Shown here: in pieces, positions 1 through 64,000 of the stretch
How positions within the stretch are numbered: position 1 is the first letter of the stretch
Layout of the letters: the number at the start of each line of letters is the position of its first letter
Origin: a plasmid
Sequence record: NZ_CP011600.1
Length of the DNA: 64,000 nucleotides
Strand: one strand, 5' to 3'
Notes under the pieces: model-generated
Databases searched by the model: none
Told to the model about the DNA's origin: nothing
What the model saw: the letters and a program-made list of their open reading frames with translations, nothing else
Made by a program: the position numbers and the translations under genes

Positions 1-812
1 ACACCGACAATGTCACGGTTATCGACCAGCGGAGTGAGGATGGTGACCTGTCCCTGCGCGTTGAAAATGATGGAGCCCACCACACTCATCACAAGCTCTT
101 TAAGCTGCTGATTACCATCGAACAAATGATTGCGCCCCAGTGCGTCCCAGATGAGGTTTTTATTCTTGAGCACCTGGTCTTTTTGGGCATCGGACGCCTT
201 GCTCGTCACGTTGTCGCCCTGCCCTCCGACCGTGCACCCCTGACGCGATGCCGCCCAGTCAGCGAACATGTTGCTTTCGCCGGCGATGTCCTGGCAGATT
301 TTCTGGTTCGACACCTGTGAGACGGGCCACAGCCCGCCGATGATGCCTTGTGCCGCCTGACAGGAGCTCATGTTCATGGAATTAATATCACTGGCCAGTT
401 TCTGCAGAAAGTCTTTCGCCTGCTTGAGTTCCGGGACCATTGTCTGCAGGGCCAGATCAAAAGCATATCCGGCTGCGTTGGACATTATTTGCTTTGCAAA
501 GCGCTGGATTTCCTCTCCACTTATCATGGAGAACGCCCCGAGGTAGGCGTCAATACCGCCACAACCGGCATTGAGTGATGGTACCTGCATGGAAATAAGC
601 TGTACCTGTTTGACGGGATTTCGCAGGTACACTGAGCCACCGGTGAAATACCCGGCTGCCTGCCCCTGCCACGCCTGGGCTTTTGAAACATTCCCGTCAA
701 AACCGAGGCTGCCAAAATAGCCGTTAAGGTCGCCCTGTACATCGGCGAACGCCGGTGTACTGAGACCCAGCACCGTCACAGCAGAAAGAAGTAACTGACG
801 GAGTTTAATCAT
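1..812 (-). CDS. traH: TraH-like F-type pilus assembly protein, N-terminal part (gene runs off window start)
   Basis: Manual minus-strand translation from the ATG at 810-812 gives MIKLRQLLLSAVTVLGLSTPAFADVQGDLNGYFGSLGF...NAGCGGIDAYLGAFS... (signal peptide plus TraH-like motifs). Position after trbB matches F order. Absent from the ORF track because it is truncated by the window edge. Confidence 0.7.
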   Translation of the reverse strand, partial: MIKLRQLLLSAVTVLGLSTPAFADVQGDLNGYFGSLGFDGNVSKAQAWQGQAAGYFTGGSVYLRNPVKQVQLISMQVPSLNAGCGGIDAYLGAFSMISGEEIQRFAKQIMSNAAGYAFDLALQTMVPELKQAKDFLQKLASDINSMNMSSCQAAQGIIGGLWPVSQVSNQKICQDIAGESNMFADWAASRQGCTVGGQGDNVTSKASDAQKDQVLKNKNLIWDALGRNHLFDGNQQLKELVMSVVGSIIFNAQGQVTILTPLVDNRDIVG

Positions 813-1077
813 GCTGAACGCCTCCCCTGGCCGGTTCAGGTTTAAGACACTGGCGGACAACGTAGTGCCCCAGCGCGGTACTGATGAAGCCTGCACTCAG
901 GGATATCATCAGCAGGACCGGACAGTCCTGCAGAATAGTGACAAGTGTGTCAGCGCTCATGGCCCTGACAATCCGTCCGGCCAGCGTGCCGTATATCACC
1001 GCAGAGGTGAGAAAGGCGATGGCGAAAATCAGGCATACTTTTTCGGAACGCGATAACGCATACATGGATGTGCTCAT
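805..1077 (-). CDS. small hydrophobic membrane protein (TrbJ position in F order)
   Basis: 90-aa ORF with two hydrophobic segments, between trbB and traH, overlapping the traH start. Confidence 0.35.
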   Translation of the reverse strand: MSTSMYALSRSEKVCLIFAIAFLTSAVIYGTLAGRIVRAMSADTLVTILQDCPVLLMISLSAGFISTALGHYVVRQCLKPEPARGGVQHD

Positions 1078-1093
1078 TGTTAATCCGCCTGTA

Positions 1094-1738
1094 TTACTGA
1101 GTTGTCAGCGCGGCGCTGGCCGGAACCGGCCCCAGCGTGTCCGGGGAAAGATGATCAATATCCGCCTCAATCATCAGCGCGAGTCGCTGACGAAGCGTAT
1201 TCACATCGGTATCGCCCTGATAAAGCGGATAGGCCGTGTTGGTATGGACGTTGACCATAAACGTGGTGGGGGTGGCAATCGGCAGGCCATTGCCAAAGAA
1301 GGTCAGAATTTCACCAGCTATCGGCTCATTCGGTCCGGTTTTGCGCGGGATAAGTGCCACCGGGAAAGCGGTGTCACCGTAGCCATCCAGTGTATAGGGA
1401 TACACTTTGATCCCTTCCTGGTCTGCCCACGTTTTTAACTGAGGATCAAATTTCGCACTGTACTGACAGCCGCGCTGCATAAAGACCACGATGGCATAGT
1501 CATTCAGGTTCACCTGGCGACCATCGGTCAGCGTCATCATGTGCGGCGCTTTCACCGCTGCCGGTCGTGCAGGCTGTGTCCCCGGCAGACCAAAATCCAG
1601 CAGGGATGTTCCATGTTGGGCTTTCACCTGCTCCAGCCGGCTGATCTCATCAGCAACACTGGCCTGCACGGCCACCGGGCAGAGCAGTGCCAGCGCGGTA
1701 AGCAGTTCACTGTATCTCATGACTGGACCTCCGGTCAC
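1094..1738 (-). CDS. trbB: TrbB-like thioredoxin-fold periplasmic protein (F-type pilus assembly)
   Basis: Signal peptide and QRGCQYS thioredoxin-like active-site region. Position between traQ-like and traH as in F. Only one Cys in the motif (CXXS). Confidence 0.5.
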   Translation of the reverse strand: MTGGPVMRYSELLTALALLCPVAVQASVADEISRLEQVKAQHGTSLLDFGLPGTQPARPAAVKAPHMMTLTDGRQVNLNDYAIVVFMQRGCQYSAKFDPQLKTWADQEGIKVYPYTLDGYGDTAFPVALIPRKTGPNEPIAGEILTFFGNGLPIATPTTFMVNVHTNTAYPLYQGDTDVNTLRQRLALMIEADIDHLSPDTLGPVPASAALTTQ

Positions 1739-1922
1739 GACGGGCGCGTCGGTACGCGACCAGTTCCACTATCAATGCCAGTGCAACCAGTGAGAAGCAT
1801 ATTACACTCCCGACCACCAGGACTTCCCGTGTGAGGATGACAGACCAGGCCAGTAACTGGCGCAGGCAGTTCAAAATGATGCCGGTCATAAAGAGCATGG
1901 CGATAAGAGGGAGTCGTTTCAT
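1707..1922 (-). CDS. small inner-membrane protein (TraQ position)
   Basis: 71 aa, strongly hydrophobic, basic C-terminus. Located where traQ sits in F. Confidence 0.35.
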   Translation of the reverse strand: MKRLPLIAMLFMTGIILNCLRQLLAWSVILTREVLVVGSVICFSLVALALIVELVAYRRARRDRRSSHEIQ

Positions 1923-2374
1923 CTCTCACCTCGCATGGTGGGGAGTATTTTCCCGGCCTTTTCTTTTAGCCAGAGGACAATGACCAAAGATTCCTTCATG
2001 CCATTCCAGGACCACCATATGCCAGCGCCCAGAATGGCCAACCACAGATAAACATGCCTGATGAAGGTGTCTGTTGACCGCTGCCAGGTGTCAGCATCGA
2101 CAAGAACACGTTCACATACTGGTTTCACAGAAGGAACGGGGGGAAGGCTGTCTTCCGGCGAGGTGTTACGTGGTGGAACACAATCCCACACCTTACCGGG
2201 TGGCGCATCCGCAACCAGACTCCGGGCTTCCTCCATAAACTCCCCCGCGAGAGAGTTATTAAAGGAGAGAAAAACAAAGCCGACAAAAAAGAACAGTGCC
2301 GGCGCAGTGACAAAACTGAACCAGAGGGCGCGGCGGAATGTGCACACCACGCGCCAGGTGCTGATGTTATTCAT
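1919..2374 (-). CDS. membrane protein, unknown function (TrbA position)
   Basis: 151 aa with two TM segments, translationally coupled between traF and the traQ-like ORF. Confidence 0.4.
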   Translation of the reverse strand: MNNISTWRVVCTFRRALWFSFVTAPALFFFVGFVFLSFNNSLAGEFMEEARSLVADAPPGKVWDCVPPRNTSPEDSLPPVPSVKPVCERVLVDADTWQRSTDTFIRHVYLWLAILGAGIWWSWNGMKESLVIVLWLKEKAGKILPTMRGER

Positions 2375-2383
2375 GGGAACTCC

Positions 2384-3181
2384 TCAGAAATTAGGTCTGA
2401 ACCCGGTGGCCACATTCAGGAACCGTTTCGCCAGGTCATCCTGCGTCATGAAGCCGTACGCCAGTGGCCGGTAGTCCTTCGTGGCCGGGTCGACAAGGTA
2501 GAGTGCCGGGAAATGGCTGATGCCCATTCGCGCACTCTGCCCGGTATCCGGACGGCTGTCCGGCACCTGCGGGGACACGGTGCCATCCACACTGACCGGT
2601 ATCAGCGATATATGACGCAGGCGGGCAAAGTCCGCGACCACGCCCGCCATCTGCGCATCAATCGGGTTACTGCCCCGGTAGAAATAGAACAGGCCGTACT
2701 GCCCGGCCAGCTGGCTGATGGCCTGCGACTGTTTTTCCTGATCCCGTGCCTGCTGGAGCGGGGCGGTGCTGTTATAGTGCGGATGCTCCAGGTTGTAATC
2801 GAGATCCGGATGCGCAAGCTGCGCCACCGCGAATGACTGGCTGAACATTGATGCGCGGTCCGTCCAGAACTTCTGCCAGCGCAGAAAGGTGGCCGTATTC
2901 TCCGACGAGGGGTAGAGCATGGCGCGTGTCATCGCCTCTTTCGTATACCCCTTCAGCACCTCAGCCTGCTCAACCGGTGACAGTTTGCTGAAATCCGGAA
3001 CCTTCTGTGGCGCAGGCACTGATGCAGGTGCCTCTTTCGGTTTTTTCGGTTCGTTGTACCAGTGCCAGCCTGTAAAAGGATCGGCTGGCGTGACCACGGC
3101 ATCTGCGGGGGGAGGCTCATCGGCCAGCACCGGTGCGACACCGGATATCAGGAGACAGGCAAGCAGCAGTTTTTTCATCAT
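2384..3181 (-). CDS. traF: TraF-like thioredoxin-fold pilus assembly protein
   Basis: Signal peptide, 265 aa, TraF-like C-terminal domain without CXXC. Follows traN as in F. Confidence 0.7.
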   Translation of the reverse strand: MMKKLLLACLLISGVAPVLADEPPPADAVVTPADPFTGWHWYNEPKKPKEAPASVPAPQKVPDFSKLSPVEQAEVLKGYTKEAMTRAMLYPSSENTATFLRWQKFWTDRASMFSQSFAVAQLAHPDLDYNLEHPHYNSTAPLQQARDQEKQSQAISQLAGQYGLFYFYRGSNPIDAQMAGVVADFARLRHISLIPVSVDGTVSPQVPDSRPDTGQSARMGISHFPALYLVDPATKDYRPLAYGFMTQDDLAKRFLNVATGFRPNF

Positions 3182-5061
3182 TTCCCCCCCATCTGATTTA
3201 CCTGGGCGGCCACGCGGTCTTTCGCCAGTTGGGCCATCGTGGACGCATCCGGGATTTTCTGGTTATTCATCAGGTCTTCGTAGAAATCCGCGAAGTTAAT
3301 CAGATCGAAATTGATATCCTGCAGCTCCGGGACCGTAATACCCCGGCAGTCAGGGTTATCACCACTGCCAAAACTCACCCCCAACTGGTCACGGCGCCCC
3401 TGTTCCTGAATGATGCGCGCCAGCTTGCCCTGGAAAACGCAGTAGACCTGGCTTTTCTGGACGCAGGCCCCGAGGACTTTGTGATCACAACGCTCACCGA
3501 CACTGACCGTGACCTTTTTGGCTTTTGCCTTACCGATGGCCATCTCATCACTGTTGCAGGCCGCCAGTCCGGCATCCGCACCCCAGCCCGAGTCCTTACA
3601 ACAGTTGTTGAAGCCGGCGAACGCCTTGCGGCAGCTCATCGCCTGGCCGCTAAATGCCCTGACGTTGACCTGGTCATCCCGGACGTTTTCGCCCGCCGAG
3701 GCCAGCCCCGCCAGTTTGGCCACCGCCGTATCAAAGCCGCTGTCACCGGCCCCATTGGTATCGCTGCAGTCTCCGGTTTTGCAGAAATAATCCCCGCCAC
3801 AGACCAGGCCACTGGAGGAGTAGACCTTCTGGCACTGGTAGGTTTCTGTCTGATGGAGACACGTACCTGTTGCTGCATCTGTGTCAGTACAGGTATGAGC
3901 GGAAAGCGTACAACTGGGGTTGTTGATTAGAGAAGCACAATTACCGGTAGAATTTGTCCCCGTTACATAGGAATCAGTGTATCCCCAGCAATCGCTGTAC
4001 TGACTGTACTGGACACCGTCAACCGTAACAGTCCTTGTTCCGCCAGGGTCTGTGCAAATACTGCCAGCACTTGACTTCGCAGTAGCGGTATCAAAGCCGC
4101 AACTGCTACTCCAGGTGATCTGTGGAACATATTTTTGTGTCCCTGTACGGAACGTAAACACTATCTGGAAATGCCATATGGGCGACCCGCCGGGTGATGA
4201 AAATAAATCCTCGACCATGTAGGGAACGTTCTGTTTGTTATTCACTACAATTCGCAATAATTCATCTTTGTTAAAAGCATTGCCTGCAGGCAGTGTGTAG
4301 CTACCTGATGTGTCATACATATTCAGTGTTTGGCCCAGCAAAGTGAGATTCAGGAAATAAAGGTCATTGCTTTTTGCTGCTGACCGGTCAAAGGTATATG
4401 TCATAGTTGCTGAAATGACTTCACCAGAGGGCACCGGAACGTCGTAGTAATAAGGCCCTTTATCCCCGCTCCCCTGAAGAGGCAGAGTCTGCCCCCCGGC
4501 GCTTAATTTTCGGTTCGTAAAATCAATGGTGTAAGTGGTATACGCATAATCATCGACATATGACCCTGTAATGGATGCTGTTCGTCCGCACGTTTCGATG
4601 TCACCCACGTCACGGTCACACTGGAAGTTTTCAAATGTGGATTTGGACACTGCGGTACTGGTGCACTGCTGGCTGGTTCCGTTGAGTACGCTTTCTGAGC
4701 CACTCTCTGCCGCTTTGCCTGCCGTGATGAACGGCGCATTCGGATCAATGACCGGCGACGGGTTTTTGGTGCTGGCGTCAATGACGGCCTGACCGGCATT
4801 ACTGCCCAGCAGGGCAGACTGGCCTTTATCACTCAGCCCGCTGTCCCCGCCTCTGACACCCCCGTAGTAGTTTGTCTCGGACGGATTACTGGTGTATCCC
4901 GGGATAGCGCTGTTCACGGCATCGGTGTTCTTTAGTGCAGACGTCCCCTGTGATGCGCTGCCTTTCCCGAAACTGGACCCCGCCTTATAGGCATCGCTGT
5001 TCGCATCCGCAAAGGCCAGTCCGCTGAACAGCAGAACGAGAATAGCGAGAGACATTTTCAT
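3178..5061 (-). CDS. traN: TraN-like mating-pair stabilization outer-membrane protein
   Basis: 627 aa, signal peptide, more than 20 Cys in the C-terminal half (hallmark of TraN). Follows trbC as in F. Confidence 0.8.
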   Translation of the reverse strand: MKMSLAILVLLFSGLAFADANSDAYKAGSSFGKGSASQGTSALKNTDAVNSAIPGYTSNPSETNYYGGVRGGDSGLSDKGQSALLGSNAGQAVIDASTKNPSPVIDPNAPFITAGKAAESGSESVLNGTSQQCTSTAVSKSTFENFQCDRDVGDIETCGRTASITGSYVDDYAYTTYTIDFTNRKLSAGGQTLPLQGSGDKGPYYYDVPVPSGEVISATMTYTFDRSAAKSNDLYFLNLTLLGQTLNMYDTSGSYTLPAGNAFNKDELLRIVVNNKQNVPYMVEDLFSSPGGSPIWHFQIVFTFRTGTQKYVPQITWSSSCGFDTATAKSSAGSICTDPGGTRTVTVDGVQYSQYSDCWGYTDSYVTGTNSTGNCASLINNPSCTLSAHTCTDTDAATGTCLHQTETYQCQKVYSSSGLVCGGDYFCKTGDCSDTNGAGDSGFDTAVAKLAGLASAGENVRDDQVNVRAFSGQAMSCRKAFAGFNNCCKDSGWGADAGLAACNSDEMAIGKAKAKKVTVSVGERCDHKVLGACVQKSQVYCVFQGKLARIIQEQGRRDQLGVSFGSGDNPDCRGITVPELQDINFDLINFADFYEDLMNNQKIPDASTMAQLAKDRVAAQVNQMGGK

Positions 5062-5678
5062 CGGGCCGCCTCCAGCAGTTTGCGCGCCGTGGCGGCGCAG
5101 TCGCCCTGTTCTGCGATTTTACCCAGCGCATCGCGCAACGGCAGGCTGCCCCGGATAACGTCGTAATGCCCCGGGCAGGTGACAACCAGCGCCGGCACCG
5201 CCGTAATGTGGTAATCGCTGTACAGCGTCGGGTCTATCTGCACCCCGACATTTTTATCTTCCTTCGTCAGCTCAAACATCATGGCGGCCGTCTTGCGAAA
5301 ATCATTATCGACGAGGCCACGCAATGTGGCCGGTATCTTTAATCGCGCTGCATCCTGCAGCATGGGCAACAGACCTTCCCGGGGGATACCGAGGCTGACA
5401 AAGTAAATGGCATCCGGAGTGCGCTGTTCTCCCCCTCCCTGCGCAGTCTGGTCATTGCGAATGCCCTGCTGCAGTTTCTCCACCAGGTCCTGTTGCGCGG
5501 GCGGCAGGGTCATCGTCTGGCCCGCCAGTGAATTTTTAAACTCCTGCAGGGCATTCTGCTGCTGTTTCATCCATTCGCGGTCCCGGCCGTTAACGGCAAC
5601 CTGATCGCTGGCGAAAGAAACGGACATGCTTAAGAGCAGGCCACTGGCGAACAGGGCCTGAAAACGGCGTGTATTCAT
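5058..5678 (-). CDS. trbC: TrbC-like periplasmic pilus assembly protein
   Basis: 206 aa, signal peptide. Position between traU and traN. Family resemblance to F TrbC. Confidence 0.65.
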   Translation of the reverse strand: MNTRRFQALFASGLLLSMSVSFASDQVAVNGRDREWMKQQQNALQEFKNSLAGQTMTLPPAQQDLVEKLQQGIRNDQTAQGGGEQRTPDAIYFVSLGIPREGLLPMLQDAARLKIPATLRGLVDNDFRKTAAMMFELTKEDKNVGVQIDPTLYSDYHITAVPALVVTCPGHYDVIRGSLPLRDALGKIAEQGDCAATARKLLEAAR

Positions 5679-5687
5679 GATCGGTTC

Positions 5688-6680
5688 CTACAGAAAGACG
5701 CAGTTGCGTTTGCGCCACATCAGATAGCCAAAATTCTTTTTGGACTGCGGAGTGTTGTGCGTGGTGCCCCACAGCTGCGTACTGGCGCCGAAGGGGTGAC
5801 AGCTCGACGTCTCGGGATACATGTTCACCATCTGGTAGCGCCATCGCTCTTTCGGAATGATGGGCGACGGATATTGAAAACAGACGGCGGTGTCTGCCCC
5901 CACGGAATTCATCACCAGGCCTTCCCGGTGCAGTTTGTAGGCCATACGCTCACTGACCAGCAAGGAGGATTCGAGCGGCGAAAACTCACCACTGGTATAG
6001 CCCGTGAACGGGTACATCGAGCCCTGTGCACCGGCGCACCAGAACAGGGGAGACAGGGGCAAACCGGCAGAGCTGGCAGCGGCATCTGCGGCACAGGCAG
6101 CCTGAGCAATCAGGTTGCCAAACAGCGCGGCTTCCGGGTTGATGATCATCGAGAGCGTGGAGTCGTTCCACATCGGGTCGACCTCAGACAGATACGCAAT
6201 GTCCATGTCCCCGGTCTGCATGCAGCCGATACTGGTGATAATGTTCAGCCAGAAAATCAGCGGGTATTTATACCAGTGGACGTGGTAGAACGCGCCCGCA
6301 GCGGGCCGGTCACTCTGTCCTGCCGTGCCTGTACCGGTCCTTCCCAGGTCAATCTTGAAGCCCCCCATATTGACCATCACGCCCGGTTCCCGGGTTACGT
6401 CCGTCATGGCCATCGGTTCCCAGAATCCAATAGCCAGCCCGATGCGATAGAGAATACCGACCGGGCAAATCTGGATGGGTGACGCGGGGTTATTGGTATC
6501 CGGTTGCGGACCGGACGCCAGTTGGATACTGCCCAGCGTCATCGGGAACAGGCATTTCCAGCAGACGTCTGAAATGGGGTTCACCCAGCGGCCGTCACCG
6601 GCATTACTCCCCGCCGCCATCACCGGTTTTGCCAGCATGGCGGAGAAGAGCAGGCAGGTGATCAGCAAGAAACGCTTCAT
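5688..6680 (-). CDS. traU: TraU pilus assembly protein
   Basis: 330 aa (same length as F TraU). Motifs WVNPISDVCWKCLFPMTLGS and WRKRNC closely parallel F TraU. Confidence 0.85.
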   Translation of the reverse strand: MKRFLLITCLLFSAMLAKPVMAAGSNAGDGRWVNPISDVCWKCLFPMTLGSIQLASGPQPDTNNPASPIQICPVGILYRIGLAIGFWEPMAMTDVTREPGVMVNMGGFKIDLGRTGTGTAGQSDRPAAGAFYHVHWYKYPLIFWLNIITSIGCMQTGDMDIAYLSEVDPMWNDSTLSMIINPEAALFGNLIAQAACAADAAASSAGLPLSPLFWCAGAQGSMYPFTGYTSGEFSPLESSLLVSERMAYKLHREGLVMNSVGADTAVCFQYPSPIIPKERWRYQMVNMYPETSSCHPFGASTQLWGTTHNTPQSKKNFGYLMWRKRNCVFL

Positions 6681-7015
6681 GAGGCGGCCTCCTCCCGGCG
6701 GCGCAGCCAGATACAGACGGCTCCGTCATCCATATCGTGAATACTGCCGGTAAACCAGCCTCCACCGGCGGGAACAGAGGGCTGCCAGAGACTGCAGTTA
6801 CCGGTTTTCCAGAATGTGTCCATCATCCAGTCCGGTACATCGTTTTCCATCCAGACGGTTGCTGACTGCAGGTGGTGTTCTGCAAGCCAGGCTTCAAACT
6901 CACCCGGGCGCGGAAATTCACGCGAGTCAGACGGTGAAAAAAAGTCAGGGTGTGTCCAGCCGCCCCAGCGATCGCGCACGACCGGCTGAGCCGATATTTC
7001 AGCAGGTTTGGTCAT
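6677..7015 (-). CDS. hypothetical Trp-rich protein (no F counterpart)
   Basis: Internal ATG at 7013-7015 gives a 113-aa ORF (MTKPAEIS...) overlapping the traU start by ATGA. The upstream extension in the track is probably not translated. Confidence 0.4.
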   Translation of the reverse strand: MTKPAEISAQPVVRDRWGGWTHPDFFSPSDSREFPRPGEFEAWLAEHHLQSATVWMENDVPDWMMDTFWKTGNCSLWQPSVPAGGGWFTGSIHDMDDGAVCIWLRRREEAAS

Positions 7016-7080
7016 AATGGTGGATTCCGTAAAAACAGCAGAAGAGGGTAAGAATGGCTCTGGGTAAACGGCCTGTACCG

Positions 7081-7758
7081 TTATTGTCCGGTCAGCCCGT
7101 TCGTGGTGCAGGTGTTCACTTCCTGTCTGACGACATACCAGCCGGTCGATTCTGCCGCCTGGCAGCACCAGTCGGCCCAGCTTTCCGTATAGCCGTCATC
7201 AGCGGCCTGCTGCAGTATCTGTTCAAGGGCCTCGCCCCTGCGGGACGGCGAAACATACCGCTCACGTGCCCGTACTATGGTGGCCCCCACGCGCCTGCGG
7301 GCGTCAGGGGACAACACCACTTTGTCATGCGCCGTCCTGCGCAGCGCATAACCTTCCTCATCCAGCGCATCACTGAATGCGGACAGAAGTGACTGCCAGT
7401 AAGCGGCATTCTGATCTTCTGCTGCACGGACGGCCATCTCCCGGCTGCCAAACGTCAGGGCCACAGGGGCGGGCTTTCCATACTTCATATCAGCGGTTTT
7501 CCGGCGTCCGGTAACCACGCGACCAGTACGCAGGATAACAATGGCCAGTGCCAGAAGAACAACGAAAAGCCCGGCGGCCGGAAGATGCCCCATCAACTGA
7601 CTGAACGCGTTGATGCCGTCAGGAGAAAGAACGGTTTCGGCACGACACACCGGCGTTTGCGAAAACTCTGCCGGAACGGGCCGCAAAAGCGCTCCGTCAT
7701 CAGGCGGCTTCATGACCGTCTGCGTCGCGACCGGCAGCTCCGGGTATTCAGTTGACAT
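7081..7758 (-). CDS. hypothetical membrane-anchored protein (no F counterpart)
   Basis: 225 aa, one TM segment (LPAAGLFVVLLALAIVIL), inside the tra operon between traW and traU. Confidence 0.4.
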   Translation of the reverse strand: MSTEYPELPVATQTVMKPPDDGALLRPVPAEFSQTPVCRAETVLSPDGINAFSQLMGHLPAAGLFVVLLALAIVILRTGRVVTGRRKTADMKYGKPAPVALTFGSREMAVRAAEDQNAAYWQSLLSAFSDALDEEGYALRRTAHDKVVLSPDARRRVGATIVRARERYVSPSRRGEALEQILQQAADDGYTESWADWCCQAAESTGWYVVRQEVNTCTTNGLTGQ

Positions 7759-8038
7759 GCGATCCTCCCTGGCCCGTCAGGTATCCCATGCCGTGCCGGC
7801 GGATGACGTCGCTGACATCTTTCTCATTCAGCGAAGCGATAACGATGGCGGTTCTGACATCGCTGCTGCAGGCCAGCAGCACCTGCAGTGCCGCCCGGAT
7901 AATCACCGATTCAGTGTAGAGAGGATGTTCCTCCGTCATACTGCGCAGACCGTCTTTATCAGCATCATTAATGCGCACGGTAGTGGCATGACGCTTAACC
8001 TGCTCAGGGGCAAGTGGCCCCCGCGTGTTGTGACTCAT
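7748..8038 (-). CDS. hypothetical protein (no F counterpart)
   Basis: 96 aa, start overlaps the traW stop (ATGA), so it is coupled to the operon. Confidence 0.4.
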   Translation of the reverse strand: MSHNTRGPLAPEQVKRHATTVRINDADKDGLRSMTEEHPLYTESVIIRAALQVLLACSSDVRTAIVIASLNEKDVSDVIRRHGMGYLTGQGGSHVN

Positions 8039-8655
8039 TTCAGTGCCACCTCCTCCACCTTAAGCCAGCGGTCATCGCGTGTAATGCGGACCGGTGTATG
8101 CTCAAAGCCGAATTTTGTTGTTAGCGTGCCGTACTGATCGAAGTACACCGGCTCGTCCAGCGCCAGACTGGTATCCCGGATGTTTCCGTTCACCAGAATG
8201 ACTTTGAAATTTTGCTGCCCGGACAGCTGCTGCCTGATCCACGTCATCTGCACCGGATTGTCGCCATCAATGAAATACAACGTCTCACTGAACGGCACCT
8301 TATCCAGCGGATTCACCCGGTCACCTGCCCGTGCGATGACATTGCCGCGCATATCCCGGATGGTTTCATTTACCGTGAAAGTCGGGTCATAGCGGAATGC
8401 CCTGTCCTTTGTGGCGGGAGTGAGCCCTGCCACCGGTTCAGGACGCACCGCGTGGGCTTTCACCCGCGCCTCGGCTTCCCGCTGTATCCTGTCCAGCTCG
8501 CCACTTTCCTTCATTCCTTCCAGCCGCTGGCCGATAAAAGCCAGCAAATCAGGCTCTGTGACAGGAAACAGGTGGCCGAGGGTACCGAGGTCTTTCGCAC
8601 CGGCGGGCAGTGACAGCATCGCGGCAAGCACGATGGCCACAGGGCCGGCTCTCAT
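8035..8655 (-). CDS. traW: TraW-like pilus assembly protein
   Basis: True start taken as MRAGPVAIVLAAM (signal peptide) at 8653-8655. The 311-aa track ORF is an upstream read-through. 206 aa, similar size to F TraW. Confidence 0.7.
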   Translation of the reverse strand: MRAGPVAIVLAAMLSLPAGAKDLGTLGHLFPVTEPDLLAFIGQRLEGMKESGELDRIQREAEARVKAHAVRPEPVAGLTPATKDRAFRYDPTFTVNETIRDMRGNVIARAGDRVNPLDKVPFSETLYFIDGDNPVQMTWIRQQLSGQQNFKVILVNGNIRDTSLALDEPVYFDQYGTLTTKFGFEHTPVRITRDDRWLKVEEVALK

Positions 8656-9098
8656 GGTGCCCCCTGCATCTGACGTGCGATGTCCGCCTGTATTTCCGGC
8701 GTGATGTCCACCGCGCCCGATACCACCGCACCTTTTACCAGAATGATGCCCCCGTGCGTCGCCTGCCAGCGGGTCAGACTCGCATCCAGCGACGCCCCGA
8801 AGCGTTTTGTCAGCGCCTCTAGCGCTTCTTTTGTCAGCGAAGACTGTGCCGTCTGCTGCCTGAAGGTATCGATGGTGCCCTTCATATCGAACACCACATA
8901 CGCCGGCTGCATCATCGTTGTGACAAGCACGCTGATGCAGGCACTGAGCATAAGAACCAGCACAACACACGCGGCAATGTAAACGCTGCGCCTGCGCAGT
9001 AAGGAACGTTTACGCGGGCGGTTTTCGTCCGTGAGACGCTCTACAGCATCCGGCGCACTGTGCTCCGGCACTGAAACCTGAGTATTTTCGTCCTGCAT
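8652..9098 (-). CDS. trbI: TrbI-like inner-membrane protein
   Basis: 148 aa, single TM segment. Sits between traC and traW as trbI does in F. Confidence 0.5.
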   Translation of the reverse strand: MQDENTQVSVPEHSAPDAVERLTDENRPRKRSLLRRRSVYIAACVVLVLMLSACISVLVTTMMQPAYVVFDMKGTIDTFRQQTAQSSLTKEALEALTKRFGASLDASLTRWQATHGGIILVKGAVVSGAVDITPEIQADIARQMQGAP

Positions 9099-9112
9099 AT
9101 TGGGTACTCCTC

Positions 9113-11758
9113 TTATACGCTGGTCAGTCCGGCCCAGCGTTCCAGTTCCTGCATTTCGGTCTGATACATATGCGGCTCGCAGGCCAGCAGATAAGCCGCT
9201 TCCTCACTGGTTGCCCCCGCCGCCTGCGCATCACTCATGTACTGATAGTCTTCCCCACGGGTACTGAACATCGCGCGCGTGACCGGGTCCACAAACACCC
9301 GGTGGAACGAACTGTATTCCCCACTCGAGATCATGACTGAACTGAATCCCGTATCACGTGCTGGCTGGAAGCCACGGATAACCTGCGTTTCCATCTCGCT
9401 GAACTGGTCCGGGTTGGCGTTAAGGTAAGTTTTAAAGGCTTTGGCGTCCTGCAGGAGGGTGACTTTCGTTCCTGAGCAGTCCCACGCCGCTGCTGCTGCC
9501 GGCGGTGCGGCCTGATCTTTGGTACCGGTGAAATCCTTGATGCCCTGCGTGATAGTAATGAATGCCCCACGATGGCGGCGAACCGTCCGGTAGCCGGTTT
9601 CGATAAAGCGAGCGGCATGCGGGTTAGAACCACTGAACAGACGCCAGGCTTCGTCGATAATGGCCACTTTTTTCAGGCTGCGCGGCGAGTGGTACATCTT
9701 TTCCTGTATCGCCAGAATCAGCGAATAGAGGATAGCGGAGAGCAGGTGAGGCTGATTTTCCAGACTCAGCAGCTCCAGCACGGCAAAGCGGGTATCACCA
9801 TCGAGCGTCGGGCTGTCCGAATTGAAATAATCGCCATTTGCCCCCCAGGTACACCACCGGTCCAGTAGCAGCACCAGTTCGTTGATGCGGTTCATGATGG
9901 TCGGCTGGTCACCGTACTCTTCCCTGACGGCAGGAGACTTCATGTACAGCACCACGTCGTCGATACGGGCTTTGTTCTTTTTAGCCTCGAATGCCGCCAC
10001 CACGCCTTTAAGCAGGATGGTTTCACTGACTTTATCCAGCGGCTCATTAGGACTGGCCAGTACCGTCAGAAGCCCCTGAACCCCTTCTGCTGATTCTTTA
10101 ATGTCGCGTATGTTGGCAAACGGGTTAAAACGCAGCGTGGCCCCGTCCAGATAGGCACCGCCCGCCTGTTTACAGAAGTTGCGGTAACTGCCCCCCATGT
10201 CGATAACCCAGCCGAAGCCTCCGGCATTCAGTACCTGCCGCAGAATTTCCTGGATAAAGAAGCTCTTGCCCGCGCCGGTGGTCCCGGTGACCGCGATGTT
10301 AAAGTTGGTGGCACCGTTGCTTTCGCTGAACATGTCAAAGAACGCCAGCGCATTGCGATAGGTCGGTAGCGGACTGCCGGACGCCGCCATCTGCCGCTCT
10401 GCCACCACCGGCATCAGATTGACGGCATTGAAGCTTTTGCAGCGCAGCGTGGCATTCATGTGCTTCATATCGTCCCACAACCCTTCCTGCATCAGGAACG
10501 GGAACGTGGTGAGCCAGTTACGCAGTTGCTGATAGCGCGGAGCGGATATCTCCAGGTCATTTTTGCGGAACACGTTGATGGCCGAGAGTTCGCAGGCCTG
10601 TTGTTTGCTGTCATCATCCGGGCAGAACAGCGTCAGGTTCAGACCAAAACTGCACATTGCGATTTCGTTACTGGCCAGTCCCATACGCAGGTCGCGCCAC
10701 TCTTCGTAAGTACGCTGCGTATTGGGAAACAGTTTGCCGTAGGAAGAGTTGGCCTTTTTGCCCATATCCTGTTCCCTGCGGAACGCCTCGTTCTGGCTGC
10801 TGACCTGATCTTCAACACAGATGGTCCAGCTCAGCAGGAACGGACAGGGGATACCGAGGTCCGGGAAGCGCATGTTCTGCAGATTGTCTGCTGCCTGCCA
10901 GAGTGCAAACTTTTTCGGCACTTTGGTCAGTTGCATATTCACCACCCGCGTACTGGCAACGGTGGTATCGCCCTCGTCCCCCATGATCCTGTCACCGGGC
11001 TGGCGTGAAGTGGTCAGGCGCAGGTAACCCGGATGCACTTCCATTTCGGTACTGTGGTCCACGCACTGGCGGTGCAGCTCCTGATCCGGGTTCCAGTTTT
11101 CATCACCGGCATTGACCTGTCCGGGACGATAATTGATCTGCTCGCGCAGAACGGTCAGGAACTCCGCCGCACCGACACGGCGGGTGTCCATGTGGGCCGC
11201 CATCATCGACACGCGCAGGGTTTCACGTATCTGCGCCACTTCATCCATCACCTTTAATCCACCCGTTCCCGGATGGGCATACACCAGAAAGACTCGGTAA
11301 CTGCGCAGATAGAGCGGATATTCCCGGTTATTAACCAGCCCTTTCAGCGCTGAACGCTCCCAGTAGGCTTTGGTAATGGCGTTAAGGCGCGGGGCCATAT
11401 CGCCTTTCCACATATCGCGGCTGAGGCCGTTTTCCAGCATGTCACCCACGCACTTACTGGCCACCATTAGCACCGTGACCGGTGTTTTACGCGGCAGTTT
11501 CTTGCGCAGCAGATCATCCAGCGCCTGCACCACCTGCTGGTTGGCCCCGGCGAGGGGGGCCACTTCCATAATGAACCCAACCGATCGGCTGTTAATAAAC
11601 AGGTCGGATTTCTCATCATATTCGCGGTAGGGCAACAGACTGGTTATAGAAGGATAACTGAAGGTTTCCTCCAGCTTCTGACGCGCCGCTTTTGCGCCAC
11701 CCTCATCGCGACTGCTGCTGAGGATACCGGTGAGGTGTTCGATAACATTACTGAGCAT
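9113..11758 (-). CDS. traC: TraC (VirB4-family) conjugative ATPase
   Basis: 881 aa, Walker A GTTGAGKS. Size and position match F TraC (875 aa). Confidence 0.9.
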   Translation of the reverse strand: MLSNVIEHLTGILSSSRDEGGAKAARQKLEETFSYPSITSLLPYREYDEKSDLFINSRSVGFIMEVAPLAGANQQVVQALDDLLRKKLPRKTPVTVLMVASKCVGDMLENGLSRDMWKGDMAPRLNAITKAYWERSALKGLVNNREYPLYLRSYRVFLVYAHPGTGGLKVMDEVAQIRETLRVSMMAAHMDTRRVGAAEFLTVLREQINYRPGQVNAGDENWNPDQELHRQCVDHSTEMEVHPGYLRLTTSRQPGDRIMGDEGDTTVASTRVVNMQLTKVPKKFALWQAADNLQNMRFPDLGIPCPFLLSWTICVEDQVSSQNEAFRREQDMGKKANSSYGKLFPNTQRTYEEWRDLRMGLASNEIAMCSFGLNLTLFCPDDDSKQQACELSAINVFRKNDLEISAPRYQQLRNWLTTFPFLMQEGLWDDMKHMNATLRCKSFNAVNLMPVVAERQMAASGSPLPTYRNALAFFDMFSESNGATNFNIAVTGTTGAGKSFFIQEILRQVLNAGGFGWVIDMGGSYRNFCKQAGGAYLDGATLRFNPFANIRDIKESAEGVQGLLTVLASPNEPLDKVSETILLKGVVAAFEAKKNKARIDDVVLYMKSPAVREEYGDQPTIMNRINELVLLLDRWCTWGANGDYFNSDSPTLDGDTRFAVLELLSLENQPHLLSAILYSLILAIQEKMYHSPRSLKKVAIIDEAWRLFSGSNPHAARFIETGYRTVRRHRGAFITITQGIKDFTGTKDQAAPPAAAAAWDCSGTKVTLLQDAKAFKTYLNANPDQFSEMETQVIRGFQPARDTGFSSVMISSGEYSSFHRVFVDPVTRAMFSTRGEDYQYMSDAQAAGATSEEAAYLLACEPHMYQTEMQELERWAGLTSV

Positions 11759-12031
11759 CCTGTCCTCCCCGGCGCTGAGAGCACGGACCAGTCAGACCGT
11801 CAGCTAACACGCGTGTTTTTCCCATGCCGCAGCGGCCACAGATAACAACGTTGCTGTCAGCAGACTCACTGGCTGTGAGGTCTGCCCGGGACCGGTGATG
11901 ATGGTACAGCGCCTGTGCTGAGGCTTCGGTGACCAGAATGTGTGAAGACAATAACGCCCTTCTGCCCGTATCGGTTCCGGTACGTGATGGAACAGATACT
12001 GTTGTTCCCATACTGAGAATGCGCTTTTTCA

Positions 12032-12586
12032 TTATTCCCCCTCATGGATAACCCGGAAATCATCGTTCCAGCGTGATTTTTGTTTCACAAACTCCACAAC
12101 AGCGGGCTGATGGAAACTGTCCTGCTCATCCACCCAGGGGGCTATCCAGAGCCGTTGTGTGGTATCCGGGATACGCATGGCCTCGACCTGCCCCGGCCCG
12201 CTGTACCCGGAAGGGGTGATGCTGCCGTCGGGTATGGCTACCGGCCGTATCGGGGCGGTGGAGGTGGAGGTGTGAAGCCTGCCGGTATTCACTGCCTGTC
12301 CGGCAACGGGACGCGGCGCAAGGGTTGCCACACTGACGGGACGAGCGGGGTTAATGGCAGGCTTCACATTGCCGGGCGTCGCCAGTGCCTCAGCCGCAGG
12401 CTTTGGGTTGCTGCCCTTCGCCGTATTCAGATCGTCCAGACTCTGGTGTTTTGAGGCCAGATGGCTGGCGTCAGACATCGACAGGCACTGGTCGGTGGCG
12501 GTTTTGTTGCAGTCGAAATCAGAATTCATACCGGCGCAGCCGGTTAAAGCGCCGCACAGCAGTGCGGCACCCAGTAATTTGTACAT
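12032..12586 (-). CDS. traV: TraV-like outer-membrane lipoprotein
   Basis: Lipobox LTGCAG after a signal peptide, additional Cys, Pro-rich. Position before traC. Confidence 0.65.
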   Translation of the reverse strand: MYKLLGAALLCGALTGCAGMNSDFDCNKTATDQCLSMSDASHLASKHQSLDDLNTAKGSNPKPAAEALATPGNVKPAINPARPVSVATLAPRPVAGQAVNTGRLHTSTSTAPIRPVAIPDGSITPSGYSGPGQVEAMRIPDTTQRLWIAPWVDEQDSFHQPAVVEFVKQKSRWNDDFRVIHEGE

Positions 12587-12693
12587 GGGTGTCTCCGGGT
12601 GTTATGGGAGGAGTTAAAAAAGAAGATTGTCTCGGGGGGATTAATTAATGAAAAAATTCCTGCATGTCAGTTCGTAGTGAGATAAAGCCCGCC

Positions 12694-13173
12694 TCACCGG
12701 TGGCATTGTTCACGACCCGCCTCCCCGGTGGGCTCCGGAGCGTTGTCCAGAAAGCGCAACGGTCTTTTATCTGACGGAGACACGGTTCCACATTCTCTTT
12801 CATACCAGCATTCAAGATCCTGCAGTTCAAGGTGTCCCTTTTGTCGTGCGGTCTCCTGCAAATCATGCCAGGCCATCATGTTACGGGGCTGATACGCAGA
12901 CAGTCTGAAATCCAGCGTGTGACTCCATGTTTTCAAGGCAGTGGCTGGCAAATTCCAGGCGATAAGCCCTGACCCGAAAACGAAAAGCGACAAAAACAGA
13001 GCCGCGTTAACCGGGTGCACAGGTAACTTCATGGCAGTCCAGAAACCCATTGCAGCGAGCGTAATCAGGATAATCCAGAACCGCCTGATGCCGGGTGGGG
13101 AACCGCCTGCACGCCACTGTCTGATATCACTGCTTATCTGGCCCAGCGTTTGAGCGTTAGTCTTTTTTTTCAC
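12694..13173 (-). CDS. inner-membrane protein (TraP position)
   Basis: 159 aa with two TM segments, between the NusG-like gene and traV. Confidence 0.35.
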   Translation of the reverse strand: MKKKTNAQTLGQISSDIRQWRAGGSPPGIRRFWIILITLAAMGFWTAMKLPVHPVNAALFLSLFVFGSGLIAWNLPATALKTWSHTLDFRLSAYQPRNMMAWHDLQETARQKGHLELQDLECWYERECGTVSPSDKRPLRFLDNAPEPTGEAGREQCHR

Positions 13174-13207
13174 GACGTTCCCCCTCCGTTAATGTCAGTC
13201 AGCCGGT

Positions 13208-13723
13208 TCATGCTGCAGCCTCTCTCGCGACAATATGAAAGCGCATGCTGCTGTTTACCGGGACGCGCACCTGCTGATTCATCAGGTTCAGGAGGAGCAT
13301 GGCCCGCTTCATGCCGTCCGGTTCATACCACACGGCTTCGATACCTTCGAATGCACCATCACGGAGCATCACCCGGTCCCCGTGCTGTGGGGCGACTGTC
13401 TCCGGTGGCGCACTGCTCCAGCCCTGGCTGAGTTGTGTAATCACGCTGTCCGGTACCACGGAAGGCAGGCCACCGAAGCTGATGAGCGTCGAGATACCAC
13501 GCGTGGCTTTGATGGCCGTGGTGTGCACCACCTCCGGGTCAAAACGCACAAATATGTAGTTCGGGAACATCGGCTGCGGCGTTACCCCCCTGACCCTGCC
13601 ATTGTGCAGGCGGACCTCGGAGAGCATCGGCAGCAGGCACGTCACCCCCTGACTCTGCAGCTGTTGTTGCGCCCGCTTTTCCTGGGCGAACTTCGTCTGT
13701 GCCACATACCAGTTTTCCATCAC
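13208..13723 (-). CDS. NusG/RfaH-family transcription antitermination paralog (NGN plus KOW)
   Basis: N-terminus WYVAQTKFAQEKRAQQQLQSQGVTCLLP resembles the NGN domain. KOW-like C-terminal region GDRVMLRDGAFEGIEAVWYEPDG. 171 aa. Confidence 0.6.
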   Translation of the reverse strand: MMENWYVAQTKFAQEKRAQQQLQSQGVTCLLPMLSEVRLHNGRVRGVTPQPMFPNYIFVRFDPEVVHTTAIKATRGISTLISFGGLPSVVPDSVITQLSQGWSSAPPETVAPQHGDRVMLRDGAFEGIEAVWYEPDGMKRAMLLLNLMNQQVRVPVNSSMRFHIVAREAAA

Positions 13724-13731
13724 GTCCCCTG

Positions 13732-15135
13732 TCAGTTAATGGTGTCACCGAGACGAAGCTGGCTTGCCTGCCGCAACACTTCATCCGGATTCAGCACCGG
13801 TGCGTTGTTGCTGTTGCTGGCATTCGTCGCCGGGGTGGCCGCCGCGGTCTGCTGGGAGGCCGTCTGTGCACCGGTTTTCTTCTCTTTTTCTTCTTCCGCA
13901 TCCTCAATGGTTTCCAGGCGGAAGCCCTGCTGGAAGACCACCGTCACGGCATTACCAGCCCCGATATCAATCACCGGGTGATACTGCTCAGCACGTTTAA
14001 TCCAGTACTGGCTCAGTGTGTCAGCCGCCTTACTGGCCCCGCCGCCAAATCCCTGCTTGAGGATGTCGCCGGCACCGACGGAGGCAGAACCACCCAGCCC
14101 GACAGTCGGCGTGGCTGCAGACTTAATACCCTCGCCGAAGCCTGATAACAGCCCGGCCGCACCGGCGTTGGCGATGATGGCACCGTTACGCATCACCGGC
14201 TTGCCACGGATACCCTGTTTGCCCTGGAAGGAAACGTGCCCGTCAAACGCCATATCGATGTGCTTGCCATTTTTCAGGATGCAGCTGATGTTTTTTGTGC
14301 GGACTTCGCCGCGTTCGCTCGAGATATCGCCGTACATTTCCCCGGTCACGCGGCACTGGTCCATGTTGTACGTTTTGCCGTTGGGCATCGAGACATCACC
14401 GAGCAGGGTGATAACCACGGGTGAGGTATTTTGCTGACCGGTCACACTGGCATTGGCGTCTGCCCCTTCAATCAGCACTGCCTCAGAGAATGACCCTGAC
14501 GGTATCCAGGGGAGTTTTGTCTTTTTCGCGGAGAGTGAGGCGTAGGTGAATGTGTCCCGTTTCAGTCCTCCGGTACGCATCGTACCGGTGCCGGGATAAA
14601 AGCCCTGCCCCTGCCCCTGACCCTGCGGATAAAAATGACTGCCCTGCCCCGCAGCGGGTGCGCCGGACTGAGGCGTGACACTCCACTGTGCCGGACCGGA
14701 GGGGCCACCAGGAACCGGTCCGTTAGCGGGAGCACCGGGCGGAACAGCCGTACCCTGCCCCGGCCCGGTGGGGGTTTTACCGCCCTCTGTCTGCTGCTTC
14801 TGCAACTGACTCAACACTTCTCCCATTTTAGCCAGCTGGTTTCTCAGGTCATCGTTCTGGGTTTTCAGGGTGGCGGCCAGCGTGTTCATGTCTTTCTCCA
14901 GCCCGGCCGTCTTGTTCTGCTGTTGCTGCAGCGCCGATGTGGCCACTCCTTCGGTAAAGGAGGTATTCACCAGGCTCCCTGTCAGGTTCGGGGCCGCTTT
15001 GGGTGCAGGACGGTTAAGTTCTGCCTGATGATGTGACCAGGCCCAGATACCGCCGCCCGTCGCGAGCATGACCGCTGCGGAGATACCGGCAATCATCCAC
15101 TGACGGCGGCGCGTGGCGGTATTGATGTTACTCAT
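13732..15135 (-). CDS. traB: TraB (VirB10-like) envelope-spanning protein
   Basis: 467 aa, N-terminal TM, long Pro/Gly/Gln-rich linker, conserved C-terminal domain. Position after traK. Confidence 0.85.
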   Translation of the reverse strand: MSNINTATRRRQWMIAGISAAVMLATGGGIWAWSHHQAELNRPAPKAAPNLTGSLVNTSFTEGVATSALQQQQNKTAGLEKDMNTLAATLKTQNDDLRNQLAKMGEVLSQLQKQQTEGGKTPTGPGQGTAVPPGAPANGPVPGGPSGPAQWSVTPQSGAPAAGQGSHFYPQGQGQGQGFYPGTGTMRTGGLKRDTFTYASLSAKKTKLPWIPSGSFSEAVLIEGADANASVTGQQNTSPVVITLLGDVSMPNGKTYNMDQCRVTGEMYGDISSERGEVRTKNISCILKNGKHIDMAFDGHVSFQGKQGIRGKPVMRNGAIIANAGAAGLLSGFGEGIKSAATPTVGLGGSASVGAGDILKQGFGGGASKAADTLSQYWIKRAEQYHPVIDIGAGNAVTVVFQQGFRLETIEDAEEEKEKKTGAQTASQQTAAATPATNASNSNNAPVLNPDEVLRQASQLRLGDTIN

Positions 15136-15866
15136 GCCCCCTCCTCAGCCGTGGAAAAAATTACCCAGACAAAACCCTCACCGCCGGCGTACAGGGTCCG
15201 GGTGGAGAGCATCACCGCCCGCACCCCTTTCTGCCAGAACTGCTTTTCACTGAGCGGGCGGCTGATGTAGCCGGTGTTTTTCATGCGATACCGCACCACC
15301 TGCAGGTGCGAACCGACGAGCTGGCGCTCAGGCGTCAGCTGGACGCCGGCGGGCGGGTTATACGCCGGACCCCGTGCGACTTTCATGTCGGTGTACCCTT
15401 CCGGTACCTCGCCGTTGACGACGTGGCGGGCCACGCTGACCAGTGTTTTCTGAAACGGCTGGCTTTCTTCCCAGGCTTTTGCATCCGGATTGGGTTTGAG
15501 GGGGACGCTTGCGGGGATAAGGTGCAGGGTGCGCCCGTTCCCCGGTTTTGGCGACACATCAATTGAGACGCTGACGCCACCGGCGGTCTCCAGAAACAGC
15601 GTAAAGTCCTGACCGGTCAGCGGAGTAATCATCAGTGCGCCGTCGGCGGTATTGTCTTTCGTGTACGCGTTTTCCGGCCCCGTCACGCCGGTAATCAGTT
15701 CGCCGTCGATGATGATTTTATTGGGGCTGGTATTACTCATCTGCGCTTTGAGATGCGCATTATTTTCAAACGGAGTTCCGGCCGGGCCGGGTACCGCAGC
15801 CAGTGCAGTTGTGGACAGGCAGACCAGCGCGCCTGCCACAGCCAGTGCAGAAAGGGTTATCTTCAT
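15132..15866 (-). CDS. traK: TraK secretin-like periplasmic protein
   Basis: 244 aa, signal peptide. Size and position as F TraK (242 aa). Confidence 0.75.
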   Translation of the reverse strand: MKITLSALAVAGALVCLSTTALAAVPGPAGTPFENNAHLKAQMSNTSPNKIIIDGELITGVTGPENAYTKDNTADGALMITPLTGQDFTLFLETAGGVSVSIDVSPKPGNGRTLHLIPASVPLKPNPDAKAWEESQPFQKTLVSVARHVVNGEVPEGYTDMKVARGPAYNPPAGVQLTPERQLVGSHLQVVRYRMKNTGYISRPLSEKQFWQKGVRAVMLSTRTLYAGGEGFVWVIFSTAEEGA

Positions 15867-15869
15867 GGT

Positions 15870-16502
15870 TCAGTCCTGTTTCGGGTGGCTGGCGGGTTGC
15901 TGCCAGGGAACCTCAGTGAACGCCGTCAGGCGGATGAGACCATCCACGTAATGCACACTGAGCCGCCAGGCTTTGTGCGCATCCGGCAGCGAGATTTTCA
16001 GGTTACCGTTGGTGGTACTGGCACTCAGCGTGCCCTGCGCGATGATGTCACCGGTGGCCGTGTCGGTGATTTCATCATCGATACGGAACACAGAGGACAC
16101 ACCGTTCTTTTTGATGTACTCCGCCTCAGCAGCCAGTTGCTTTTTTATCTCGTCACGGTATTCGGCCGGAACCTGACGCAGCAGGGCAGCATGCTGGGCG
16201 TCCACGGTTTCGGGCGTGACGGAAAGACGGAGGTTAATGAAGGAACGAACCAGCATGCCGTTCAGCGCTGCATCGCCGGAGGCGGCATCGGAGATAAACG
16301 GCCGGTCAAATATCATGGGCGTGGTGAGTGTCTTCTGCGTTTTATAGAAGTGCCACGCCATTGCACCGTTAATGCTGATACCAATGGCCAGAATAAACAC
16401 AAGCAACACCAGTGATGAGATAACCAGGATGACCACCCGGTTACGCCCTTCCCGGACCTGATACTTCATATGCATTTTCCTTCTGAGGGAAATAAGCGCC
16501 AC
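15870..16502 (-). CDS. traE: TraE inner-membrane pilus assembly protein
   Basis: Single N-terminal TM (VVILVISSLVLLVFILAIGI), about 200 aa, between traL and traK. Exact start uncertain. Confidence 0.75.
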   Translation of the reverse strand: MALISLRRKMHMKYQVREGRNRVVILVISSLVLLVFILAIGISINGAMAWHFYKTQKTLTTPMIFDRPFISDAASGDAALNGMLVRSFINLRLSVTPETVDAQHAALLRQVPAEYRDEIKKQLAAEAEYIKKNGVSSVFRIDDEITDTATGDIIAQGTLSASTTNGNLKISLPDAHKAWRLSVHYVDGLIRLTAFTEVPWQQPASHPKQD

Positions 16503-16520
16503 CCGGAGGCGGCGCGCGGG

Positions 16521-16823
16521 TTACTGCATCCAGTGCCGGTTGCCCGAATCGGGCACCCGCCGGAACTGCAACCGGAGCAGTGCGGTCGGCAGATACCAGT
16601 AAAGGAGGTTCAGGAGCCACCAGGTGCCCTGCCCCTTCTTCAGATGGCGGATTAACAGCCAGAGCGCGGCAGCCACAAACAGCATCACAATGAACATGTC
16701 GCAGAGCAGACCGATACCGGCGCACACAACAATGACAAAGGCCTCCTCGGGCGGGAGTCCGATAAAACGTTTCTGCTGATTGAGGGTTTCCGGGAACTGG
16801 TACTGAAGGGAGTCCCTGTCCAT
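16521..16823 (-). CDS. traL: TraL pilus assembly protein
   Basis: Start placed at MDRDSLQYQFPETLNQQKRFIGLPPEE (ATG 16821-16823), matching the F TraL N-terminal pattern (..YKFP..L...R..GLP.DE). Hydrophobic remainder. Confidence 0.65.
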   Translation of the reverse strand: MDRDSLQYQFPETLNQQKRFIGLPPEEAFVIVVCAGIGLLCDMFIVMLFVAAALWLLIRHLKKGQGTWWLLNLLYWYLPTALLRLQFRRVPDSGNRHWMQ

Positions 16824-16830
16824 GACAGGA

Positions 16831-17223
16831 TTAGCCAGCGAGGGCGAAGAAGCTGCGGGTGATAACAATCAGGAATGCCAGGCCACCAACAAACAGCATC
16901 GGGTTACGGGTTTTCATATATGCGGCAGCGGAAATGAGGACCTCAGCAATATACAGACCCCACTCCACCGTACTCCCGTGCCCGAAGGTATCCTTCGCAT
17001 CCTGTTTCTGACCGGAGAGCAGGTCTTCCGCGTGTCCCAGATGGGGCAGCGCGATGAAAACCACCGCCAGACACAACAGCAACAGATTAATGCGATGGCG
17101 ATAAATCAGACTGAAGGCACCACGCAGCATGCCGATAAACAACGATGACGCACCAGTCCGGACTTCCGGGCAGGCTTCCGCAGCCCCCTCCGCCAGCGCC
17201 GGTTGAGTTAAGACGACTTTCAT
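16831..17223 (-). CDS. traA: TraA propilin
   Basis: 130 aa. C-terminal 70 aa ...DAKDTFGHGSTVEWGLYIAEVLISAAAYMKTRNPMLFVGGLAFLIV... aligns by eye with F pilin ...KATFGKDSSVVKWVVLAEVLVGAVMYMMTKNVKFLAGFAII... Long leader peptide. Confidence 0.7.
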   Translation of the reverse strand: MKVVLTQPALAEGAAEACPEVRTGASSLFIGMLRGAFSLIYRHRINLLLLCLAVVFIALPHLGHAEDLLSGQKQDAKDTFGHGSTVEWGLYIAEVLISAAAYMKTRNPMLFVGGLAFLIVITRSFFALAG

Positions 17224-17433
17224 GTCAGTTAGCCTCGATTTAAGTTAAGGAAATGTCATTGCGCGTAAACAGACGTAACGCGCGGTAAGTGTACATTTTC
17301 TCAAAAAAAAAAAATCTGTGACGCAAATCACGTTATTAGTGATTGTGATGCGATTTTTTAAGATTAATCCTGCAGCGGGGTGGAGTAGGCTTGCTGCCTG
17401 AACAGGGGATACCTCGTGAGGAGGTTTTTTTGT

Positions 17434-18054
17434 ATGAAAGTAAAAGAAAAAATGGGTGACGGTCGTGGCAGGCCGCGAAAATATGCCAGAGGAGAAATGC
17501 AGTACCGGAAATTATGGTTACCGGAAAATTTACTGATGGAGCTGCGAGTGGCAGCAAGGGTCAGAAATTTCACCACCAATGATGAAATCATCAGCCGTCT
17601 TATTGCTTCGTTAAACTTTTCGCCGCGCCGGCATATTATCAAAACGGATGAAGGACAACGTCTTGTAGCGCTTGCACGGTTATTTGATGAGTTTCTTCAG
17701 GCAAGACTCGATGTGATTCGCAAAAAATATCAGGCAGAGAAAATCAGTGACAACGGTAAAAAAACATTTGTCCCGGGAAAGAACCGCGCATTCAGCAGCA
17801 GTTTCCCGGAGAATTTACGCCGGGATATGGAAGTCAGCGCCCGGTTTAACCGGCGAAGTATGAACAGGGAAATCATGGAGCGGCTTCTGGATTCACTGAA
17901 TTATTTAACCGAACAGCAGTTACCCGAAAATGAGGAAGTCTGGCGACTGCGTGAACTGGCAATACTGTTTGATGAGTTTATTTCAGGGAAAGTGGTAAAA
18001 GCAGAAAATCCGCTCACGAAGGAAGTGGCAGGTGAAGAGAAAAAAGAAGAGTGA
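17434..18054 (+). CDS. tandem ribbon-helix-helix (Arc/MetJ-like) DNA-binding regulator, divergent from the tra operon
   Basis: RBS GAGGAGG 10 nt before the ATG at 17434. Two repeats of an RHH-like module (LPENLLMELRVAARVRNFTTNDEIISRLIASL and FPENLRRDMEVSARFNRRSMNREIMERLLDSL), each followed by a helical region. The track ORF starts at GTG 17416. Confidence 0.55.
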   Translation: MKVKEKMGDGRGRPRKYARGEMQYRKLWLPENLLMELRVAARVRNFTTNDEIISRLIASLNFSPRRHIIKTDEGQRLVALARLFDEFLQARLDVIRKKYQAEKISDNGKKTFVPGKNRAFSSSFPENLRRDMEVSARFNRRSMNREIMERLLDSLNYLTEQQLPENEEVWRLRELAILFDEFISGKVVKAENPLTKEVAGEEKKEE

Positions 18055-18550
18055 AGTTATAAGCAACCATTACGCATTATTAACGTTCTGAATCAGTACG
18101 GGCATTGTCTGTTTCACTCTGTAAATATACACACCGCAATAAGAATCCGTAATGTCACGGGGTAACGTCTCCCGATATTATTGCCATATCACAGCGACCT
18201 TTCACAGCGAATAAGGAAATCAGAAAGCGGGTGGCGTAAATGCCACCCGACACCGTCTGTAAAAACACACTTAAAAAATGCAAACGGGTCACCTCAGCCT
18301 CATGCATCGAAAAGCCTGTCCACAGCGTTATTTCGCGTATCTGTCCACCCACAACCATAACAGAATACACAGCCAGCCAGGACAGAACGCCAGAATCTTG
18401 CGACTTACAGAGCCCACTACAGAGATATCCTTCGCCGGGAAACCGGGCGGTAAATACGCTCCCGTTATTCGATATCAGCATCACGCATAAAAAACAGGGA
18501 GAGGAAACCGTCAGTGCTGAGAGGATACGTTCAGACCGGAAACATAAACA

Positions 18551-18580
18551 CGACCGGCACGCTTCCGGTCATGCTTTATT
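18551..18580. terminator. stem-loop (GACCGGCACGCTTCCGGTC) with adjacent T-run, candidate terminator just 3' of traM
   Basis: Seen in sequence. T-run on the + side, U-rich tract on the - side. Orientation ambiguous. Confidence 0.35.
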
Positions 18581-18597
18581 TTTTTAAAACAGGGTAT

Positions 18598-18987
18598 TTA
18601 TTCTTCCTGAATAAAGTGTTTACTTTCTGCCTTATCTTCCGCATCGGACATCCCGGTAAGATTCAGGTCCATAAGCGCTTCCAGTTTATCCTGAGTGTTC
18701 TCTCCCCTGATTTGCAGATACATTTCTGTCATCATGGCCATCATGATACTCGTACCTTCACGCGTACCGGCCACCCTGCGTATTAAGTCACGATTGAATC
18801 CTTCCATATCGAATTTATTCCCTTCGCTCTGATGCTTTTTGACCATCAGGCCAATGCCGACCAGTTCATTCACCACGGACGAGAAGTTAACCTCGCCATG
18901 CGTGGCGCCGTTCTGCATTTCAATCTGGACCAGCTCCAGCACTTCCCGCTCGGTCTTTTCCTTGAAGTAGATGTTTCTTCGGCCCAT
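18598..18987 (-). CDS. traM: TraM relaxosome accessory protein
   Basis: 129 aa. N-terminal region GRRNIYFKEKTEREVLELVQIEMQNGATHGEVNFSSVVNELVGIGLMV parallels F TraM KVNLYISNDAYEKINAIIEKRRQEGAREKDVSFSATASMLLELGLRV. Confidence 0.8.
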   Translation of the reverse strand: MGRRNIYFKEKTEREVLELVQIEMQNGATHGEVNFSSVVNELVGIGLMVKKHQSEGNKFDMEGFNRDLIRRVAGTREGTSIMMAMMTEMYLQIRGENTQDKLEALMDLNLTGMSDAEDKAESKHFIQEE

Positions 18988-19124
18988 TGTCCTGTCACCT
19001 CATGCCGCGCATAATGAAAACGCCCGGCAGTTATATGAATTAACGTAAATACGCTCACGCGGATGTAATATAAATTTGATGCGCGGGGATAACCTGTCCC
19101 GGATAATTATTCTCTCCGCATTCA

Positions 19125-19345
19125 GTGTGTGTCAATCCGGCACTGAGTAATATTTTTTTCAGGTGTGTGAATCCGGCACTGTTCACACCAAAAAGGTGTG
19201 TTAATTCAGCACTATGTATCAAAAACGTGTGTGTCAATCCGGCACTATACTGCGTTTTCGTGTGTGTTAATCCGGCACTGTGCCCTGTTTTTATGTGTGT
19301 TAATCCGGCACCATTCAGTATTTTAATGTGTGTCAATCCGGCACT
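19125..19345 (+). repeat. seven direct copies of a ~19-bp motif GTGTGT(Y)AATCCGGCACTG with ~33-bp period
   Basis: Copies start near 19125, 19163, 19196, 19229, 19261, 19294 and 19327. Upstream of traM, in the expected oriT/TraM-binding region. Confidence 0.8.
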
Positions 19346-19404
19346 GCACGCTGAAAATTTATCTATAATTCACTGATTTTAAATAATAGCCACAATAAAC
19401 ACAC

Positions 19405-19525
19405 ACCACAGTGCCGTTTACAGTGCCTGATTGACACACAATTAGGCACTGCATTGACACACAATCCGGCACTGCATTAACACACAATTAGGCACTGAAA
19501 CATGTGTTAATTAACACACACTTTG
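19405..19525 (-). repeat. four inverted-orientation copies of the same motif (CAGTGCC..ATTGACACACA)
   Basis: cagtgcctgattgacacaca, ttaggcactgcattgacacaca, atccggcactgcattaacacaca, ttaggcactgaaacatgtgttaattaacacaca. Opposite orientation to the 7 direct copies. Confidence 0.75.
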
Positions 19526-19584
19526 ATTTGAACAGGCTAAAAACAGGCAAAATATCAATGTAAGCAACTGTTTTAAAAAACAAA

Positions 19585-19620
19585 AACTGCAAGATGAAAT
19601 CTTGCGTGGGGTGTGATGAA
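19585..19620 (+). other. oriT: oriT core: inverted repeat GCAAGATGAAATCTTGC followed by F-like nic motif GCGTGGGGTGT|GATG
   Basis: F nic region is TTTGCGTGGGGTGT^GGTGCT preceded by an inverted repeat. Here it is 19604-19618 with predicted nick about 19614/19615 on the + strand, making the + strand the T-strand with the leading region to the right. Confidence 0.6.
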
Positions 19621-19791
19621 ACTAAAAGAAGAAAAAGCGGCTTGTGAAATAGATCGAAGTTGTTGGATTTATTATATCTCTGTCTCCTTTCAGGGATGTG
19701 CAGCAAGCGCCCCGTGCGCGTCTGTAACGAATTATCTTGCAACGGATGATCTGAACGCGTATTTTTCACAAAAAACCGTCAGGCACATTTT

Positions 19792-20361
19792 GTGCGCGCA
19801 TATGAGATTATCAGAATGAAATGGTTAGCTATCGCTGGCTTTGCTGCCGTATTCAGCGCACAGGCCGCGCCGGAATTATGTTTCGATGAAGCTGGTCGTG
19901 ACTATGGTATTGATCCCACGCTTCTGATGGCAATATCAATACAGGAGAGCCGGTTAAATCCGACAGCCATTAACAGCGCCAGTGCGGGCGGTACAGAAGA
20001 CGTCTGTGCGATGCAGCTCAACAGTAATAATTTCGGCAAGCTGAAAAACTTCAATATCACGCGTAAGGATCTGCTTAATAATCCCTGCATCTGCGTGTAC
20101 AGCGGCGCATGGATTTTAGCCAGAAACTTCCAGGCCTACGGCAGGAACTGGGACAGTGTGGGAATGTATAATACAGGACCGAATCCAAAACTGATAAAAG
20201 CAAGGCGTGAATATGCGAGGATCATAAAAAGCATCTACACGGTACTGCTCGCCAGAAAACAGTTACTTGAGAAAGGCACAGGCGATCCCGTTAAAACGTC
20301 GCCATTCAGTGAAAATGCTGACCAGAGAACACCGGTGAAAGACGAAAAAAAGCCCGGTTAA
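19792..20361 (+). CDS. lytic transglycosylase (SLT domain; F gene X/orf169 homolog)
   Basis: Signal peptide plus SLT motifs ESRLNPTAINS ... EDVCAMQLNSNNF ... YNTGP. Position next to oriT as orf169 in F. Confidence 0.8.
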   Translation: MRAYEIIRMKWLAIAGFAAVFSAQAAPELCFDEAGRDYGIDPTLLMAISIQESRLNPTAINSASAGGTEDVCAMQLNSNNFGKLKNFNITRKDLLNNPCICVYSGAWILARNFQAYGRNWDSVGMYNTGPNPKLIKARREYARIIKSIYTVLLARKQLLEKGTGDPVKTSPFSENADQRTPVKDEKKPG

Positions 20362-20377
20362 CCGGGCTTTTTATTTT

Positions 20378-21199
20378 CTAGCTCTTGAGCTTCGCAAACT
20401 CTTCGGCCATTTTCCACAATGCCTGATTAAGCTTTATGTCTCCGTCAATCCCTGTTACCGGGCGTGTGGTTGTATTTTTTCCTTTGGCCGTTCTGCCACG
20501 TAAACCACCCTTGATCAGGTTTTCCTGCACAGTGTTGTAGGTTGTCCAGAGGTCGGTTTGTTTATCTTCATAACGGCGCGGAACAAGAATTTTCTCTGCC
20601 GTGACGGGCGCTTCTTTGCCATCGTATTTAATATCGAGTGCGGTATTAGCGAGAAGGATTCTTTCGTCAGGAGAAACCGTGATCCCTTTCATCATCTCAA
20701 TATTTTCAGTGACATTATCAAATATCCCGAGCACCTCATATGCCCCTTCGATAACCTGCCCGACAATATCCCCTTTGTGAGGCACATTGATTTCCCCGAA
20801 TGACTTCCAGCAAACCAGACCATTCGTGCAGACCTGCCGATACATACCGGGGATCATTTTATAACTGCTGGACCCGTCGTGTGAGTTCAGTAAAAGAATC
20901 TCCGGCACTTCTTTACCCGAAAAATTATCGCCGCGACGTAAACGCAACATATGTTTCGTGAATTCCCGGCGGTCCGGATTACGTACACGTGACTGGCTGG
21001 CGTAATACGGCTGGAATCCCTCTTCACGCAGGCGATCCAGTAATGCGATGGTCGGAATATAGGTATATCTGTCAGAGCGTGATTCGTGTTTTTCCACTGA
21101 AAACGCGCTGGGAACAACACGCATCAGTTCATCATTCGTGAGAGGACGATTCTGGCGAATTGATGTCGGCGCAGCATAACGTGATGATAAACGGATCAT
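20378..21199 (-). CDS. DUF932-family leading-region protein (F orf273 equivalent)
   Basis: Start chosen at the ATG 21197-21199 with RBS AGGAGA, giving 273 aa, identical in length to F ORF273, which sits next to orf169. Confidence 0.55.
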   Translation of the reverse strand: MIRLSSRYAAPTSIRQNRPLTNDELMRVVPSAFSVEKHESRSDRYTYIPTIALLDRLREEGFQPYYASQSRVRNPDRREFTKHMLRLRRGDNFSGKEVPEILLLNSHDGSSSYKMIPGMYRQVCTNGLVCWKSFGEINVPHKGDIVGQVIEGAYEVLGIFDNVTENIEMMKGITVSPDERILLANTALDIKYDGKEAPVTAEKILVPRRYEDKQTDLWTTYNTVQENLIKGGLRGRTAKGKNTTTRPVTGIDGDIKLNQALWKMAEEFAKLKS

Positions 21200-21209
21200 G
21201 GTTATCTCC

Positions 21210-21512
21210 TTAAAAATAATTAGCAGGTACAACACGAAATAAAAAATCGAGTGGCAGAGCAGCTGCAACTGGCCAGCCGTTGCTGATCCAGACAGCGCAG
21301 TAATCCGGGATACCCTTTTCAAATACGTTGAGTTCTTCCGCATCTGCGGGTGGGGTGAAGTCGTGGCATTTCGCGCCCGGAATATCATCCGTCGCAGCAA
21401 AAACCCAGTTAAAGAGGTCGATGATCTGCCTGTCAGTCAGGCATGTGTTTTGATCACATCTTCCGGCGGTTTCTTCTCCGGCGCTTTTGACGTTGACGTT
21501 CTGTGTGTGCAT
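21210..21512 (-). CDS. hypothetical leading-region protein, paralog of 49228..49500, with conserved leader MHTQNVNVKSAGEETAGR
   Basis: 100 aa. Shares DLFNW...FTPPADAEEL...PDY..VWI.SGWPVAAA with the ORF at 49228..49500. RBS AAGGAGAA. Immediately downstream of Frpo-like element A. Confidence 0.5.
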   Translation of the reverse strand: MHTQNVNVKSAGEETAGRCDQNTCLTDRQIIDLFNWVFAATDDIPGAKCHDFTPPADAEELNVFEKGIPDYCAVWISNGWPVAAALPLDFLFRVVPANYF

Positions 21513-22045
21513 CCTGGTTTTCTCCTTCGGTGATGGTTAATCCATCTCCCTTGGCTGGTACTCTCGCGGCAACGGGCAGAGTAGCGACGGCAGACGAATG
21601 ACCGAATGGGCGTCACCGGAGGCCGCAGCGCAAGCGAGTCGTTTACGGCGAGTGCGAACGGGCGAGGAACGGCAACGCGTACCCATTCAGGGCAGGCGGA
21701 TGACGGTGCTACGAAATGCCCTCCGCGTGAGGACGGCAAGGGTGATGGCCTCACCGGACTGGCAGGATGCACACACCCGACCCGGCAACGTCATATCGCC
21801 GGGTCGCCCTTAAAGCGCCGGCGGCCACGTCGCCGGTGCGGTGAGAGCGGCGCGTCCCCCGGACGCAGCAAGCGCGCCCTAGACCTTGCCATCGGACACT
21901 AGCGAGCAGCCCGAAACCGCGCAGCGGGTTCGGCGGAGCTTAGCCGGCGGCCTGCCGCCGGGTTAGCGGAGTGTGGCCCTGACGACCCGGCCGGAACGGA
22001 CGGGGAGCCGAAGGGGGCCAGTGCCCTGAAGAGGTTTTTTGTGTT
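21513..22045 (+). promoter_or_regulatory. Frpo-like structured GC-rich repeat, copy A (putative single-stranded DNA promoter)
   Basis: About 530 bp, over 90 percent identical to copies at about 23788-24315, 25514-25995 (partly) and 43892-44350. Many internal hairpins, for example GCCCGAAACCGCGCAGCGGGTTCGGC. Lies on the predicted transferred strand directly upstream of a minus-strand gene. Confidence 0.5.
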
Positions 22046-22242
22046 CAGTGATCGGGAAAAGACGAATAACCAGGACAGGAATATGCGCCGGCACAGCAGC
22101 AAACATGTCAGGAATACGGGAGAGGGTAAGACACTATGTACCAGGCGTACGGGGAAAAGGGGGCGCGCCGCAGGCGCCCCCGTCCTGCCCGGTTCCCCGC
22201 AGGGGAACGCCCTTCCCGGCCGTGGCCGTTCCGGGCAGATGA

Positions 22243-22599
22243 TCAGCCGATTTCACCCTCTTCCATTTCAACGTACATCTCGGCAGCCATCATTAACGCC
22301 ATGAGTCCATTATGGTGCGGCGTGGTGATGCCAACCTGTTCACACAGGTGCATCAGATCGGCCAGGAAATCGATGATCACGGTCTCCATCTCTTCTGAAT
22401 CATTGGCCAGGCCAGTACGCTCAGCAAACAACCAGAGTGCCTCTGCCGCCAGGGCGGCGCGGTCTGCATTGTTCCAGACAACAGCCGGTGACGGGCGGCC
22501 GGAAACATTCGCCGCCAGATCGGCAAGCTCAGACGCAGGCAAGGATTCACCGCGACTCGCTCCCAACGCAGGCCCCATTTCTTCTTGTGCTTCTGACAT
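22243..22599 (-). CDS. highly acidic small protein (118 aa; about 25 D/E vs 6 K/R) - DNA-mimic-like candidate
   Basis: RBS AGGAGA before the ATG at 22597-22599. The antisense 162-aa track ORF has junk-like composition. Confidence 0.5.
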   Translation of the reverse strand: MSEAQEEMGPALGASRGESLPASELADLAANVSGRPSPAVVWNNADRAALAAEALWLFAERTGLANDSEEMETVIIDFLADLMHLCEQVGITTPHHNGLMALMMAAEMYVEMEEGEIG

Positions 22600-22654
22600 G
22601 ATGAGTTCTCCTGATGGTGGGTGATAAGGCCGCCATTACTGGCGGCCCCGTTTA

Positions 22655-22804
22655 TTACGCCTCAGCCTCCATCCGGGCATTTACGGTAGTCATGAACTGC
22701 TGCCAGAATTCAAAACGCAGCGCGGGCATATGCGCGCGTTTTCCTGCTTTCAGGGCATTTACAAACGCGTTTGCCTGTGCGACGATTTGCGGGTCAAATA
22801 TCAT
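22655..22804 (-). CDS. small ORF (49 aa) not in the ORF track
   Basis: Manual translation gives MIFDPQIVAQANAFVNALKAGKRAHMPALRFEFWQQFMTTVNARMEAEA with RBS GGAGG 7 nt upstream. Below the 60-aa track cutoff. Confidence 0.35.
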   Translation of the reverse strand: MIFDPQIVAQANAFVNALKAGKRAHMPALRFEFWQQFMTTVNARMEAEA

Positions 22805-22889
22805 GGATTAGTCCTCCATAGTGGTTTTGATGTGGACAGCACCTCGACCGTGCTGCCCGTTGATTAAGCAGGGTTGCCACCCTGCTTTT

Positions 22890-23354
22890 TTAATGCCCGG
22901 AATTCAGTTGCTTCTCCGGACAGAAACGGGTGATCACATCCTCGATCAGCGCTTTATGTTTCAGGGTGTGCAGGTCATGGCACTCAAAGAAACGCCCCTC
23001 CACACTCACAAAAATTGCGGTCACATCGCCGCCCGTAAATTCGCGCGACTTGAACGACTCCCCGCCAAATCCCCGGCACCAGTCCAGCGGCGGAAGAACT
23101 TCGAGCTGGTCGATGTACCGGGCTTCGGAAATCTCCACCCACGGACGGCGATAACCCAGGTTTTGCGCTTCCTTCACTTCGGAAAAAGACAGCAGTTCTG
23201 TGTCCGGGTAGATACGGCGCACGGCGTTCAGTGTTTTCGCACCATATTCGGTCACCCATTCGCCGTCCTGCTGCCTGGCCCAGGCATAGACGGTGTTGCA
23301 GGACGGGACATAAAACGCCATCGATGGGGTATTGAGAATTTCAGTTACGGACAT
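22890..23354 (-). CDS. hypothetical leading-region protein (154 aa)
   Basis: Strong RBS AAGGAGATAAGA-ATG. Protein-like composition. The antisense 228-aa ORF was rejected. Confidence 0.5.
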   Translation of the reverse strand: MSVTEILNTPSMAFYVPSCNTVYAWARQQDGEWVTEYGAKTLNAVRRIYPDTELLSFSEVKEAQNLGYRRPWVEISEARYIDQLEVLPPLDWCRGFGGESFKSREFTGGDVTAIFVSVEGRFFECHDLHTLKHKALIEDVITRFCPEKQLNSGH

Positions 23355-23415
23355 TCTTATCTCCTTAGTGATGGTGGCCGGTTACCCGGCCGGGTCGTTG
23401 CGGTTAACGTTCCGG

Positions 23416-23787
23416 TCAGTAATCAGCGGCCAGTTCAGACAACAGCAGGTCGCATTCATCCTGTGCCCGCGCCTCCTCTGACGCAGTTACCATGTAACCC
23501 CGTTTAGCCGCCGCACCGATGAAAGCAGGGCGGTCATTCAGCGGCAGTTTTGCCAGGTGAATCATCGCCATCGATAAGAGGCGGGCTTCATAAATCTCGT
23601 AGTACAGCCCACACCCACGGTTTGCCTGTTTTTCCATCCGTGCCAGAACCACATCGGCGCGAATAACGTCGAACGGGTTACGTGAATGAATGTTTGTGAT
23701 AAAGCCATCAGTACGCATTGGTTTTATCCCCCATCTTCCGGCGGTTTCCTCTCCGGCGGTTTTGACGTTGACGTTCTGTGTGTGCAT
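23416..23787 (-). CDS. hypothetical protein carrying the conserved leader MHTQNVNVKTAGEETAGR
   Basis: 123 aa, downstream of Frpo-like copy B. Body unrelated to the other leader-bearing ORFs. In-frame internal Met (MRTDGF...) is an alternative start. Confidence 0.45.
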   Translation of the reverse strand: MHTQNVNVKTAGEETAGRWGIKPMRTDGFITNIHSRNPFDVIRADVVLARMEKQANRGCGLYYEIYEARLLSMAMIHLAKLPLNDRPAFIGAAAKRGYMVTASEEARAQDECDLLLSELAADY

Positions 23788-24315
23788 CCTGGTTTTCTCC
23801 TTCGGTGATGGTTAATCCATCTCCCTGGCTGGTACTCTCGCGGCAACGGGCCGAGTAGCGACGGCAGACGAATGACCGAATGGGCGTCACCGGAGGCCGC
23901 AGCGCAAGCGAGCCGTTTACGGCGAGTGCGAACGGGCGAGGAACGGCAACGCGTACCCATTCAGGGCAGGCGGATGACGGTGCTACGAACAGCCCTCCGC
24001 GTGAGGACAGCAGGGGAGATGGCCTCACCGGACTGGCAGGATGCACACACCCGACCCGGCAACGTCATATCGCCGGGTCGCCCTTAAAGCGCCGGCGCCC
24101 GTCGCCGGTGCGGTGAGAGCGGCGCGTCCCCCGGACGCAGCAAGCGCGCCCCGGACCTTCGCCATCGGACACTAGCGAGCAGCCCGAAACCCGAAGGGGT
24201 TCGGCGGAGCTTAGCCGGCGGCCTGCCGCCGGGTTAGCGGAGTGTGGCCCTGACGACCCGGCCGGAACGGACGGGGAGCCGAAGGGGGCCAGTGCCCTGA
24301 AGAGGGTTTTGCTTT
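23788..24315 (+). promoter_or_regulatory. Frpo-like structured repeat, copy B
   Basis: Near-identical to copy A across about 520 bp. Internal track ORFs (23708..24046, 23872..24087, 24065..24658) are artefacts of the repeat. Confidence 0.5.
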
Positions 24316-24560
24316 GAATGCATCCTGGAACACCCGGTAACAGCACGCACACAGGCAGCCACCGGAAACCGCAGCACACCCGGACCCACTCACCGGATAT
24401 AATGATGAGAGTGACGCCGCGAAGGGGGAGGCCCGGTGCGTCAGCACCGGCTTCCCCCGGCACGCAGTGCCGGTGGTTTTCGGGCCGTGCGCCGGGGCAG
24501 GCCACCGGGCAGACGGCTCCCGGTCTGGTACGCACCAGGAGCCTGTGGTGATGAGCTGTC

Positions 24561-24863
24561 TCAGGCCGGTTGTTTTCTGTTAAACGTGACGGCGTAATCG
24601 TCATAACTGAGACAGCCCCGCAGCCGCGTGAGCCTGACCACATTCTCCGCCAGGCCATTCATCGTCAGTATCCGCTCGATACCTGCAAAGAGGTCTTCAC
24701 GCTCACCGAGCGGAAACCAGAGGTTGCTGTTGCTGCCGCTCAGGAGCGGATGGCCGCAAAAATGCACTCCCCTGCCCTGCCTGGTCAGGCAGACCGTAAC
24801 AGTGATATCAGCGCGGATATGCTCTGCTGATGTACTGAGACCAGGTTGTCCGGTCATTTCCAT
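24561..24863 (-). CDS. hypothetical protein (100 aa)
   Basis: RBS AGGAGAACATC-ATG. Follows the stop of 24935..25513. Confidence 0.4.
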   Translation of the reverse strand: MEMTGQPGLSTSAEHIRADITVTVCLTRQGRGVHFCGHPLLSGSNSNLWFPLGEREDLFAGIERILTMNGLAENVVRLTRLRGCLSYDDYAVTFNRKQPA

Positions 24864-24934
24864 GATGTTCTCCTTCCTGCGAATTCAGATGATGTGTCAC
24901 CCCGGCAAGGCCTGCCGGGGTGTGGCGCCGTGAT

Positions 24935-25513
24935 TCAGCGGACGTACTGCCAGTGACAGAAGGGACTCTCGTCGTCCCCTTTTTTCAGGTGTTCACGGGC
25001 GTACTTCTCCAGTCCCTTGTGTTCTGCCTCAAAAATCGCTCTCGCATCGTCGTTCATCACACCGGAAGCCATATAGACCTGCGTTGTTTCGTACTCGGCT
25101 GTTTCCGCGCACTCGTCATCGCCGATCCGGTTAGCACAATGCACCACCCTTGCTTCCCATGTTTCCGGCACGGCCTGCGGCTGCGGGCGGTATACAAACA
25201 CCGTGACCAGCAGTTTTTCCTGCGGTTTTATCAGCATCATCTCGATACCTGAACGGACACCCCTGTCGCCAAAAACCCACTCATCGAGCGCGAACCGCGC
25301 GGCTGACAGATACTCAATGCCCATGTCAAACGACGTGCGAATTGCAGCCGTATTCACTGCCGGGGATCCGGGAATAAACAGGCTGCGGCGATACGAACGC
25401 GCAGCACGTTCCCGGATGTCGTTAACATCACGGTTTAATGCCGTTGAATTCTGGTTTTCACCCCCTGTTTCGGCGGTTGTGGTTGCGGCGGTTTTGCTGT
25501 TCTGTGTTTTCAT
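24935..25513 (-). CDS. hypothetical leading-region protein (192 aa) with divergent leader MKTQNSKTAATTTAETGGENQ
   Basis: Downstream of Frpo-like copy C. The N-terminus is a diverged version of the conserved leader. Confidence 0.45.
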   Translation of the reverse strand: MKTQNSKTAATTTAETGGENQNSTALNRDVNDIRERAARSYRRSLFIPGSPAVNTAAIRTSFDMGIEYLSAARFALDEWVFGDRGVRSGIEMMLIKPQEKLLVTVFVYRPQPQAVPETWEARVVHCANRIGDDECAETAEYETTQVYMASGVMNDDARAIFEAEHKGLEKYAREHLKKGDDESPFCHWQYVR

Positions 25514-25995
25514 GCTGGTTCTCCTGTGTTGGTTACTGAAACCCTGTTTCGGTCGGAATGGCGCGGCAAAGGGCCAGGTAGCGACGGCAGACGAATGACC
25601 GAATGGGCGTCACCGGAGGCCGCAGCGCAAGCGAGCCGTTTACGGCGAGTGCGAACGGGCGAGGAACGGCGAGGCGAACCCATTCAGGGCAGGCGGATGA
25701 CGGTGCTACAGCAGCCTGACGCAGCCATCGCCCGGAACAGGCTGTACCGGCGGAGGATGAGCATGAAAACAGACAGAACAGTGCCCCTGCCCTGAGAGGC
25801 CGCGTGCGGCCGGTGAAAGCGGCGCGTCCCCCGGACGCAGCAAGCGCGCCCCGGACCTTTGCCATCGGACACCAGGAGCAGCCCGAAACCGCGCAGCGGG
25901 TTCGGCGGAGCTTAGCCGGCGGCCTGCCGCCGGGTTAGCGGAGTGTGGCCCTGACGCCCCGGCCGGAACGGACGGGGAGCCGAAGGGGGCCAGCT
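25514..25995 (+). promoter_or_regulatory. Frpo-like structured repeat, copy C (distal two-thirds conserved, gene-proximal part diverged)
   Basis: Shares ...GTAGCGACGGCAGACGAATGACCGAATGGGCGTCACCGGAGGCCGCAGCGCAAGCGAG... and ...GCGGCGCGTCCCCCGGACGCAGCAAGCGCGCCCCGGACC...GCCCGAAACCGCGCAGCGGGTTCGGCGGAGCTTAGCCGGCGGCCTGCCGCCGGGTTAGCGGAGTGTGGCCCTGACG... with copies A, B and D. Confidence 0.45.
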
Positions 25996-26078
25996 TTCAG
26001 ATGTTCATTTTTCTGTTTTTTGTGGTGCTCTGGCGTATGCTGGAATTGCGCAAAAAAAGCGCAACCGGAGGCGTTCTC

Positions 26079-26336
26079 ATGTCAGAAAATGAAGACGAAG
26101 ATGATGCTGAAGACGCGTTTTACGACGAGACGTGCAGGATAGTGGGCCAGTGCTGCCTGATGCTGGCCATCAACGATGCAGAAACCGACCGGGCGCAGCT
26201 GGTATACCAGTTGAAACGACTTCACTGGAAAATCATGCAGCTGACCAGTGAATCCCACAACGGGATACTGATGGCCATCGGGCAACTGGAGACGGCGGAG
26301 ATGTATGAGGAGAGGACGGGCAGGCGGCGGGAATAA
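26079..26336 (+). CDS. small protein with acidic N-terminus (85 aa), opposite orientation to its neighbours
   Basis: RBS GGAGG then ATG at 26079. MSENEDEDDAEDAFYDE.... Followed by hairpin-rich sequence. Confidence 0.4.
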   Translation: MSENEDEDDAEDAFYDETCRIVGQCCLMLAINDAETDRAQLVYQLKRLHWKIMQLTSESHNGILMAIGQLETAEMYEERTGRRRE

Positions 26337-26539
26337 AGCGGAAGCGCCGCGGGCGCATCCGCCCTTCCCCCCGTTCCCCGGAGGGGAACAGTGTTTCCGG
26401 GATGTTCATGCGTGCGGCCGCGCCCGGAACGAAAAGGGGGCTGCCAGTCGGACAACTGACAGCCCCTTGTAAAGGCGCTTTCGGCAGAACTGACCCCCTC
26501 AGCCCTGAAAAGGCGGGGTTTCCCCCGCCTCCAGGTAGC

Positions 26540-26698
26540 TTACTTACCGGATTCGTAAGCCATGAAAGCCGCCACCTCCCTGTTCGTGTCCCTGTACCGG
26601 ATTTCGCAGAGCGATTTACGGGTCAGGTAAGTGAATATCAGCAGTGTGAGACACACTATTAACACGCACCAGAGCAGGGTACTTCGTGGCAGTTTCAT
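26540..26698 (-). CDS. hok: Hok-family type I toxin (hok/flmA/srnB-like)
   Basis: Manual translation [52 protein letters not shown] (52 aa) is a near-canonical Hok. Below the track cutoff. Confidence 0.75.
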
Positions 26699-26769
26699 AG
26701 CTGACTTCTCCTGTCAACGCAAAGCAGAAGTGTCACCATCGGTGCGAAACAGAGATGTCATGCTTTGGT

Positions 26770-27057
26770 TCAGAGAATGCGTTTGACCGCCTCGCTATAT
26801 ACTTCCGAGCGTTCTCTTTTCCCAACAGAAATCACGAAAACGACAACTTTCTCGTCTATAACCTGGTATACAAGGCGATAGCCTGAAGACCGGAGCTTAA
26901 TCTTGTAACAATCAGGCATACCACGGAGCTTGTTTGCTTCAATCCGGGGTGACTCAAGTACTTCAACCAGCTTCTTTTTCAACTGTTCACGTACCGTCGA
27001 GCCCAGCTTTCGCCATTCCTTTAGTGCCCGCTCGTCAAAATCCAGAAAATACGCCAT
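26770..27057 (-). CDS. relE: RelE/ParE-family type II toxin
   Basis: 95 aa with the ...YRLVYQVIDEKVVVFVISVGKRERSEVY... RelE fold signature. Start overlaps the relB stop. Confidence 0.8.
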   Translation of the reverse strand: MAYFLDFDERALKEWRKLGSTVREQLKKKLVEVLESPRIEANKLRGMPDCYKIKLRSSGYRLVYQVIDEKVVVFVISVGKRERSEVYSEAVKRIL

Positions 27058-27296
27058 CAGAGTTCATCCAGCGTCACACGTACTGGCTTAGGATTACAAA
27101 GTCGTTCTTTCACTATCTCCACAAGTTCAGCATCTTCATCACTCAGGAGTGTCTGTTTGAACGGCAAGCGTTCATTGTCAGCGATATACTCGAGCATGAG
27201 ACGAAGCGCTTCAGAAGGAGTTACGCCCATTTTTTCAAGCGCGGCGTAAGAACGCGCTTTAAGTTCATCGTCAATACGTAGGTTAATGCTACCCAT
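27057..27296 (-). CDS. relB: RelB/DinJ-family antitoxin
   Basis: 79 aa. MGSINLRIDDELKARSYAALEKMGVTPSEALRLMLEYIA is typical of RelB RHH antitoxins. Confidence 0.75.
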   Translation of the reverse strand: MGSINLRIDDELKARSYAALEKMGVTPSEALRLMLEYIADNERLPFKQTLLSDEDAELVEIVKERLCNPKPVRVTLDEL

Positions 27297-27303
27297 GTCT
27301 TAC

Positions 27304-27345
27304 ACCCCTTGTAATTACAAATGTCATTACAAGTATCGCACTACA
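27304..27345. promoter_or_regulatory. relBE operator-like repeats (TTGTAATTACAA / ATGTCATTACAAG)
   Basis: Palindromic TTGTAAT/ATTACAA repeats immediately upstream of relB. Confidence 0.4.
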
Positions 27346-27534
27346 ACATGCTTAGGGCAAGTCACGAAGTAAGTCAGAAAGTAGTCGTAAGAACGGTGAT
27401 CACTGTCCGCTTTGTGCCAGAAGTGGACGGCAGGATTTGTTGAACATTTCAGACAAAACCAAACTCAAAACAACTATTGAAATCAAGCCAGCATAGCGGA
27501 TACATTACGCACGTTGTTACTTTGTATCATCAGG

Positions 27535-27912
27535 ATGCCGTTAACTGTGTTTATCAGCCGTGAAGTCATTTCCAGAATCGTGCTTATCATCATGGCTGTT
27601 GCCGTGCTGAGCAGTTCGTTTATGGCAAAGCCACAGGCTGCATACAGCGTTCAGGAAACAACGTCCATCAGTGACCATCAACACGACAGCGATGAACCAC
27701 TGAATGAGCACGATCCATTGTTGTTTCACTCCCACGGTAGCGTGCATCACCTCAATGCCGATCATTCCCACGATCTGAATAAACTCTTTGCTCTGCCTAC
27801 TCTGCACGCATGGAATCCGGGCATGCGGGTGATATATGCGTTGAGTTCAGAACAAATACTGCAAATGCCGCAGTCCACCCCCGAACGCCCTCCGAGAATC
27901 CTGTCTGCGTAA
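27535..27912 (+). CDS. secreted His-rich protein (paralog of 32084..32455)
   Basis: Signal/TM segment then HQHDSDEPLNEHDPLLFHSHGSVHHLNADHSHD. ATG at 27535. The track start 27514 is TTG. Confidence 0.45.
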   Translation: MPLTVFISREVISRIVLIIMAVAVLSSSFMAKPQAAYSVQETTSISDHQHDSDEPLNEHDPLLFHSHGSVHHLNADHSHDLNKLFALPTLHAWNPGMRVIYALSSEQILQMPQSTPERPPRILSA

Positions 27913-27955
27913 TAACTTCTGCTAATTCGTTATTATTCAACATGTAAGGATTTTT

Positions 27956-28693
27956 ATGTATACCAGCCTTGATACACAGGGCCGGTTGAGCGCTCGCCTG
28001 CTTTCAGCTCAGGCGCGTTCGGCTTGTCTGTTTTTCCTGTTGTTACTGCTTTTCTACAGCCAGGGCGCGTATGCGCACGGCGTGGCGGAAGGCGACAAAG
28101 GGTACATCCAGGAAATCACCGGGGTGAACATCATCCCGTTTATCTACCTTGGCGCGAAGCACATGGTGACCGGTTACGATCATCTGCTGTTTCTGTTCGG
28201 GGTGATTTTCTTTCTCTACAAAATGCGTGATATCGGGCTGTACGTTAGCCTGTTCGCTATCGGGCATTCAACGACGCTGCTCATCGGCACCTTCTTTGAT
28301 ATCAGCGTCAGTGCTTACCTTATTGACGCCATTATCGGGCTGTCCGTGGTCTATAAAGCGCTTGATAACCTCGGGGCATTCCAGCGCTGGTTTGGCGTTC
28401 AGCCCAACACGAAGCTTGCGACGCTCATCTTTGGATTCTTCCACGGTTTTGGTCTGGCAACCAAAATCCAGGAATTCGAAATCTCTCCCGATGGCCTGTT
28501 TGTCAACCTGATTGCCTTCAACATTGGCGTTGAGATCGGCCAGCTGCTCGCGCTGAGCGCCATCCTGATCGTTATGAGCTACTGGCGGCAAACGGCGAGC
28601 TTTTTCCGACACGCTTATACCGCCAATGTGGTGATGATGAGCGCGGGATTTCTGTTAATGAGTTACCAGCTTTGTGGCTACATTTTAGCCTGA
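27956..28693 (+). CDS. HupE/UreJ-family Ni/Co transporter-like membrane protein
   Basis: HupE/UreJ signature HMVTGYDHLLF plus second motif FGFFHGFG. Six predicted TM segments. Confidence 0.65.
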   Translation: MYTSLDTQGRLSARLLSAQARSACLFFLLLLLFYSQGAYAHGVAEGDKGYIQEITGVNIIPFIYLGAKHMVTGYDHLLFLFGVIFFLYKMRDIGLYVSLFAIGHSTTLLIGTFFDISVSAYLIDAIIGLSVVYKALDNLGAFQRWFGVQPNTKLATLIFGFFHGFGLATKIQEFEISPDGLFVNLIAFNIGVEIGQLLALSAILIVMSYWRQTASFFRHAYTANVVMMSAGFLLMSYQLCGYILA

Positions 28694-28706
28694 GGGAGAC
28701 AAAACA

Positions 28707-29396
28707 ATGTACAACACTGATTTACCAACACGCGCAGAATTACCTTCTGCCATCAAACTGATGCAGTCCACTATCCTCGCCGCCATCGTGGCGCTGACGC
28801 TGCTGATCACCGTCGTCATGCCTTCGGAATACGGCATTGATCCTACTGGCGTGGGTCGTTTACTGGGGCTTAAGCAGATGGGAGAAATCAAAACGCAGCT
28901 TGCCGAAGAAGCTGATGCCGATAATCAGGCCAGCGCTGTTCAGCAAGGACAGCTGGCTGCGCCAGTTAATGAGCGACCGATCCCGGATAATCCTCCGGCA
29001 ATAACGCAGAACACCTACCCGGAGCTGAGCGTTCCGGCGACCACGCGCGCGCCGGAAGTACCATCGGCTGGCTCGCAACGTCATCAGATGCTCATCACCC
29101 TGAAGCCTAACGAAGCTGCTGAAGTTAAACTGGAAATGCGCAAAGATGCCCGCGTGACCTATCAGTGGACAAGTTCCGGACCGGTAAACGTGGATGCGCA
29201 CGGCGATCCGGTCAACGCCCCGAAAGGCTTCTACCATGGCTATGGTAAAGCCCGGCAGATCACATCCGGAGACGGCGTTTTACAGGCCGCGTTCGAGGGT
29301 AAACATGGCTGGTTCTGGCGAAATCGTGGTTCTGAGACCATCACGATCCAGCTTGATACAACCGGCGACTACCTGAACATCAAACGGGTTATCTGA
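28707..29396 (+). CDS. membrane-anchored periplasmic protein, unknown function
   Basis: 229 aa, N-terminal TM, co-directional and adjacent to the HupE/UreJ gene. Confidence 0.45.
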   Translation: MYNTDLPTRAELPSAIKLMQSTILAAIVALTLLITVVMPSEYGIDPTGVGRLLGLKQMGEIKTQLAEEADADNQASAVQQGQLAAPVNERPIPDNPPAITQNTYPELSVPATTRAPEVPSAGSQRHQMLITLKPNEAAEVKLEMRKDARVTYQWTSSGPVNVDAHGDPVNAPKGFYHGYGKARQITSGDGVLQAAFEGKHGWFWRNRGSETITIQLDTTGDYLNIKRVI

Positions 29397-29401
29397 TAAA
29401 T

Positions 29402-29428
29402 CAGGGGCAGGATAACCTGCCCCTTTTC
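29402..29428 (+). terminator. rho-independent terminator (CAGGGGCAGGATAACCTGCCCCTTTT)
   Basis: Perfect hairpin followed by a T-run, between convergent genes. Confidence 0.6.
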
Positions 29429-30806
29429 ACACAGCTGACAGCCCGGTCAGGCGGAGTATCAGCCCGGCGAGAGCCGCCATGGCAATAACGTGCGTAACCT
29501 TCCATTTTAATCTGAAAAGCGCAAACGCAGCGGCGACGGCAATCAGGGCGGCAGGGATATCGATCCCTCCCTTTGCGCCTTCCGGCCATACGGTATGCCA
29601 GATAAAAAACAGCCCCAGATTAACAATGACGCCCACTACGGCCGCTGTGATGGCGGTTAAAGGTGCCGTGAAACCCGCCTTGTTGTGGGTCGTTTCGATA
29701 AACGGCCCGCCTGCCAGCACGAAAATGAAGGACGGGAGAAAGGTAAACCAGGTCACCATGCAGGCGGCAACGGCGCCGCCGACAAACAGCATATCCGCGC
29801 CAAAAACGGCATGGGTATACCCGCCCACAAATCCGACAAACGTGACCACCATAATCAGCGGGCCGGGCGTGGTTTCTCCCAGCGCCAGCCCGTCCATCAT
29901 CTGCCCGGCAGTCAGCCAGCCAAAATTGACGACAGCACCCTGATAAACGTATGGCAGGACGGCGTAGGCCCCACCGAAGGTAAGGAGCGCAGCCTTGGTA
30001 AAGAACCAGCCCATCTGCGTCACCGGATGCGCCCAGCCCAGCCCCAGCGTCAGCACCGTCATGGGAATAAGCCAGAGCAGTGCACCCGCTGCCACAATCC
30101 TTAACAGTTTCGCCCAGCTGAACAGGGCATGCGCCGGTACGGGCGTATGATCGTCAATAACCGCAGCATCAACGGCGGCTTTCTCCTGTTTGTTATGCCC
30201 GCTGCCGCTGTGAAATTTTTCCGGCGCGATGCGTCCGCCGATAAAGCCAGTTATCGCTGCTGAAATAACGATGACGGGAAAAGGAACGTTCAGGGCGAAA
30301 ACGGCCACAAAAGCCGCAGCAGCTATGGCCCAGTGGGCACCGTGTTTCAGCGCACGGGAGCCGATGCGATGCGCCGCCTGCAGCACGATTGCCGCCACGG
30401 CGGGTTTAATGCCGTAAAAGATACCGGCAATAATGGCAACGTCTCCCCAGGCGATATAGATCCACGACAACGCGATAAGAATAAAAAGTGAGGGAAGGAT
30501 AAATAACAAACCCGCTATCACTCCGCCCAAGGTCCTGTGCATCAGCCAGCCAATGTAGGTGGCAAGTTGCTGAGCTTCCGGACCGGGCAGCACCATACAG
30601 AAATTGAGTGCGTGGAGAAAACGGGACTCGGAAATCCAGCGCCGGTTCTCGACCAGTTCCTGATGCATGATCGCAATCTGTCCGGCAGGACCGCCAAAGC
30701 TGATAAAACCCAGCTTCATCCAGAACCAGAACGCCTCCTTCAGGGGGACCGGCTTGGGCTTAACGTTTTCCTCTGCCAGCGTCAGCAACTCCGTTTTGTT
30801 CATCAT
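29427..30806 (-). CDS. chrA: ChrA chromate efflux transporter (CHR family, two-domain long form)
   Basis: 459 aa. N-terminal WFWMKLGFISFGGPAGQIAIMHQELVENRRWISE motif typical of ChrA. Duplicated CHR domains. Confidence 0.85.
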   Translation of the reverse strand: MMNKTELLTLAEENVKPKPVPLKEAFWFWMKLGFISFGGPAGQIAIMHQELVENRRWISESRFLHALNFCMVLPGPEAQQLATYIGWLMHRTLGGVIAGLLFILPSLFILIALSWIYIAWGDVAIIAGIFYGIKPAVAAIVLQAAHRIGSRALKHGAHWAIAAAAFVAVFALNVPFPVIVISAAITGFIGGRIAPEKFHSGSGHNKQEKAAVDAAVIDDHTPVPAHALFSWAKLLRIVAAGALLWLIPMTVLTLGLGWAHPVTQMGWFFTKAALLTFGGAYAVLPYVYQGAVVNFGWLTAGQMMDGLALGETTPGPLIMVVTFVGFVGGYTHAVFGADMLFVGGAVAACMVTWFTFLPSFIFVLAGGPFIETTHNKAGFTAPLTAITAAVVGVIVNLGLFFIWHTVWPEGAKGGIDIPAALIAVAAAFALFRLKWKVTHVIAMAALAGLILRLTGLSAV

Positions 30807-31737
30807 GGCCGGACCTCATTTCAAACGTCGTTAACAGACCGTCAAACAGCGAACAGGCCGCTGTGAGTAATGTGTCATCATCCGTAATGCTTTCACGCAA
30901 TCCTGCCAGTACACTTTCAACGCCAGCGGCTTCGGGGGGCTGAACCCCGCCAACATCAAGGTAATGCACAAGCATCCCCAGACCATTCAGGGCATCCCCC
31001 GTCAGCCCGAAGCGGACCATCAGCACTTCAAAGGTCACACGATTGTCGATGTGGCTGAAGGTCGCGCCATCAAAATCAAACCCCACCGCCTCTTCCGGGC
31101 AATCGTTGCCATCCTTAAGCCAGAGAAACTGCGCATCCTGGTCGATAAAACGCCGTATAAGCCAGGCGCTGGCAAGCCTGTCAATCCATGGCCGGCGACG
31201 CGTAGCCCAGATCCTGTTATGAAAATCCTCAGGCTTCAGCCGTGTCAGCAAGCCACTGACGGCATGAGGCTCTCCGGGAGAGATGAACCTGTTAATGCCA
31301 GCTTCCAGTTCTGACAAGGCAAAAATGGCCTGCGCCTGCGCTTCACCAGGAAAGAAATCAATCGCCACAATCCGATCCAGCTCGCGACGAAGTTTTCTTA
31401 CCATCTTCAGTTGGCTGACCGCGGTTTCCTCATTAAGGTCGTTTTTACAAACCTGAAGGCTCTCCATCAGGATCAGGTACTGCTGAGAGCGATCGAATAA
31501 CGGGCGAATTTTCTCTTCGTCGGAAGTCTCTGCGTCAAAAACAAAGGCCGTTCCTCCCTCACCGCTGATTTCACGACTCATCTCGTTAAAAATCTCATGG
31601 CTCTGTTGCGCTTCAGGCAACAGATAAACGCCGTCGCGCAGCATGGCGGCACCGGTATTTTTTAATGCCCGCCAGACACGCATACGTAATGTGGCCTGCT
31701 CAGTGGGCAGTGTCAGAATAAGGATATGTAGTTTCAT
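30760..31737 (-). CDS. chrB: ChrB chromate resistance regulatory protein
   Basis: 325 aa, upstream of and overlapping chrA. ChrB-like N-terminal region and C-terminal rhodanese-like domain by family recall. Confidence 0.7.
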   Translation of the reverse strand: MKLHILILTLPTEQATLRMRVWRALKNTGAAMLRDGVYLLPEAQQSHEIFNEMSREISGEGGTAFVFDAETSDEEKIRPLFDRSQQYLILMESLQVCKNDLNEETAVSQLKMVRKLRRELDRIVAIDFFPGEAQAQAIFALSELEAGINRFISPGEPHAVSGLLTRLKPEDFHNRIWATRRRPWIDRLASAWLIRRFIDQDAQFLWLKDGNDCPEEAVGFDFDGATFSHIDNRVTFEVLMVRFGLTGDALNGLGMLVHYLDVGGVQPPEAAGVESVLAGLRESITDDDTLLTAACSLFDGLLTTFEMRSGHDEQNGVADAGRGKR

Positions 31738-31766
31738 AGTGTAGAGATTAATACATATGGTAGAGA

Positions 31767-31960
31767 TTGCTACATATTTTCAGTCTTTCTAACCGTACAT
31801 ATCGCTATCTTTTTATGGTGCTCATAATTGCTCTTATCGGTACCGGTCTTGCTACCGTTGCACTGGGCCTGCTGGCGGGCGACAGGGCAGGGGGAGTCGG
31901 GAACGGCGCTGGCAATGAAGATGCTTGCTTATATTCTGGTCGCCCCGGTCGCTGATGCAT
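31767..31960 (+). pseudogene. truncated/frameshifted duplicate of the N-terminus of the MFS transporter gene at 34484
   Basis: NRTYRYLFMVLIIALIGTGLATVALGLLAGDRAGG matches NRTYRHLFMAQVIALIGTGLATVALGLLAYDLAGDRAG. The next helix (AMKMLAYILVAPVA) appears in a different frame (31828..). No full ORF follows. Confidence 0.5.
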
Positions 31961-32035
31961 TATGCGGGCCTTTTTATTCATATCGCCAATACAAGACTTT
32001 ACATTCCAGCCCTTACATCCTCCCCGGGGGGATGC

Positions 32036-32054
32036 TAATCTTTTTATACCGTTG
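32036..32054. promoter_or_regulatory. G/C-tract palindrome CATCCTCCCCGGGGGGATG (RcnR/CsoR-type operator candidate)
   Basis: 30 bp upstream of the His-rich ORF at 32084. Same family as the palindromes at 34441, 37375 and 37434. Confidence 0.5.
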
Positions 32055-32083
32055 TCATTGTCTATTGAGGAAAGCAATCAGCG

Positions 32084-32455
32084 ATGTACCCGATGTTTAA
32101 ACGTTCGCCCCGTTATGTTCTGATGATCGTCATCATGGCCATTGGCATGATGATGTCGTCGATGGTGACGTTTGCGTCGCACGGTACAAACGGCCTGACA
32201 GGCTACGAGATGAATCTGCATGACGCAGAAGTCACCATGTCAATGCAGGATCACTCTCACGATTCGGATATCCCTCAGTCTGGCCACGCAGGCCATCATC
32301 AGACAGACCATTTCCATGAAACCCCTGAGCAGCCGCCCTCTGTAGAGATTTCCCTCTCTCCTGTAACAGACAGATGGTTGCCGCTTGCCGATCTTCGTAG
32401 CCCGGTTAAGGCCACGGACATCATTTACCGTCCTCCCAGCATCCGCCAGATCTGA
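32084..32455 (+). CDS. secreted His-rich protein (paralog of 27535..27912)
   Basis: TM/signal then MSMQDHSHDSDIPQSGHAGHHQTDHFHE. Same architecture as the 27535 ORF. Confidence 0.5.
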   Translation: MYPMFKRSPRYVLMIVIMAIGMMMSSMVTFASHGTNGLTGYEMNLHDAEVTMSMQDHSHDSDIPQSGHAGHHQTDHFHETPEQPPSVEISLSPVTDRWLPLADLRSPVKATDIIYRPPSIRQI

Positions 32456-32517
32456 TCGCTGTTACCGGCAGTTTTTGCTGCCCGGCTTTAATCAACTTCA
32501 GATTTAGCGGAGAGGCT

Positions 32518-33438
32518 ATGTATAAAGACTCTATCCAGGCGCGTCGAGAGATTGCGCGTAATTTCACTGCACTCAATTATCGTGTTGATCCCCTGCACTG
32601 GCAGACGCTCTGCATGGGCGTTAATCGCGACCTTCAGGCCAAAAAAATGCGTCCGAATGTCCCGGTTCCTTCACGGCGTAAAGTCATTCCGTTCCTGAAA
32701 ATGATGCATCAGGAAACGGGCTCGATGCTCAAAGCGATCCTTGCCTTTGGCTTTGATGGCCCCTGGACATCCAGCGGCGGTTCATTTCGCCTGGCGCGAG
32801 AAATTGGGTTCGACATCGCCCACTATGCGAAAAACATTCACCACAAAAACGGGAAAGTCACCTTCCTGGAAATTGGTGCCGCCTGGGCGGGTTTTCGCGC
32901 TGAGGAATGTGCCGGCCATCAGGCGACGATTTCCGGGCTTTCCGGGGAGTTCAGGGAGCAACTTGGGGAAAGCGTATTCCTGCACTTCACTAATCTCACA
33001 CCGTGGCATGCATCGCTGCCAAAAGGCGTGACTGAGCATCCTTACGTGACAGCAGCCGGGCTGGGAGCGCTGGAAAACAGAGGTGTTCAGGCAGGTGAGG
33101 TCGATATTATCTACTCCCAGGCAGCGGCCTATTTCGAACAGGATTACACGGCTTTCCTTCGCAGCGCTGCACGCCTGCTGAAAGAGGATGGCGTCCTGAT
33201 CTTCAACCATGACCCTGTTCTGGCGAGCGCGATGGATGAAGTCGCCTGGGAGCACGGACTGCGGCTGGTCAGACGTAAGCAAATGGGAGGAATGAATGGC
33301 GCGATTGCCCGTTATCACCGGCTTCGTTCGTCCCCGGTAAGTCAGATGGTCTTCCCCGGCGTAAAGCGGGCAGAGGATGAAGAAGTGGTCTGTGAATCAC
33401 TGGTTATGTCGGCGCTTCGTCGCAACGTAGAGGTGTAA
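32518..33438 (+). CDS. hypothetical protein with class-I methyltransferase-like fold motifs
   Basis: RBS GGAGAGG. Motifs VTFLEIGAAWAGF ... DIIYS ... LLKEDGVLIFNH resemble MTase motifs I, II and post-II. Assignment tentative. Confidence 0.4.
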   Translation: MYKDSIQARREIARNFTALNYRVDPLHWQTLCMGVNRDLQAKKMRPNVPVPSRRKVIPFLKMMHQETGSMLKAILAFGFDGPWTSSGGSFRLAREIGFDIAHYAKNIHHKNGKVTFLEIGAAWAGFRAEECAGHQATISGLSGEFREQLGESVFLHFTNLTPWHASLPKGVTEHPYVTAAGLGALENRGVQAGEVDIIYSQAAAYFEQDYTAFLRSAARLLKEDGVLIFNHDPVLASAMDEVAWEHGLRLVRRKQMGGMNGAIARYHRLRSSPVSQMVFPGVKRAEDEEVVCESLVMSALRRNVEV

Positions 33439-33446
33439 CGCCCGAT

Positions 33447-34250
33447 ATGTTGACGCGCAGACATTTTCTCACCACCACAGGAGCGTTGCTGATGACAACA
33501 TTACTGCCGGGGGAAACCCTGGCAGCCTCTCTGGCTGAAAAAGTCAGTGAAACATGGCAAAAAATAAACACCCGCCGCAATCAACAAGAGGCGATAACGC
33601 CGGGCTGGGTTTTGCAGTCGCTCGGGCTTAAACCTGGCTCAACTGAACTGCGAAGAGCCATTTTTGAGCTGGTCAGGCGGATACCCTATCAGCTCGGTGC
33701 ATGGAATGGCGAAAGCATGAGTCTGTTTCAGCAGGGCTTTGGCGACTGCCGTCATAAAGCCGCTGCTGCCGAACGACTGCTGACCGATGGTGGCATTACG
33801 GCAAAGCGAAAGCTGGTGCGGTTTGACTGGGCTGATTTGCCTGTACCTGCGGATATTCTGGCAATTTTGCCGCAAACACAGGGATTTCATGACACTGTGG
33901 CTTTTGAGCTACAGGGCAAAACATACCTGTTTGATGCCACCTGGGATATGGCCTTGCGCGGAGCGGGTTTCCCGGTGATGCCTTCCTGGGATGGCAACTC
34001 TGATACCTGGCCGGTGACTTCCCGGATGTCGACGCAGCAAACCGTACTAATGCCGCAGCCAGGGCAGGACATTTACAGCACTAACCAGATGAGCTGGCCG
34101 CAGCGCGAGAAAACCATGGCGTTTAATCAGGCACTGAATAACTGGCTGGAGGTCATTCGGGCTAACCGTGATGACTGGTGCACCATTATCCATAGTGATA
34201 TTGAAGCCACCCGGTTGAGCCTGAAAACCTGTCTGGGACAACTGAGTTAA
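33447..34250 (+). CDS. Tat-exported transglutaminase-like (Cys-His-Asp) protein
   Basis: Twin-arginine signal RRHFLTTTGALL. Core GFGDCRHKAAAAERLL resembles the transglutaminase-like catalytic Cys region. Confidence 0.45.
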   Translation: MLTRRHFLTTTGALLMTTLLPGETLAASLAEKVSETWQKINTRRNQQEAITPGWVLQSLGLKPGSTELRRAIFELVRRIPYQLGAWNGESMSLFQQGFGDCRHKAAAAERLLTDGGITAKRKLVRFDWADLPVPADILAILPQTQGFHDTVAFELQGKTYLFDATWDMALRGAGFPVMPSWDGNSDTWPVTSRMSTQQTVLMPQPGQDIYSTNQMSWPQREKTMAFNQALNNWLEVIRANRDDWCTIIHSDIEATRLSLKTCLGQLS

Positions 34251-34440
34251 TTCCCTTCTCGTCAGGAGGGGCTGCGCAGGGAAGCGGCGATAACACCTTC
34301 GACACTTTTTATGCTGCTTCAGGTATAACGCTGGGATACCTGAAGCTTTTTTATTTAACATCCAAGATAACAGACGAATCAGTATCCTCCTCACCCGGAT
34401 AAAGCTTGTCATTTTTTTCAGGTCCCTCTATGCTTTGAAT

Positions 34441-34457
34441 ATCCCCCTGGGGGGGAT
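34441..34457. promoter_or_regulatory. G/C-tract palindrome ATCCCCCTGGGGGGGAT (RcnR-type operator candidate) overlapping a TTGAAT -35-like hexamer
   Basis: 27 bp upstream of the MFS ATG at 34484. Confidence 0.5.
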
Positions 34458-34483
34458 GTGATTTCAAACCAAGAGATTTCCTG

Positions 34484-35782
34484 ATGCTCAACATTCTTTC
34501 TAATCGTACCTATCGCCACCTGTTTATGGCACAGGTTATCGCCCTTATTGGCACCGGTCTGGCGACCGTTGCGTTAGGGTTACTGGCCTACGATCTCGCA
34601 GGTGACAGAGCCGGGGCAGTGCTGGGTACCGCGCTGGCTATCAAAATGAGCGCCTATATTCTTGTTGCGCCCGTGGCGGCGGCTTTTGCCGATAAATTCC
34701 CGCGTCGCACCATGCTGGTAACACTGGACCTGGTTCGCGCTCTCGTGGCTATCACGCTGCCTTTTGTCACCCAGATATGGGAAATCTACATCCTGATCTT
34801 CATTCTTCAGGCTGCCTCGGCGGCGTTTACGCCTACTTTCCAGGCAACTATCCCGGATATTCTTCCTGACGAACGTGAATATACCCGGGCGCTGTCTCTG
34901 TCACGTCTGGCCTACGATCTTGAAAGCGTCATCAGCCCTATGCTGGCGGCTGCACTGCTGACGGTCATGAGTTTCCACAACCTGTTTGCCGGTACGGCAG
35001 TCGGGTTCCTTGCTTCAGCAGCTCTGGTTGTTTCCGTGACACTGCCGAAGATGAAAGCGTTAACGGTCAAACGCAGCATCTATGACAAAACTACACGAGG
35101 TATGCGCATCTTCCTGAAAACGCCCAGACTGCGCGGCCTGCTGGCACTCAACATGGCCGTAGCGGCAGCGAGTGCAATGGTTATCGTCAACACCGTCGTT
35201 CTGGTTCAGGCGGACTTTGGTTTCTCACAGCGGTCTACCGCTATTGCGCTGGCCTTCTTCGGCGTGGGGTCCATGGTATCGGCCCTGGTTCTCCCCAGAC
35301 TCCTCGACAACATGAGCGACCGTATGCCGATGCTTGCAGGTACGGCGCTTTTAGTCATTGGCCTGGGGTCAGGCATTTTCCTGAAGGATTACATCACGCT
35401 GGTTGTGCTCTGGGCACTGCTGGGGGTGGGCTATTCACTTTCTCAGACACCGGGTGGTCGCCTGCTGCGCCGTTCGTCAACAGCGGAAGACAGACCGGCG
35501 CTGTTTGCCGCCCAGTTTGCACTGTCACATTCATGCTGGCTGGTGACTTATCCGCTGGCCGGATGGGTTGGTGCGGCATGGGGGACACAGGCTTCATTCA
35601 TCGCCCTGACTGTTGTGGCAACATTGTCGCTGGTCACCGCCGTACTTATCTGGCGTCCTGAGCATGAAGTGTACGCTCAGGTTCACAGCCACAAAGACCC
35701 GGAAACAAACAACGAATCGACCCATGAGCATGATTTCGTCATTGACGATGAACATCCGTCCTGGCCGAAGAAAGAGAAGTAA
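34484..35782 (+). CDS. MFS transporter with His-rich C-terminal tail
   Basis: 432 aa, 12 predicted TM segments. C-terminus HSHKDPETNNESTHEHDFVIDDEH. Confidence 0.7.
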   Translation: MLNILSNRTYRHLFMAQVIALIGTGLATVALGLLAYDLAGDRAGAVLGTALAIKMSAYILVAPVAAAFADKFPRRTMLVTLDLVRALVAITLPFVTQIWEIYILIFILQAASAAFTPTFQATIPDILPDEREYTRALSLSRLAYDLESVISPMLAAALLTVMSFHNLFAGTAVGFLASAALVVSVTLPKMKALTVKRSIYDKTTRGMRIFLKTPRLRGLLALNMAVAAASAMVIVNTVVLVQADFGFSQRSTAIALAFFGVGSMVSALVLPRLLDNMSDRMPMLAGTALLVIGLGSGIFLKDYITLVVLWALLGVGYSLSQTPGGRLLRRSSTAEDRPALFAAQFALSHSCWLVTYPLAGWVGAAWGTQASFIALTVVATLSLVTAVLIWRPEHEVYAQVHSHKDPETNNESTHEHDFVIDDEHPSWPKKEK

Positions 35783-35887
35783 TTTCCCAAAAAAAGACAA
35801 CGTATCAGGAGAGGATAAGCCGATAAAAAGTGTGACCATGGCGTTGATACACATTATCTTATCCCTTCCACCTGGAGAGGATAAACC

Positions 35888-36157
35888 ATGACCGTTCATG
35901 CATCACACCCTGACATTATTAAAAGACTTAAACGTGCCGCAGGGCACCTGAAAAGTACCATCCAGATGCTCGAAGATGAGAAAGCATGTCTGGATATCGC
36001 CCAGCAACTGCACGCTGTGGAAAAGGCGATAACGAATGCGAAGCGTACCTTAATTCATGACCATCTGGATCACTGCCTGGAGGATGCCCTTCATGCTGAC
36101 CACACGGAGTCTGATAAGACGCTTAGCGAATTTAAAGAGATAACTAAATATCTTTAA
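35888..36157 (+). CDS. rcnR: RcnR/FrmR/CsoR-family metal-responsive repressor
   Basis: 89 aa. Conserved H-C-H-H fingerprint (His3..., Cys34, His59/His63 region) and overall similarity to E. coli RcnR (..LKSTIQMLEDEKACLDIAQQLHAV..). Imperfect palindrome TTATCCCTTCCACCTGGAGAGGATAA overlaps its RBS. Confidence 0.75.
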   Translation: MTVHASHPDIIKRLKRAAGHLKSTIQMLEDEKACLDIAQQLHAVEKAITNAKRTLIHDHLDHCLEDALHADHTESDKTLSEFKEITKYL

Positions 36158-36169
36158 GGCAAGCGAAAC

Positions 36170-37300
36170 ATGACTGATTTTTCCACTCTTTTACAGCAAG
36201 GCGTGGCCAATGCCTGGCTGTTCATCCCCAGCGCTATTTTGCTCGGTGCGCTTCACGGACTGGAGCCAGGGCATTCCAAAACGATGATGGCCGCCTTTAT
36301 TGTGGCCATCCGGGGAACGGTCAAGCAAGCGGTATTACTGGGGCTTGCCGCGACAATTTCTCATACGTCTGTTGTCTGGCTCATTGCGTTCGGCGGAATG
36401 TATATCAGTCAGAAATTCACTGCTGAATCAGCCGAACCCTGGTTTCAGCTGATTTCCGCCGTCATCATTCTCGGTACGGCGGCATGGATGTTCTGGCGAA
36501 CCTGGCGCGGCGAAAAGCTGTGGAAGATGGAGCAGGAAGAGGAACACAGCCACGGTCATCACGATCATGACGAAACCCGCATCATCGATACGGGCCATGG
36601 CAGCGTTGAACTCTCGATTTTCGAAGAAGGACAACCCCCTCACTGGCGTTTACGCTCGCTCAGCGGCAAGAAATGGGAAGCTCGCGACATTTCTCTGGTG
36701 ACCAACCGTGGTCCAGGGACATTTTCACAGGTATTTGATTTCGTCGAAAAAGACGGGTTTATGGAATCGGCCCTGGCGATCCCGGAGCCACACAGCTTTG
36801 ATGTTCGCCTGTCTTTAGGCCATCGCGGCCATGTGCATGATTATGATGTGGAATTCCGTGAACATGAACACGACCACGATCATTCCTCGCTGGAAGGTCT
36901 GGATGTTAATTCTCGCGAATATCAGGATGCTCACGAAAAAGCGCATGCGAACGACATCAAAAAACGTTTTGCGAATCGCAGCGTAACCACCGGACAAATA
37001 ATCCTGTTCGGCCTGACCGGCGGCCTTATTCCTTGCCCGGCAGCCATTACCGTTTTGCTGCTCTGCATCCAGGTGAAGGAATTTACGCTCGGTGCCGCGC
37101 TGGTACTGTGTTTCAGCATCGGTTTAGCGATCACGCTGGTTTCAGTGGGCGCAGCGGCGGCTTTCAGCGTTCGTCAGGCAACCAAACGCTGGAGTGGCCT
37201 GGATACGCTGGCGCGGCGGGCTCCATACTTCTCAAGCGTACTGATTGCACTTGTCGGCATTTACATGGGCTATCACGGCTGGATCGGCGTAACGAGCTGA
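36170..37300 (+). CDS. rcnA: RcnA-like Ni/Co efflux protein (NicO family) with expanded His-rich loop
   Basis: 376 aa. N-terminal LGALHGLEPGHSKTMM motif typical of RcnA/NicO. Central loop HSHGHHDHDE...HRGHVHDYDVEFREHEHDHDH. Confidence 0.8.
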   Translation: MTDFSTLLQQGVANAWLFIPSAILLGALHGLEPGHSKTMMAAFIVAIRGTVKQAVLLGLAATISHTSVVWLIAFGGMYISQKFTAESAEPWFQLISAVIILGTAAWMFWRTWRGEKLWKMEQEEEHSHGHHDHDETRIIDTGHGSVELSIFEEGQPPHWRLRSLSGKKWEARDISLVTNRGPGTFSQVFDFVEKDGFMESALAIPEPHSFDVRLSLGHRGHVHDYDVEFREHEHDHDHSSLEGLDVNSREYQDAHEKAHANDIKKRFANRSVTTGQIILFGLTGGLIPCPAAITVLLLCIQVKEFTLGAALVLCFSIGLAITLVSVGAAAAFSVRQATKRWSGLDTLARRAPYFSSVLIALVGIYMGYHGWIGVTS

Positions 37301-37329
37301 TTTTCTCCTGTATGAATCTCACGCCTGAA

Positions 37330-37355
37330 CCCACCAACCGGTGGGTTTTATATTT
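37330..37355 (+). terminator. rho-independent terminator CCCACCAACCGGTGGG-TTTTATATTT after rcnA
   Basis: Seen in sequence. Confidence 0.6.
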
Positions 37356-37374
37356 CTGAAGCCCATCATATTTT

Positions 37375-37449
37375 TATCCCCCTGCCGGGGATAGGAATTG
37401 AGCTTTTATAGCCGCTCATTTATCATCGACAATATCCCCCATGGGGGAT
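37375..37449. promoter_or_regulatory. two G/C-tract palindromes (TATCCCCCTGCCGGGGATA at 37375-37393 and ATCCCCCATGGGGGAT at 37434-37449). The second lies between a TCGACA -35 and a TAAAAT -10.
   Basis: Upstream of the ORF at 37462. Promoter elements inferred by eye. Confidence 0.5.
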
Positions 37450-37461
37450 GTAAAATTATAA

Positions 37462-37884
37462 ATGGAATCTGCTATGCAAAAACAATATTTCAGTCAGTTC
37501 GTCACCGGAGTGTTACTCACTTCGTTCATCGCCATTCCTGCTCTGGCAGCGCAAGGTGGCTTCTCCGCAGAGAAAGAGCCTGTCGTCACTGAGCACATGT
37601 ATGCCGGTCATAAAGTTCAGCAGGAGAATAGTCAAAGCCGGATTCAGATCGTATCGTCAATGCACGAAGGGGCGTGGATCACACTGGAAGGCAATGTTGT
37701 CAGCCAGCAGCAGGACGAGTGGTATACGTTCCGCGACCCAACCGGTACCATCAAAGTCCGCATCCCGCAGAAAGTCTGGAACGGGCAGCACTTCGATGCT
37801 CAGGACCTGGTACGGGTCAGTGGACCGGTAAGCCATGAAAATGATGGTTCAATTTTATATGTTGCAGTTATCAGCAAACCCTAA
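37462..37884 (+). CDS. YgiW/YdeI (BOF, bacterial OB-fold) family periplasmic protein
   Basis: Signal peptide. C-terminal ...ITLEGNVVSQQQDEWYTFRDPTGTIKVRIPQKVW... matches the BOF/DUF388 pattern. Confidence 0.5.
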   Translation: MESAMQKQYFSQFVTGVLLTSFIAIPALAAQGGFSAEKEPVVTEHMYAGHKVQQENSQSRIQIVSSMHEGAWITLEGNVVSQQQDEWYTFRDPTGTIKVRIPQKVWNGQHFDAQDLVRVSGPVSHENDGSILYVAVISKP

Positions 37885-38089
37885 AACACAATTCTGACGG
37901 GCTATGTTTTTTTATATATATAGTTCGTCAACCAAACGTCCGCTTCTCGCTCTTAGCGGACATTAGCATAGGCTATTTACCATAACGCCGCATTACGCGC
38001 ACCGCCCAGACTGACTCAGCGCGTTTCTGGCATATCCCCGGTAAAACAAGTAACAAACCACCCGAAAATGAACACCAGAAACGCGACTT

Positions 38090-39560
38090 AAGAATCTACC
38101 CTATGAATGGATATGCACTCAACCGAATCGATCTTGGTTTCAATCTTTTTTATCGGGATCAGGCTTCTTTTTAGGTAACTTCGGGGGCTTAACTTGCTGA
38201 TGACTTTGCGTTCGGCGCGTAAGCCAGGGATGGTCAGCTTTAGGTTTAACATAGTATTTTGAGCGTAAATCAATACGGGCATTATCCACTCGTTCATGGA
38301 CACTCTTTTCATCATCCAGTGGTATAGGCTCCGGGCCATCAACATACTTTTCCCAGCCCAGCGCTTTCCCGTCATACAGAACGTTAATTTCACCGTCAAA
38401 GTTCTCGCATACAGTAACAACCGAATGCCTAAGTCGATATCCCCGGCCCTCACTGCGTACCTGAAACGCACTGCTTTTGTACTGGAAAGTGAGATTTTTA
38501 GACAGAACGCGCTTCGCCTGTAGGCTGAAGATATAACCCAGTTCCTCTTCAGAATGGTGCACATCAAGATGAGCATTATCAGTAGTACGAGGCGACGTAG
38601 CGAACCGGTTGTTATAGGCTTCAATAAAGGTCGGCAACCATGCATTTGCTGTTTCAATATCACTGATATTCTGAAGCCGCATTTCTTTGACCAGCCTGTC
38701 CTGTAGTGTCTGATTGGCGCGCTCTACCCGCCCTTTTGCCTGCGGGCTGTTGGCATGGATTGGCTCGATGCCCAGTGTCTTTATCGCACGAGTGAACTGG
38801 GTCAGCTCACCTTCCCGCTCTGGGTTATTTACCCTGAATATACTGTGTCTATCAGAGTAGAGAGCGAGCGGTACGCCATGATCATTAAGGTAACCCCGGA
38901 GGGTTTCCATGTAAGCCCGGGTTGTTTCAGCAGGCACAAAACGCAACGCCATCAACGCACTGGTGGCATCATCAATGAAAACGATCAGTGTACATCTGGG
39001 GCCTCGATTTTCAAACCAGTCATGAGGTGAGCCATCAATCTGGATCAGTTCACCGTAAGATGGTCGTCGCATGCGGCGTTGATATATACGGGCAATTTTA
39101 CGACGGCGTTCACGCCATAACCCCTCTTCTATCATCCACTTTCTGAGAGTTTCAACGGATAAAGATAAACCGTGTATCTCGCGCAATTTTTCGCACGCAA
39201 ACGTAGGTCCAAAATCAGCGTAACGGCCTTTGAGGAGTGAAATTACTGTTGCTCTGAATTCAGTAGAAAAGGAATTATTAGGACGCTTTCCACGTCGGTG
39301 GGAAACCAGACCAGAAGGCCCTTCATTTCTATACCGTTGCACCAGACGTTTAACCTGCCGAATAGAAATGCCAATGCGTGCCGCAGCTTGTTCCTGAGTA
39401 ATATGTCGATTAATTGACTCCTGAATAATCTGAAGTCGGTGGAGTTCCTTATGACTCATCGTAACAGTCTCTTTGATCATGAAAAATCCCCCAGAGAATT
39501 GTCTGGGGACATTTTAGAATGGTTCAAAGGGGACATTACAGCTTGGTGTTAACACATAGC
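38090..39560 (-). mobile_element. insertion sequence (IS481/ISNCY-like); boundaries approximate
   Basis: Single transposase ORF 38140..39480. Inverted repeats could not be defined by eye. Confidence 0.4.
38140..39480 (-). CDS. DDE transposase (HTH plus rve integrase core), IS481/ISNCY (IS1202-group)-like
   Basis: 446 aa. N-terminal HTH (ITQEQAAARIGISIRQVKRLVQRY). Integrase-core region with D...D...E spacing. Basic C-terminal tail. Confidence 0.7.
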   Translation of the reverse strand: MIKETVTMSHKELHRLQIIQESINRHITQEQAAARIGISIRQVKRLVQRYRNEGPSGLVSHRRGKRPNNSFSTEFRATVISLLKGRYADFGPTFACEKLREIHGLSLSVETLRKWMIEEGLWRERRRKIARIYQRRMRRPSYGELIQIDGSPHDWFENRGPRCTLIVFIDDATSALMALRFVPAETTRAYMETLRGYLNDHGVPLALYSDRHSIFRVNNPEREGELTQFTRAIKTLGIEPIHANSPQAKGRVERANQTLQDRLVKEMRLQNISDIETANAWLPTFIEAYNNRFATSPRTTDNAHLDVHHSEEELGYIFSLQAKRVLSKNLTFQYKSSAFQVRSEGRGYRLRHSVVTVCENFDGEINVLYDGKALGWEKYVDGPEPIPLDDEKSVHERVDNARIDLRSKYYVKPKADHPWLTRRTQSHQQVKPPKLPKKKPDPDKKD

Positions 39561-39796
39561 TGACTTCTCCTTGCCTTTCGGCAGGTAAGCGGCTAATCTG
39601 TTGGTGTCTAGTCATACAGATTAAGCCTCGGGTTAATTGAAAAAATTACTCGGGGCTTTCTGCTTTTTGCCTCACAACACGGCAACAAACCACCTGAACA
39701 TCATGAGGCAAAAAGCCTCAAGCGCCACCGCCATTATACCCCGGAAGTGGGTATTTTCACCAGGACTCTCCCCGATTTTCAGGCAGTTATCTGCGA

Positions 39797-40114
39797 CTAT
39801 TTTCCACTGAAATAGTCCGGCCTCGCCTCCAGTTCCCGCGCGATCAGTTCGTCAGCAAACAACGGCGCCAGCCTGTTGACCCTGCGTTCCAGATTACGCT
39901 TCCGTGTCGCGGCCTTACGCTCCGGGGACCAGCGTTTTATCTCCTCATCAGACAAAAAATCGATGCAGACTGCATAGCCACTGTTGAACGTGTGTGCCGC
40001 CAGCACCTCCGGCGGTGCAACGGCTCCCGCCGGGACGATCATCCTGATAAGTTCTTTTTCGCCGGGACAGGGCAGATGCCGCAGGGTCCAGCGCACGGAG
40101 TACATCCACTGCAT
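39797..40114 (-). CDS. hypothetical protein, translationally coupled downstream of psiA
   Basis: 105 aa. Start overlaps the psiA stop. Confidence 0.45.
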   Translation of the reverse strand: MQWMYSVRWTLRHLPCPGEKELIRMIVPAGAVAPPEVLAAHTFNSGYAVCIDFLSDEEIKRWSPERKAATRKRNLERRVNRLAPLFADELIARELEARPDYFSGK

Positions 40115-40118
40115 AGCG

Positions 40119-40850
40119 TCATCCTCGTCTCATATCCCGGAGTTTATTGGGCAGGCTGAGAGAATCCAGCCAGTGTTCCGCCTCTGACCGGCCTGCCAGT
40201 GGCGCTTCCAGTTGTTTGATAATGGCCCACAGGGGTTGCCCGGAGTACAGGCAGTCATACGGCAGACCGCTGAACCGACTGCTCCAGGACTGAACCATGT
40301 CGATCAGGTCATCGTCATAAATCCCCTGTCGTTCCTGCCGCTGATACCACGCAACCAGTCCTGCGGGCGTGACAAACGCCAGATCAATTTCGGCCTGCGC
40401 CACCTGAGTCTGATAACGCCGGCGTTTCTGGTGCTGTTCTTTTTCCCGCTGTCGGCTGCGGCGCGATGCCGCCACATCGAAACGGCGATAATGCCGCTCA
40501 CGCTCCCGGAATCTGACCTCCGGGAAATACATATCCACGGTCGACCCGGACAACGGCATCGGACAGACATCCCCGCGCGTTTCAATCAGGCGGTCCAGGG
40601 CTTCAATGTATTTATCCTTGTTGTAGCCGTCCCGGCTACCCGGCTCATAACCTGACGTGGCGCACATAACATCTTTCGCGGTGATCCGGCCTGCCTGCTC
40701 CACACGCAAGCGTCTCAGTAACGCCATCGCCCAGGGAAAACGCCCCAGCCGTTTTCCTGCCATCAGGGAAGATTCAACGTCAATAATGGCAAGCTGTACG
40801 GCCTGCTGAAACGGATTAACAGCGACCAGGGAAAAGTGATTCGGGATCAT
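40119..40850 (-). CDS. psiA: PsiA (plasmid SOS inhibition protein A)
   Basis: 243 aa (F PsiA 239 aa), immediately downstream of psiB with ATGA overlap. Confidence 0.75.
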   Translation of the reverse strand: MIPNHFSLVAVNPFQQAVQLAIIDVESSLMAGKRLGRFPWAMALLRRLRVEQAGRITAKDVMCATSGYEPGSRDGYNKDKYIEALDRLIETRGDVCPMPLSGSTVDMYFPEVRFRERERHYRRFDVAASRRSRQREKEQHQKRRRYQTQVAQAEIDLAFVTPAGLVAWYQRQERQGIYDDDLIDMVQSWSSRFSGLPYDCLYSGQPLWAIIKQLEAPLAGRSEAEHWLDSLSLPNKLRDMRRG

Positions 40851-41275
40851 GCCACCGCCTCCGCATTCAGAAAATCCGCCACCGTGGCTGCGGTACAGTG
40901 AAAGCGGTGCATCCCCGCCACCTGAGAAAGCAGGTTCGCAACCGTATCAGGCGCAAGGACATCAGCCTGGTGCAGAACGCGTACCAGTGTGCCGTCGCCG
41001 GACAGCAGAAACAGCGTCCAGGCTGGCAGCGTCTCGCCGGGACTGCACAGGCAGAGAAAGTATTCGTTGTTTTCGTCCGGCGCGTAGCGCAGCTGCACGG
41101 GGAACAGACCGCCAAACTCGCCACGGTACTCGGCGTTAACGCGCCAGCCTGCCGGGACGTTAATCAGGCACACCACCGCATCACTCAGCTGGCGGCGTGG
41201 CTCGTCGCCCTGCTCGCGGACAGCTTCCAGCTCTGCGGGGATCATCAGATTCAGGTTCTCAAGTGTGTATTTCAT
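40847..41275 (-). CDS. psiB: PsiB (plasmid SOS inhibition protein B, RecA inhibitor)
   Basis: 142 aa. ...RVNAEYRGEFGGLFPVQLRYAPDENNEYFLCLCSPGE... parallels F PsiB ...[34 protein letters not shown].... Confidence 0.85.
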   Translation of the reverse strand: MKYTLENLNLMIPAELEAVREQGDEPRRQLSDAVVCLINVPAGWRVNAEYRGEFGGLFPVQLRYAPDENNEYFLCLCSPGETLPAWTLFLLSGDGTLVRVLHQADVLAPDTVANLLSQVAGMHRFHCTAATVADFLNAEAVA

Positions 41276-41319
41276 AGCTGTTCTCCGGGTTGCCCCCGAA
41301 GGGGCAACCGTCTCCTGAG

Positions 41320-43344
41320 TTATGCGGCGTGGTCAGTCGCGGACGGGGTGGCGGTCGTGTTGGTGCTGGCGTCGTCGGCAGCGGTCATCGGCTGCGGACG
41401 GGTCATCCAGTCCGGCACCCAGCGTGTATCAGTGAGAATGTCCTGCGCGAGCGTAGCGGCATCACCTTTTTTGAGTTTCAGGACGTCGCGGGAGCGTTCG
41501 GCAAATCCGGACTCCTGCACCGCATCGGCAATCTGATCTTTGCTGATTTTGCTGAAATAGTTCTCAGCGGTCGGTTGCCACCATTCGTACAAGTCGATAT
41601 CGAGCGCGGTTTCCAGCACGTCCAGTGGGCTGCGGTCTGTTTTGCCGTTTGCCCGTTTCTGCACCCCATTGACGGCAGAGGCCACGCAGAAGGCCAGCAG
41701 TGCCTGGACAGCCTGCTCGCTCCATTCGAGCAACCAGGTAAAATCCTGTTTCCAGTTCGCAGGAAGCATTGCCTGGAGTGCTGCCTGTTGTCCCTGAATC
41801 GCCAGCCATGCCGCCCCCTCCCTGCCTGACGGCGCATTACTTTGCAGTGTCCAGGTCTGCTGATGCAGATTGATACACAGTGGTGCCTGCACACCTGTAC
41901 ACCAGTCCCCTTCAAACACCTCGCGGCAGAATGTCCAGGTCAGGAGCGCCATCGACACTTTTGGGCTTGTTGCGAGGACGGCCTGAGTGACGAGAGAACG
42001 TTCAGCGGACAGCGTTTCGACCAGGTTTGCTGAAAATGCGTCTGCTTTGATGTCCGGCTGACGCAGGGTGATCACGCCGTTTTCATTTGTAACGTCTGCA
42101 TCCTGTGAACGGGTTTTCGGCAGGTCTTCCACTTTGCCGATGGCTCGCTGGATGTAAAAATCGCTGCCGTCACGACTCATGGAAACCACAATGCCCAGAC
42201 CCGCCTTAAATTCCGGTGTCAGCTGGCGATTAACTGCCGCCGCCTCCAGATCTTCCAGTTCCTGCTGGAACTGGTTTTCGTCGTCATAGTTATCGGATTC
42301 CTCAAGGGCAGCATCCAGTGCTTCAATGCGTTGCCGTTCGGCAGCGGTGTACTCCGGTTCAGGCATGGCGAAATACCAGGATTTATTATCCGGATGGTAA
42401 TTTTTGACAGGTTCAATACGGGCCAGGCTCCAGCCCCACCCTTCTTCCTGTTGCAGGCGCAGCGCCTCTGCATCAAGTTTGCTCTGAACAAGACGGTTAA
42501 CCAGCAGGGTGTCTGCCCATCCTTCCGTTTCTACCGAGAATAAATCGCGGCGCAGTGCTCCCCCTTCGGCTTCATAGGCTTCCGGGCCAACAAATCGGAA
42601 TGCCGGAGAGGCCATCGTCATTTCCCCGGATACGATCTGATTACGCAGCCAGGTCAGTTGAGGGACGCCGTTGCCATAATATTGTTTTGCCGCCGTCCAG
42701 ATTTGCACCTGACGGGCCTGATCAGGCTCCAGCGTCAGTACCTGGCACTGTTCCAGGGTGATGGCATCGTTTGCCAGTTCCTGAATCAGTTCCGGGGCAA
42801 GGTTTGCGAGTTTCAGACAGCGCTCCACGTGGCGTACCGTGTAGCCCAGCAGATCAGCAATCTGTGCGGCGGTCTGCCCTTCCTCTGAACGCATGCGGAA
42901 ACTGATAAGCTGTTCTGCCGGATGCATGGCCTTGCGCTTCATGTTCTCGATGTAGGATGCATCCTTTGCCAGTTCGACCGGGATGGCCTTTACCGGGACA
43001 AAAAGCTGGTCAGCGGCGATAAAACCTTCTTCAACCAGTTTTGCCGTGGCGGTCATGCGCCCACGTCCCCCGACCACACCCCGGCGGCCCCCCGGCAGAT
43101 TAATGACAATCAGGTTTTGCAGGATACCCACCGCTTTGATAGTCGCCGCCAGACTCGCAATCTCTTCCGGGGTGTGCGGGATAATACGGGCGTTATATTC
43201 CGTATCGACCAGATCAGAAAATGCCACCATTTCAAGCGGAGACTGTGCCAGTGCCGCCTCCACGCTGGCAGTCTGTACGGCAGTCGCTTTTCGTGCGCGG
43301 GTGGATTTGGCAGGTGCTTTTGCCTTAGTATTGGTGTCAGCCAT
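41320..43344 (-). CDS. ParB-like nuclease domain protein of plasmid leading regions (large, about 670 aa)
   Basis: N-terminal ParB/Srx-like motif LIVINLPGGRRGVVGGRGR. Long acidic/helical remainder. Position upstream of psiB as in F-like plasmids. Confidence 0.7.
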   Translation of the reverse strand: MADTNTKAKAPAKSTRARKATAVQTASVEAALAQSPLEMVAFSDLVDTEYNARIIPHTPEEIASLAATIKAVGILQNLIVINLPGGRRGVVGGRGRMTATAKLVEEGFIAADQLFVPVKAIPVELAKDASYIENMKRKAMHPAEQLISFRMRSEEGQTAAQIADLLGYTVRHVERCLKLANLAPELIQELANDAITLEQCQVLTLEPDQARQVQIWTAAKQYYGNGVPQLTWLRNQIVSGEMTMASPAFRFVGPEAYEAEGGALRRDLFSVETEGWADTLLVNRLVQSKLDAEALRLQQEEGWGWSLARIEPVKNYHPDNKSWYFAMPEPEYTAAERQRIEALDAALEESDNYDDENQFQQELEDLEAAAVNRQLTPEFKAGLGIVVSMSRDGSDFYIQRAIGKVEDLPKTRSQDADVTNENGVITLRQPDIKADAFSANLVETLSAERSLVTQAVLATSPKVSMALLTWTFCREVFEGDWCTGVQAPLCINLHQQTWTLQSNAPSGREGAAWLAIQGQQAALQAMLPANWKQDFTWLLEWSEQAVQALLAFCVASAVNGVQKRANGKTDRSPLDVLETALDIDLYEWWQPTAENYFSKISKDQIADAVQESGFAERSRDVLKLKKGDAATLAQDILTDTRWVPDWMTRPQPMTAADDASTNTTATPSATDHAA

Positions 43345-43576
43345 TAGTGTTTCCTCTACGTTACGTTGATGGTGATGCCGTGACCGGATAGCCCTCCGGT
43401 CACGGCGCTAATATTCAGTTATGCGTTATCGATTCGCGCCGGATGTACCGCCAGCTCTGCCAGGACGGTTACAGGGAGCTGAGTTTCAGTCGTCTGGATC
43501 AGTGAACTGTTTTCAGGTGTGGTCATAATGCTCTCCGGCGTTTCCTTTAAAAGCCGCCCCTGTGGGCGGCGGCGTG

Positions 43577-43891
43577 TTAAATGTTGATCCCATTGCGCGC
43601 GATCAGACGCACAAACTGTTTGAAATGGTCAGCCTCGACCACCGGAACGTGGCAAAAATCTTTATCCACACCCGCACTGACGATGTAGTGATAAGCCCTT
43701 TTCATTTTTTCCGGGGCGCGGCTGCGATAGCTTTTCAGCGACGCGAGGGAGTCGAACTCCAACACATCCATTTCCTCCGTTGAGTTTTTCTCGCCTTCGG
43801 CGATCAGAATGAGTAAAGGCGAGGGGTTTTTAATCCATCTTCCGGCGGTTTCTTCTCCGGCGCTTTTGACGTTGACGTTCTGTGTGTGCAT
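43577..43891 (-). CDS. hypothetical protein carrying the conserved leader MHTQNVNVKSAGEETAGR (sits where ssb is found in F)
   Basis: 104 aa, downstream of Frpo-like copy D. Internal GGAGG-ATG (MDVLEFDSL...) is an alternative start. Confidence 0.45.
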   Translation of the reverse strand: MHTQNVNVKSAGEETAGRWIKNPSPLLILIAEGEKNSTEEMDVLEFDSLASLKSYRSRAPEKMKRAYHYIVSAGVDKDFCHVPVVEADHFKQFVRLIARNGINI

Positions 43892-44350
43892 CCTGGTTTT
43901 CTCCTTCGGTGACGGTTAATCCATCTCCCTTGGCTGGTACTCTCGCGGCAACGGGCCAGGTAGCGACGGCGAACGGAAAAGACCAGGGCGCGCCTGCGCG
44001 TGCACTTCACCCTGGTGTTTTTCGGGCGAACGGTGCTACAGCAGCCCTCCGCGTGAGGACAGCAGTGGGAGATGGCCTCACCGGACTGACAGAATGCACA
44101 CACACGACCCGGCAACGTCACACCGCCGGGTCGCCCTTAAAGCGCCGGCGCCCGTCGCCGGCGCGGTGAGAGCGGCGCGTCCCCCGGACGCAGCAAGCGC
44201 GCCCCGGACGTTGCCATCGGACACTAGCGAGCAGCCCGAAACCCGAAGGGGTTCGGCGGAGCTTAGCCGGCGGCCTGCCGCCGGGTTAGCGGAGTGTGGC
44301 CCTGACGACCCGGCCGGCACGGACGGGAAGCCGAAGGGGGCCATGTTCAG
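43892..44350 (+). promoter_or_regulatory. Frpo-like structured repeat, copy D
   Basis: Gene-proximal 120 bp and distal about 230 bp match copies A and B. Central part differs. Confidence 0.45.
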
Positions 44351-44580
44351 GCTGTTTTCAGTGAAGCTGGCCGGGTGCCAGAGACAACGGCAGACCACAA
44401 CCCACCGGAACAGGACGCATAACGGCACTGTCTGCACGACATCCCGGCAGACCTGCATAACTGAACGATGTAAGGTGGGGAGAGACGCCGCGCCCGTGGC
44501 GCGGGGTTTCCCGCACCGCCGCGCAGCGGCAGGGTTTTCCGCCGTCCCAAAGGGGGGCACCGGGCTTCCCTGCCCGTCTC

Positions 44581-44991
44581 TTATTTGCCCAGCGTTTTTC
44601 TCAGAGCGTCCAGTGCCCGGGCCTCATCCGGGTAGTTGCGCGCGGCCGCCCCCTCTCCCCCCTGTATGTCCTCCAGTCGCATAAATTCACCTGCCAGCGC
44701 CAGCACATTTTTCAGCGCGGCGGCAGGCACACTGATTTGACGGTGCCAGGCTTCTTCCTCACGCAGGTTTTCCAGAATGCACACGAGGGTATCCTCCCCC
44801 ACGCCGCACACATGCTTGTCATCCAGACTGTCAATCAGCGCGACGATGCGCGCCGCCATAATCTCAGTCACGTGGTATTCAGCCAGGCAGTCCTGCACGT
44901 CCTCTTTTGTCCAGACAATCAGTGCCAGCGGCTCATCCGGTTTGTATTGCTCAGTCAGTGCGGCGCACAGCGCCTCAGTGGTTCCGTACAT
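44581..44991 (-). CDS. hypothetical leading-region protein, paralog of 46188..46604
   Basis: 136 aa. Shared LALIVWTKEDVQ / LLLFIWTQESIR region. Confidence 0.45.
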   Translation of the reverse strand: MYGTTEALCAALTEQYKPDEPLALIVWTKEDVQDCLAEYHVTEIMAARIVALIDSLDDKHVCGVGEDTLVCILENLREEEAWHRQISVPAAALKNVLALAGEFMRLEDIQGGEGAAARNYPDEARALDALRKTLGK

Positions 44992-45099
44992 ATTTTTTCT
45001 CTCTCAGGGGCGGCAACGCCGCCCGGTCAGACTATCGTGCTCATCAGGGCACGGCAGGTACTGGTGAACAAAAGCGGGAGTCCGCTTTTTTACGGTGTT

Positions 45100-45300
45100 C
45101 TATTCGCGTGGAACAGTCCGGCCACCCTGTATGATGAACTGGTTGCATAAATACACGCTGACCTGGCATGTCATGTATTCACACATCGAATCGAGGATTT
45201 TTGCGGTAGTGACGGGAGGCAGCTCCATGTCCCGGCGGCGTTGGTTAATCAGTTCCTTGTACTGCCTGAGAATATTGCGGGTATCAGTGCTGAGTTCCAT
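45100..45300 (-). CDS. small hypothetical protein (66 aa)
   Basis: RBS AGGAGATAAAC-ATG. Confidence 0.35.
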   Translation of the reverse strand: MELSTDTRNILRQYKELINQRRRDMELPPVTTAKILDSMCEYMTCQVSVYLCNQFIIQGGRTVPRE

Positions 45301-45344
45301 GTTTATCTCCTGGGGGGCGGCAGCGCCGCCCCGTTGTGATTCTG

Positions 45345-45776
45345 TCAGTCCAGCGCGCGCTGAATAACAGCGGCATCCGGGTGGGTTTCAATAAACGCCA
45401 TGAGCGCTGAAAAGCGGTTGCAGAAATGGGCGCACAACTCGTCATTGTCATGGTGACTGTGATAAAAACTGCGGTGATTGAGCACCAGTGCCGTCACGAT
45501 GATGCCCGCGACTTCGCCGCTCACCTCCTGCTCAAACCAGTTATCCGGGTTGCAGAACATGACAGTTTCCCTGTCCGGCACCATGAAACCTGCACCATCC
45601 GGCAGGCTGTAGTACTCCCAGAATCCCCCGTTGTAGCCGTCGATATACCGGCTGGCATAGGCATACACGGACAACTCGGACAACATGAAATCGCTGCTGA
45701 ACAGGGACGGCAAAAAAGTCAGGCGCTGTGCGCCGTCAAGACGTGTCGCATCGGTGTGGCTGAGTGTGGTGATCAT
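45345..45776 (-). CDS. klcA: KlcA/ArdB-family antirestriction protein
   Basis: 143 aa. ...VYAYASRYIDGYNGGFWEYYSLPDGAGFMVPD...HPDAAVIQRALD parallels RK2 KlcA ...YAWMRRLCERYNGAYWHYYALSDGGFYMAPD...HPEAAAIYRAID. Confidence 0.75.
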   Translation of the reverse strand: MITTLSHTDATRLDGAQRLTFLPSLFSSDFMLSELSVYAYASRYIDGYNGGFWEYYSLPDGAGFMVPDRETVMFCNPDNWFEQEVSGEVAGIIVTALVLNHRSFYHSHHDNDELCAHFCNRFSALMAFIETHPDAAVIQRALD

Positions 45777-45783
45777 AAATCCT

Positions 45784-46150
45784 CCGCTGGTTAAGTGGGT
45801 TACTGTTCCGGCTTGCGCCGTGCCGACACGACAGCCCGGCGGTCAGCGGAAGAATGCAAGGGCGACACCGGAAGCCGCACGCGCCGTTGTGAGCGGGCTG
45901 AATGCGCCGCGAACAACGGGGAACGGGTGAGGATGGCGAGCGCCAGCGTCCCTTGCAGGCGCCGCAGCCGGGCTACAGTGAAGGCACGGCGTTAGCCGTC
46001 ACCGCACGGAGGTCAGCATTATCAGTGGTCCGGTCGCAGCCCGCAGGGATACGGCCGGACATCAGGGAGGAGCAGCGCGACACCCTTTTTCCCGTAAGGC
46101 GTCGCCCGCCAGGGTGAAGCCGGGTAACAGCGGAGCCGGCGACAACCTTA
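45784..46150 (+). repeat. family-2 GC-rich structured intergenic repeat (GCCGTGCCGACAC...GGGCTGAATGC...GAACGGGTGAGGATG...GTGAAGGCACGGCG), copy 1
   Basis: Three clear copies (45784-46150, 47590-47880, 48140-48420), each directly upstream of a minus-strand gene. Termini are inverted (GCCGTGCC...GGCACGGC). Confidence 0.6.
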
Positions 46151-46187
46151 TGGGCTGCAAAAAGCCGGGGGAATCCCCCCGGCCTCA

Positions 46188-46604
46188 TCAGGCGGCCATC
46201 AGCGTTTTGATGGTGTCCACATCCTGCATGGCGCGTTTAATACTCACGGGTGTCGGATGCCCTTCTTCCCATGCAAGCCCTTCCTGGTGCACCAGTTCGG
46301 CTTCATGGCGGGCAATCAGGCGTTGCAGGACATCCACCGGGACCGGTACTGTCCGGGTTGCATCTTCCCGGATACGTGCCAGCAGGGTTCTCACCGTCTC
46401 ATGCGAAAATCCGTCTCGCTGGTAGTCCGCCATTGAAAGGCTTCCGGCCTGCAACATGAGTTGTTCTGTTTCCTGGTCTGACGGGTGCATACTGTTGCAG
46501 GCGGCCCGGATACTCTCTTGTGTCCAGATGAACAGCAGCAGGGGCTCTTTCGCTTTGAACATACGGACCAGTTCGTCACAGGCTTCTTTGCGGTTACGGT
46601 ACAT
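46188..46604 (-). CDS. hypothetical leading-region protein, paralog of 44581..44991
   Basis: Start placed at MYRNRKEACDEL (ATG 46602-46604, RBS AGAGGGA). Confidence 0.45.
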   Translation of the reverse strand: MYRNRKEACDELVRMFKAKEPLLLFIWTQESIRAACNSMHPSDQETEQLMLQAGSLSMADYQRDGFSHETVRTLLARIREDATRTVPVPVDVLQRLIARHEAELVHQEGLAWEEGHPTPVSIKRAMQDVDTIKTLMAA

Positions 46605-46659
46605 CGTGATTTCCCTCTTTTTTGTCAGTTGACCGGGCATGTCATGCCCGGCAGTGGTG

Positions 46660-46881
46660 TTAGTCCTGAAAACTCTCGTCCAGCTCCAGCATCTCCCGGT
46701 AGGCCTCCAGAAAACGGGCATTGATCCGTCTCAGGGTCTGAGCGGCCATGCGTCCGGCCAGCGTGGCCGAATCATGCCGGTGCTCTGATTCCAGACGGTT
46801 CAGCATCATCCGGACGTCACACATGGCGTTGCTGAGCGCTGCGACGTCGGCGCGCAATGCTTCCAGTCCCGGGTAATTCAT
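46660..46881 (-). CDS. small hypothetical protein (73 aa), coupled downstream of the methylase
   Basis: RBS GGAGG. Start overlaps the methylase stop. Confidence 0.4.
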   Translation of the reverse strand: MNYPGLEALRADVAALSNAMCDVRMMLNRLESEHRHDSATLAGRMAAQTLRRINARFLEAYREMLELDESFQD

Positions 46882-47570
46882 GCGGCCTCCGGCCAGTCAG
46901 GATGAAAGGCGCCATCGTTGGCCGCCGGCATCCGGCGCGCCCGTTCGACCTGCGCCAGACGGCGGACGCCGGCGGCGTGGTATTCCTCAAGCAGTTCGAT
47001 GCCGATATAACGACGGCTGGCTTCGGCGGCTGCCACGCAGGTCGATCCGGAACCCGCAAACGGGTCGAGGATGATCGCACCCGGGCGTGTGAGGGATTCG
47101 ATGAGCGGGCGAAGGCTCTGCACCGGTTTTTCCGTCGGGTGGTGGCGGTTGCCCGTGTATTTCCAGGGAATGACGTCAGGGATGGGGCAATCCGGTGTCT
47201 GCGGCCGCCCTTTGGCCAGCAGATAGGCACTTTCGTGGGTGTAGCCCACAAACGTGGATTTCGAGGCATACGTTTTGGCAAATACCACGTGCCCGACAAT
47301 CCGGAAGCCGGCCTGTTTCCAGGCGTTAATGAACAGATCGGCACGGTTCCACGCGTAGAAACTGACCATCAGGCTGTCCTGTTTCAGCACGCGGTACATC
47401 TGCTGGCAGGCAGGCTCCAGCCATTCCGGCGTGTTATCGCCGGCGAGCGTGCGGCCTGAACGGTCGCGGTAGCCGACGAGATACGGCGGATCGGTCAGAA
47501 TAAAATCGACGGCACGGGACGGAAAACGGGACATGACCTGCACACAGTCACCCAGGATAAAACGGGACAT
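46878..47570 (-). CDS. orphan DNA N6-adenine/N4-cytosine methyltransferase (DPPY motif)
   Basis: Start at MSRFILGDC (ATG 47568-47570, RBS GGAGAG). Motif IV ILTDPPY, motif I region DPFAGSGSTCVAA. No adjacent endonuclease. Confidence 0.75.
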   Translation of the reverse strand: MSRFILGDCVQVMSRFPSRAVDFILTDPPYLVGYRDRSGRTLAGDNTPEWLEPACQQMYRVLKQDSLMVSFYAWNRADLFINAWKQAGFRIVGHVVFAKTYASKSTFVGYTHESAYLLAKGRPQTPDCPIPDVIPWKYTGNRHHPTEKPVQSLRPLIESLTRPGAIILDPFAGSGSTCVAAAEASRRYIGIELLEEYHAAGVRRLAQVERARRMPAANDGAFHPDWPEAA

Positions 47571-47589
47571 AGCACTCTCCTCTCTCATA

Positions 47590-47880
47590 TGCGGCACCCT
47601 CTTGCGCCGTGCCGACACAAAAGCCCGGCTTTAAGCGGCAGGCGAAAAGGGCGTCACCGCAAGCCGCACGCGCCGCTGTGAGCGGGCTGAATGCACCGTG
47701 AACAGCGGGGAACGGGTGAGGATGACGGCGTCAGCGCACCCTTAGAGACGACGCGGCCGGGCTAGCGTGAAGGCACGGCGTGCAAACACACCGGCGCCCG
47801 TCACAACGGGGGACGGTTCTGTCGCGGAGCGCAGCGACCTCCTTTCGCAAAAGAGGCCGCCCGAAGGCGACCGGCAGGCT
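47590..47880 (+). repeat. family-2 structured intergenic repeat, copy 2
   Basis: See 45784..46150. Confidence 0.6.
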
Positions 47881-47882
47881 TA

Positions 47883-48116
47883 CTACTCCCGCATCCTTTC
47901 GATGGCCATCTCCAGTGTGTACCAGTTGAACCCCACCTCTGCATCATGCTGGTCGTCGGCGATTTCCATCGCCGCCTCAATGTCTTCATCTGTCAGCGAG
48001 GGATCGAGAGAAAGAAAATCCTCCGCCAGCCAGAACGTCCCCAGACAGAGGGCATCTTCCGGGTATCTCTGCAACCGCGCGATAAGGCCGGCAATGGTCA
48101 TTGGGGATCTGTGCAT
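47883..48116 (-). CDS. small acidic hypothetical protein (77 aa)
   Basis: Start at MHRSPMTIAGL (ATG 48114-48116). Confidence 0.35.
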   Translation of the reverse strand: MHRSPMTIAGLIARLQRYPEDALCLGTFWLAEDFLSLDPSLTDEDIEAAMEIADDQHDAEVGFNWYTLEMAIERMRE

Positions 48117-48139
48117 GTTTGTCTCCGGTATAGTGCGGC

Positions 48140-48420
48140 CAGACAGGATTGCCTGCGCCGTGCCGGCACACAAGCCCGGTGAAAAGCCGAAGTCGGAGGG
48201 GCGACACCGCAAGCCGCAGCGCAAAACCTTTACGGGCTGAATGCGCCGTAAAGGGTGCGAACGGGTGAGGATGGCGAGCGGCAGCGGTACCCGGATGACG
48301 ATGCGGCCGGGCTACCGTGAAGGCACGGTGCAGGTGGAAGCATATCCGGCTCCGGCTGGCGAATTTCGTCAGTCCGGAAAAAAGCGGGCCAGGCCCGCTT
48401 CGGATATCAGCAAAGCCGGG
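48140..48420 (+). repeat. family-2 structured intergenic repeat, copy 3
   Basis: See 45784..46150. Confidence 0.55.
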
Positions 48421-49228
48421 ACATAAATGCCCGCATGGCCTGGATGCGCTCATGCGACCGTATCCGTTCCTGCCAGTCATTGAAGAACCAGACTGGAGTA
48501 TGACGCGTCAGGTTCATCTGCAGTGTCAGGGTATTGCCGGTGTTCACCGTGGCCGGAATGCCCAGCAGGCTGAGTTGCACAAACGTCATGTCTGCCGCCA
48601 GTGGATCGATATCAATGGTGGTGACCAGAAGCTGTGTCGCGGGATTCAGCCCGGCCTGCAGCATAATCTCCGCAAATGCAATGACCATGCCCCCTGCCCC
48701 GCTTGTTGGCTCCTGCAGACTGATAAAGGGGCAGGATTTCAGCTGCGCCAGTAAGTCACCGGCGGCCAGCTGCGCCAGCAAAGATGAAACGGAATGCGGC
48801 GTGAAGTATTGCCCCATCTCATCGGCTCCCAGCTCAAGCTCCATGTAAACCGAACCCAGAAAATCCTGGTGCGCTTCTGAGAGCGCAGCGACCATGAGCG
48901 AAAACAGCGTATGCATCCGGTCGATATCCGACGCTTTATAGCGGGCGATAATCTGGCTGCAGCGCGCCCTGCTTTCCGGCGTGTGAATGCGGACCAGATC
49001 CAGTTCGCTGGCCGCCAGGGTGACAAAATCACGAAAGACCTCACTGCGCCGCAGATACGTCGCTGTCTGGCAGAATTCATCAATGAAGGCCTGCCGCGTT
49101 TGCCCCCGGACTTTGCGTGCAGGAACGCTAACAACTGCGGGCAGTGCCCGGGCAGCTGTCAGGTCTGAAACGGGTACTGATGGCGTGATGGCCATATCCG
49201 GTGCATCAAACATAGAGAGCTGAGACAT
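48407..49228 (-). CDS. HsdM-like N6-methyltransferase-domain protein, possibly degenerate
   Basis: GQYFTPHSVSSLLAQL...EPTSGAGGMVI matches HsdM motifs X and I. No convincing NPPF/Y motif IV was seen. Confidence 0.45.
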   Translation of the reverse strand: MSQLSMFDAPDMAITPSVPVSDLTAARALPAVVSVPARKVRGQTRQAFIDEFCQTATYLRRSEVFRDFVTLAASELDLVRIHTPESRARCSQIIARYKASDIDRMHTLFSLMVAALSEAHQDFLGSVYMELELGADEMGQYFTPHSVSSLLAQLAAGDLLAQLKSCPFISLQEPTSGAGGMVIAFAEIMLQAGLNPATQLLVTTIDIDPLAADMTFVQLSLLGIPATVNTGNTLTLQMNLTRHTPVWFFNDWQERIRSHERIQAMRAFMSRLC

Positions 49229-49500
49229 TACGCCCCCTCCCCTGGCAGCGTGATAAAAAGACCGTCCATGGGTGCAGCTGCAGCAACAGGATAGCCTGAG
49301 ACAATCCAGACCTGCAGATAATCCGGTCCCGCATCCCAGAAGGCCACAAGTTCTTCGCTGTCTGCCGGTGGGGTGAAATTATCCGGGAACTGCAGACCGG
49401 GCACAGTCATGATCCAGTCAAACAGGTCCAGGACCTGGTCTGTTGAAAGTGATGATTCTTTAGATTCTTTTGCTGCGGTGTTGACGTTTTTCTGTGACAT
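49228..49500 (-). CDS. hypothetical leading-region protein, paralog of 21210..21512
   Basis: Start MSQKNVNTAAKESKES (ATG 49498-49500, RBS GGAGGA). Start/stop overlap with the upstream gene. Confidence 0.5.
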   Translation of the reverse strand: MSQKNVNTAAKESKESSLSTDQVLDLFDWIMTVPGLQFPDNFTPPADSEELVAFWDAGPDYLQVWIVSGYPVAAAAPMDGLFITLPGEGA

Positions 49501-49820
49501 GTTGGATTTCCTCCGGGTTAAGTTGATGTTTCTCTGAGTTCCTTCGCCGCAGAAACAGGCAACCCACACGGAGACAAGGAGGATGCAGGGAGAACGACAA
49601 AGCCGCAGCCCGGAGCCTGCGAAGGGACCGGGTGCCGTCGTTCAGCTCTGCGGTCCTTGCAGCCGACGGCCGTGTGGGACAGTCCTGTGCGGTGAAGAAC
49701 GGGAGAGACATCAGTTCGGGGACAGAACAGGTCACAGTTCCGGAACGCAACGCGTGACGGGCTAAAGCGTGCCGGTACGGCACAGTGAAAGCGACATGGC
49801 CAGAGGCCATTGTCAGCGCA
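49501..49820 (+). promoter_or_regulatory. GC-rich structured element upstream of 49228..49500 (third, more diverged Frpo-like element)
   Basis: Hairpin-rich, for example GCAGCCCGGAGCCTGCGAAGGGACCGGGTGC and GCGTGCCGGTACGGCAC. Same position relative to its gene as the other elements. Confidence 0.35.
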
Positions 49821-49821
49821 T

Positions 49822-49845
49822 AAAAAAACCCGCGGAAGCGGGTTT
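49822..49845 (-). terminator. rho-independent terminator AAACCCGCTTCCGCGGGTTTTTTT (minus strand) ending the stb operon
   Basis: Perfect GC stem then a 7-T run on the minus strand. Confidence 0.65.
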
Positions 49846-49871
49846 ATGTGTCGCAATATGAGAAGGGTTGG

Positions 49872-50120
49872 TTACTTTTTCTTTTCTTCCACAGTCAGTA
49901 TCACCCCGCCGCAGATCAGCAGGGCATACACCAGTTGCAGTATGATTTTCACGGCAACCGACACATCATCAAACATTACAAGCGGGACGATCGCCAGAGT
50001 GCTGGCAAGAAGCATATTCTGCCCCACCGACTTCATGCGGGTCCGCAGCTGCTGTTCTGGCACACCGGCCTTAAGGAACATGGTTGCAGTAACGCTTTTA
50101 ACCCGGGAGGTGAATGTCAT
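49872..50120 (-). CDS. small membrane protein (82 aa)
   Basis: Two TM segments. Coupled after the ParR-like gene. Confidence 0.35.
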   Translation of the reverse strand: MTFTSRVKSVTATMFLKAGVPEQQLRTRMKSVGQNMLLASTLAIVPLVMFDDVSVAVKIILQLVYALLICGGVILTVEEKKK

Positions 50121-50537
50121 TTACATCCCCTTTTTAGACTGGCCAAACATCGCCCTGGCATTGTCGCGGGTCTCGTCATCAGACGGAGCCGGTAACCTGT
50201 CTTTTGAGTCGCGATCCTGAACCACTGTCGCTGCTGGCTTACGGTTAACCAGCCCCTTCATCTCTTCGGGAAATACAGCCTGCATCACCATCACCATTTC
50301 TTCGAAAGTGGTGTTTTCGTTCAGCAGCTCGGCCAGCATATTTGCCAGCCGGGGATCCTGTTTACGCAGCGCAAAACCAGCCAGCATCGTGGCACGCCAG
50401 ACACGGCCCCTTTCTCCCTGAGAGATTCTGTCTATTTCATCACAGACATAGCGCTCTGCCTCACTGCTCTCCGGGTTCAGGTAAAACATAATCTTGCGAC
50501 GGGTATCCGGTTTGTCCATGTTCTCAGCCAATTTCAT
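50121..50537 (-). CDS. parR: ParR/StbB-like centromere-binding partition protein
   Basis: Immediately downstream of parM. About 138 aa. Position and size as R1 ParR/StbB. Confidence 0.55.
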
Positions 50538-51480
50538 GCATGCCATTCACCAGGTCATATTGCGGACTCTCGCTGATGAAAAACCTGTCTTCACGTAGCC
50601 CACAATGTTTTTTGACCGCACCGGCGATGAGTTCAGCACCGCCACCAATAACCATAACATGAGAATACCCGTTAAAGCTGCTGATCGGCTCAAGAACACG
50701 TGTGATCAGGCGCTGATGTGAATCATGGAGTGCCGCCTTCACAAGCTCAAGACGGGAGAGATCATTAATACGCTTACTCAGGAATTCCTCATCATGGCGG
50801 TGGATAATGATTTCATCCGCAAGAAGGCTGCTGCTGCGGGTACGGGCCATACTCAGTGCAGCGCGCACGTCCTGGGTCATCAGCGAGACGCCCAGTTCCG
50901 GGTTGCCATAAATACGTGAAATACCGCGCATACGCGCCCTGACATGAGAGATATCGAGCGTGGTCCCGCCCAGGTCAATAATCAGCATTGAATCCAGATC
51001 ATCCAGGTCCTTCACCACGCTGTAGCCTGCCGGGATTGACTCAGGCATTACGTCGACGTTGCGGATAACAAAGGTTTTCCCGCCATTCAGCGTCACCGGC
51101 CGCATCAGGCTCTCCTGCTTGCGCCGGATATTTTCTTCGCAGGGCTGGTTGTCACGGTTGTAAAACTCGGCGAGCGGCAGCGTGACAACAATATCCACTT
51201 CCTGTGGTTCAATTCCCGTTTTCAGGAGGGCGTGGTGAACGGCCACCACATTCACGTCACTGTACTGCCAGGCCACATTGGTGGTCACCAGAGCGTCCGC
51301 GCTGATGGGATCGAAGGAATACTGCTCACCGTTAAAGGCGTAGTTAAACACCGGCTCTGAACCGAAGGTCACCGCCCACTCACGCTTAAAGCTGTTGGGG
51401 CTGATAAGCCGTTTGACTTCGTTGCCGTCCGTCCACTGCATTTTGATATTGGTGGAACCATCATCGATAAAGAACTTCAT
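50524..51480 (-). CDS. parM: ParM/StbA actin-like plasmid segregation ATPase
   Basis: 318 aa, highly similar to R1 ParM throughout ([16 protein letters not shown]...[13 protein letters not shown]...[11 protein letters not shown]...DERFF). Confidence 0.9.
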
Positions 51481-51529
51481 GCTGTGACTCCTGAGATTTT
51501 TTGGTATATGTAATAGTCATAAAAAGGTA

Positions 51530-51625
51530 ATTATATGAGATAAATAAGAGAACTATTTATACAGTACACCCTAAAAGGGACGTTATCAATACAAAAAAGA
51601 GATAAATTAGAGAACTATTAGTAAT
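51530..51625. repeat. parC-like centromere: two 23-bp direct repeats GAGATAAAT(A/T)AGAGAACTATT(T/A) upstream of parM
   Basis: Copies at about 51537 and 51599 in an AT-rich leader. Confidence 0.4.
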
Positions 51626-51892
51626 TAATTGGAGACTTCACAGAGAAAATTTGTGTAAGGCAATACTGATTTGTAGAGCTTGAGAACAGTGCATCGGCAA
51701 CGACAATGTCGCCGTGATGTGCCGGCACGCTGGATAAAAGAGGGCTGGAGAGCTGAGGGAATTTTCTATATGCACCGCAGAGAGAATTACCCCGGCCAGT
51801 TTGATCGTTTTCATCGCTTGAAATCGCGTGTTGCACCAGTAGTAGCGTTGGCTCTGGCCTGCTAAATAGAGCTTTCAACCGGAGGAAAATAC

Positions 51893-52150
51893 ATGAGACT
51901 TGAAGCTTTTCAGATAAACAATATAGTCAGGGATGATCTGGGTATTTTTACAGACGGGGTGATTATTCGCGACAACCATGTGTTAATTACGCTGAATCTC
52001 CCAGATGGCCAGAAAACCGCTATTGAGGGTGAATGGCGGCATATATCGGACGCCGATAGACTGTTAGATCGTATTGAAATGCTGCAATATGCGATTTATG
52101 AGCAGTATCAGGAATATAGAGCAATTATTCCTGCCAGATGGGCCAGATAA
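51893..52150 (+). CDS. hypothetical protein (85 aa)
   Basis: RBS GGAGG 8 nt before the ATG. Confidence 0.4.
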   Translation: MRLEAFQINNIVRDDLGIFTDGVIIRDNHVLITLNLPDGQKTAIEGEWRHISDADRLLDRIEMLQYAIYEQYQEYRAIIPARWAR

Positions 52151-52528
52151 AATCACCGGCGAGCAGGACGTTCGCCAGTGGCCTTTTTTAATCCCTCTCA
52201 TTTATCCCCGCTTCCCGTGGTCAGCCCGCTGATGCAGTACACCATTCATTACCCACATGGTTATCCCCCGTTTCTGTGGATAATCAACCTCTAGCAATGC
52301 GGACTGACTACCGGAACAACGCATCCTGTGTCATCCCCAAAAGCCGTACAGTCCTCCCCTGACCCGCTGCCCCCCCTAAAAATTCTTTCACACCTGGACA
52401 GTCCGGCACTATCGGAAAAAATGACCAGACAAAGAGCCCCTGAGACTCTATTTATTTTTGATGAAAATACAGCCAATTAAACTCCGGACGCACGATTGAT
52501 CTTGAAACCTCAGTAAAACAAGAAATAA

Positions 52529-52548
52529 TACTGTATATAAATACAGTA
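52529..52548. promoter_or_regulatory. LexA (SOS) box TACTGTATATAAATACAGTA
   Basis: Perfect CTGT-N8-ACAG palindrome 16 bp upstream of the umuD-like ATG. RBS AAGGAGG. Confidence 0.8.
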
Positions 52549-52563
52549 TAAAAAGGAGGTTTT

Positions 52564-52992
52564 ATGTTTCATTTTACTCGCCCGGCTATCAACCCGGAGC
52601 CATTCACAGCCCCTTTGTTTACGGAACGGTGCCAGGCCGGGTTCCCCAGTCCAGCCCAGGACTATGTTGAAGCAGAACTGGACCTGAATGAGTTTTGTAT
52701 CCAGCGACGCAGTTCAACCTATTTTGTCCACGCAATAGGTAACTCCATGACCGATATAGGATTACACTCGGGGGATTTACTCATTGTCGATAAGGCTGAA
52801 CGGGCACGTCACGGCGACATTGTCATTGCCGAGGTGGATGGAGAATTTACAGTAAAACGTCTGCTTTTAACTCCCCGCCCTGGCCTGCAGCCCATGAATC
52901 CTTCTTACCCTACTCTCTGGCCAGACCCGGAACACCTTCAGATATTCGGTGTGGTGATGGCATTCGTGCACAAAACCCGGGGACATGACTGA
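52564..52992 (+). CDS. umuD: UmuD/MucA-like LexA-family (S24) self-cleaving accessory protein
   Basis: 142 aa. Cleavage site and catalytic GNSM...K motifs. Overlaps the umuC start. Confidence 0.85.
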
Positions 52993-54266
52993 TGTTCGCC
53001 CTTGCTGACGTCAATTCATTCTATGCAAGCTGTGAAAAGGTATTCCGGCCCGATCTTCGCACTGTTCCGGTAGTGGTTCTCAGCAATAACGATGGTTGTG
53101 TAATTGCAAGGTCGAAGGAAGCCAAGCAGTTAGGTATAAAAATGGGGATTCCCTGGTTCCAGCTGAAGAATATGCAATTTAGTGAAAAAGTGTACGCGTT
53201 TTCAAGCAATTATGAGCTCTACGCGAGCATGAGCAATCGTGTTATGAGCCATCTGGAAGAACTGGCTGTCCGGGTGGAAGCCTACAGTATTGATGAAATG
53301 TTCCTGGATATTCGCGGCATCGATGCCTGTATGAGCTTCGAGGATTTCGGCCGTCAGCTGCGCGAACATGTCAGGAACGGTACCGGCCTGACCATTGGTG
53401 TCGGTATGGGGCCTACCAAAACGCTGGCGAAGAGCGCTCAGTGGGCCTCAAAGGAGTGGACGCAGTTCGGGGGCGTTCTGGCCCTGACTCCCGGAAACCC
53501 TAAGCGAACGGAAAAAGTACTCTCTCTGCAGCCGGTCGAAGAAGTCTGGGGAGTCGGGAACAGAATTGCCAAAAAGCTCAGCATCATGGGCATTAAATCT
53601 GCACTACAGCTCGCACGCTCCAATACAGCTTTTATCCGGAAAAATTTCAGCGTCGTCCTCGAGCGCACTGTTCGGGAACTTAACGGAGAGAGCTGTATCG
53701 CGCTTGAAGAAGCACCACCGGCTAAACAACAGATTGTCTGTAGCCGGTCCTTCGGTGAAAGGATCGTTACGCTTGAGGGCATGAGGCAGGCAATATGTCA
53801 GTACGCTGAGCGTGCAGCAGAAAAATTACGCGGAGAACGTCAATTCTGCAGTCACATCTCAGTCTTTGTTAAATCATCCCCGTTCGCCGTAAACGAGCCG
53901 TATTACAGCAACGTAGCCTGCGAAAAACTACTTACCCCTACTCAGGATACCCGTGACATCATTGCCGCATCCCAGAGAGCGCTGGAGCGTATCTGGCGTG
54001 ACGGCGTGCGGTTTGCCAAAGCAGGTATCATGTTGAATGATTTCACTTCGTCAGGGGTAGCTCAACTGAATCTGTTCGATGAACAATCGCCCCGGCCACA
54101 CAGTCAGGAGCTAATGGCTGTTCTGGACAGTATCAACCAGTCGCGACTCGGACAACTGTGGTTTGCCGGCAGAGGTACTGCTCCTGAATGGCAAATGAAA
54201 CGAGGAATGCTTTCGCCAGCTTATACCACGCGCTGGAAGGAAATTCCGAAAGCCAGGATCGGTTAA
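52992..54266 (+). CDS. umuC: UmuC/MucB-like Y-family DNA polymerase V catalytic subunit
   Basis: 424 aa. N-terminal [15 protein letters not shown], which is the characteristic Y-family start. Confidence 0.9.
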
Positions 54267-54407
54267 GCCCTGAGAATGCAGGCAGTGCTCGCCGCAGCCG
54301 AGTGACCGGGCAAAGCACGCGAGTGAGCGAGGAAGCACCAGGGCGCTGAGCTATATTTTACCTCTTACGCTCTGAGTACAGTTGAAAGCAAAGCTATAGG
54401 TTTAAAA

Positions 54408-54483
54408 TCATGGCGATTTCACTATGAAATTCTATCGGAAAACGATAGTAAAACATGATGTTACAGTTGAAATCGCCATGGCG
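54408..54483. repeat. parS: P1/P7-type parS centromere (heptamer ATTTCAC/TGAAAT and hexamer TCGCCA boxes in an inverted arrangement)
   Basis: CATGGCGATTTCACTATGAAAT...GTTGAAATCGCCATGGCGA, immediately downstream of parB. Confidence 0.55.
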
Positions 54484-54486
54484 AAT

Positions 54487-55452
54487 TTAACTTGAAAAAT
54501 GCTTTTTAAGGATTGATTCGATCGCATTATCTATATCGTTTTGAACCTCTTTAGACATACGGTTGAATTCATAGGTAAGGTTGCGACCTTTGATTTTCTT
54601 GCGCGCGAATTTATCCTTTTCATCAAAATCCCAAAGAGGTGTAACTACTGCTTTATCTTTCAAAGGTGGCGAAACTAAAGATAGAGAAGTTTTAGATATC
54701 AACTTGAGCACTGCGTTTTTTTGTTCATCCTCAGCAAAACTGTCATCAGCGATAATGCTGTCCAGCTGGCTGGCTATATTCTCTACCAACACTTGGTAAG
54801 AGATTTGTTTTTGGCTTAATGACAGATCAATATCAAGTAGCGCTTTATAGTCACTAAATGATAGCTCTGATTGGATTGGAAAAAGCGAAATCAACTCTTG
54901 TGGTACCGCCGCCGCCTGCATCGCTCTTGTTACTTTAGCTTGAGAGAGTCCTTCCTGTTCAGCGATCTGTTTCTGACTCAAACCTGTTTCTTTCATAGCC
55001 AAAAGTCTGAGACCTATTTCACGAAGGTTATGTTCTTTGGCAGTCTGAATATCTTTGGCAAGTTGTCTTGCTTCTTCGTACGTTAACGACTCCGTTGTCG
55101 TCATCACATCGAGTGGAGCATGCACAAATATCGCAGCAGCCCGCCTGCGAGAACCATCGAGTATTTCAATTTTTTCTCGTTCTGTTACCCCTATACATGG
55201 GAAGAACTGCTGTAACTTGATGGTCTTGATAATATCTTTAAGAGATTCTTTTGTAAGAGCAGCCTGATCTCTTCCATTTGTTTCTTGTTTAACAAATGTT
55301 TGAGTAGAAACATCCGAAGCTGGAACTGTCATAAAACTAAATTTTACTTTACGCCCGGTTTTGAGTGTAAATATTTGCGTTCTTCCTTCTGCTGCCGTTG
55401 GCTCAACTGACAGCTGGGTATTTAATTGCCTTCCTATAGTTTTTCTCGACAT
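54487..55452 (-). CDS. parB: ParB (type Ia partition, centromere-binding)
   Basis: 321 aa. ParB-box region (...GSRRRAAAIFVHAPL...). HTH. Downstream of parA. Confidence 0.8.
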   Translation of the reverse strand: MSRKTIGRQLNTQLSVEPTAAEGRTQIFTLKTGRKVKFSFMTVPASDVSTQTFVKQETNGRDQAALTKESLKDIIKTIKLQQFFPCIGVTEREKIEILDGSRRRAAAIFVHAPLDVMTTTESLTYEEARQLAKDIQTAKEHNLREIGLRLLAMKETGLSQKQIAEQEGLSQAKVTRAMQAAAVPQELISLFPIQSELSFSDYKALLDIDLSLSQKQISYQVLVENIASQLDSIIADDSFAEDEQKNAVLKLISKTSLSLVSPPLKDKAVVTPLWDFDEKDKFARKKIKGRNLTYEFNRMSKEVQNDIDNAIESILKKHFSS

Positions 55453-56705
55453 TATTTACCTCCGTTTGAACGAACAAACTCAATCCGATCGAAGACTGCT
55501 TTAGCAAAGTCCTCAGCTGCTAATTTCGCATTCTTGAGTGCATCACTGCTTCCATCATATGTGACCGGATTGGCTGATATAACAGTATCAAATGTCTCCC
55601 CACTTCGTTCAAAACCATCCAGCCTGGGTAGAACCGCATCCAGCATGTCAGCACCAAAAACTTCCTTTGCCTGACTTAAACAAATTTTATGGTCAGGTTT
55701 ATTCAGTATTTTTGACATGTAACCTATGTTTCCGATAAGCCGACATTCATGCCCTTCGGCCTCAATGCTTCCAATTAGATCAGGAAGACTCGCAACGAAT
55801 TTCAGTGAAGAATGAAAATCGATGGTGGCAGGGGGAAGCGGGGTGAGGAGGATGTCAGCCGCTCCAATGCCATTTTTAAGGAAAGCATCAAGATGGGGAC
55901 CAGTATCAATAAAAATAAAATCGTAATCTTTTTCTAACTTATCGATGATATTTTCTCTGAGCACCGCATGTATGTTTTGACCTGGCAAATTATCGTTGCA
56001 CAGTTCTTTCCACCGTTCAGCCAAAAAAGCATCATCAATTGAAGCCGGAATAATATCGACTCCTGGAATCGTGGTTGGAACGATAAATTCTGACATCAGT
56101 TCTTCACGGCTTACATTCTGAAGCATTGCCTGAGCAGCCGTCTCTTCAACCAGGCCAACTGAAGATTCATGGCGAAGTAACATTGTCAGAGAAGCCTGAG
56201 GATCAAAATCGAGTGCTAAGACTCTGATATCTTCATAGAGAAGATGCGGGTGAGCCCTGAATGCATGTGCAAGCGTGGCTGTAGAAACAGATTTAGACCC
56301 ACCACCTTTAAGATTCGCAACAAAAATTGTGAAAGCTTTTGGATGACGATCTCTGTACTTTGGTACTCCACGGTGTCGATATAAATCGATGACGTTTTGT
56401 AACGTCATCGCATACTTGACGGTATTCCCAGATGGTTTTTTATTGAATTCATAGCCATCTGATTCCATTTCATTCACAGCGTATTCAACACTGCCTTTGC
56501 TTAGCTTGGGTAATTTATAGAGAGATGCTTTGCTGTATACCTGGTAAAATTCATTTTGTTTTAATTCCTGTTTTTCTTCACGAACGTGTTCACTCAATGA
56601 AGTCAACATTTTGTGTGCTCTTGATGCTACCTTCTTCAACTGATCTAAGTTTCGCATGATGTTTACCTGATGACGTTTTTTGTCATTTTGACCAAAAAGC
56701 TTCAT
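55452..56705 (-). CDS. parA: ParA (type Ia Walker-type partition ATPase with N-terminal HTH extension)
   Basis: 417 aa. Deviant Walker A KGGGSKS. Confidence 0.85.
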   Translation of the reverse strand: MKLFGQNDKKRHQVNIMRNLDQLKKVASRAHKMLTSLSEHVREEKQELKQNEFYQVYSKASLYKLPKLSKGSVEYAVNEMESDGYEFNKKPSGNTVKYAMTLQNVIDLYRHRGVPKYRDRHPKAFTIFVANLKGGGSKSVSTATLAHAFRAHPHLLYEDIRVLALDFDPQASLTMLLRHESSVGLVEETAAQAMLQNVSREELMSEFIVPTTIPGVDIIPASIDDAFLAERWKELCNDNLPGQNIHAVLRENIIDKLEKDYDFIFIDTGPHLDAFLKNGIGAADILLTPLPPATIDFHSSLKFVASLPDLIGSIEAEGHECRLIGNIGYMSKILNKPDHKICLSQAKEVFGADMLDAVLPRLDGFERSGETFDTVISANPVTYDGSSDALKNAKLAAEDFAKAVFDRIEFVRSNGGK

Positions 56706-56789
56706 GTTGCAAGATATTATTCATGAGATTTTGGTATTTAGCACATTTCTTTCGAGGTAGTGTTCAACGGGGCATGTCTTTGGTTTAAG

Positions 56790-57410
56790 CATGTGGGAAA
56801 TACCCCAACTTGGAATGCAATTTAATTACTATGGGAAAGAGGCCAAGTTCTTGTAAGGGTTATTTGTGGGAAACACCCCAAGTAAACAAGTTGTGGTACA
56901 AAGTTCCGTCTATCCAGTCAACGAACAGTATCCTGTACTTCCAAGCAGATAATCAGCTCCGTTGACTAATTATGGGAAACTGGCCAACTTATAAGTCAAA
57001 CATTTATACCGCTCGCCGCAGACAAATGACCGAGCAGAGCGAGCGAATGGTCGAGGAAGCGGAATATCCACGGAGTATCAAAATGCTCTTACGCACAAGT
57101 AGAAGACTGACTGGATCATGTAAAATATGGGGAATACCCCAAGTTCTCTTTTAGTTTGTTCACATATCCACAGGCTTATTTTTAAAGGCATTTTTATTCT
57201 TTTTCATTTTTTTATAATTTTTCTACTTTTTAGCATTGCTGCAAGCCTTGGTATTACAGGCCTCAGGAGGGGGATCTATGGGAACGGGGGCAAGTAACTA
57301 TGGGAAAAGCACCGAGTTTATATGGGATTTACACCAAGTTTATATGGGGAACACCCCAAGTTATCATGGGAGATACCCCAAGTTACTATGGGAAACACCC
57401 CAAGTTTTTC
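56790..57410. repeat. about 11 RepFIB-type iterons (consensus TATGGGAAACACCCCAAGTT): 4 dispersed, 1 isolated and a tandem block of 6 at 22-bp spacing
   Basis: Starts near 56792, 56831, 56864, 56971, 57126, 57279, 57299, 57320, 57341, 57365 and 57387. AT-rich tract at 57170-57240 and a DnaA-box-like ATATCCACA at 57156-57164. Confidence 0.75.
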
Positions 57411-57507
57411 ACTCCATGTCACTCTGTGGATAACTCGTTGTTAAAACTTGTCGAATCACAACTATCATGCCATGATATGGGTACTTCAAATCTTACCCAT
57501 ACAGAAA

Positions 57508-58218
57508 ATGACAACTTCAACTGCTATAACTGCTCAAGCAAAAAAAGCAGTAAACATCAGTCAATCCAATGAATTGACTGAGGCTGCTTATCATCTTCCG
57601 TTACAGGCAAAACGAGTTTTATGGTTATGCCTTATGCAATGCTATTTCAACAAGGAGAACCCTGAAGAGGAGTCTCCAGTCTTCACTATTACTGTTGCCG
57701 ATTATCAAAAGTATTTTAAAGTCGGTGTTGATACGGCATCTGGCGATGTTAAAAAGGGAGTGAATCTTCTCGCGGAAAGCAACGTAACTTTTTATCCAAA
57801 AGAAGGGGAATTTGAAGAGCTTAAACGTCCCTGGCTTGCGGAAGCGGGTCTAAAACGGGGTAGGGGAAAATGGCAAATCGAATTCAACTATAAAGTCATG
57901 CCATATCTTATGGGGCTAACCAGCCAATTTACAACCTATTCCCTGTATGATTGCGGCAAGCTTAAGAGCGTTAAGGTAATTCGTTTATACGAAAGCCTTT
58001 GCCAGTATCGTCAGTCTGGAATATGGATAACTACACCAGAATGGCTTTCTGAAAGGTTCATGTTACCAGCTTCGCAAAGGACAAATATGGCGGAGATGAA
58101 ACGAACTTTTCTTAATCCGGCGCTTAAGAATATTAACGAAAGTACTCCCCTTAAGGCATCAATGTCTCAGGATGACAACGGGAAGCTGATTTTTACAATC
58201 TTGGATAAATCGGCCTGA
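57508..58218 (+). CDS. repA: Rep_3-family iteron-binding replication initiator (RepFIB/RepE-like)
   Basis: Start at MTTSTAITAQ (ATG 57508). ...ISQSNELTEAAYHLPLQAKRVL... and RLYESLCQYR match F RepE (VQSNDLTEAAYSL, RLYESLCQYR). Confidence 0.85.
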   Translation: MTTSTAITAQAKKAVNISQSNELTEAAYHLPLQAKRVLWLCLMQCYFNKENPEEESPVFTITVADYQKYFKVGVDTASGDVKKGVNLLAESNVTFYPKEGEFEELKRPWLAEAGLKRGRGKWQIEFNYKVMPYLMGLTSQFTTYSLYDCGKLKSVKVIRLYESLCQYRQSGIWITTPEWLSERFMLPASQRTNMAEMKRTFLNPALKNINESTPLKASMSQDDNGKLIFTILDKSA

Positions 58219-58219
58219 A

Positions 58220-58280
58220 CTTGGGGTATTTCCCATCAGGGCATCGAGAAAGAGAAGTAAAGTTGGGGTGTTTCCCATAA
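58220..58280. repeat. two inverted-orientation iterons downstream of rep (AACTTGGGGTATTTCCCAT, AAGTTGGGGTGTTTCCCATA)
   Basis: Seen in sequence. Confidence 0.6.
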
Positions 58281-58284
58281 ACAC

Positions 58285-58513
58285 TCATCTGTCGTTAAGG
58301 TGATTCAACACCCCAAAAATATGCCGACTAAACGGTTTGGCACTGTGTGTCGGAGGGTCGGTCTGTAGTTTTCCCAGCGTCCTCATTCCCTTATGCTGTT
58401 CAGCTTTACGAAGACAGTACTCTTCATCCGTATATCCCATAGTCTCGATCACTACCTGATGGATGCTTCCAGTAAGGTCCCGGGCGGTGACAATAAAGTC
58501 AGGTAGTACAAAC
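58285..58513 (-). pseudogene. 3' part (76 codons) of the IS-interrupted 444-aa ORF
   Basis: See 59743..60851. Confidence 0.6.
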
Positions 58514-58576
58514 TGAATCGCCACGGGTTTAACAGACACCTCAGAGTCATTTAAGATGGCTTAAAGAGAGGTGCCC

Positions 58577-58855
58577 ATGAGCGGTAAGCGTTATCCCGAA
58601 GAGTTTAAAACTGAAGCAGTCAAACAGGTTGTTGATCGCGGTTATTCTGTTGCCAGCGTTGCAACACGTCTCGATATCACCACCCACAGCCTTTATGCCT
58701 GGATAAAGAAGTACGGTCCGGATTCTTCCACTAATAAAGAACAGTCAGATGCTCAGGCCGAGATCCGCCGTCTCCAGAAAGAGCTGAAACGGGTTACCGA
58801 CGAACGGGACATATTAAAAAAAGCCGCGGCGTACTTCGCAAAGCTGTCCGACTGA
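58577..58855 (+). CDS. IS3-family transposase OrfA (HTH)
   Basis: MSGKRYPEEFKTEAVKQVV...LKKAAAYFAK typical of IS3 OrfA. A7G slippery run at 58816-58823 in the orfA/orfB overlap. Confidence 0.8.
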   Translation: MSGKRYPEEFKTEAVKQVVDRGYSVASVATRLDITTHSLYAWIKKYGPDSSTNKEQSDAQAEIRRLQKELKRVTDERDILKKAAAYFAKLSD

Positions 58856-58911
58856 GGTACGCCTTTATCCGTGACAACTCCTGTTGCTGGCCTGTTCGCC
58901 TGCTCTGTCGG

Positions 58912-59724
58912 GTGCTGGATGTTCATCCCAGTGGTTTTTACGCCTGGCTTCAGCAGCCGCATTCACAACGCCATCAGGCAGACCTGAGACTGACAGGACA
59001 GATTAAACAGTTCTGGCTGGAGTCGGGATGCGTCTATGGTTATCGCAAAATCCATCTGGATCTGCGTGACAGCGGGCAACAGTGCGGAGTAAACAGAGTC
59101 TGGAGACTGATGAAACGTGTCGGAATAAAGGCTCAGGTCGGATACCGAAGCCCGCGGGCACGTAAAGGCGAGGCCAGTATCGTGTCACCCAACAGGCTCC
59201 AGCGACAGTTCAATCCGGATGCTCCTGATGAGCGTTGGGTAACGGACATAACCTACATCAGGACCCACGAAGGCTGGCTGTATCTTGCCGTTGTTGTTGA
59301 TCTGTTCTCACGCAAAATTATCGGCTGGTCCATGCAATCCCGGATGACAAAGGACATTGTCCTGAACGCACTGCTGATGGCTGTATGGCGGCGTAATCCC
59401 GAAAAACAGGTGCTGGTTCATTCGGATCAGGGCAGTCAGTACACAAGCCATGAGTGGCAGTCGTTCCTGAAATCACACGGCCTGGAGGGTAGCATGAGCC
59501 GTCGCGGTAACTGCCATGATAATGCGGTTGCAGAAAGTTTTTTCCAGTTGTTGAAACGTGAACGGATAAAGAAAAAGATCTACGGAACGCGGGAAGAAGC
59601 CCGCAGTGATATTTTTGATTACATCGAAATGTTTTATAACAGTAAGCGTCGGCATGGTTCTAGCGAACAGATGTCACCGACAGAATATGAAAACCAGTAT
59701 TATCAACGGCTCGGAAGTGTCTAG
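58912..59724 (+). CDS. IS3-family transposase OrfB (DDE integrase core), in -1 frame relative to OrfA
   Basis: DDE core ...VTDITYI...HSDQGSQYTS...NCHDNAVAESFF.... Frame is -1 to orfA, consistent with programmed frameshifting. Confidence 0.8.
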   Translation: MLDVHPSGFYAWLQQPHSQRHQADLRLTGQIKQFWLESGCVYGYRKIHLDLRDSGQQCGVNRVWRLMKRVGIKAQVGYRSPRARKGEASIVSPNRLQRQFNPDAPDERWVTDITYIRTHEGWLYLAVVVDLFSRKIIGWSMQSRMTKDIVLNALLMAVWRRNPEKQVLVHSDQGSQYTSHEWQSFLKSHGLEGSMSRRGNCHDNAVAESFFQLLKRERIKKKIYGTREEARSDIFDYIEMFYNSKRRHGSSEQMSPTEYENQYYQRLGSV

Positions 59725-59742
59725 ATTATCCGTGGCGATTCA

Positions 59743-60851
59743 AACCCTTTTTCACCTTCAAGATCCACCTCGATATCAAAAAGAGGCTTTACCAGGCTTA
59801 ACGCCGGCGCATCCGATTTTTTTGACAGCCATTCAGCCGCTTCGGAGAGGCTTTCAAGCGTGCCGCGTTCCAGGCCACTGTCAACTGGCACCGGGCATCC
59901 GCGCCTGAACAGGGCATGCGCATAACCTTCGCTGCAGATCACAGAGCCATCCATACCTCTGCGAAATGCCAGGATCACCCAATAGGGTGGCCGGGCACCA
60001 TCCTGTGCTTCGCCGTTAATACTCAACCCTCGCTCAGGGCGGAAAACCAGCTCACCGTCCGGCCATATGAACGAGACTTCGTCCCGGGAGACCTTTGTGG
60101 ATGTAAAAATCTGAAAGAACATCCGCGTTTTATTGGCGGGCCAGTGTGCATCCGGACGTTCAAGCGTCTTCATCAGTTGTTCCCTGCCGTTTTCGCTAAT
60201 ACCGGGAGAAAATCTTACGATCTCTGACAGCAGACGCCCCCGAATAAATTCATTTTGTTCCGTAACGTTCCTGAGCATGTTTACGGATTCCGAGACACTC
60301 CGGGACGGAATCGGAAACAGAGAGTCAATACGGTTAAGGCCTGCGTCCTCAATAAGAGTTAGCAGCAGCCGCGCTATACGCGGACGGCGGGTACGGCGGG
60401 TGCGATCGTCTTCCGGTTTGGTGGGACGTCCCGGAGCTTTAATGGTGGTACCGGCATCATCCGGAGGCAGGAAATCTCGGTAGCTTATTCGCCTGCTTCC
60501 TGCCGTTTTTCGTGTGCCGACCCGAGTTGCTCCTTCATCACCGCAGAAAGGGCGGTACATACGGCAAGACATATCATGTTCGTGACTGAATCCTGCCAAG
60601 AAGAGAGTGCCAGTATCCTTCATCAGGTTAGCGCTGTTCCGGGCTGGGTGTTCACCATGTACGCAGTCACATTCAAGCCAGGCCTCTTTTTGCCGCATTT
60701 CCTGAAGTACCGAACTGGCGAGTGTCAGTTCGCCAGTAGTTAGCGGCGCGCGAGCGCTGTAGTAAGCCTTGACGGCGTCTTCCTCATCGGGACGCAGCCA
60801 ACGAATTGATCCGCCGGTTGGATTTTTCTTACGAACTAGCTGCATGGCCAT
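59743..60851 (-). pseudogene. 5' part (369 codons) of a 444-aa ORF interrupted by the IS3-family element; 3' part is at 58285..58513
   Basis: Removing the IS plus one AAC copy joins ...DLEGEKGF to VLPDFIVTARDLTG... in frame. The track ORFs 59721..60851 and 58285..58539 borrow their stop and start from IS sequence. Confidence 0.65.
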
Positions 60852-60869
60852 GGATATGTCCTCAGAATG

Positions 60870-61658
60870 TTAGTTACGGGGTTTGTCCTGTGAGTGTTGT
60901 CGGAGCAGGGAAACGGCATCACTTTCGGGCATAGAGAACTGGACGCGATGGCGGGCGGCGACATCAAGCGCAAACACCTTCGTGTAGACTTCCGTTGAGC
61001 TGATTGACTTGTGGCCCATCAGGCTCTGCAGCACCTTGAGTGGAATACCGGCGTACAGCATGTGCATGGCGTAGGAGTGACGAAACGTGTGCAGGGTCAC
61101 CGGTACCGAGAACGACACCCCGTCAGCCGCAGCGGCGTCAGTGGCTTCATTCAGCCACGTCCTCGCCGTCCGGTCGGTAATGTTCCAGAGGCGCGCCTTT
61201 TCGGTCCGGCCGGTGCGTTTGTTTTTGCGCTCGAGCGGAATTTTCAGGGTGGCCACCATCATCTCCAGCTGGCGGACATAGAGGTTATCTGACAGCGGGA
61301 CCAGACGGTGGGGCGTGGCACCGGCGGGCGTACGGCCGGCACTGCGGGCCGCTTTTTCTTCACGTTGTTTGAGGGTGGCCAACTGCACAAACGGATACGG
61401 TGATACCAGCGAAAAATCCCCCCGCGTCAGGGCCAGCGCTTCGTTGATACGTGCGCCGGTGTTCCACAGGGTGGCCAGTAACATCCTGCGGTGCAGATCC
61501 GGGACATAGTGGAGCAGGGCATTGATTTCCGGCGCCAGCAGGTATTTTGGCAGTTCATCCTGTACCAGAGCCATCTGGCGCAGTGCCAGTGCCGCCGGAT
61601 AATCGATGGCCACCGGCAGCTGCGCCGGTGCCGAACCGTAATTCACAAGCTGGGTCAT
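60870..61658 (-). CDS. tyrosine site-specific recombinase (phage-integrase family; ResD/Rsd-like resolvase candidate)
   Basis: C-terminal catalytic region HTFRHSYAMHML...LMGHKSISSTEVYTKV (R-H-R-Y signature). Confidence 0.8.
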   Translation of the reverse strand: MTQLVNYGSAPAQLPVAIDYPAALALRQMALVQDELPKYLLAPEINALLHYVPDLHRRMLLATLWNTGARINEALALTRGDFSLVSPYPFVQLATLKQREEKAARSAGRTPAGATPHRLVPLSDNLYVRQLEMMVATLKIPLERKNKRTGRTEKARLWNITDRTARTWLNEATDAAAADGVSFSVPVTLHTFRHSYAMHMLYAGIPLKVLQSLMGHKSISSTEVYTKVFALDVAARHRVQFSMPESDAVSLLRQHSQDKPRN

Positions 61659-61682
61659 GTTATGTTCCTGTCGGAAGCGGAA

Positions 61683-62192
61683 TTATTCATCCAGGGACCA
61701 GGGGGACGGCAGAGCACACAGCGTGCTGAGTTCCTGAATGATACCGTCACACTCACCGACCAGTTTCTGGTATACGTCAGAGGCGGTTTCACGGTATTCG
61801 TGACCATCCGTATATTCTTCAAATACAGCATCCAGCCGCGCCTCGTGCTGAGTGCGCAGAAAAGCCAACCTGTGAATTCTCAGCTGCAGCACACCATCCA
61901 GGACAGTCCAGTCTCCCTTTACCCTGCTGAAATCCGGCGCCTTGGGCCGTGGCAGAATACCATCGTCCTTAACCGGGAAGCGTGAAAACTCATGACACTG
62001 CACCCGGAATCCTGCCAGGATTATCATCAGCTGGCTGCCGATGTATGCGCGCTCTGAAGCCAGCTTTTTATCTGCAGCCTTTTTTTCGCGTCTGGCGGCG
62101 AAATAATGTGAGAGAAACTGGCTGCCCAGCGCACCACCCATTCCAGCCAGTGCTGTAGCCACCGGCACCCACAACGGAACGACAGCGGTCAT
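61683..62192 (-). CDS. hypothetical membrane-anchored protein (169 aa)
   Basis: N-terminal TM segment. Preferred over the antisense 164-aa ORF by composition. Confidence 0.35.
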   Translation of the reverse strand: MTAVVPLWVPVATALAGMGGALGSQFLSHYFAARREKKAADKKLASERAYIGSQLMIILAGFRVQCHEFSRFPVKDDGILPRPKAPDFSRVKGDWTVLDGVLQLRIHRLAFLRTQHEARLDAVFEEYTDGHEYRETASDVYQKLVGECDGIIQELSTLCALPSPWSLDE

Positions 62193-62229
62193 GGCGTCCG
62201 CTCCGGTTCAGGCCGTAATCTGCTGTTGA

Positions 62230-62640
62230 TCACCATGACCTGCCGCCCGTGTTCTGATACAGCAGTGGCACCTCATCAGACATCATTACATGACGCGTGC
62301 TTTTTCCGTGAAAAATGCGGCGCATCATCGGTGTAAAATCTGCAGGCTCCCAGCCATAGGGCCACGTACAGTAAATCCCGTCCTTAAGCGTGTTATCCCG
62401 TCGCTCAGGGCCGGCAACGATGCGTCTGACCTCAAGGTTCAGCGCTTCACCGCGCAGGCCGTACTGCCCCAGGTAGCGGCGCAGCCGCGTTCGCGGCATC
62501 CGGGGGTCTGATTTTTCGCCGGCATTAACATCCGTAAACTGTGTGATGGTCATAATTCCCGCGCCAAACTTGCGCATGGTTCTTAAGGCGGCAGCCATAT
62601 CGTTCATTCCTGTCTCCGGTGAGTAATCGACTCTGTACAC
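62230..62640 (-). CDS. hypothetical protein (136 aa)
   Basis: ORF only. Confidence 0.3.
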   Translation of the reverse strand: MYRVDYSPETGMNDMAAALRTMRKFGAGIMTITQFTDVNAGEKSDPRMPRTRLRRYLGQYGLRGEALNLEVRRIVAGPERRDNTLKDGIYCTWPYGWEPADFTPMMRRIFHGKSTRHVMMSDEVPLLYQNTGGRSW

Positions 62641-62664
62641 CCTGTTACCTGGCGGCAGGGCGGG

Positions 62665-63156
62665 TCAGTAAATCCCGCCTTGACCGACAGCCTCAGCCAC
62701 GGTGTGCCTGTTTTGTTGCACGAACGCGTAAGTGCGCTCACGTACCCCGGTATCACAGAACCCCCAGGAAAGTGCAGCACCAATAATGTCGGCCGGAAGC
62801 GCCATGAAGAACGCCCTGATCTGCTCCGGGGTGGGTTCTTGTGCGACGCCAGACGCAACCAGCAGATCATGAAGCAGCTCCCGGTCGTGATGCCCCTCTG
62901 GTGTGTTGTGCCAGAAGGCTTCACGGACCGCATTCAGGCGCTGATCTTCGGCCCTGTCTTCCGCTTCCTGGCGCATCGTCTCCTGCTCCTGCTGTTCCTC
63001 TGTGGGTGTTGTCTGCTTAAGCAATTCTTCGCAGGAGATACCAGGTCGCCGTGCGGCTGCCTGCAGCAGGACACTCTTCCCCGGGCCGGATGGGCCGGGC
63101 ATCACCGTGTGCACAGGTATCGCCATCTCTGCGGCGGTAAATTTCGAACTGGTCAT
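62665..63156 (-). CDS. small P-loop NTPase/kinase-like protein (Walker A GPSGPGKS)
   Basis: MPGPSGPGKSVLL N-terminal P-loop resembling guanylate/nucleotide-kinase-like folds. Acidic Gln/Glu-rich middle. Confidence 0.35.
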   Translation of the reverse strand: MTSSKFTAAEMAIPVHTVMPGPSGPGKSVLLQAAARRPGISCEELLKQTTPTEEQQEQETMRQEAEDRAEDQRLNAVREAFWHNTPEGHHDRELLHDLLVASGVAQEPTPEQIRAFFMALPADIIGAALSWGFCDTGVRERTYAFVQQNRHTVAEAVGQGGIY

Positions 63157-63292
63157 GGTTGCCTTCCTTCACTATTGTGACTGCGGATGCTGTCCGCTTT
63201 CTGTGACGATAAACGCGCCCGCCCTTGTTCCTTCGCCTGTTGAGAAATCCTGTCAGCACGGGTCAGCCAGAGCACGGAATGACGGTCAACCC

Positions 63293-63637
63293 TCAGCGTG
63301 GCCGGGGTGTTTTCGGCTTCTTTCTGTCCTCTGCCACACTGAGCTTTTCTTTATATTTGCGGATCCTTCCCCCCAGAGAAGAGAGGGAAGCCGGATGATT
63401 TAAGGTGTACCGAGGTTGTCCTGTACAGTGGATTTTCAGTAAGCCTTTACCCTCATCAATCCAGATAAAAAGGCAGCGCCCTATTTTTACCGGCTCCGGA
63501 CTGGCATCAAGCACTTTTTGCGCATCCTCGAGAGTAAACTCGTGAGGAAATTTCCCGGCATCAGCCGCGCGCAGGACATCCTGTGCGGTATGTTTCATTA
63601 TTTGCCCCTTAAAAAACGGATGGAATGTCGGATTCAT
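63293..63637 (-). CDS. hypothetical protein (114 aa)
   Basis: ORF only. Basic C-terminus. Confidence 0.3.
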   Translation of the reverse strand: MNPTFHPFFKGQIMKHTAQDVLRAADAGKFPHEFTLEDAQKVLDASPEPVKIGRCLFIWIDEGKGLLKIHCTGQPRYTLNHPASLSSLGGRIRKYKEKLSVAEDRKKPKTPRPR

Positions 63638-63655
63638 TGTTGTCTGGAAATCCCG

Positions 63656-63991
63656 TCAGCCGCTATAGCAGTCACCCCTGCATTCGTCCTCTGGTGAAAA
63701 CAAACCGTTATCATCAATATAAGGATGAACAAGCATTGTCATCCAGAACCATACATCCTTAAGGAACGCTTCAGAAACAGCGGTATCCTCATCTGGTTCA
63801 TCAATAATCAATCCCGTATCATGTTCGTGATAGAAGATTGTGTACTCCCATTCATCCGGATGACCGACTTGCATGGCGAGCGTTCTTCCTCCTGTTGAAC
63901 GAATCTCACTGCCTCGCCATTTGTCACAATGCGATAGTTCATCGAGATCTGTCTTAGTAGAAAACCAGAGTTCCTGATGAATCAGTTTCAA
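63656..63991 (-). CDS. hypothetical acidic protein (111 aa)
   Basis: ORF only. Confidence 0.3.
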   Translation of the reverse strand: MKLIHQELWFSTKTDLDELSHCDKWRGSEIRSTGGRTLAMQVGHPDEWEYTIFYHEHDTGLIIDEPDEDTAVSEAFLKDVWFWMTMLVHPYIDDNGLFSPEDECRGDCYSG

Positions 63992-64000
63992 TTCAAAAAT

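Follow-up and report, generated by a model that had tools for sequence, protein, structure and literature searches.

The leading region of a plasmid resembling F contains a repeated GC-rich element that folds into a long hairpin on the transferred strand (T strand), and whose last 54 nucleotides are predicted to be read as the N-terminus of unrelated proteins. The window analysed here is a stretch of 64,000 nucleotides from the plasmid record NZ_CP011600.1, and contains five copies of this element (R1–R5), each upstream of one minus-strand gene. Judged by their sequence, these repeats are members of the class 1 Frpo/ssi family, and we name their subtype type A. We consider it probable that R1–R5 are class 1 Frpo/ssi hairpins that donate the start region in their stem base to unrelated genes, and that the leader shared by these genes is conserved because it is promoter-element DNA, rather than as a functional peptide. 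The Frpo/ssi family is already known; a ribosome binding site (RBS) and ATG inside the stem, together with a donated leader, form a new variant of it.

The orientation of the region follows from an F-type nic-like motif (CTTGCGTGGGGTGT/GATG) on the + strand at 19601..19618, which was read directly in the sequence and presumably matches the F nic sequence. The motif indicates that the + strand is transferred and that the leading region extends from 20 kb onward, which supports the proposal of the initial annotation that the elements lie on the strand transferred first. The tra genes are found on the minus strand below 19 kb, and DUF932, psiB, psiA, a ParB-like gene and sok are found beyond. The leading genes are encoded on the minus strand, and the + strand is the template for the genes downstream of the elements.

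Repeat finding and MAFFT alignment bore out four GC-rich repeats, each upstream of a minus-strand gene, at the coordinates initially annotated. Including the leader, they measure 513–587 nt and have a GC content of 65–67%, versus 54% for the window. R1 (21459..22045, +) contains the leader codons at 21459-21512, a long T-strand hairpin at ~21478-21802 and distal small hairpins at 21805-22045 (+). R2 (23734..24315, +) has its long hairpin at 23753-24076 with a GC-rich apical module at 23848-23978, the diverged R3 (25460..25995, +) has one at ~25483-25786, and R4 (43838..44350, +) has one at ~43867-44120 with a shorter apical module that keeps the GTGCACTTCACCCTGG box. R1 and R2 are 97.2% identical, R2 and R4 90%, R1 and R4 88%, and R3 shares 71–79% identity with the others. 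A diverged fifth copy, R5 (49447..49760, +; hairpin ~49485-49740), was identified by nhmmer with E = 2e-11, and its start codon (CAT, 49498-49500) lies within the stem. In the alignment, the homology block spans GGAG-N9-ATG and 54 more bases (18 codons), and ends abruptly after ...GGAAGATG.

The five downstream genes, all on the minus strand, begin with the coding part of this block, which is diverged in two of them. A 100-aa ORF (21210..21512) starts at the in-stem ATG of R1 (MHTQNVNVKSAGEETAGR...). It shares its leader with a 123-aa ORF (23416..23787), whose body belongs to an 'RTDGF(V/I)xNIHSRNPFD' family, and with a 104-aa YgeA-like ORF (43577..43891), whose homology to F YgeA was judged by eye. 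These three proteins have the common start MHTQNVNVK(S/T)AGEETAGR and fall into different BLASTP families past residue 22, as had been claimed. The diverged leaders that had been noted on two further genes were also found: a 192-aa ORF behind R3 (24935..25513) begins MKTQNSKTAATTTAETGG, and a 90-aa ORF behind R5 (49228..49500), a paralogue of 21210..21512, begins MSQKNVNTAAKESKES. The leader had been described as native to this paralogous pair alone; this does not hold, as F YgeA, a homologue of 43577..43891, likewise starts MSTRNIHVNTAS.

A survey of plasmids for leader-initiated ORFs, as initially suggested, revealed that the leader is widespread. The element and leader recur in 1,329 (DNA search) or 1,358 (peptide search) complete plasmid records, which rules out both chance and the assembly artefact that had been raised as a concern. 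Around 1,350 Enterobacterales records encode the leader, which occurs in 98 clusters of short proteins. The frame from the in-stem ATG is open in 27 of 28 copies, with bodies of 81–257 aa from at least nine unrelated families, and annotated CDS starts in public records coincide with this ATG. Leader-bearing bodies include members of the PF03230 antirestriction family and of DUF905, relatives of which occur without the leader. The leader does not match a secretion signal peptide, as MHTQNVNVKSAGEETAGR is hydrophilic, lacks a hydrophobic stretch and is predicted by AlphaFold2 to form a disordered tail. Nor does it match an attenuation leader peptide or upstream ORF, which would be short, independent of the regulated gene and terminated by a stop codon before it, whereas the leader is fused in frame in those 27 of 28 copies.

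The + strand folds strongly as single-stranded DNA, as initially proposed, forming in all four repeats an imperfect hairpin of ~300 nt that is followed in each element by 3–4 small hairpins. R1–R4 all fold alike, and in each of them the ATG lies at the base of the stem. For R2, the minimum free energy is -161.7 kcal/mol (z = -5.85) on the + strand versus -146.1 kcal/mol (z = -3.35) on the minus strand, and the R1 + strand reaches -160.9 kcal/mol. A 300-nt sliding-window scan of 19.6–52 kb with the published criterion of < -75 kcal/mol per 300 nt picked out R1–R4, with -89.1 kcal/mol for the best window in R4. Leader codons 1–12 form the stem base, where their partner is a distal sequence that mimics the start region. 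In R2, 23778-23791 (GTGTGTGCATCCTG) pairs with 24037-24050 (CAGGATGCACACAC), and the changed R3 leader (ATGAAAACACAGAACAG) pairs with a distal sequence that reads CTGTTCTGTCTGTTTTCAT on the opposite strand, which represents compensatory changes.

Covariation supports this pairing. The start-codon helix was assessed in 24 copies from 12 plasmids; it is 97.9% paired with compensatory changes in 5 of 12 pairs, and none of 500 shuffles reached its covariation score. The whole hairpin, with 92 pairs in nine copies, is 93.1% paired and contains 21 compensatory pairs; its score was likewise reached by 0/500 shuffles, and slid controls were all at most 46% paired. Wobble pairs on the + strand are asymmetric (77 G·T versus 13 A·C, p = 3e-12), which fits the + strand only. 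Some of this covariation signal could also arise from gene conversion between the two arms of the inverted repeat.

The initial annotation described the repeats as Frpo-like, and an iterated nhmmer profile supports this identity, with E = 5e-20 for F Frpo1 and E = 6e-20 for F Frpo2; pairwise blastn detected no similarity to either. F Frpo1/Frpo2 (ssiD) resemble R1–R4 in their position in the leading region, in the strand involved (the T strand) and in their imperfect ~300-nt hairpin. They have homologous stem-base and mid-stem blocks and the first distal hairpin in common with R1–R4, and in both plasmids the elements are repeated upstream of ygeA-DUF932 and ssb/psiB-type clusters. The alignments set the leader against non-coding F sequence, with AGG where ATG is expected and a 6-nt deletion. 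In F the 54 nt homologous to the leader are untranslated, and ygeA and ssb have their RBS and ATG 45–60 nt outside the stem, whereas in the window copies the RBS and ATG are within the stem and these 54 nt are predicted to be read as the N-terminus. Of the promoter-plus-leader unit initially thought to recombine onto unrelated ORFs, the notion of one module serving many unrelated ORFs stands. The leader itself is not grafted separately; the Frpo element ends with these 54 nt, codons 1–12 of the leader are the hairpin base, and the leader has a non-coding homologue in F Frpo1/Frpo2.

Is the leader maintained as DNA or as a peptide? Leaders from different genera adhere well to the consensus M(H/N)T(Q/R)NVNVKTA, as could be expected of a functional leader peptide whose position in the stem is incidental; such a peptide might, for instance, be a tag that affects stability, mediates interaction or translocation, or exerts co-translational control. 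Moreover, F YgeA (MSTRNIHVNTAS) and a K. pneumoniae homologue (MSTQNVNVKPSTKES) retain an N-terminus resembling the leader although it is encoded outside the stem, and several of the nucleotide differences there are synonymous, so some constraint at the peptide level is possible. However, conservation at third codon positions matches that at the first two, with entropies per position of 0.14, 0.14 and 0.19 for positions 1, 2 and 3 of codons 2–8. In two Yersinia ruckeri copies the nucleotides are kept while the frame is shifted and then restored, changing 8–10 residues. Depending on the copy, the junction AAGATGGGG falls in one or the other of two reading frames. The homologous F Frpo1/Frpo2 DNA is non-coding yet conserved, variable leader sites covary with the distal arm, and the leader lacks a hydrophobic core and is predicted to be disordered (AlphaFold2 on 43577..43891: pLDDT <50 for residues 1–23, with a folded body). 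The evidence thus favours conservation at the level of nucleotides, against the peptide tag raised in the initial annotation, and we regard a functional peptide as quite unlikely. A point against the preferred reading is that leader similarity follows the plasmid no better than the gene family (p = 0.76). It is very unlikely that the leader merely hitch-hiked, a ~0.55-kb repeat having recently been duplicated or gene-converted so that it happened to cover the first 54 nt of a gene, with the overlap being unselected. As R1, R2 and R4 are 88–97% identical, their common leader needs no selection within this plasmid; however, the boundary ...AAGATG(G) is constant in at least 30 copies from at least 18 plasmids at 60–80% identity, and also in F. 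In addition, leader indels preserve or restore the frame, and the pairing of the start region is maintained by compensatory changes.

Whether the window copies fire as promoters is a separate matter. A search for a + strand stem with -35/-10-like hexamers had been suggested; the long stem was found, but the 3' arm of the window copies contains no acceptable sigma-70 -35/-10 pair, even under relaxed criteria. Consensus sites are absent, and the best relaxed matches (TTGACG-17-CATCCT) lie on the 5' arm at the stem base. Where classical Frpo has an AT-rich apical UP/-35 module, R1–R3 have a GC-rich replacement and R4 has a different one, and the AAAAAGTTTTTG apical hairpin that is kept by relatives is absent from R1–R4. 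Because of this replacement, promoter activity of the window copies is a prediction from homology and context. The missing classical module and hexamer pair would suit structured single-stranded elements that have ceased to be promoters, or never were, and are instead priming signals, roadblocks to complementary-strand synthesis or decaying repeats, with the genes expressed from elsewhere. The original definition of Frpo was that of a priming signal, ssi (PMC7690428), and F ssp2 acts as a replication roadblock via its stem (10.64898/2026.01.09.698686). We find such a role in place of a promoter unlikely, since the GC-rich apical module is 76–98% identical in 74 plasmid records from at least six genera, which is tighter than pairing alone needs, and no conventional promoter was found anywhere in 21.4–26.1 kb. 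Furthermore, every copy is immediately followed, in the same orientation, by an ORF that needs the ATG of the element, and roadblock and promoter roles coexist in F. The conserved structure might also act in a + sense RNA, as an antisense transcript over the start regions like FinP or Sok, rather than in transferred DNA. The G·T (G·U) asymmetry fits RNA equally well as + strand DNA, and the TTGACG hexamers are on the + strand at the stem base; these hexamers lack an acceptable -10, there is no match to an Rfam family, and the elements are homologous to Frpo, which has been demonstrated experimentally to be a single-stranded DNA promoter, making an RNA-level role highly improbable.

Under the preferred reading, in which R1–R5 are Frpo/ssi hairpins with a donated start region, the + strand would enter the recipient 5'-first from nic at ~19.6 kb and each element would fold. 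By analogy with F Frpo1/Frpo2, transcription of the T strand by the host RNA polymerase would begin within the stem and proceed in the direction of oriT across one or more downstream genes; the hairpin would then be erased by complementary-strand synthesis. The proposed hallmark of type A is that the 5' arm of the stem base holds the Shine-Dalgarno sequence, the ATG and the first ~12 codons, and that the partner of this start region is a distal pseudo-copy of it (AGGATGCACACAC). The terminal 54 nt would add an N-terminal extension of 18–19 residues in frame with whichever ORF comes next, so the leader DNA would comprise the stem base, a terminal mini-hairpin and the element boundary. As the start codon and ~18 codons are inside the element, unrelated early-expressed genes would inherit one protein start, and the element may be seen as a portable cassette for initiation of both transcription and translation.

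The base helix is dispensable for promoter firing in F, as a functional Frpo2-acrIIA4 construct (Samuel et al.) works without the lower ~75 nt of the 3' arm (PMC11541004 supplement 11). The helix may, for example, stabilise the hairpin, block replication or hide the start site when mRNA is made by read-through. A tentative extension, which we put forward with considerable doubt, is that a start region inside the stem base creates a two-level 'zygote-only' switch and a platform for gene capture. Transcripts from the single-stranded hairpin would lack the upstream arm, leaving a CA-rich start site open, whereas read-through mRNA, made once the plasmid is established in double-stranded form, would include the two arms and so sequester the AUG within a long RNA hairpin. 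In the RNA fold of R2, CCAGGAUGCACACA pairs with its mimic. If true, any ORF landing in frame past the fixed boundary would be transcribed and translated during entry only, which would explain the recruitment of unrelated anti-defence and establishment genes into leading regions. Translation may also be enhanced by the CACACACA run that follows the AUG. Like downstream CA-repeat enhancers (Martin-Farmer & Janssen 1999, reviewed in PMC4611024), the leader AUG-CACACACA-GAAC has a CA multimer just 3' of the start; this is a resemblance only, and the same bases are needed for T-strand stem pairing.

Relatives of type A have been listed before. The low-certainty candidates 'Frpo* 5-7' of Samuel et al. 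2024 (Salmonella enterica AAEPNF010000010.1; PMC11541004, supplementary table 2) belong to the same subfamily as R1–R4, having in common GGTTAATCCATCTC, CGGTGCTAC, the distal mimic GGATGAACACACCCGAC and distal CGCCATCAGACCCTAGCC modules, but they keep the classical AAAAAGTTTTTG apical hairpin. As these candidates were taken as intergenic sequence alone, they lack whatever portion of the stem falls within the CDS, and the common leader was not noted (PMC11541004). The ssi1-3 elements of ColIb-P9 and the class 1-3 single-stranded promoters of pESBL (Bates 1999; Wen et al. 2025, PMC12672017) are, like R1–R4, dispersed hairpins that each head a leading-region operon, and R1–R4 fall below the same threshold of -75 kcal/mol per 300 nt. 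Transcription start sites were mapped in pESBL (PMC12672017), whereas the window elements are known here from their sequence. In the text consulted, neither an embedded start codon nor a common leader is reported for the ColIb-P9 and pESBL elements. Two class-2-like hairpins also occur in the window. Comparison of the R2 apical module with F Frpo3 (class 2, klcA/ardA type) gave no significant match; with the class-2-like hairpins of the window, this module has only a box of 28–40 nt (AATGGGCGTCACCGGAGGCCGCA-GCGC) in common (z = 5–7.5).

The window comes from a conjugative, F-like plasmid of the Klebsiella/Enterobacter/Phytobacter type, with CP026189.1 and Phytobacter plasmids as its closest database matches. 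The tra genes occupy positions 1 to ~19 kb on the minus strand. At 19601-19618, the plus strand reads CTTGCGTGGGGTGT/GATG, a nic-like motif that we take to match the nic region of F (GCGTGGGGTGT/GGTGC). As this motif resembles F nic, the plus strand was taken as the transferred (T) strand. It would exit 5'-first at ~19.6 kb, which places the leading region from 20 kb onward. Beyond a lytic transglycosylase-like ORF on the plus strand (19792..20361), the minus strand carries DUF932, psiA, psiB and a ParB-like gene, and a sok RNA is also present, a content that fits a leading region. The leader-bearing ORFs described below are all on the minus strand and have the T strand as their template, which is the arrangement required by an ssDNA promoter. 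The nic-like motif on the plus strand, the leading genes on the minus strand and the gene content thus agree with the initial annotation, which had placed the repeats on the strand transferred first. Seven direct repeats of 33 bp (GTGTGTnAATCCGGCACTG), with inverted copies nearby, lie in the interval from traM to the nic-like site (19130-19353 and 19400-19520) and look like putative binding sites for relaxosome proteins. A RelE/RelB-like pair (26770-27296) and a block of plus-strand genes (~27-39 kb) split the leading-type genes into clusters at 20-26 kb and 39.5-51 kb, and together they look as if inserted into the leading region.

Four GC-rich repeats on the plus strand, R1 (21459-22045), R2 (23734-24315), R3 (25460-25995) and R4 (43838-44350), precede the minus-strand ORFs 21210..21512, 23416..23787, 24935..25513 and 43577..43891, respectively. 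The repeats are 513-587 nt long including the leader, the protein start encoded by their last 54 nt, and contain 65-67% GC versus 54% in the window. Identity is 97% between R1 and R2, 88-90% between R4 and these two, and 71-79% between R3 and the other three. Their homology spans GGAG-N9-ATG and 54 coding bases, stopping past GGAAGATG, and the downstream proteins, compared without their first 22 residues, belong to different families. A diverged fifth element (R5, 49447-49760) precedes ORF 49228..49500. Repeat finding and alignment therefore confirm the earlier observation of four repeats whose shared block continues past the ribosome-binding site and ATG into a leader followed by unrelated proteins; its interpretation, as Frpo-like promoter cassettes with a leader grafted onto these ORFs, is partly supported. 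ORFs of at least 100 codons also cross the GC-rich hairpins (21437..21772, 23708..24046, 25533..25865 and 43804..44121 on the minus strand, with overlapping ORFs on the plus strand too). These are almost certainly spurious, and such ORFs are sometimes annotated, e.g., an F 'hypothetical protein' (L001, 5785..6090).

Folded as ssDNA, the plus strand of R2 reaches -161.7 kcal/mol (z = -5.85), and the minus strand -146.1 kcal/mol (z = -3.35). R1-R4 each form a hairpin of ~300 nt, followed by small hairpins. A homology-independent criterion published by Wen et al. (PMC12672017) selects 300-nt windows below -75 kcal/mol. Between 19.6 and 52 kb, the main peaks by this measure were R1-R4, two hairpins upstream of antirestriction and methylase genes, and ~48.1-48.4 kb, with a few isolated windows barely beyond the threshold elsewhere (e.g., 46800-47099). 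The strong folding of the plus strand expected for such promoters was thus found in all four repeats. For R1-R4, pairwise blastn (word size 7, E < 1e-3) found no match in the leading region of F, and a gathering-threshold Rfam scan of the window returned sok alone and no family for the repeats. Homology to F was seen only when the proximal 150 nt were used to build an iterated nhmmer profile, which matched F Frpo1 (E = 5e-20) and Frpo2 (E = 6e-20). In a MAFFT alignment, the repeats were homologous block by block to the F elements, to 'Frpo* 5' and 'Frpo* 7' of Samuel et al. and to copies from other plasmids. These profile matches and this alignment show the elements to be relatives of the class 1 Frpo/ssi promoters, in line with the initial annotation of the repeats as Frpo-like.

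Next, we focused on the relation between the leader and the hairpin. In every copy in the window, the hairpin base consists of the bases proximal to the ribosome-binding site, the start codon and the first codons. The base in R2 (23778-23791) has as its partner a pseudo-copy of the start region on the distal side (24037-24050, CAGGATGCACACAC). The helix extends outward via GACGTTG/CAACGTC and CCGGCG/CGCCGG, so that leader codons 1 to ~12 lie within the stem. In the profile alignment, the last part of F Frpo1 and Frpo2 is homologous to the entire 54-nt leader. This part is non-coding in F (...GGCAGGTCCCCGCAAAACGTCAAAACCGCGGCTCCCGAAACTCAAAAGATG...) and has AGG in place of the ATG, and ygeA and ssb have their own ribosome-binding sites 45-60 nt further along. 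We refer to the subtype with the Shine-Dalgarno (SD) sequence and ATG inside the stem as type A. The joining of a promoter-plus-leader unit to unrelated ORFs therefore stands, as it is found with at least nine families, whereas a separate grafting of the leader does not, since its DNA is homologous to the non-coding end of the F elements. Judged from this homology, the leader is the end of the promoter element, which would have turned coding in type A.

To examine the stem across plasmids, we compared 27 type A copies from 12 plasmids, with six further copies added later. The hosts were Enterobacter, Klebsiella, Serratia, Pantoea, Yersinia, Erwinia, Salmonella bongori and Escherichia albertii, the relaxases were MOBF and MOBP, and the distal arm was placed by homology rather than by folding. 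The start-codon helix was 97.9% paired (alignment A2, 24 sequences), with compensatory changes in 5 of 12 pairs, such as CAC/AAC at codon 2 with distal ATGCAC/ATGAAC, and G/C/A at position -2 with its partner. Its covariation was 0.200 versus 0.082 in shuffled alignments (0 of 500 shuffles as high), and slid controls were at most 63% paired. Full-length elements with a GC-rich apical module (A4, 9 sequences) were 93.1% paired over 92 pairs, 21 of them compensatory, and again none of 500 shuffles reached the score. G·T wobbles outnumbered A·C mismatches (77 versus 13, p = 3e-12), which means that pairing is selected on the plus strand and not on the mRNA-sense strand.

The in-stem ATG appears in use as a start codon. 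The frame is open from it into bodies of 81-257 aa in 27 of 28 copies, the SD-to-ATG spacing is 9 nt, and the annotated CDS starts in public records fall on it. Leader indels leave the frame intact (6 nt, or 3 + 3 nt) or, in two Yersinia copies, are compensated. The junction ATG (GGAAGATG) was considered as an alternative start and rejected, being out of frame in R1, R2 and R4 (ATG TGA in R1) and in frame solely in 'SRKMG' variants. The 27 proteins fall into at least nine unrelated families, and a profile search with the leader finds more; as it returned only proteins of at most 79 aa, it under-samples full-length carriers. Two body families are known, PF03230 antirestriction and DUF905, and their other members lack the leader, e.g., 45345..45776 in the window and F YfjA. 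In the YgeA-like family, the leader subtypes GEETAGRW and AQESSRKMG do not track the similarity of the bodies, and one E. coli member begins at the junction, without a leader.

The conservation of the leader could reflect its DNA or its peptide. Among 14 distinct canonical-length leaders, entropy at codon positions 1/2/3 was 0.14/0.14/0.19 for codons 2-8 and 1.07/0.78/1.05 for codons 13-19, with no relaxation at third positions. In both copies from Yersinia ruckeri, the nucleotides are kept but an indel puts 8-10 codons into another frame; a further indel ahead of the junction brings the original frame back, and the products are MNTQTSRPPLPESTERY and MHTQTTSTSNPPLQEPTERY. The conserved junction AAGATGGGG is itself read in two frames among copies. 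In an AlphaFold2 model of the YgeA-like protein (43577..43891; 10 homologues in the alignment), residues 1-23 had pLDDT < 50 and no secondary structure, and the body was folded (block-mean pLDDT mostly 78-88 from residue 41 on). Together, the unrelaxed third positions, the frameshifts, the two-frame junction and the disordered model favour constraint on the DNA over the proposal that the leader acts as a peptide tag. Pointing the other way, F YgeA (MSTRNIHVNTAS) and a K. pneumoniae homologue (MSTQNVNVKPSTKES) have a leader-like start outside the stem with several synonymous differences, and the leader may therefore have some role at the peptide or mRNA level. It starts with AUG-CACACACA, and downstream CA multimers are known translation enhancers (PMC4611024); by analogy, this CA-rich start might enhance translation. 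A comparison of leader identity within plasmids, as expected under concerted evolution, and within gene families showed no significant difference (means 0.741 versus 0.721, p = 0.76).

The classical AT-rich apical hairpin (AAAAAGTTTTTG...), retained in F and in other type A copies, is absent from R1-R4. R1-R3 instead carry a GC-rich apical module, with 76-98% identity across 74 plasmid records, and R4 has a shorter module that retains GTGCACTTCACCCTGG. A sigma-70 consensus scan of 21.4-26.1 kb gave no sites. A relaxed hexamer scan of the T strand found nothing convincing on the 3' arm and no acceptable -35/-10 pair in the window copies. With the apical module replaced and no such pair, we infer promoter activity of R1-R4 from family membership and context. 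The R1-R3 module (23848-23978 in the window) shares a 28-nt box (AATGGGCGTCACCGGAGGCCGCA-GCGC) with class-2-like hairpins, and its weak PLSDB matches (H104-H109, 80% over 65 nt) are ~41-59-kb plasmids of uncultured bacteria and a ~105-kb Variovorax plasmid. As a common box of 28-40 nt is the sole support, we do not claim that R1-R3 are class 1/class 2 chimeras.

A working Frpo2-acrIIA4 construct lacks the lower part of the 3' arm (Samuel et al., PMC11541004), which indicates that promoter function in F does not require the base helix. That this helix is nevertheless conserved with covariation points to another role. Candidates are stability of the hairpin against SSB, a roadblock to complementary-strand synthesis like that shown for F ssp2 (10.64898/2026.01.09.698686), and occlusion of the start site in read-through mRNA. 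Folded as RNA, R2 is predicted to have its AUG region paired (z = -2.9).

At the DNA level, the element was matched in 1,329 PLSDB records. The survey for leader-initiated ORFs on other plasmids found the peptide encoded in 1,358 records, 1,023 of them typed conjugative, and the carriers include many Klebsiella, Enterobacter and Citrobacter resistance plasmids. Leading-region ssDNA promoters drive the first-expressed genes of a conjugative plasmid (anti-restriction, anti-SOS and anti-CRISPR) and are actively studied. Repeated Frpo-like promoters in leading regions are already known, and it is established that repeated class 1 elements drive early, transient expression of leading genes (PMC9849209, PMC11541004, PMC12672017). 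Members of the type A subtype have been given as low-certainty 'Frpo*' candidates, with intergenic sequence only (Samuel et al., PMC11541004). A search of mostly open-access literature found no earlier description of the embedded start region or the shared leader. The analysis shows type A to be more than a source of transcription, as at least nine unrelated families take their SD sequence, start codon and first ~18 residues from it. Surveys that take intergenic DNA alone cut these hairpins, which may explain the low-certainty scoring of the published candidates. The shared N-terminus could serve as a search handle for the first genes of early operons, and type A elements lend themselves to inexpensive tests of the function of the hairpin base in ssDNA promoters.

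Related arrangements occur on other plasmids. In F, a short ORF, ATGATGGGGGCTGAAAACCAGAGAGAGGAGAAAGCAGGATGA (L001, 15990-16035), starts at the conserved AAGATG junction of Frpo1 and its end overlaps the ygeA start codon; downstream of Frpo2, the ATG of this junction is in frame with ssb. On the K. pneumoniae plasmid pKPC2_015093 (L003), F-type elements occur alongside type A elements with an in-stem ATG, one type A element being at 98.6-98.8 kb. At 28665-28859, this plasmid has an F-type hairpin and, behind it, a second start region with a leader-like gene start (compare F Frpo1-ygeA), which suggests tandem duplication of the start module. Two Pantoea MOBP plasmids (L015 and L017) have the GC-rich apical module without start region or leader (profile positions 2-69 only), and an annotated DUF4942 gene extends into the element. 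In the window, two more GC-rich T-strand hairpins (45777-46000 and 47619-47790, plus strand), which cover the D7 repeat and both fold below -75 kcal/mol, precede the genes for PF03230 antirestriction (45345..45776) and a DNA methylase (46878..47618). They are similar to the 'Frpo* 1/3' candidates from Samuel et al. and are probably class 2 ssDNA promoters. Finally, a 300-nt window at 48120-48419 (plus strand), between 48407..49228 and ORFs at 47883-48480, reaches -83.4 kcal/mol on the T strand and may be an additional ssDNA promoter.

Follow-up and report, generated by a model that had tools for sequence, protein, structure and literature searches.

The nickel-resistance determinant ncrABCY has been described from 'Leptospirillum ferriphilum UBK03' and Enterobacter cloacae (PMC3046157, PMC8545094). 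Its repressor NcrB binds the 17-mer ATCCCCCTGGGGGGGAT, as shown by EMSA competition, a DNase I footprint (-4 to +25) and a one-hybrid assay (Zhu 2011, PMC3046157), and 1 mM Ni abolishes this binding. In the same work, the ncrA start was S1-mapped 44 nt before the ATG, and nickel induction was reported together with NcrB repression of both the ncrA and the ncrB promoter, the latter despite its lack of a GC-rich repeat. These experiments were based on a 4-kb HindIII clone and a promoter fragment from -32 to +43. According to the Enterobacter study (Band/Weiss lab 2021, PMC8545094), deletion of ncrB raised ncrC expression and nickel resistance, deletion of ncrABC had a strong effect on nickel, a slight one on cobalt and none on copper, chromium or iron, and deletion of an 'operon2' within the same 9-kb region caused no nickel phenotype.

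We analyzed a 64,000-nt stretch of plasmid NZ_CP011600.1 (the window) and find that the region around 32036-37884 is this already described determinant of enterobacterial plasmids. The genes are the same, the published operator equals positions 34441-34457 letter for letter, and the mapped start fits too. A 6.3 kb part of the locus is 100% identical to many plasmids annotated ncrA/ncrB/ncrC/ncrY, the locus recurs at 100% identity in hundreds of Klebsiella and Enterobacter plasmids, and NcrA, NcrB, NcrC and NcrY each have an annotated match at 100% identity. An alternative annotation of these genes is nirABCD. The island consists of the four ncr genes and an adjoining operon for a His-rich, a methyltransferase-fold and a transglutaminase-like protein:

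32084-32455, plus strand: small exported protein of 123 aa, rich in His/Asp, encoded first in its operon
32518-33438, plus strand: divergent class I methyltransferase-fold protein, 306 aa (Pfam Methyltransf_11, 23.6 bits)
33447-34250, plus strand: Tat-signal transglutaminase-like protein, 267 aa (twin-arginine motif RRHFL; homologs with PF01841 Transglut_core)
34316-34352, plus strand: intrinsic terminator closing the His-rich operon, with an 11-bp stem, a 9-nt loop and T6 (read from the sequence)
34484-35782, plus strand: ncrA, nickel efflux protein of the MFS type with a C-terminus rich in His (Pfam MFS_1, 134.6 bits; annotated nirA/ncrA at 100% identity)
35888-36157, plus strand: ncrB, CsoR/RcnR-family nickel-sensing repressor, 89 aa (PF02583, 77.2 bits)
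36170-37300, plus strand: ncrC, 376-aa Ni/Co efflux protein of the NicO/RcnA type, containing a long His-rich loop (PF03824, 168 bits; NF007454, 503 bits)
37327-37348, plus strand: intrinsic terminator after ncrC (terminator scan; conserved in the alignment of related loci)
37462-37884, plus strand: ncrY, exported BOF/YgiW-family OB-fold protein (PF04076, 68.9 bits; matches PDB 1nnx, YgiW)

Family searches thus bear out the gene descriptions of the first-pass annotation (a CsoR/RcnR repressor, a long-loop RcnA type, an MFS transporter, a BOF protein and an exported His-rich protein). The His/Asp-rich protein itself gave no Pfam or NCBIfam hit; it is a weak paralog of hyp121 at 27547-27912. The methyltransferase-fold protein belongs to an uncharacterized family with exclusively unnamed homologs, and its AF2 model (pLDDT 84.5) led Foldseek to generic SAM-methyltransferase folds. 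The terminator at 34316-34352 is invariant in the alignment of related loci and was missed by the terminator scan due to its 9-nt loop, the scan's loop limit being 8. We take the published operon2 to be the His-rich operon plus the MFS fragment. HindIII sites lie at 34343 and 34402; hence, the published clone most likely lacked both a site at 34384-34400 (see below) and the entire upstream operon.

The control regions contain the following elements:

32012-32041, plus strand: putative promoter of the His-rich operon, -35 CTTACA (32012-32017) and -10 TAATCT (32036-32041), read from the sequence
32017-32033: imperfect operator-like palindrome ATCCTCCCCGGGGGGAT (palindrome and mismatch searches)
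34384-34400: degenerate distal site ATCCTCCTCACCCGGAT, 5 nt ahead of the ncrA -35 (palindrome and ATCC-N9-GGAT searches)
34406-34434, plus strand: ncrA promoter TTGTCA-17-TATGCT (promoter scan; conserved in related loci)
34441-34457: published NcrB operator ATCCCCCTGGGGGGGAT, about +1 to +17 of ncrA (identical to the NcrB-bound 17-mer, PMC3046157)
35808-35816: isolated GGAGAGGAT, resembling a half-site and directly repeating 35874-35882; the ncrB palindrome lies 53 bp downstream
35859-35884: palindrome TTATCCCTTCCACCTGGAGAGGATAA, symmetric at 10 of 13 positions and spanning the ncrB Shine-Dalgarno sequence, core ATCC-N14-GGAT at 35861-35882
37375-37393: distal ncrY site (T)ATCCCCCTGCCGGGGAT(A), core 37376-37392, 5 nt upstream of the -35 (pattern searches)
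37398-37426, plus strand: predicted ncrY promoter TTGAGC-17-TATCAT (promoter scan; both hexamers invariant in the alignment of related loci)
37434-37449: proximal ncrY site ATCCCCCATGGGGGAT, beginning 7 nt after the -10 (pattern search)

The palindromes are real and non-random. ATCCCC-N0-8-GGGGAT matches three times against 0.02 expected, a number reached in none of 100 shuffles, and ATCC-N9-GGAT matches five times against 1.02 expected, four of these within the ncr locus. A search of the 64 kb window with up to three mismatches found no further operator-like sites. Of four sites proposed in the first-pass annotation, those at 34441-34457, 37375-37393 and 37434-37449 are exact, but the one assigned to the His-rich gene at 32036-32054 actually lies about 19 nt upstream, at 32017-32033, where it departs from the consensus at one position. 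That annotation lacked a fifth site with this frame, at 34384-34400.

Site positions are retained in related loci. On plasmids with 85-88% nucleotide identity, every site stays in register while the flanks have diverged, and every one of them persists in Phytobacter ursingii and Pseudomonas lundensis as well, at a protein identity of only 45-87%. ncrA is preceded by a site or sites in 16/16 gammaproteobacterial loci, the His-rich gene by one in 5/5 loci and ncrY by two in each of 5/5. No site was found ahead of the internal genes (MTase, TatTG, ncrC, hupE, hyp229) in the loci examined, i.e., operator-like sites occur at operon heads only. Since ncrC has no upstream operator-like site of its own, it is served by the ncrB promoter.

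At ncrA, the scanned promoter agrees with the S1-mapped start (PMC3046157), and the distal ATCC-N9-GGAT is kept in place, 56-57 bp upstream of the proximal site, in L002, L003, L005, L016, L017, L018 and L020. The arrangement at ncrY is similar: the distal site lies 55-58 bp upstream of the proximal one in 5/5 diverged loci, and the proximal site, conserved in the same number of loci, has the geometry of the proven ncrA operator. This site had been placed between a -35 TCGACA (37426-37431) and a -10 TAAAAT (37451-37456). Both hexamers exist, but with 19 nt between them and with TCGACA not retained in related loci, this promoter is not supported; the conserved promoter is TTGAGC-17-TATCAT, with the counterparts TTGTCC-17-TATTAT in Phytobacter (L017) and TTGCCC-17-TATTAT in Pseudomonas (L019). 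This would place the ncrY operator around +1, the position it has at the mapped promoter of ncrA.

The His-rich operon shows a different layout, in which the 18-nt spacer of the putative promoter is the operator, with a TG at 32033-32034. ATCCTCCCCGGGGGGAT is identical in L002, L003 and L005; in L017 and L019 the palindrome is perfect and lies 59-61 nt ahead of the start of the His-rich gene, and the layout TTAACA-18-TG-n-TAA(T/G)CT is conserved. The promoter matches the consensus poorly and was not picked up by the consensus promoter scan; it is, therefore, given as putative.

The palindrome ahead of ncrB is conserved in L002, L003, L005, L007 and L017, and Serratia and Ewingella carry the same N14 class, ATCCTATC-C6-GATAGGAT, ahead of ncrB-ncrC. 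It is probably an autoregulatory NcrB site. Autoregulation through this palindrome over the ribosome binding site had been proposed before and fits the published repression of the ncrB promoter (PMC3046157). However, half a turn of the helix separates its spacing from that of the N9 sites and, therefore, the same binding mode is not guaranteed. The half-site-like GGAGAGGAT is invariant in the alignment of related loci, and the sequence further upstream is variable. In alpha- and beta-proteobacteria, ATCC-N9-GGAT is found 14-35 nt before ncrB, directly behind a TTG-type -35. The ncr papers that could be read make no mention of the site pair at ncrY, of the site at the His-rich operon, of that at 34384-34400 or of the ATCC-N14-GGAT palindrome of ncrB.

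Taken from the experiments of others are the binding of NcrB at 34441-34457, its release by Ni and the repression of the ncrA and ncrB promoters. On this basis, ncrY and the three-gene His-rich operon would also be under nickel control, via what look like further NcrB sites. Apo-NcrB, tetrameric by family analogy, would bind operators in which an ATCC...GGAT dyad encloses a C-tract and, behind it, a G-tract. At ncrA, as others have shown, and presumably at ncrY, the strong site starts 6-7 nt behind the -10, near +1, and should, therefore, block initiation or promoter escape; about 57 bp upstream, a weaker site that shares its dyad and spacing abuts the -35. The interiors of these distal sites are poorly palindromic, and NcrB may have little or no affinity for them. 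The His-rich operon would have just one site, filling the stretch from its -35 to an extended -10, and at ncrB the longer palindrome would cover the promoter-proximal region and the Shine-Dalgarno sequence, probably being the source of the measured autoregulation. Ni(II), with Cys34, His59, Cys63 and an N-terminal His as likely ligands, would lower the DNA affinity of NcrB, and all four units should then derepress together. The occupancy of sites other than 34441-34457, the starts other than that of ncrA and the ligand set are what we infer here. All in all, we consider it likely that apo-NcrB also sits on the predicted extra operators and that the ncrA, ncrB-ncrC, ncrY and His-rich units are jointly derepressed by nickel.

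Other explanations were weighed. Only the ncrA site might work, the other palindromes being low-affinity or relic copies that came along when promoter modules were duplicated and that leave ncrY and the His-rich operon unregulated. The modules pncrA and pncrY do resemble duplicates, the distal sites are degenerate (ATCCTCCTCACCCGGAT, for instance, has no G-tract), the site at 32017-32033 is imperfect, and the operon2 deletion (PMC8545094) had no nickel phenotype. Yet relics should decay, whereas the proximal ncrY and His-rich sites are perfect or nearly so in loci at 45-64% protein identity with unalignable flanks, and sites are confined to operon heads; we regard this explanation as unlikely. 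Even less credence is given to the palindromes acting mainly as nucleic-acid hairpins, be it terminators, mRNA-stabilizing 5' stem-loops or a means of sequestering the ncrB Shine-Dalgarno sequence. The scan lists 32016-32034 and 34442-34455 as terminator-like, but real terminators lie upstream of the sites (34316-34352, 37327-37348 and a GGGCCC hairpin before the His-rich site). Being part of the transcripts, the palindromes at +1 form 5' hairpins of 6-7 GC-rich pairs, which leaves room for a post-transcriptional contribution, L003 carries the symmetric double change ATCCTCCCTGGGAGGAT, and the Shine-Dalgarno sequence GGAGAGG lies inside 35859-35884, the left arm of which can pair with an upstream copy at 35808-35819. 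Nevertheless, the fold energies are no better than those of shuffled sequences (z -1.1 to +0.5), and among 49 distinct ATCC-N9-GGAT sites at ncr promoters the interior is fully complementary in just 6 and has at most one of four inner pairs in 27, so that dyad and spacing are conserved rather than pairing; at one site, moreover, NcrB binding is proven (PMC3046157).

Least probable of all appears a reading of the extra sites by another member of the CsoR/RcnR family encoded by the host (chromosomal RcnR, FrmR or a CsoR), in response to a different signal such as copper or cobalt in place of NcrB and nickel. The ligand set of NcrB is that of the Cu(I)-sensing CsoR, AMRFinder classes ncrC as COPPER/NICKEL, and the methyltransferase-fold/transglutaminase-like pair lies among copper genes in Mesorhizobium. 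Against this, the sites share dyad, spacing and tracts with the proven operator and travel with ncrB across genera and plasmids, RcnR-type sites are absent from the window, and the metal profile of the ncrABC deletion (PMC8545094) centers on nickel. The joint control by NcrB is retained as the preferred reading. The first-pass interpretation was partly right: a nickel-responsive CsoR/RcnR-family repressor and G/C-tract operators at the ncrA, ncrY and His-rich units hold, but the regulon is not new as a kind, since the locus is the described ncrABCY and 34441-34457 the published footprinted operator. What is added to the known system is a modest, testable extension of its regulon.

Finally, the regulator is NcrB, a CsoR/InrS-like protein, and not RcnR as originally assumed. 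An RcnR identity was rejected based on Cys63 at position Z, an RLKR motif and a score of 21 bits against an RcnR model cut-off of 138, and no RcnR site TACT-G6-N-AGTA was found in the window. H4, H7, C34, H59 and C63 of NcrB are conserved in at least 97% of 74 orthologs. With E. coli RcnR-RcnA(B), the locus shares PF02583 and the Ni/Co-responsive repression of a NicO/RcnA-type exporter, and RcnR operators are likewise G/C-tract sites with inverted-repeat flanks, two per control region (PMC7055735, PMC3902906). However, RcnR has a RASK motif and, as its fourth fingerprint residue, a His, its site is of type 1 with a single tract, unlike the C-tract plus G-tract between ATCC and GGAT, and rcnR is divergent from rcnA, whereas ncrB lies inside an operon. 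InrS of Synechocystis senses Ni via a CsoR-type Cys/His/Cys set plus an N-terminal His and represses the MFS-type exporter nrsD; NcrB, with its conserved H4 and H7, matches InrS (5fmn) at an E-value of 1.9e-7, the sequence relationship being distant. The best structural match in PDB is CsoR of M. tuberculosis (2hh7, E-value 3.7e-11), with C36/H61/C65 aligned. The CsoR proteins of M. tuberculosis, B. subtilis and S. lividans, which use type 2 operators, have the RLXR DNA-binding motif in common with NcrB, and the NcrB operator holds two G/C tracts inside a 9-bp-spaced inverted dyad, like TAC-N9-GTA of CsoR, with ATCC/GGAT in place of TAC/GTA. CsoR is a Cu(I) sensor controlling copper export, whereas the in vivo response of NcrB is to nickel.

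The locus is a known one. Over 6.3 kb, the window is 100% identical to many plasmids of Klebsiella, Enterobacter, Serratia and E. coli (804 PLSDB records match), and RefSeq and AMRFinder annotation of a window-identical plasmid names NcrA, NcrB, NcrC and NcrY at 100% identity, in the gene order ncrA-ncrB-ncrC-ncrY of the ncrABCY determinant. The three genes 5′ of ncrA are annotated only as hypothetical, methyltransferase-domain and Tat-signal.

Genes (ncr genes by RefSeq/AMRFinder annotation, with matching profiles) and sites of the locus (predicted, except for the published operator at 34441-34457), in window coordinates
32017-32033: ATCCTCCCCGGGGGGAT, His-rich operon site, one mismatch to the consensus
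32084-32455: His-rich protein
32518-33438: methyltransferase-fold protein
33447-34250: Tat-signal transglutaminase-like protein
34384-34400: ATCCTCCTCACCCGGAT, distal ncrA site
34441-34457: ATCCCCCTGGGGGGGAT, proximal ncrA site
34484-35782: ncrA/nirA, MFS exporter, PF07690
35859-35884: N14 palindrome before ncrB
35888-36157: ncrB, nickel-sensing repressor, PF02583
36170-37300: ncrC, Ni/Co efflux permease, PF03824/NF007454
37375-37393: TATCCCCCTGCCGGGGATA, distal ncrY site
37434-37449: ATCCCCCATGGGGGAT, proximal ncrY site
37462-37884: ncrY, OB-fold protein, PF04076

NcrC matches the RcnA/NicO exporter profile (NF007454, 503 bits against a cut-off of 195; PF03824, 168 bits) in two stretches split by a long His-rich loop, and NcrY matches PF04076 (68.9 bits, cut-off 25.8), NF033674 (79 bits, cut-off 35) and PDB entry 1nnx (E 2e-13). 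The chrBA genes lie further upstream on the opposite strand, and F-type transfer genes are found at positions 1-25000.

The determinant was cloned by Zhu et al. in 2011. Nickel induces ncrA, ncrB and ncrC, and two promoters, pncrA and pncrB, both become constitutive when ncrB is disrupted; the ncrA start was S1-mapped 44 nt 5′ of the ATG, and the DNase I footprint spanned −4 to +25 (PMC3046157). NcrB directly binds 5′-ATCCCCCTGGGGGGGAT-3′ according to EMSA competition and a bacterial one-hybrid assay, 1 mM Ni abolishes this binding, and both protein and site are identical to those of the window (PMC3046157). A 2021 study in Enterobacter dealt with the same genes (amino-acid identity 100%) and found that ncrABC suffices to make E. 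coli nickel-resistant and that deletion of ncrB raises ncrC expression and resistance in Enterobacter (PMC8545094). Since the 17-mer before ncrA is the published operator and the genes are those of the 2021 study, the core of our finding is a rediscovery of the ncrABCY/NcrB determinant. What the first-pass annotation observed holds in essence, and its idea of a plasmid-borne metal regulon is well backed by the comparative evidence below, but the system was already known and one of its four sites is the published operator. A literature search for NcrY, NirD, nirABCD and NcrB sites gave, on regulation, only PMC3046157 and PMC8545094; the original papers on ncr/nir in Hafnia, Serratia and Klebsiella oxytoca lay outside its scope and may mention other repeats. 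As far as could be found in the literature searched, there is no earlier report of the ncrY site pair, the His-rich operon site, the distal sites or the N14 palindrome class.

Direct reading of positions 31500-38500 placed three of the previously listed palindromes exactly where they had been annotated (34441-34457, 37375-37393 and 37434-37449), the first of them, an exact match to the experimentally defined operator, 27 nt before the ncrA ATG. The palindrome listed at 32036-32054 is real, but its true position is 32017-32033, about 19 nt upstream, and the fifth site, 34384-34400, which shares the same frame, was missing from the list. The pattern ATCCCC-N0-8-GGGGAT has three matches in the window where 0.02 are expected, and the looser ATCC-N9-GGAT has five where 1.02 are expected, four of the five inside the ncr locus. 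No further sites with up to three mismatches were found in the 64 kb.

The sites were then compared in diverged loci: plasmid copies at 85–88% nucleotide identity from E. roggenkampii (L002), K. pneumoniae (L003) and P. gergoviae (L005), and 80 further loci from a species-genome scan with NcrB (100–62% protein identity), onto which the ten island proteins were mapped. In the three plasmid copies every site is kept in register although the flanks diverge. The entire ten-gene island is found again in Phytobacter ursingii (L017) and Pseudomonas lundensis (L019); its proteins there are 43–87% identical to those of the window, and perfect palindromes stand 5′ of ncrA, ncrY and the His-rich gene. 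When the 250 nt in front of each gene were searched for ATCC-N7-10-GGAT, a site preceded the His-rich gene in 5/5 loci, ncrY in 5/5 (two sites every time) and ncrA, where it lies 5′ of ncrB, in all 16 loci; none was present within that distance of the methyltransferase-fold gene, the transglutaminase-like gene, ncrC, hupE or hyp229 in any counted locus. Alpha- and beta-proteobacterial loci have this dyad 14-35 nt 5′ of ncrB, directly after a TTG-type −35, with the consensus ATCC-yyTCC-n-GGGGGAT. The predicted sites are distributed as would be expected of operators but not of chance repeats.

Several single observations accompany this comparison. In L003 (10480-10496), two symmetric changes affect the proximal ncrY site (ATCCTCCCTGGGAGGAT); a further locus, L004, has a single change there (ATCCCCCCTGGGAGGAT, 10475-10491) and is full of frameshifts, so that it looks like a low-quality assembly. 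In Phytobacter ursingii, a perfect site (ATCCCCCCGGGGGGGAT, L017 1626-1642) stands before a small Cys/Trp-rich ORF (MTTQTEPLKLSNDSNEPLG...CTWWCEV...) upstream of hyp121, a position occupied in Pseudomonas L019 by ncrY and its site pair. Two contigs in assemblies of unrelated organisms, Marinomonas aquimarina (L006, 4.5 kb, 100% identical to the enterobacterial island) and Streptococcus infantis (L015, 0.77 kb, 94% identical), are probably contamination, and this doubt extends to the original assignment of the identical determinant to Leptospirillum ferriphilum.

A consensus scan of 6.3 kb detected only two forward promoters, TTGTCA-17-TATGCT (34406-34434), which agrees with the published ncrA start, and TTGAGC-17-TATCAT (37398-37426) before ncrY. 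At both, the strong palindrome starts 6–7 nt past the −10, at about +1 (the predicted ncrA −10 ends 6 nt upstream of the 34441-34457 site), and a second ATCC-N9-GGAT site ends 5 nt 5′ of the −35. The start-to-start distance of the paired sites is 57–58 bp in the window and 55–58 bp in relatives, and both the hexamers and the distance within the pair persist in Phytobacter, Rahnella, Cedecea and Pseudomonas. A different ncrY promoter had been proposed earlier, with −35 TCGACA and −10 TAAAAT around the 37434 site; we rejected it because its spacer is 19 nt long and TCGACA is not conserved, relatives having TCAGAA, TCGAAA or TAAAGG instead. The His-rich operon is preceded by a conserved block, (C/T)T(T/A)ACA, an 18-nt operator spacer and TG-n-TAA(T/G)CT, which may represent an extended −10 promoter whose spacer holds the operator; a further conserved block, ATACAAGACTTTACAT, lies upstream of it. 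The positions of two HindIII sites, 34343 and 34402, point to 34402 as the start of the published 4-kb HindIII clone; in that case neither the upstream operon nor the distal ncrA site was part of the clone.

The palindrome noted earlier over the ncrB ribosome-binding site is present at 35859-35884 and is of another kind. Its core is ATCC-N14-GGAT (35861-35882), and its two 9-bp half-sites, ATCCCTTCC and the imperfect complement GGAGAGGAT, resemble the left half of alpha-proteobacterial operators; a lone conserved copy of GGAGAGGAT lies 53 bp upstream (35808-35816). The palindrome is conserved wherever ncrA precedes ncrB, and a similar one, ATCCTATC-C6-GATAGGAT, is found 5′ of ncrB-ncrC in Serratia and Ewingella. 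Given this conservation and the published NcrB dependence of pncrB, the N14 palindrome is the best candidate for the missing autoregulatory NcrB site, a prediction in which the spacing is 5 bp off that of the N9 sites. The alternative of a function at the RNA level was considered for both kinds of site. In the minimum-energy fold of the ncrA-ncrB spacer, 35808-35819 pairs with the palindrome's left arm, leaving the Shine-Dalgarno sequence free; with z = −1.1 and 26/200 shuffles folding equally well, this fold is not evidence for a riboswitch-like element, and that candidate was rejected. Operator 5′ hairpins do form in the mRNAs, no better than in shuffles, and were likewise dismissed. Only 6 of the 49 distinct N9 sites have a fully complementary interior, which argues that selection acts on the dyad and its tracts rather than on hairpin pairing.

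The operon behind the His-rich site encodes three uncharacterized proteins. The first (123 aa) contains a hydrophobic segment at its N-terminus and a stretch rich in His and Asp; like hyp121 and hyp229, it has no Pfam or NCBIfam match even at permissive thresholds. The second (306 aa) belongs to an unnamed family with a degenerate motif I (LEIGAAWAG); its confident model (pLDDT 84.5) has a generic class I methyltransferase fold, and a fold search gave only generic class I methyltransferase matches (TM about 0.35, 9–17% identity), so that no specific function can be assigned. The third (267 aa) has a twin-arginine signal and homologs with Transglut_core. Erythrobacter has all three genes side by side but no ncrB with them, and in Mesorhizobium the last two are likewise neighbors, among copper genes; therefore, they form an independent cassette, which has come under a predicted NcrB-type operator in Enterobacterales and Pseudomonas. 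The sole reported deletion, that of a second operon of the 9-kb region (“operon2”, probably the His-rich operon plus the MFS fragment), had no nickel phenotype (PMC8545094). Taken jointly, we tentatively propose a reading that we rate somewhat below even: the NcrB nickel stimulon would be larger than the published ncrABC, with paired operators about 57 bp apart bracketing the core promoters of ncrA and ncrY, the N14 palindrome as a third kind of site for autoregulation, and the cassette of exported His-rich, divergent methyltransferase-fold and Tat-exported transglutaminase-like proteins included, in other lineages maybe also hyp121, HupE_UreJ_2 and hyp229, all of which would point to a still undescribed envelope function in nickel handling.

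These latter three genes form an operon at 27547-29396, encoding hyp121 (a small exported His-rich protein), HupE_UreJ_2 and the 229-aa membrane-anchored hyp229, which together with the other two units makes up the ten-gene island. An NcrB-type site 5′ of hyp121-hupE-hyp229 was looked for in the window and none was found; in alpha-proteobacteria, HupE_UreJ_2 and hyp229 recur beside ncrB, often divergent from its operator region (L040, L064, L075, L077, L084). The hyp121 product (27547-27912) and the His-rich protein are weak paralogs (BLASTP E 7e-5) sharing the motifs DH-x-HDSD-x-P and, near the C-terminus, RPP; therefore, both adjacent operons begin with the same kind of small exported protein. 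The conserved hyp121 leader (27480-27546) contains an inverted repeat, GATACA-N18-TGTATC, which is shared by L002 and L003; farther upstream these plasmids have unrelated sequence, so that the left end of the plasmid island lies just about 80 nt from hyp121. The right end of the island in this plasmid is marked by an IS1202-like ISEsa1-family transposase (38140-39480, minus strand) immediately behind ncrY. In L002, L003 and L005, the terminator GGGCCCGTATnATGCGGGCCC comes straight after hyp229 and leads into the His-rich promoter; compared with these loci, the stretch 29397-31960 with chrA-chrB and an MFS fragment is an insertion, and the window keeps only the right half of the terminator (about 31962-31975). 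The fragment (31767-31955) is an ncrA-paralog pseudogene that matches the first 190 nt of ncrA at about 80% identity and has deletions of 12 nt and 2 nt; it directly adjoins the chrB start, and some records annotate a second NreB/MFS gene there. Just 5′ of chrB (31738-31780), a direct repeat, GTAGAGATT-N9-12-GTAGAGATT with (A/C)TACATAT after each copy, may be a ChrB or promoter element.

The added sites leave the basic picture, in print since 2011, unchanged. The ncrABCY genes are carried by hundreds of clinical Klebsiella, Enterobacter and Citrobacter plasmids (804 matching PLSDB records), and the nickel resistance that they confer can be amplified under colistin (PMC8545094). A complete NcrB operator map would tell which neighboring genes nickel switches on, would explain the so far unexplained NcrB control of the ncrB promoter, and would offer a first way into the function of NcrY and of the cassette. 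The paired sites would be a natural example of tandem operators in a repressor family whose DNA-binding mode is poorly understood.

Finally, NcrB itself had been assigned to RcnR, which is the wrong subfamily. NcrB matches PF02583 (Trns_repr_metal; 77.2 bits, cut-off 22.8, residues 7-85) and scores 21.4 bits with the RcnR equivalog NF011613, below its cut-off of 138. RcnR has the fingerprint His-Cys-His-His, a His replacing CsoR Cys65 in RcnR and DmeR (PMC7055735), and RASK in place of the CsoR-type RLXR motif (PMC3902906), whereas NcrB has Cys63 at the CsoR Cys65 position (99% of 74 distinct orthologs) and R13-L14-K15-R16 in helix 1 (at least 95% conserved). The RcnR type 1 operator TACT-G6-N-AGTA has no match in the window with up to two mismatches. 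The CsoR type 2 site, TAC-N9-GTA, is closer to the NcrB operator, in which a C-tract and a G-tract lie inside a dyad spaced 9 bp. The closest solved relative is M. tuberculosis CsoR (2hh7, E 3.7e-11), whose Cu(I) ligands C36, H61 and C65 align with C34, H59 and C63 of NcrB, each 99% conserved; NcrB thus shares with the CsoR-type (x-Cys-His-Cys) sensors, to which InrS belongs, both the Cys/His/Cys positions and the RLXR motif. InrS (5fmn) matches too and senses nickel with the CsoR ligand set plus an N-terminal His (PMC7055735). In an InrS-like square-planar nickel site, such a His would be the fourth ligand; pairwise alignment puts InrS His21 opposite NcrB residue 2. Among the 74 NcrB orthologs, H4, H7, H20, C34, H59, H62 and C63 are at least 97% conserved (H4 and H7 99%).

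Follow-up and report, generated by a model that had tools for sequence, protein, structure and literature searches.

Three repeats upstream of leading-region genes in the plasmid sequence NZ_CP011600.1 are most probably single-stranded DNA (ssDNA) promoters of the class 2/class 3 (ssp2/ssp3) superfamily, an assignment made from sequence to which we give a probability of about 85%. They lie in a window of 64,000 nt, which is the whole stretch of DNA that was analysed, and they probably serve to turn on anti-restriction genes before the entering DNA has become double-stranded. We favour this reading because of their location on the transferred strand, the −35 and −10 boxes on their 3′ arms, an unpaired A at −11, the fixed distance to the gene behind each copy and the absence of a detectable double-stranded DNA (dsDNA) promoter. 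Class 2 and class 3 ssDNA promoters have been described in pESBL and, as ssp2 and ssp3, in F (Wen et al., NAR 2025, PMC12672017; Fraikin et al., bioRxiv 2026). Since ssDNA hairpin promoters of this kind are already known, and were tested in F and pESBL in 2024-2026, the gain is incremental. Such promoters set which plasmid genes are active during the first minute in the recipient, and this control of early expression influences whether a resistance plasmid withstands the restriction systems that it meets in a new host. The repeats extend class 2/3 promoters beyond F and IncI1, and their comparison yields testable rules: TAnnGT does not vary, the −11 A is never paired, and the −35 T is kept despite wobble pairing.

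Repeat copies and their genetic context

Copy 1 (45812-45992), copy 2 (47601-47781) and copy 3 (48152-48331) lie on the plus strand and are candidate hairpin promoters preceding klcA, the operon of an orphan N6_N4 methylase and a 77-aa ORF, respectively. An earlier note had described three copies of 280-370 bp within 45784-48420. The positions and the sequence blocks quoted there, all of which are common to the three copies, were confirmed, but the homologous unit is only ~181 nt long. Core identities between pairs of copies are 84%, 76% and 77%, and all three match a profile of the family with E-values of 1e-44 to 4e-47. Outside these units, the likeness between copies is no better than that of shuffled sequences; the rest of each spacer consists of unrelated sequence and the intrinsic terminator of the upstream cassette.

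Each copy directly precedes a minus-strand gene, as the same note had stated. The first gene after copy 1 is a KlcA/ArdB-type antirestriction gene (45345-45776, minus strand; Pfam PF03230, E = 1.3e-22), which starts at an ATG ~40 nt from the stem base. Copy 2 is followed by an M.EcoGIX-like orphan DNA methylase gene of the N6_N4 type (46878-47570, minus strand; Pfam PF01555, E = 2.5e-36), the first of an operon that continues with a 73-aa ORF and a DUF1380 gene and ends in an intrinsic terminator (46167-46179, minus strand) just before copy 1. The 77-aa ORF behind copy 3 (47883-48116, minus strand) had no match in a Pfam search; a 155-aa protein found behind the same element in Enterobacter and Leclercia is related to it in its C-terminal part. 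Its cassette ends in an intrinsic terminator (47855-47872, minus strand) just before copy 2. A terminator-like hairpin with a T-run (GAAGCGGGCCTGGCCCGCTTTTTTCC; 48378-48403, minus strand), seen by eye and not listed by the terminator scan, follows an N-6 methylase gene and stands just before copy 3.

Related sequence is present in 4004 plasmid records, chiefly Klebsiella IncF plasmids, and these matches lie without exception in leading regions, in intergenic DNA that carries no annotation. The 181-nt variant was found in about 45 Enterobacterales species by a genome scan. All 59 distinct copies that we compared have an ORF with a Shine-Dalgarno sequence and ATG on the opposite strand at a fixed distance; the first ORFs encode methylases (26), KlcA (16), DUF1281 proteins (9) and members of a small-ORF family (5).

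Transferred strand

The window contains one match to an F-type oriT nic motif, TGCGTGGGGTGT, at 19603-19614 on the plus strand; we take sequence of this type to be the nic region of F. The same 12-mer occurs in the oriT of F at 17158-17169 on the minus strand, which is the strand opposite the F leading genes. A search of the window with an 18-nt F nic sequence, allowing three mismatches, returned no match; it is the shorter 12-mer that is unique and common to F. Because the motif is on the plus strand, this strand is the transferred (T) strand and hence the template for minus-strand genes. TraM is located to the left of the nic motif, the leading region extends from nic toward higher coordinates, and the gene order of the window agrees with that of F-like plasmids. 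A chromate/nickel cargo insertion is present in the window and absent from pENT-812c.

Hairpin fold and covariation

The termini of the copies are complementary, as had been claimed (CGCCGTGCC / GGCACGGCG), and in copy 1 the outer stem is formed by CGCCGTGCC at 45816-45824 and GGCACGGCG at 45983-45991. A further helix, AGCCCGGC/GCCGGGCT, is found in the element, and the invariant apical motifs of copy 1 are AAGCCGCA (45872-45879), CTGAATG (45898-45904) and GAACGGGTGAG (45921-45931). Folding as ssDNA gave each copy a long imperfect hairpin and so bore out the stem that had been proposed; energies were −55 to −63 kcal/mol, z ranged from −4.2 to −4.6, and none of 200 shuffles folded as well as any of the window copies.

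For covariation, the minimum free energy structure of copy 1 was projected onto an alignment of the 59 distinct copies, which come from about 45 Enterobacterales species, and pairs were counted together with controls. Paired cells amounted to 79%, compared with 32-40% when the partners were slid, and 35 of the 68 pairs had changes on both sides, although these counts are not independent since the copies share descent. None of 500 shuffles gave a covariation score as high as that observed. Covariation across the 59 copies thus supports the hairpin fold; it is silent on the invariant apical helix, because that helix never varies. RNAalifold, run on a MAFFT alignment with RNA or DNA parameters, recovered the fold only in part because the variable inner stem was not structurally aligned.

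Proposed promoter boxes and mechanism

On the 3′ arm of the hairpin, CCCTTG (−35) is conserved and TAnnGT (−10) is invariant, with T189, A190, G193 and T194 the same in 59/59 copies. In the −35 TTG, T167 is retained by 58/59 copies despite a G.T wobble in 43, and the −11 A is faced by A, C or G but never by T. In the window copies we infer the boxes from sequence. Copy 1 (boxes at 45953-45979, plus strand) has a −35 TTGCAG at 45953-45958, a 15-nt spacer and a −10 TACAGT at 45974-45979, with its −11 A (45975) mismatched to C45832. Copy 2 has a −35-like TTAGAG (47742-47747) and a −10 TAGCGT (47763-47768), its −11 A (47764) lying opposite A47621. Copy 3 has a −10 TACCGT (48313-48318), with its −11 A (48314) opposite A48172. 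Against the promoter reading, the TTG is lost from the −35 position of copy 3 (CGGATG, 48292-48297) and is TTA in copy 2. A spacer of 15 nt is short for sigma-70. In the interval 43300-50000, no sigma-70 promoter-like site was found in dsDNA, where 2.8 were expected.

The position and orientation of nic show that the plus strand enters the recipient 5′ to 3′ from nic at 19614. Each ~181-nt element is predicted, with support from covariation, to fold back before the complementary strand is made, and the stem would rebuild a sigma-70 promoter from TTGnnn, a 15-nt spacer and TAnnGT on the 3′ arm, which would be the non-template strand. The pre-unpaired −11 A should favour the open complex. RNA polymerase would then start within the outer stem, about 7 nt past the −10, at predicted T-strand template positions of about 45821, 47610 and 48161, copy the 5′ arm and enter the adjacent gene, leaving a leader of 40-45 nt with a Shine-Dalgarno sequence. 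The products would be early anti-defence proteins, namely KlcA/ArdB, the orphan methylase and small-ORF proteins. Once the complementary strand is complete, the hairpin would be lost and the gene-ward strand would read T(T/G)TnGT, not TAnnGT. Loss of TAnnGT and its −11 A in dsDNA, together with the upstream terminators that insulate the cassettes, would bring expression to a stop.

Relationship to known ssDNA promoters

The repeats are homologous in sequence to class 2 and class 3 promoters, share their position and orientation on the T strand of the leading region, and fold into a stem-loop with −35 and −10 boxes. In nhmmer searches, the family profile matched F ssp2 (E = 1.5e-16) and F ssp3 (E = 3.7e-16), and the class 2 and class 3 sequences of pESBL, compared by reading and alignment of the sequences, align with the window copies. 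Pairwise scores of copies 1 and 2 against class 2/3 are far above those of shuffles (0/300), while the match of copy 3 to ssp2 is weaker, with 2/300 shuffles reaching its score. For class 2/3 relatives, transcription starts have been observed in transconjugants by 5′ RACE and RNA-seq, with 5′ RACE start sites mapped only in the pESBL homologues (PMC12672017). Zygotic induction and deletion phenotypes have also been published for relatives (PMC12672017; bioRxiv 10.64898/2026.01.09.698686), and deletion of ssp2 reduces transfer into restriction-proficient recipients (bioRxiv 10.64898/2026.01.09.698686).

Class 2 elements (before klcA and ardA in pESBL, and ssp2 before yfgB/ardB in F) are located on the T strand of the leading region like the window copies, and they share klcA as first gene with copy 1. 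Their arms are homologous to those of the window type (GCCGTGCC...AGCC(C/G)GGC...AAGCCGCA...G(A/C)CGGGTGA...CCCTTGCA-15 nt-TA...GGCACGGC), with identical −35/−10 spacing. Class 2 elements differ in their length of about 243 nt, owing about 60 extra nt to a larger apical domain, and in their greater stability (−76 kcal/mol compared with −50 to −63). The apical hairpin of the window type, with CTGAATG as its invariant loop, is peculiar to that type. Class 3 elements (before the DUF1281-M.EcoGIX operon of pESBL, and ssp3 of F, NC_002483 52660-52822) also have arms homologous to the window type and share the motifs AAGCCGCA and GACCGGGTGAGGAGG with it. At 163 nt they are similar in size, and they drive the methylase and DUF1281 genes that are also commonest behind the window-type element, but they lack its GGGCTGAATGCNCC apical hairpin. 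The published description handles classes 2 and 3 as unrelated (PMC12672017). Their alignment score is 40, compared with 19 +/- 2.5 for shuffles, and judged by sequence they form one superfamily in which the apical domains are exchangeable.

Frpo*1 and Frpo*3 (Samuel et al., Nature 2024) belong to the same family over their full length, at 72-78% identity and with profile matches of E = 1e-42 to 1e-43. They derive from an insect-metagenome island (Supplementary Table 2), and the study that listed them gave these candidates a low certainty, noting 'considerable differences in the -35 and -10 elements' (Samuel et al., Nature 2024). Their sequences are also found in two Candidatus Erwinia dacicola contigs.

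Class 1 elements (F ssiD, which is Frpo1, Frpo2 and ColIb-P9 ssi1-3) share the principle of a T-strand hairpin that rebuilds a sigma-70 promoter and are placed and oriented alike relative to leading genes. They differ from the window type in length (about 330 nt against 181 nt) and in having an A/T-rich apical hairpin (AAAAAGTTTTTG) that serves as a UP-like element, where the window type has a G/C-rich invariant apical domain (AAGCCGCA, CTGAATG, GAACGGGTGAG). No blastn match at E < 0.01 was found between the repeats and F ssiD, F ssiE or ColIb-P9 ssi1-3, the profile of the repeats (family 2) matched none of the class 1 sequences at E <= 10, and the class 1 profile had no match across 45.8-48.4 kb. 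The repeats thus have neither class 1 homology nor an A/T-rich, UP-like apical hairpin by the −35, and are distinct from the classical ssi/Frpo elements of F and ColIb-P9 with which the earlier note had suggested a comparison. That note had also proposed a class of ssDNA promoter or primosome-assembly (ssi) site distinct from the family-1 elements of the window; the promoter reading is supported, but the separation is incomplete, because family 1 has the apical domain of family 2 and the classes are therefore not wholly separate.

Alternative explanations

The hairpins could act mainly on DNA synthesis, either as priming signals (primosome-assembly or G4-type ssi sites, or sites of primers made by RNA polymerase) or as programmed roadblocks, so that the leading region becomes dsDNA later. 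We know of no sequence consensus for primosome-assembly or G4-type ssi sites, and F ssiE has no similarity to the window. The idea gains from classical Frpo transcripts, which prime the complementary strand, and from the fold energies of the window copies, which lie between those of F ssp3 (−48 kcal/mol) and F ssp2 (−76 kcal/mol). The invariant loop CTGAATG includes CTG, the trinucleotide preferred by DnaG primase, which is a lead only. Roadblock activity is a feature of F ssp2, which stalls complementary-strand synthesis until UvrD acts, but F ssp3 has the same arms and no such activity (bioRxiv 10.64898/2026.01.09.698686). A pure priming or barrier site would, moreover, have no need of the Shine-Dalgarno and ATG spacing that is fixed in 59/59 copies, and the conserved −35/−10 boxes with an unpaired −11 A are promoter features. 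We therefore regard a main role in DNA synthesis as unlikely; most plausibly it is an added function rather than an alternative, and by analogy with F ssp2 the repeats may serve secondarily as a transient barrier to complementary-strand synthesis.

A much less probable alternative is that the structure works in RNA, either in minus-strand read-through transcripts, as a leader, a processing site or an insulator, or as a plus-sense small RNA. Inverted repeats also pair in RNA, and covariation alone cannot separate DNA from RNA. The asymmetry between strands, although moderate in size, points to the plus strand of DNA: it folds more stably than the mRNA-sense minus strand in 57/59 copies (mean gap 6.6 kcal/mol), and it is favoured by the non-canonical oppositions, with G.T at 206 against A.C at 119 and purine-purine at 469 against pyrimidine-pyrimidine at 215. 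An Rfam scan of the whole window returned nothing in the repeats and a sole match, sok, at 39555-39727. Little read-through is expected past the terminators just upstream of the elements, and, as the predicted start is inside the outer stem, the mRNA made from the promoter itself would not contain the hairpin. Homologues are transcribed from the ssDNA form and silent as dsDNA (PMC12672017).

That the copies are functionless remnants of a MITE-like mobile element is scarcely credible: inverted termini, multiple copies and presence across so many plasmids would suit it, but the copies have one orientation and one distance to the start codon in 59/59 cases, compensatory changes keep the internal helices and not the termini alone, the −10 is invariant on a single arm, and the plasmid matches are confined to leading regions. 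We rejected the MITE and RNA-leader readings on the evidence of orientation and spacing, covariation, strand bias and terminators.

Fourth element and apical domain

The region 49501-49820, which had been put forward as a possible diverged copy, holds a fourth hairpin element (49530-49720, plus strand) upstream of the gene at 49228-49500. It resembles the family in architecture, with a hairpin before a gene, and shares only the motifs AAGCCGCA, GACCGGGTG and CCTTGCAG. The family profile misses it and pairwise similarity is not significant, which rules it out as a diverged family-2 copy. It represents a rarer type, found in 50 plasmids, and has weak matches to F ssiD (E = 0.004) and Frpo*7 (E = 0.035).

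The apical domain is invariant in the 59 copies, where every outer helix co-varies, and parts of it are common to class 2, class 3, the family-1 elements of the window and the fourth element. Its distance from the predicted start, about 58-68 nt on the upstream side, places it in a zone in which activators or the C-terminal domain of the alpha subunit contact promoters. It is conceivable, though doubtful, that AAGCCGCA, CTGAATG and GAACGGGTGAG form a sequence-specific recognition module that is more than a part of the hairpin. If so, a factor encoded by the host or the plasmid might bind the domain and adjust early transcription, priming or a stall in complementary-strand synthesis, and its invariance would have made it a dedicated landing site for an IS110-family element, with which a restriction-modification system reaches the anti-defence island. 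An IS110-family element is inserted precisely within the invariant apical motif, at GAACGGGTGAG|GATGACGG. No Rfam family was found for a possible bridge RNA in its 188-nt left end.

Structure and distribution of the repeats

The three family-2 repeats, which precede klcA (copy 1), the methylase operon (copy 2) and the 77-aa ORF (copy 3), do exist, but the length of 280-370 bp ascribed to them in the earlier note did not hold: the alignable unit spans ~181 nt (45812-45992, 47601-47781 and 48152-48331), with pairwise identities of 84%, 76% and 77%. Similarity in the spacer outside the units is no higher than in shuffled sequence, and the spacers contain the intrinsic terminators of the upstream cassettes, two of them found by terminator scan (46167-46179 and 47855-47872) and a third by eye (48378-48403). 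Every unit has the complementary ends CGCCGTGCC / GGCACGGCG, able to form a stem as had been proposed, and ssDNA folding yielded a long imperfect hairpin for each (-55 to -63 kcal/mol; z -4.2 to -4.6), with 0 of 200 shuffles folding as well.

The central pattern CTGAATG-N12-22-GAACGGGTGAGSA was scanned in one genome per species and found at 76 loci. Approximately 18 are chance matches in unrelated phyla, and the remainder are in Enterobacterales, including Pantoea, Erwinia, Serratia, Enterobacter, Leclercia, Kluyvera, Kosakonia, Rahnella, Buttiauxella, and Franconibacter. From these loci, 59 distinct full-length copies were aligned (alignment A2). All 59 are followed by an ORF with a Shine-Dalgarno sequence and ATG on the other strand, in agreement with the location noted earlier before minus-strand genes, and the ORF starts all fall within an 11-nt range of positions. 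The ORF encodes an N6_N4 methylase after 26 copies, a KlcA-type antirestriction protein after 16, a DUF1281 protein after nine, and a member of a 77-155-aa family after five. The contig L073 (2776 nt, binned as a Cereibacter sphaeroides MAG) carries a sequence identical to copy 1 over the examined stretch; in all likelihood it is a piece of an enterobacterial plasmid that was binned wrongly.

Relationship to known ssDNA promoters

The proposal that the repeats are ssDNA promoters is well supported, both by their anatomy and by the fact that tested elements are homologous to them, and the window repeats are a further member and variant of an already published kind. The repeats were matched by none of the classical Frpo/ssi sequences, of which five were compared (ssiD and ssiE of F; ssi1-3 of ColIb-P9). 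Identities of 72-78% were found with Frpo*1 and Frpo*3, low-certainty candidates from an insect-metagenome island (Samuel et al., Nature 2024, PMC11541004, Supplementary Table 2); the same sequences occur in contigs of Candidatus Erwinia dacicola. In F (NC_002483), the family profile detected 56482-56724 (E = 1.5e-16), immediately before the antirestriction gene yfgB, and 52660-52822 (E = 3.7e-16), upstream of a DUF1281-like ORF heading a methylase operon. By reading, the same elements were located in pESBL before klcA, ardA, and the DUF1281-M.EcoGIX operon. The F and pESBL elements are exactly the class 2 (klcA, ardA) and class 3 (M.EcoGIX) ssDNA promoters, which were defined by transconjugant RNA-seq and 5' RACE and reported to be conserved in F (Wen et al., NAR 2025, PMC12672017).

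The class 2 promoter of F, ssp2, drives yfgB/ardB, and when ssp2 is deleted, restriction-proficient recipients receive the plasmid less efficiently; synthesis of the complementary strand stalls at the ssp2 hairpin until UvrD resolves it, while the class 3 promoter, ssp3, is as strong and poses no roadblock (bioRxiv 10.64898/2026.01.09.698686). In length and stability, the window copies (181 nt, -50 to -63 kcal/mol) lie between ssp3 (163 nt, -48 kcal/mol) and ssp2 (243 nt, -76 kcal/mol). Class 2 and class 3 can be aligned with each other and with the window type over both arms and the motifs AAGCCGCA and G(A/C)CGGGTGA, and ssp2 and ssp3 align with a score of 40 (shuffles 19 +/- 2.5). Judged from these alignments, the three constitute one superfamily differing mainly in the apical insert, a grouping that is slightly new; in the published paper, class 3 is regarded as unrelated to class 2.

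Transferred strand and putative promoter boxes

Window positions 45700-48500 are 100% identical to pENT-812c of Enterobacteriaceae bacterium ENNIH2 (IncFIC, MOBF, MPF_F). By gene order, the window has an F-like leading region, comprising hok/sok (Rfam sok at 39555-39727), psiA, psiB, and a ParB-like gene, then DUF1380, an antirestriction gene, DUF1380, and a DNA methylase, and lastly a small ORF, an N-6 methylase, stbAB/parM, and umuDC. The genes of this leading region are all encoded on the minus strand. The 12-mer TGCGTGGGGTGT, the nic region of F, occurs once in the window, adjoining traM on the + strand (19603-19614); in the F oriT, it and the leading genes of F are on opposite strands. 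This makes the + strand the transferred (T) strand, which enters the recipient 5' to 3' in the direction of increasing coordinates and serves as template for the minus-strand genes.

A chrAB (chromate) and ncrABCY (nickel) resistance block with an ISEsa1 transposase (~27000-39400) lies within the leading region, with the oriT-proximal cassettes on one side of it and hok/sok on the other. Present in Phytobacter plasmids and missing in pENT-812c, it puts ~12 kb more between the nic site and the family-2 promoters.

For transcription towards the gene, the non-template strand is the 3' arm of the T-strand hairpin, taken in the loop-to-base direction. This arm carries a nearly invariant CCCTTG (T167 in 58 of the 59 copies) and, 15 nt further on, T-A-n-n-G-T, the four named bases of which are present in every copy. 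They include the most important positions of a sigma-70 -10 hexamer (-12 T, -11 A, and -7 T). In TTG, the first T has a G wobble partner in 43/59 copies and is still kept, which suggests that the base, not its pairing, is under selection. Opposite the -11 A there is A in 31 copies, C in 25, G in three, and never T, so that this A is always unpaired in the modelled hairpin. The gene-ward strand of duplex DNA has no -11 A and reads T(T/G)TnGT.

In the window, we infer + strand boxes at 45953-45958 (TTGCAG) and 45974-45979 (TACAGT) for copy 1, 47742-47747 (TTAGAG) and 47763-47768 (TAGCGT) for copy 2, and 48292-48297 (CGGATG, TTG lost) and 48313-48318 (TACCGT) for copy 3. Transcription would start ~7 nt past the -10, within the outer stem, giving predicted leaders of ~40-45 nt that end with the Shine-Dalgarno sequence and ATG. 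Copy 3 is the only aligned copy without T167 at the -35, with its -10 and stems intact, and may drive the 77-aa ORF more weakly or without need of a -35.

Between 43300 and 50000, no sigma-70-type dsDNA promoter-like sites were found (2.8 +/- 1.7 expected), and the cassettes are set apart by terminators; a separate promoter is therefore required for every cassette, and the only conserved promoter-like element is the hairpin-dependent one. Were the hairpin purely a priming or roadblock element, neither the fixed distance to the start codon nor a one-armed -10 would be needed, although such a role may be additional to that of a promoter.

In klcA-associated copies, a second conserved block, GGGTAA(C/A)AGCGGAGCCGGCG(GC)GAC, was read 3' of the hairpin (window 45993-46187; pESBL 6960-7090; Frpo'4 of Samuel et al.). 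It is absent from methylase- and small-ORF-associated copies.

Covariation and strand asymmetry

When the MFE structure of copy 1 was projected onto the 59-copy alignment, standard pairs filled 79% of cells, against 32-40% with partners slid by 1-3 columns. Changes on both sides were seen at 35 of 68 pairs, and the observed covariation was reached by 0 of 500 shuffles. In the inner hairpin with the loop CTGAATG, the stem is wholly replaced between lineages with pairing kept (CCGTTGT/ACAACGG, CCTTCAC/GTGAAGG, GAAAACCAG/CTGGTTTT). The apical motifs are constant in the family while all outer helices vary, which points to a sequence-specific role. The + strand folds better than the - strand in 57/59 copies (mean 6.6 kcal/mol), and G.T exceed A.C oppositions (206 vs 119), as do purine-purine over pyrimidine-pyrimidine ones (469 vs 215). 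These asymmetries favour the + strand; they are moderate, in copies related by descent, and are supporting rather than decisive. They argue against a role of the hairpin at the RNA level, as do the upstream terminators and a predicted start that falls within the stem. The copies have a uniform orientation and spacing, which together with the compensatory changes excludes MITE remnants.

Family-1 elements and element 4

The family-1 elements (21513-21918, 23788-24197, 25509-25896, and 43892-44249) resemble the Frpo*5/*7 candidates (Samuel et al., 2024); three match with E = 1e-18 to 1e-22 and the 25.5-kb copy with E = 4e-5. None of the four matches the classical core of F ssiD. An apical domain is common to families 1 and 2 (E about 1e-6), and AGGCCGCAGCGCAA...GAACGGGCGAGGA is found in the family-1 centre (e.g., 23877-23965), in family 2, and in pESBL class 3. 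The promoter classes look modular.

Element 4 (49530-49720; -45 kcal/mol, z = -3.8) is a hairpin before 49228-49500 that contains AAGCCGCA, GACCGGGTG, and CCTTGCAG. It had been suggested to be a diverged family-2 member; however, it was undetected by the family profile and its pairwise scores were at shuffle level, with weak matches only, to F ssiD and Frpo*7. Its type is rarer (50 plasmids). Element 4 is alike in architecture and, by sequence, not a member.

IS110-family insertion in the hairpin

In the Phytobacter plasmid NZ_AP018757.1, the copy-2 orthologue is split exactly after GAACGGGTG-AG, which is invariant in the family-2 hairpin (window 47720/47721). The 4501-bp insert (22850-27350) carries an IS110-family transposase and a type II R-M pair, and has a left end of 188 nt and a conserved end of ~95 nt (...GTTGACATCAAACACAACTG). 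The sequences flanking it match the window at 100% identity, and the dinucleotide AG (CT on the transposase strand) is duplicated, being present on either side. The same junction was observed in seven loci from different genera (L003, L036, L048, L054, L060, L063, and L068), and the IS with the same flank in 15 plasmids of Phytobacter, Enterobacter, and Rahnella. Its left end contains GGGTGAGCATCA, which resembles both target halves, on opposite strands, and may be a bridge-RNA guide.
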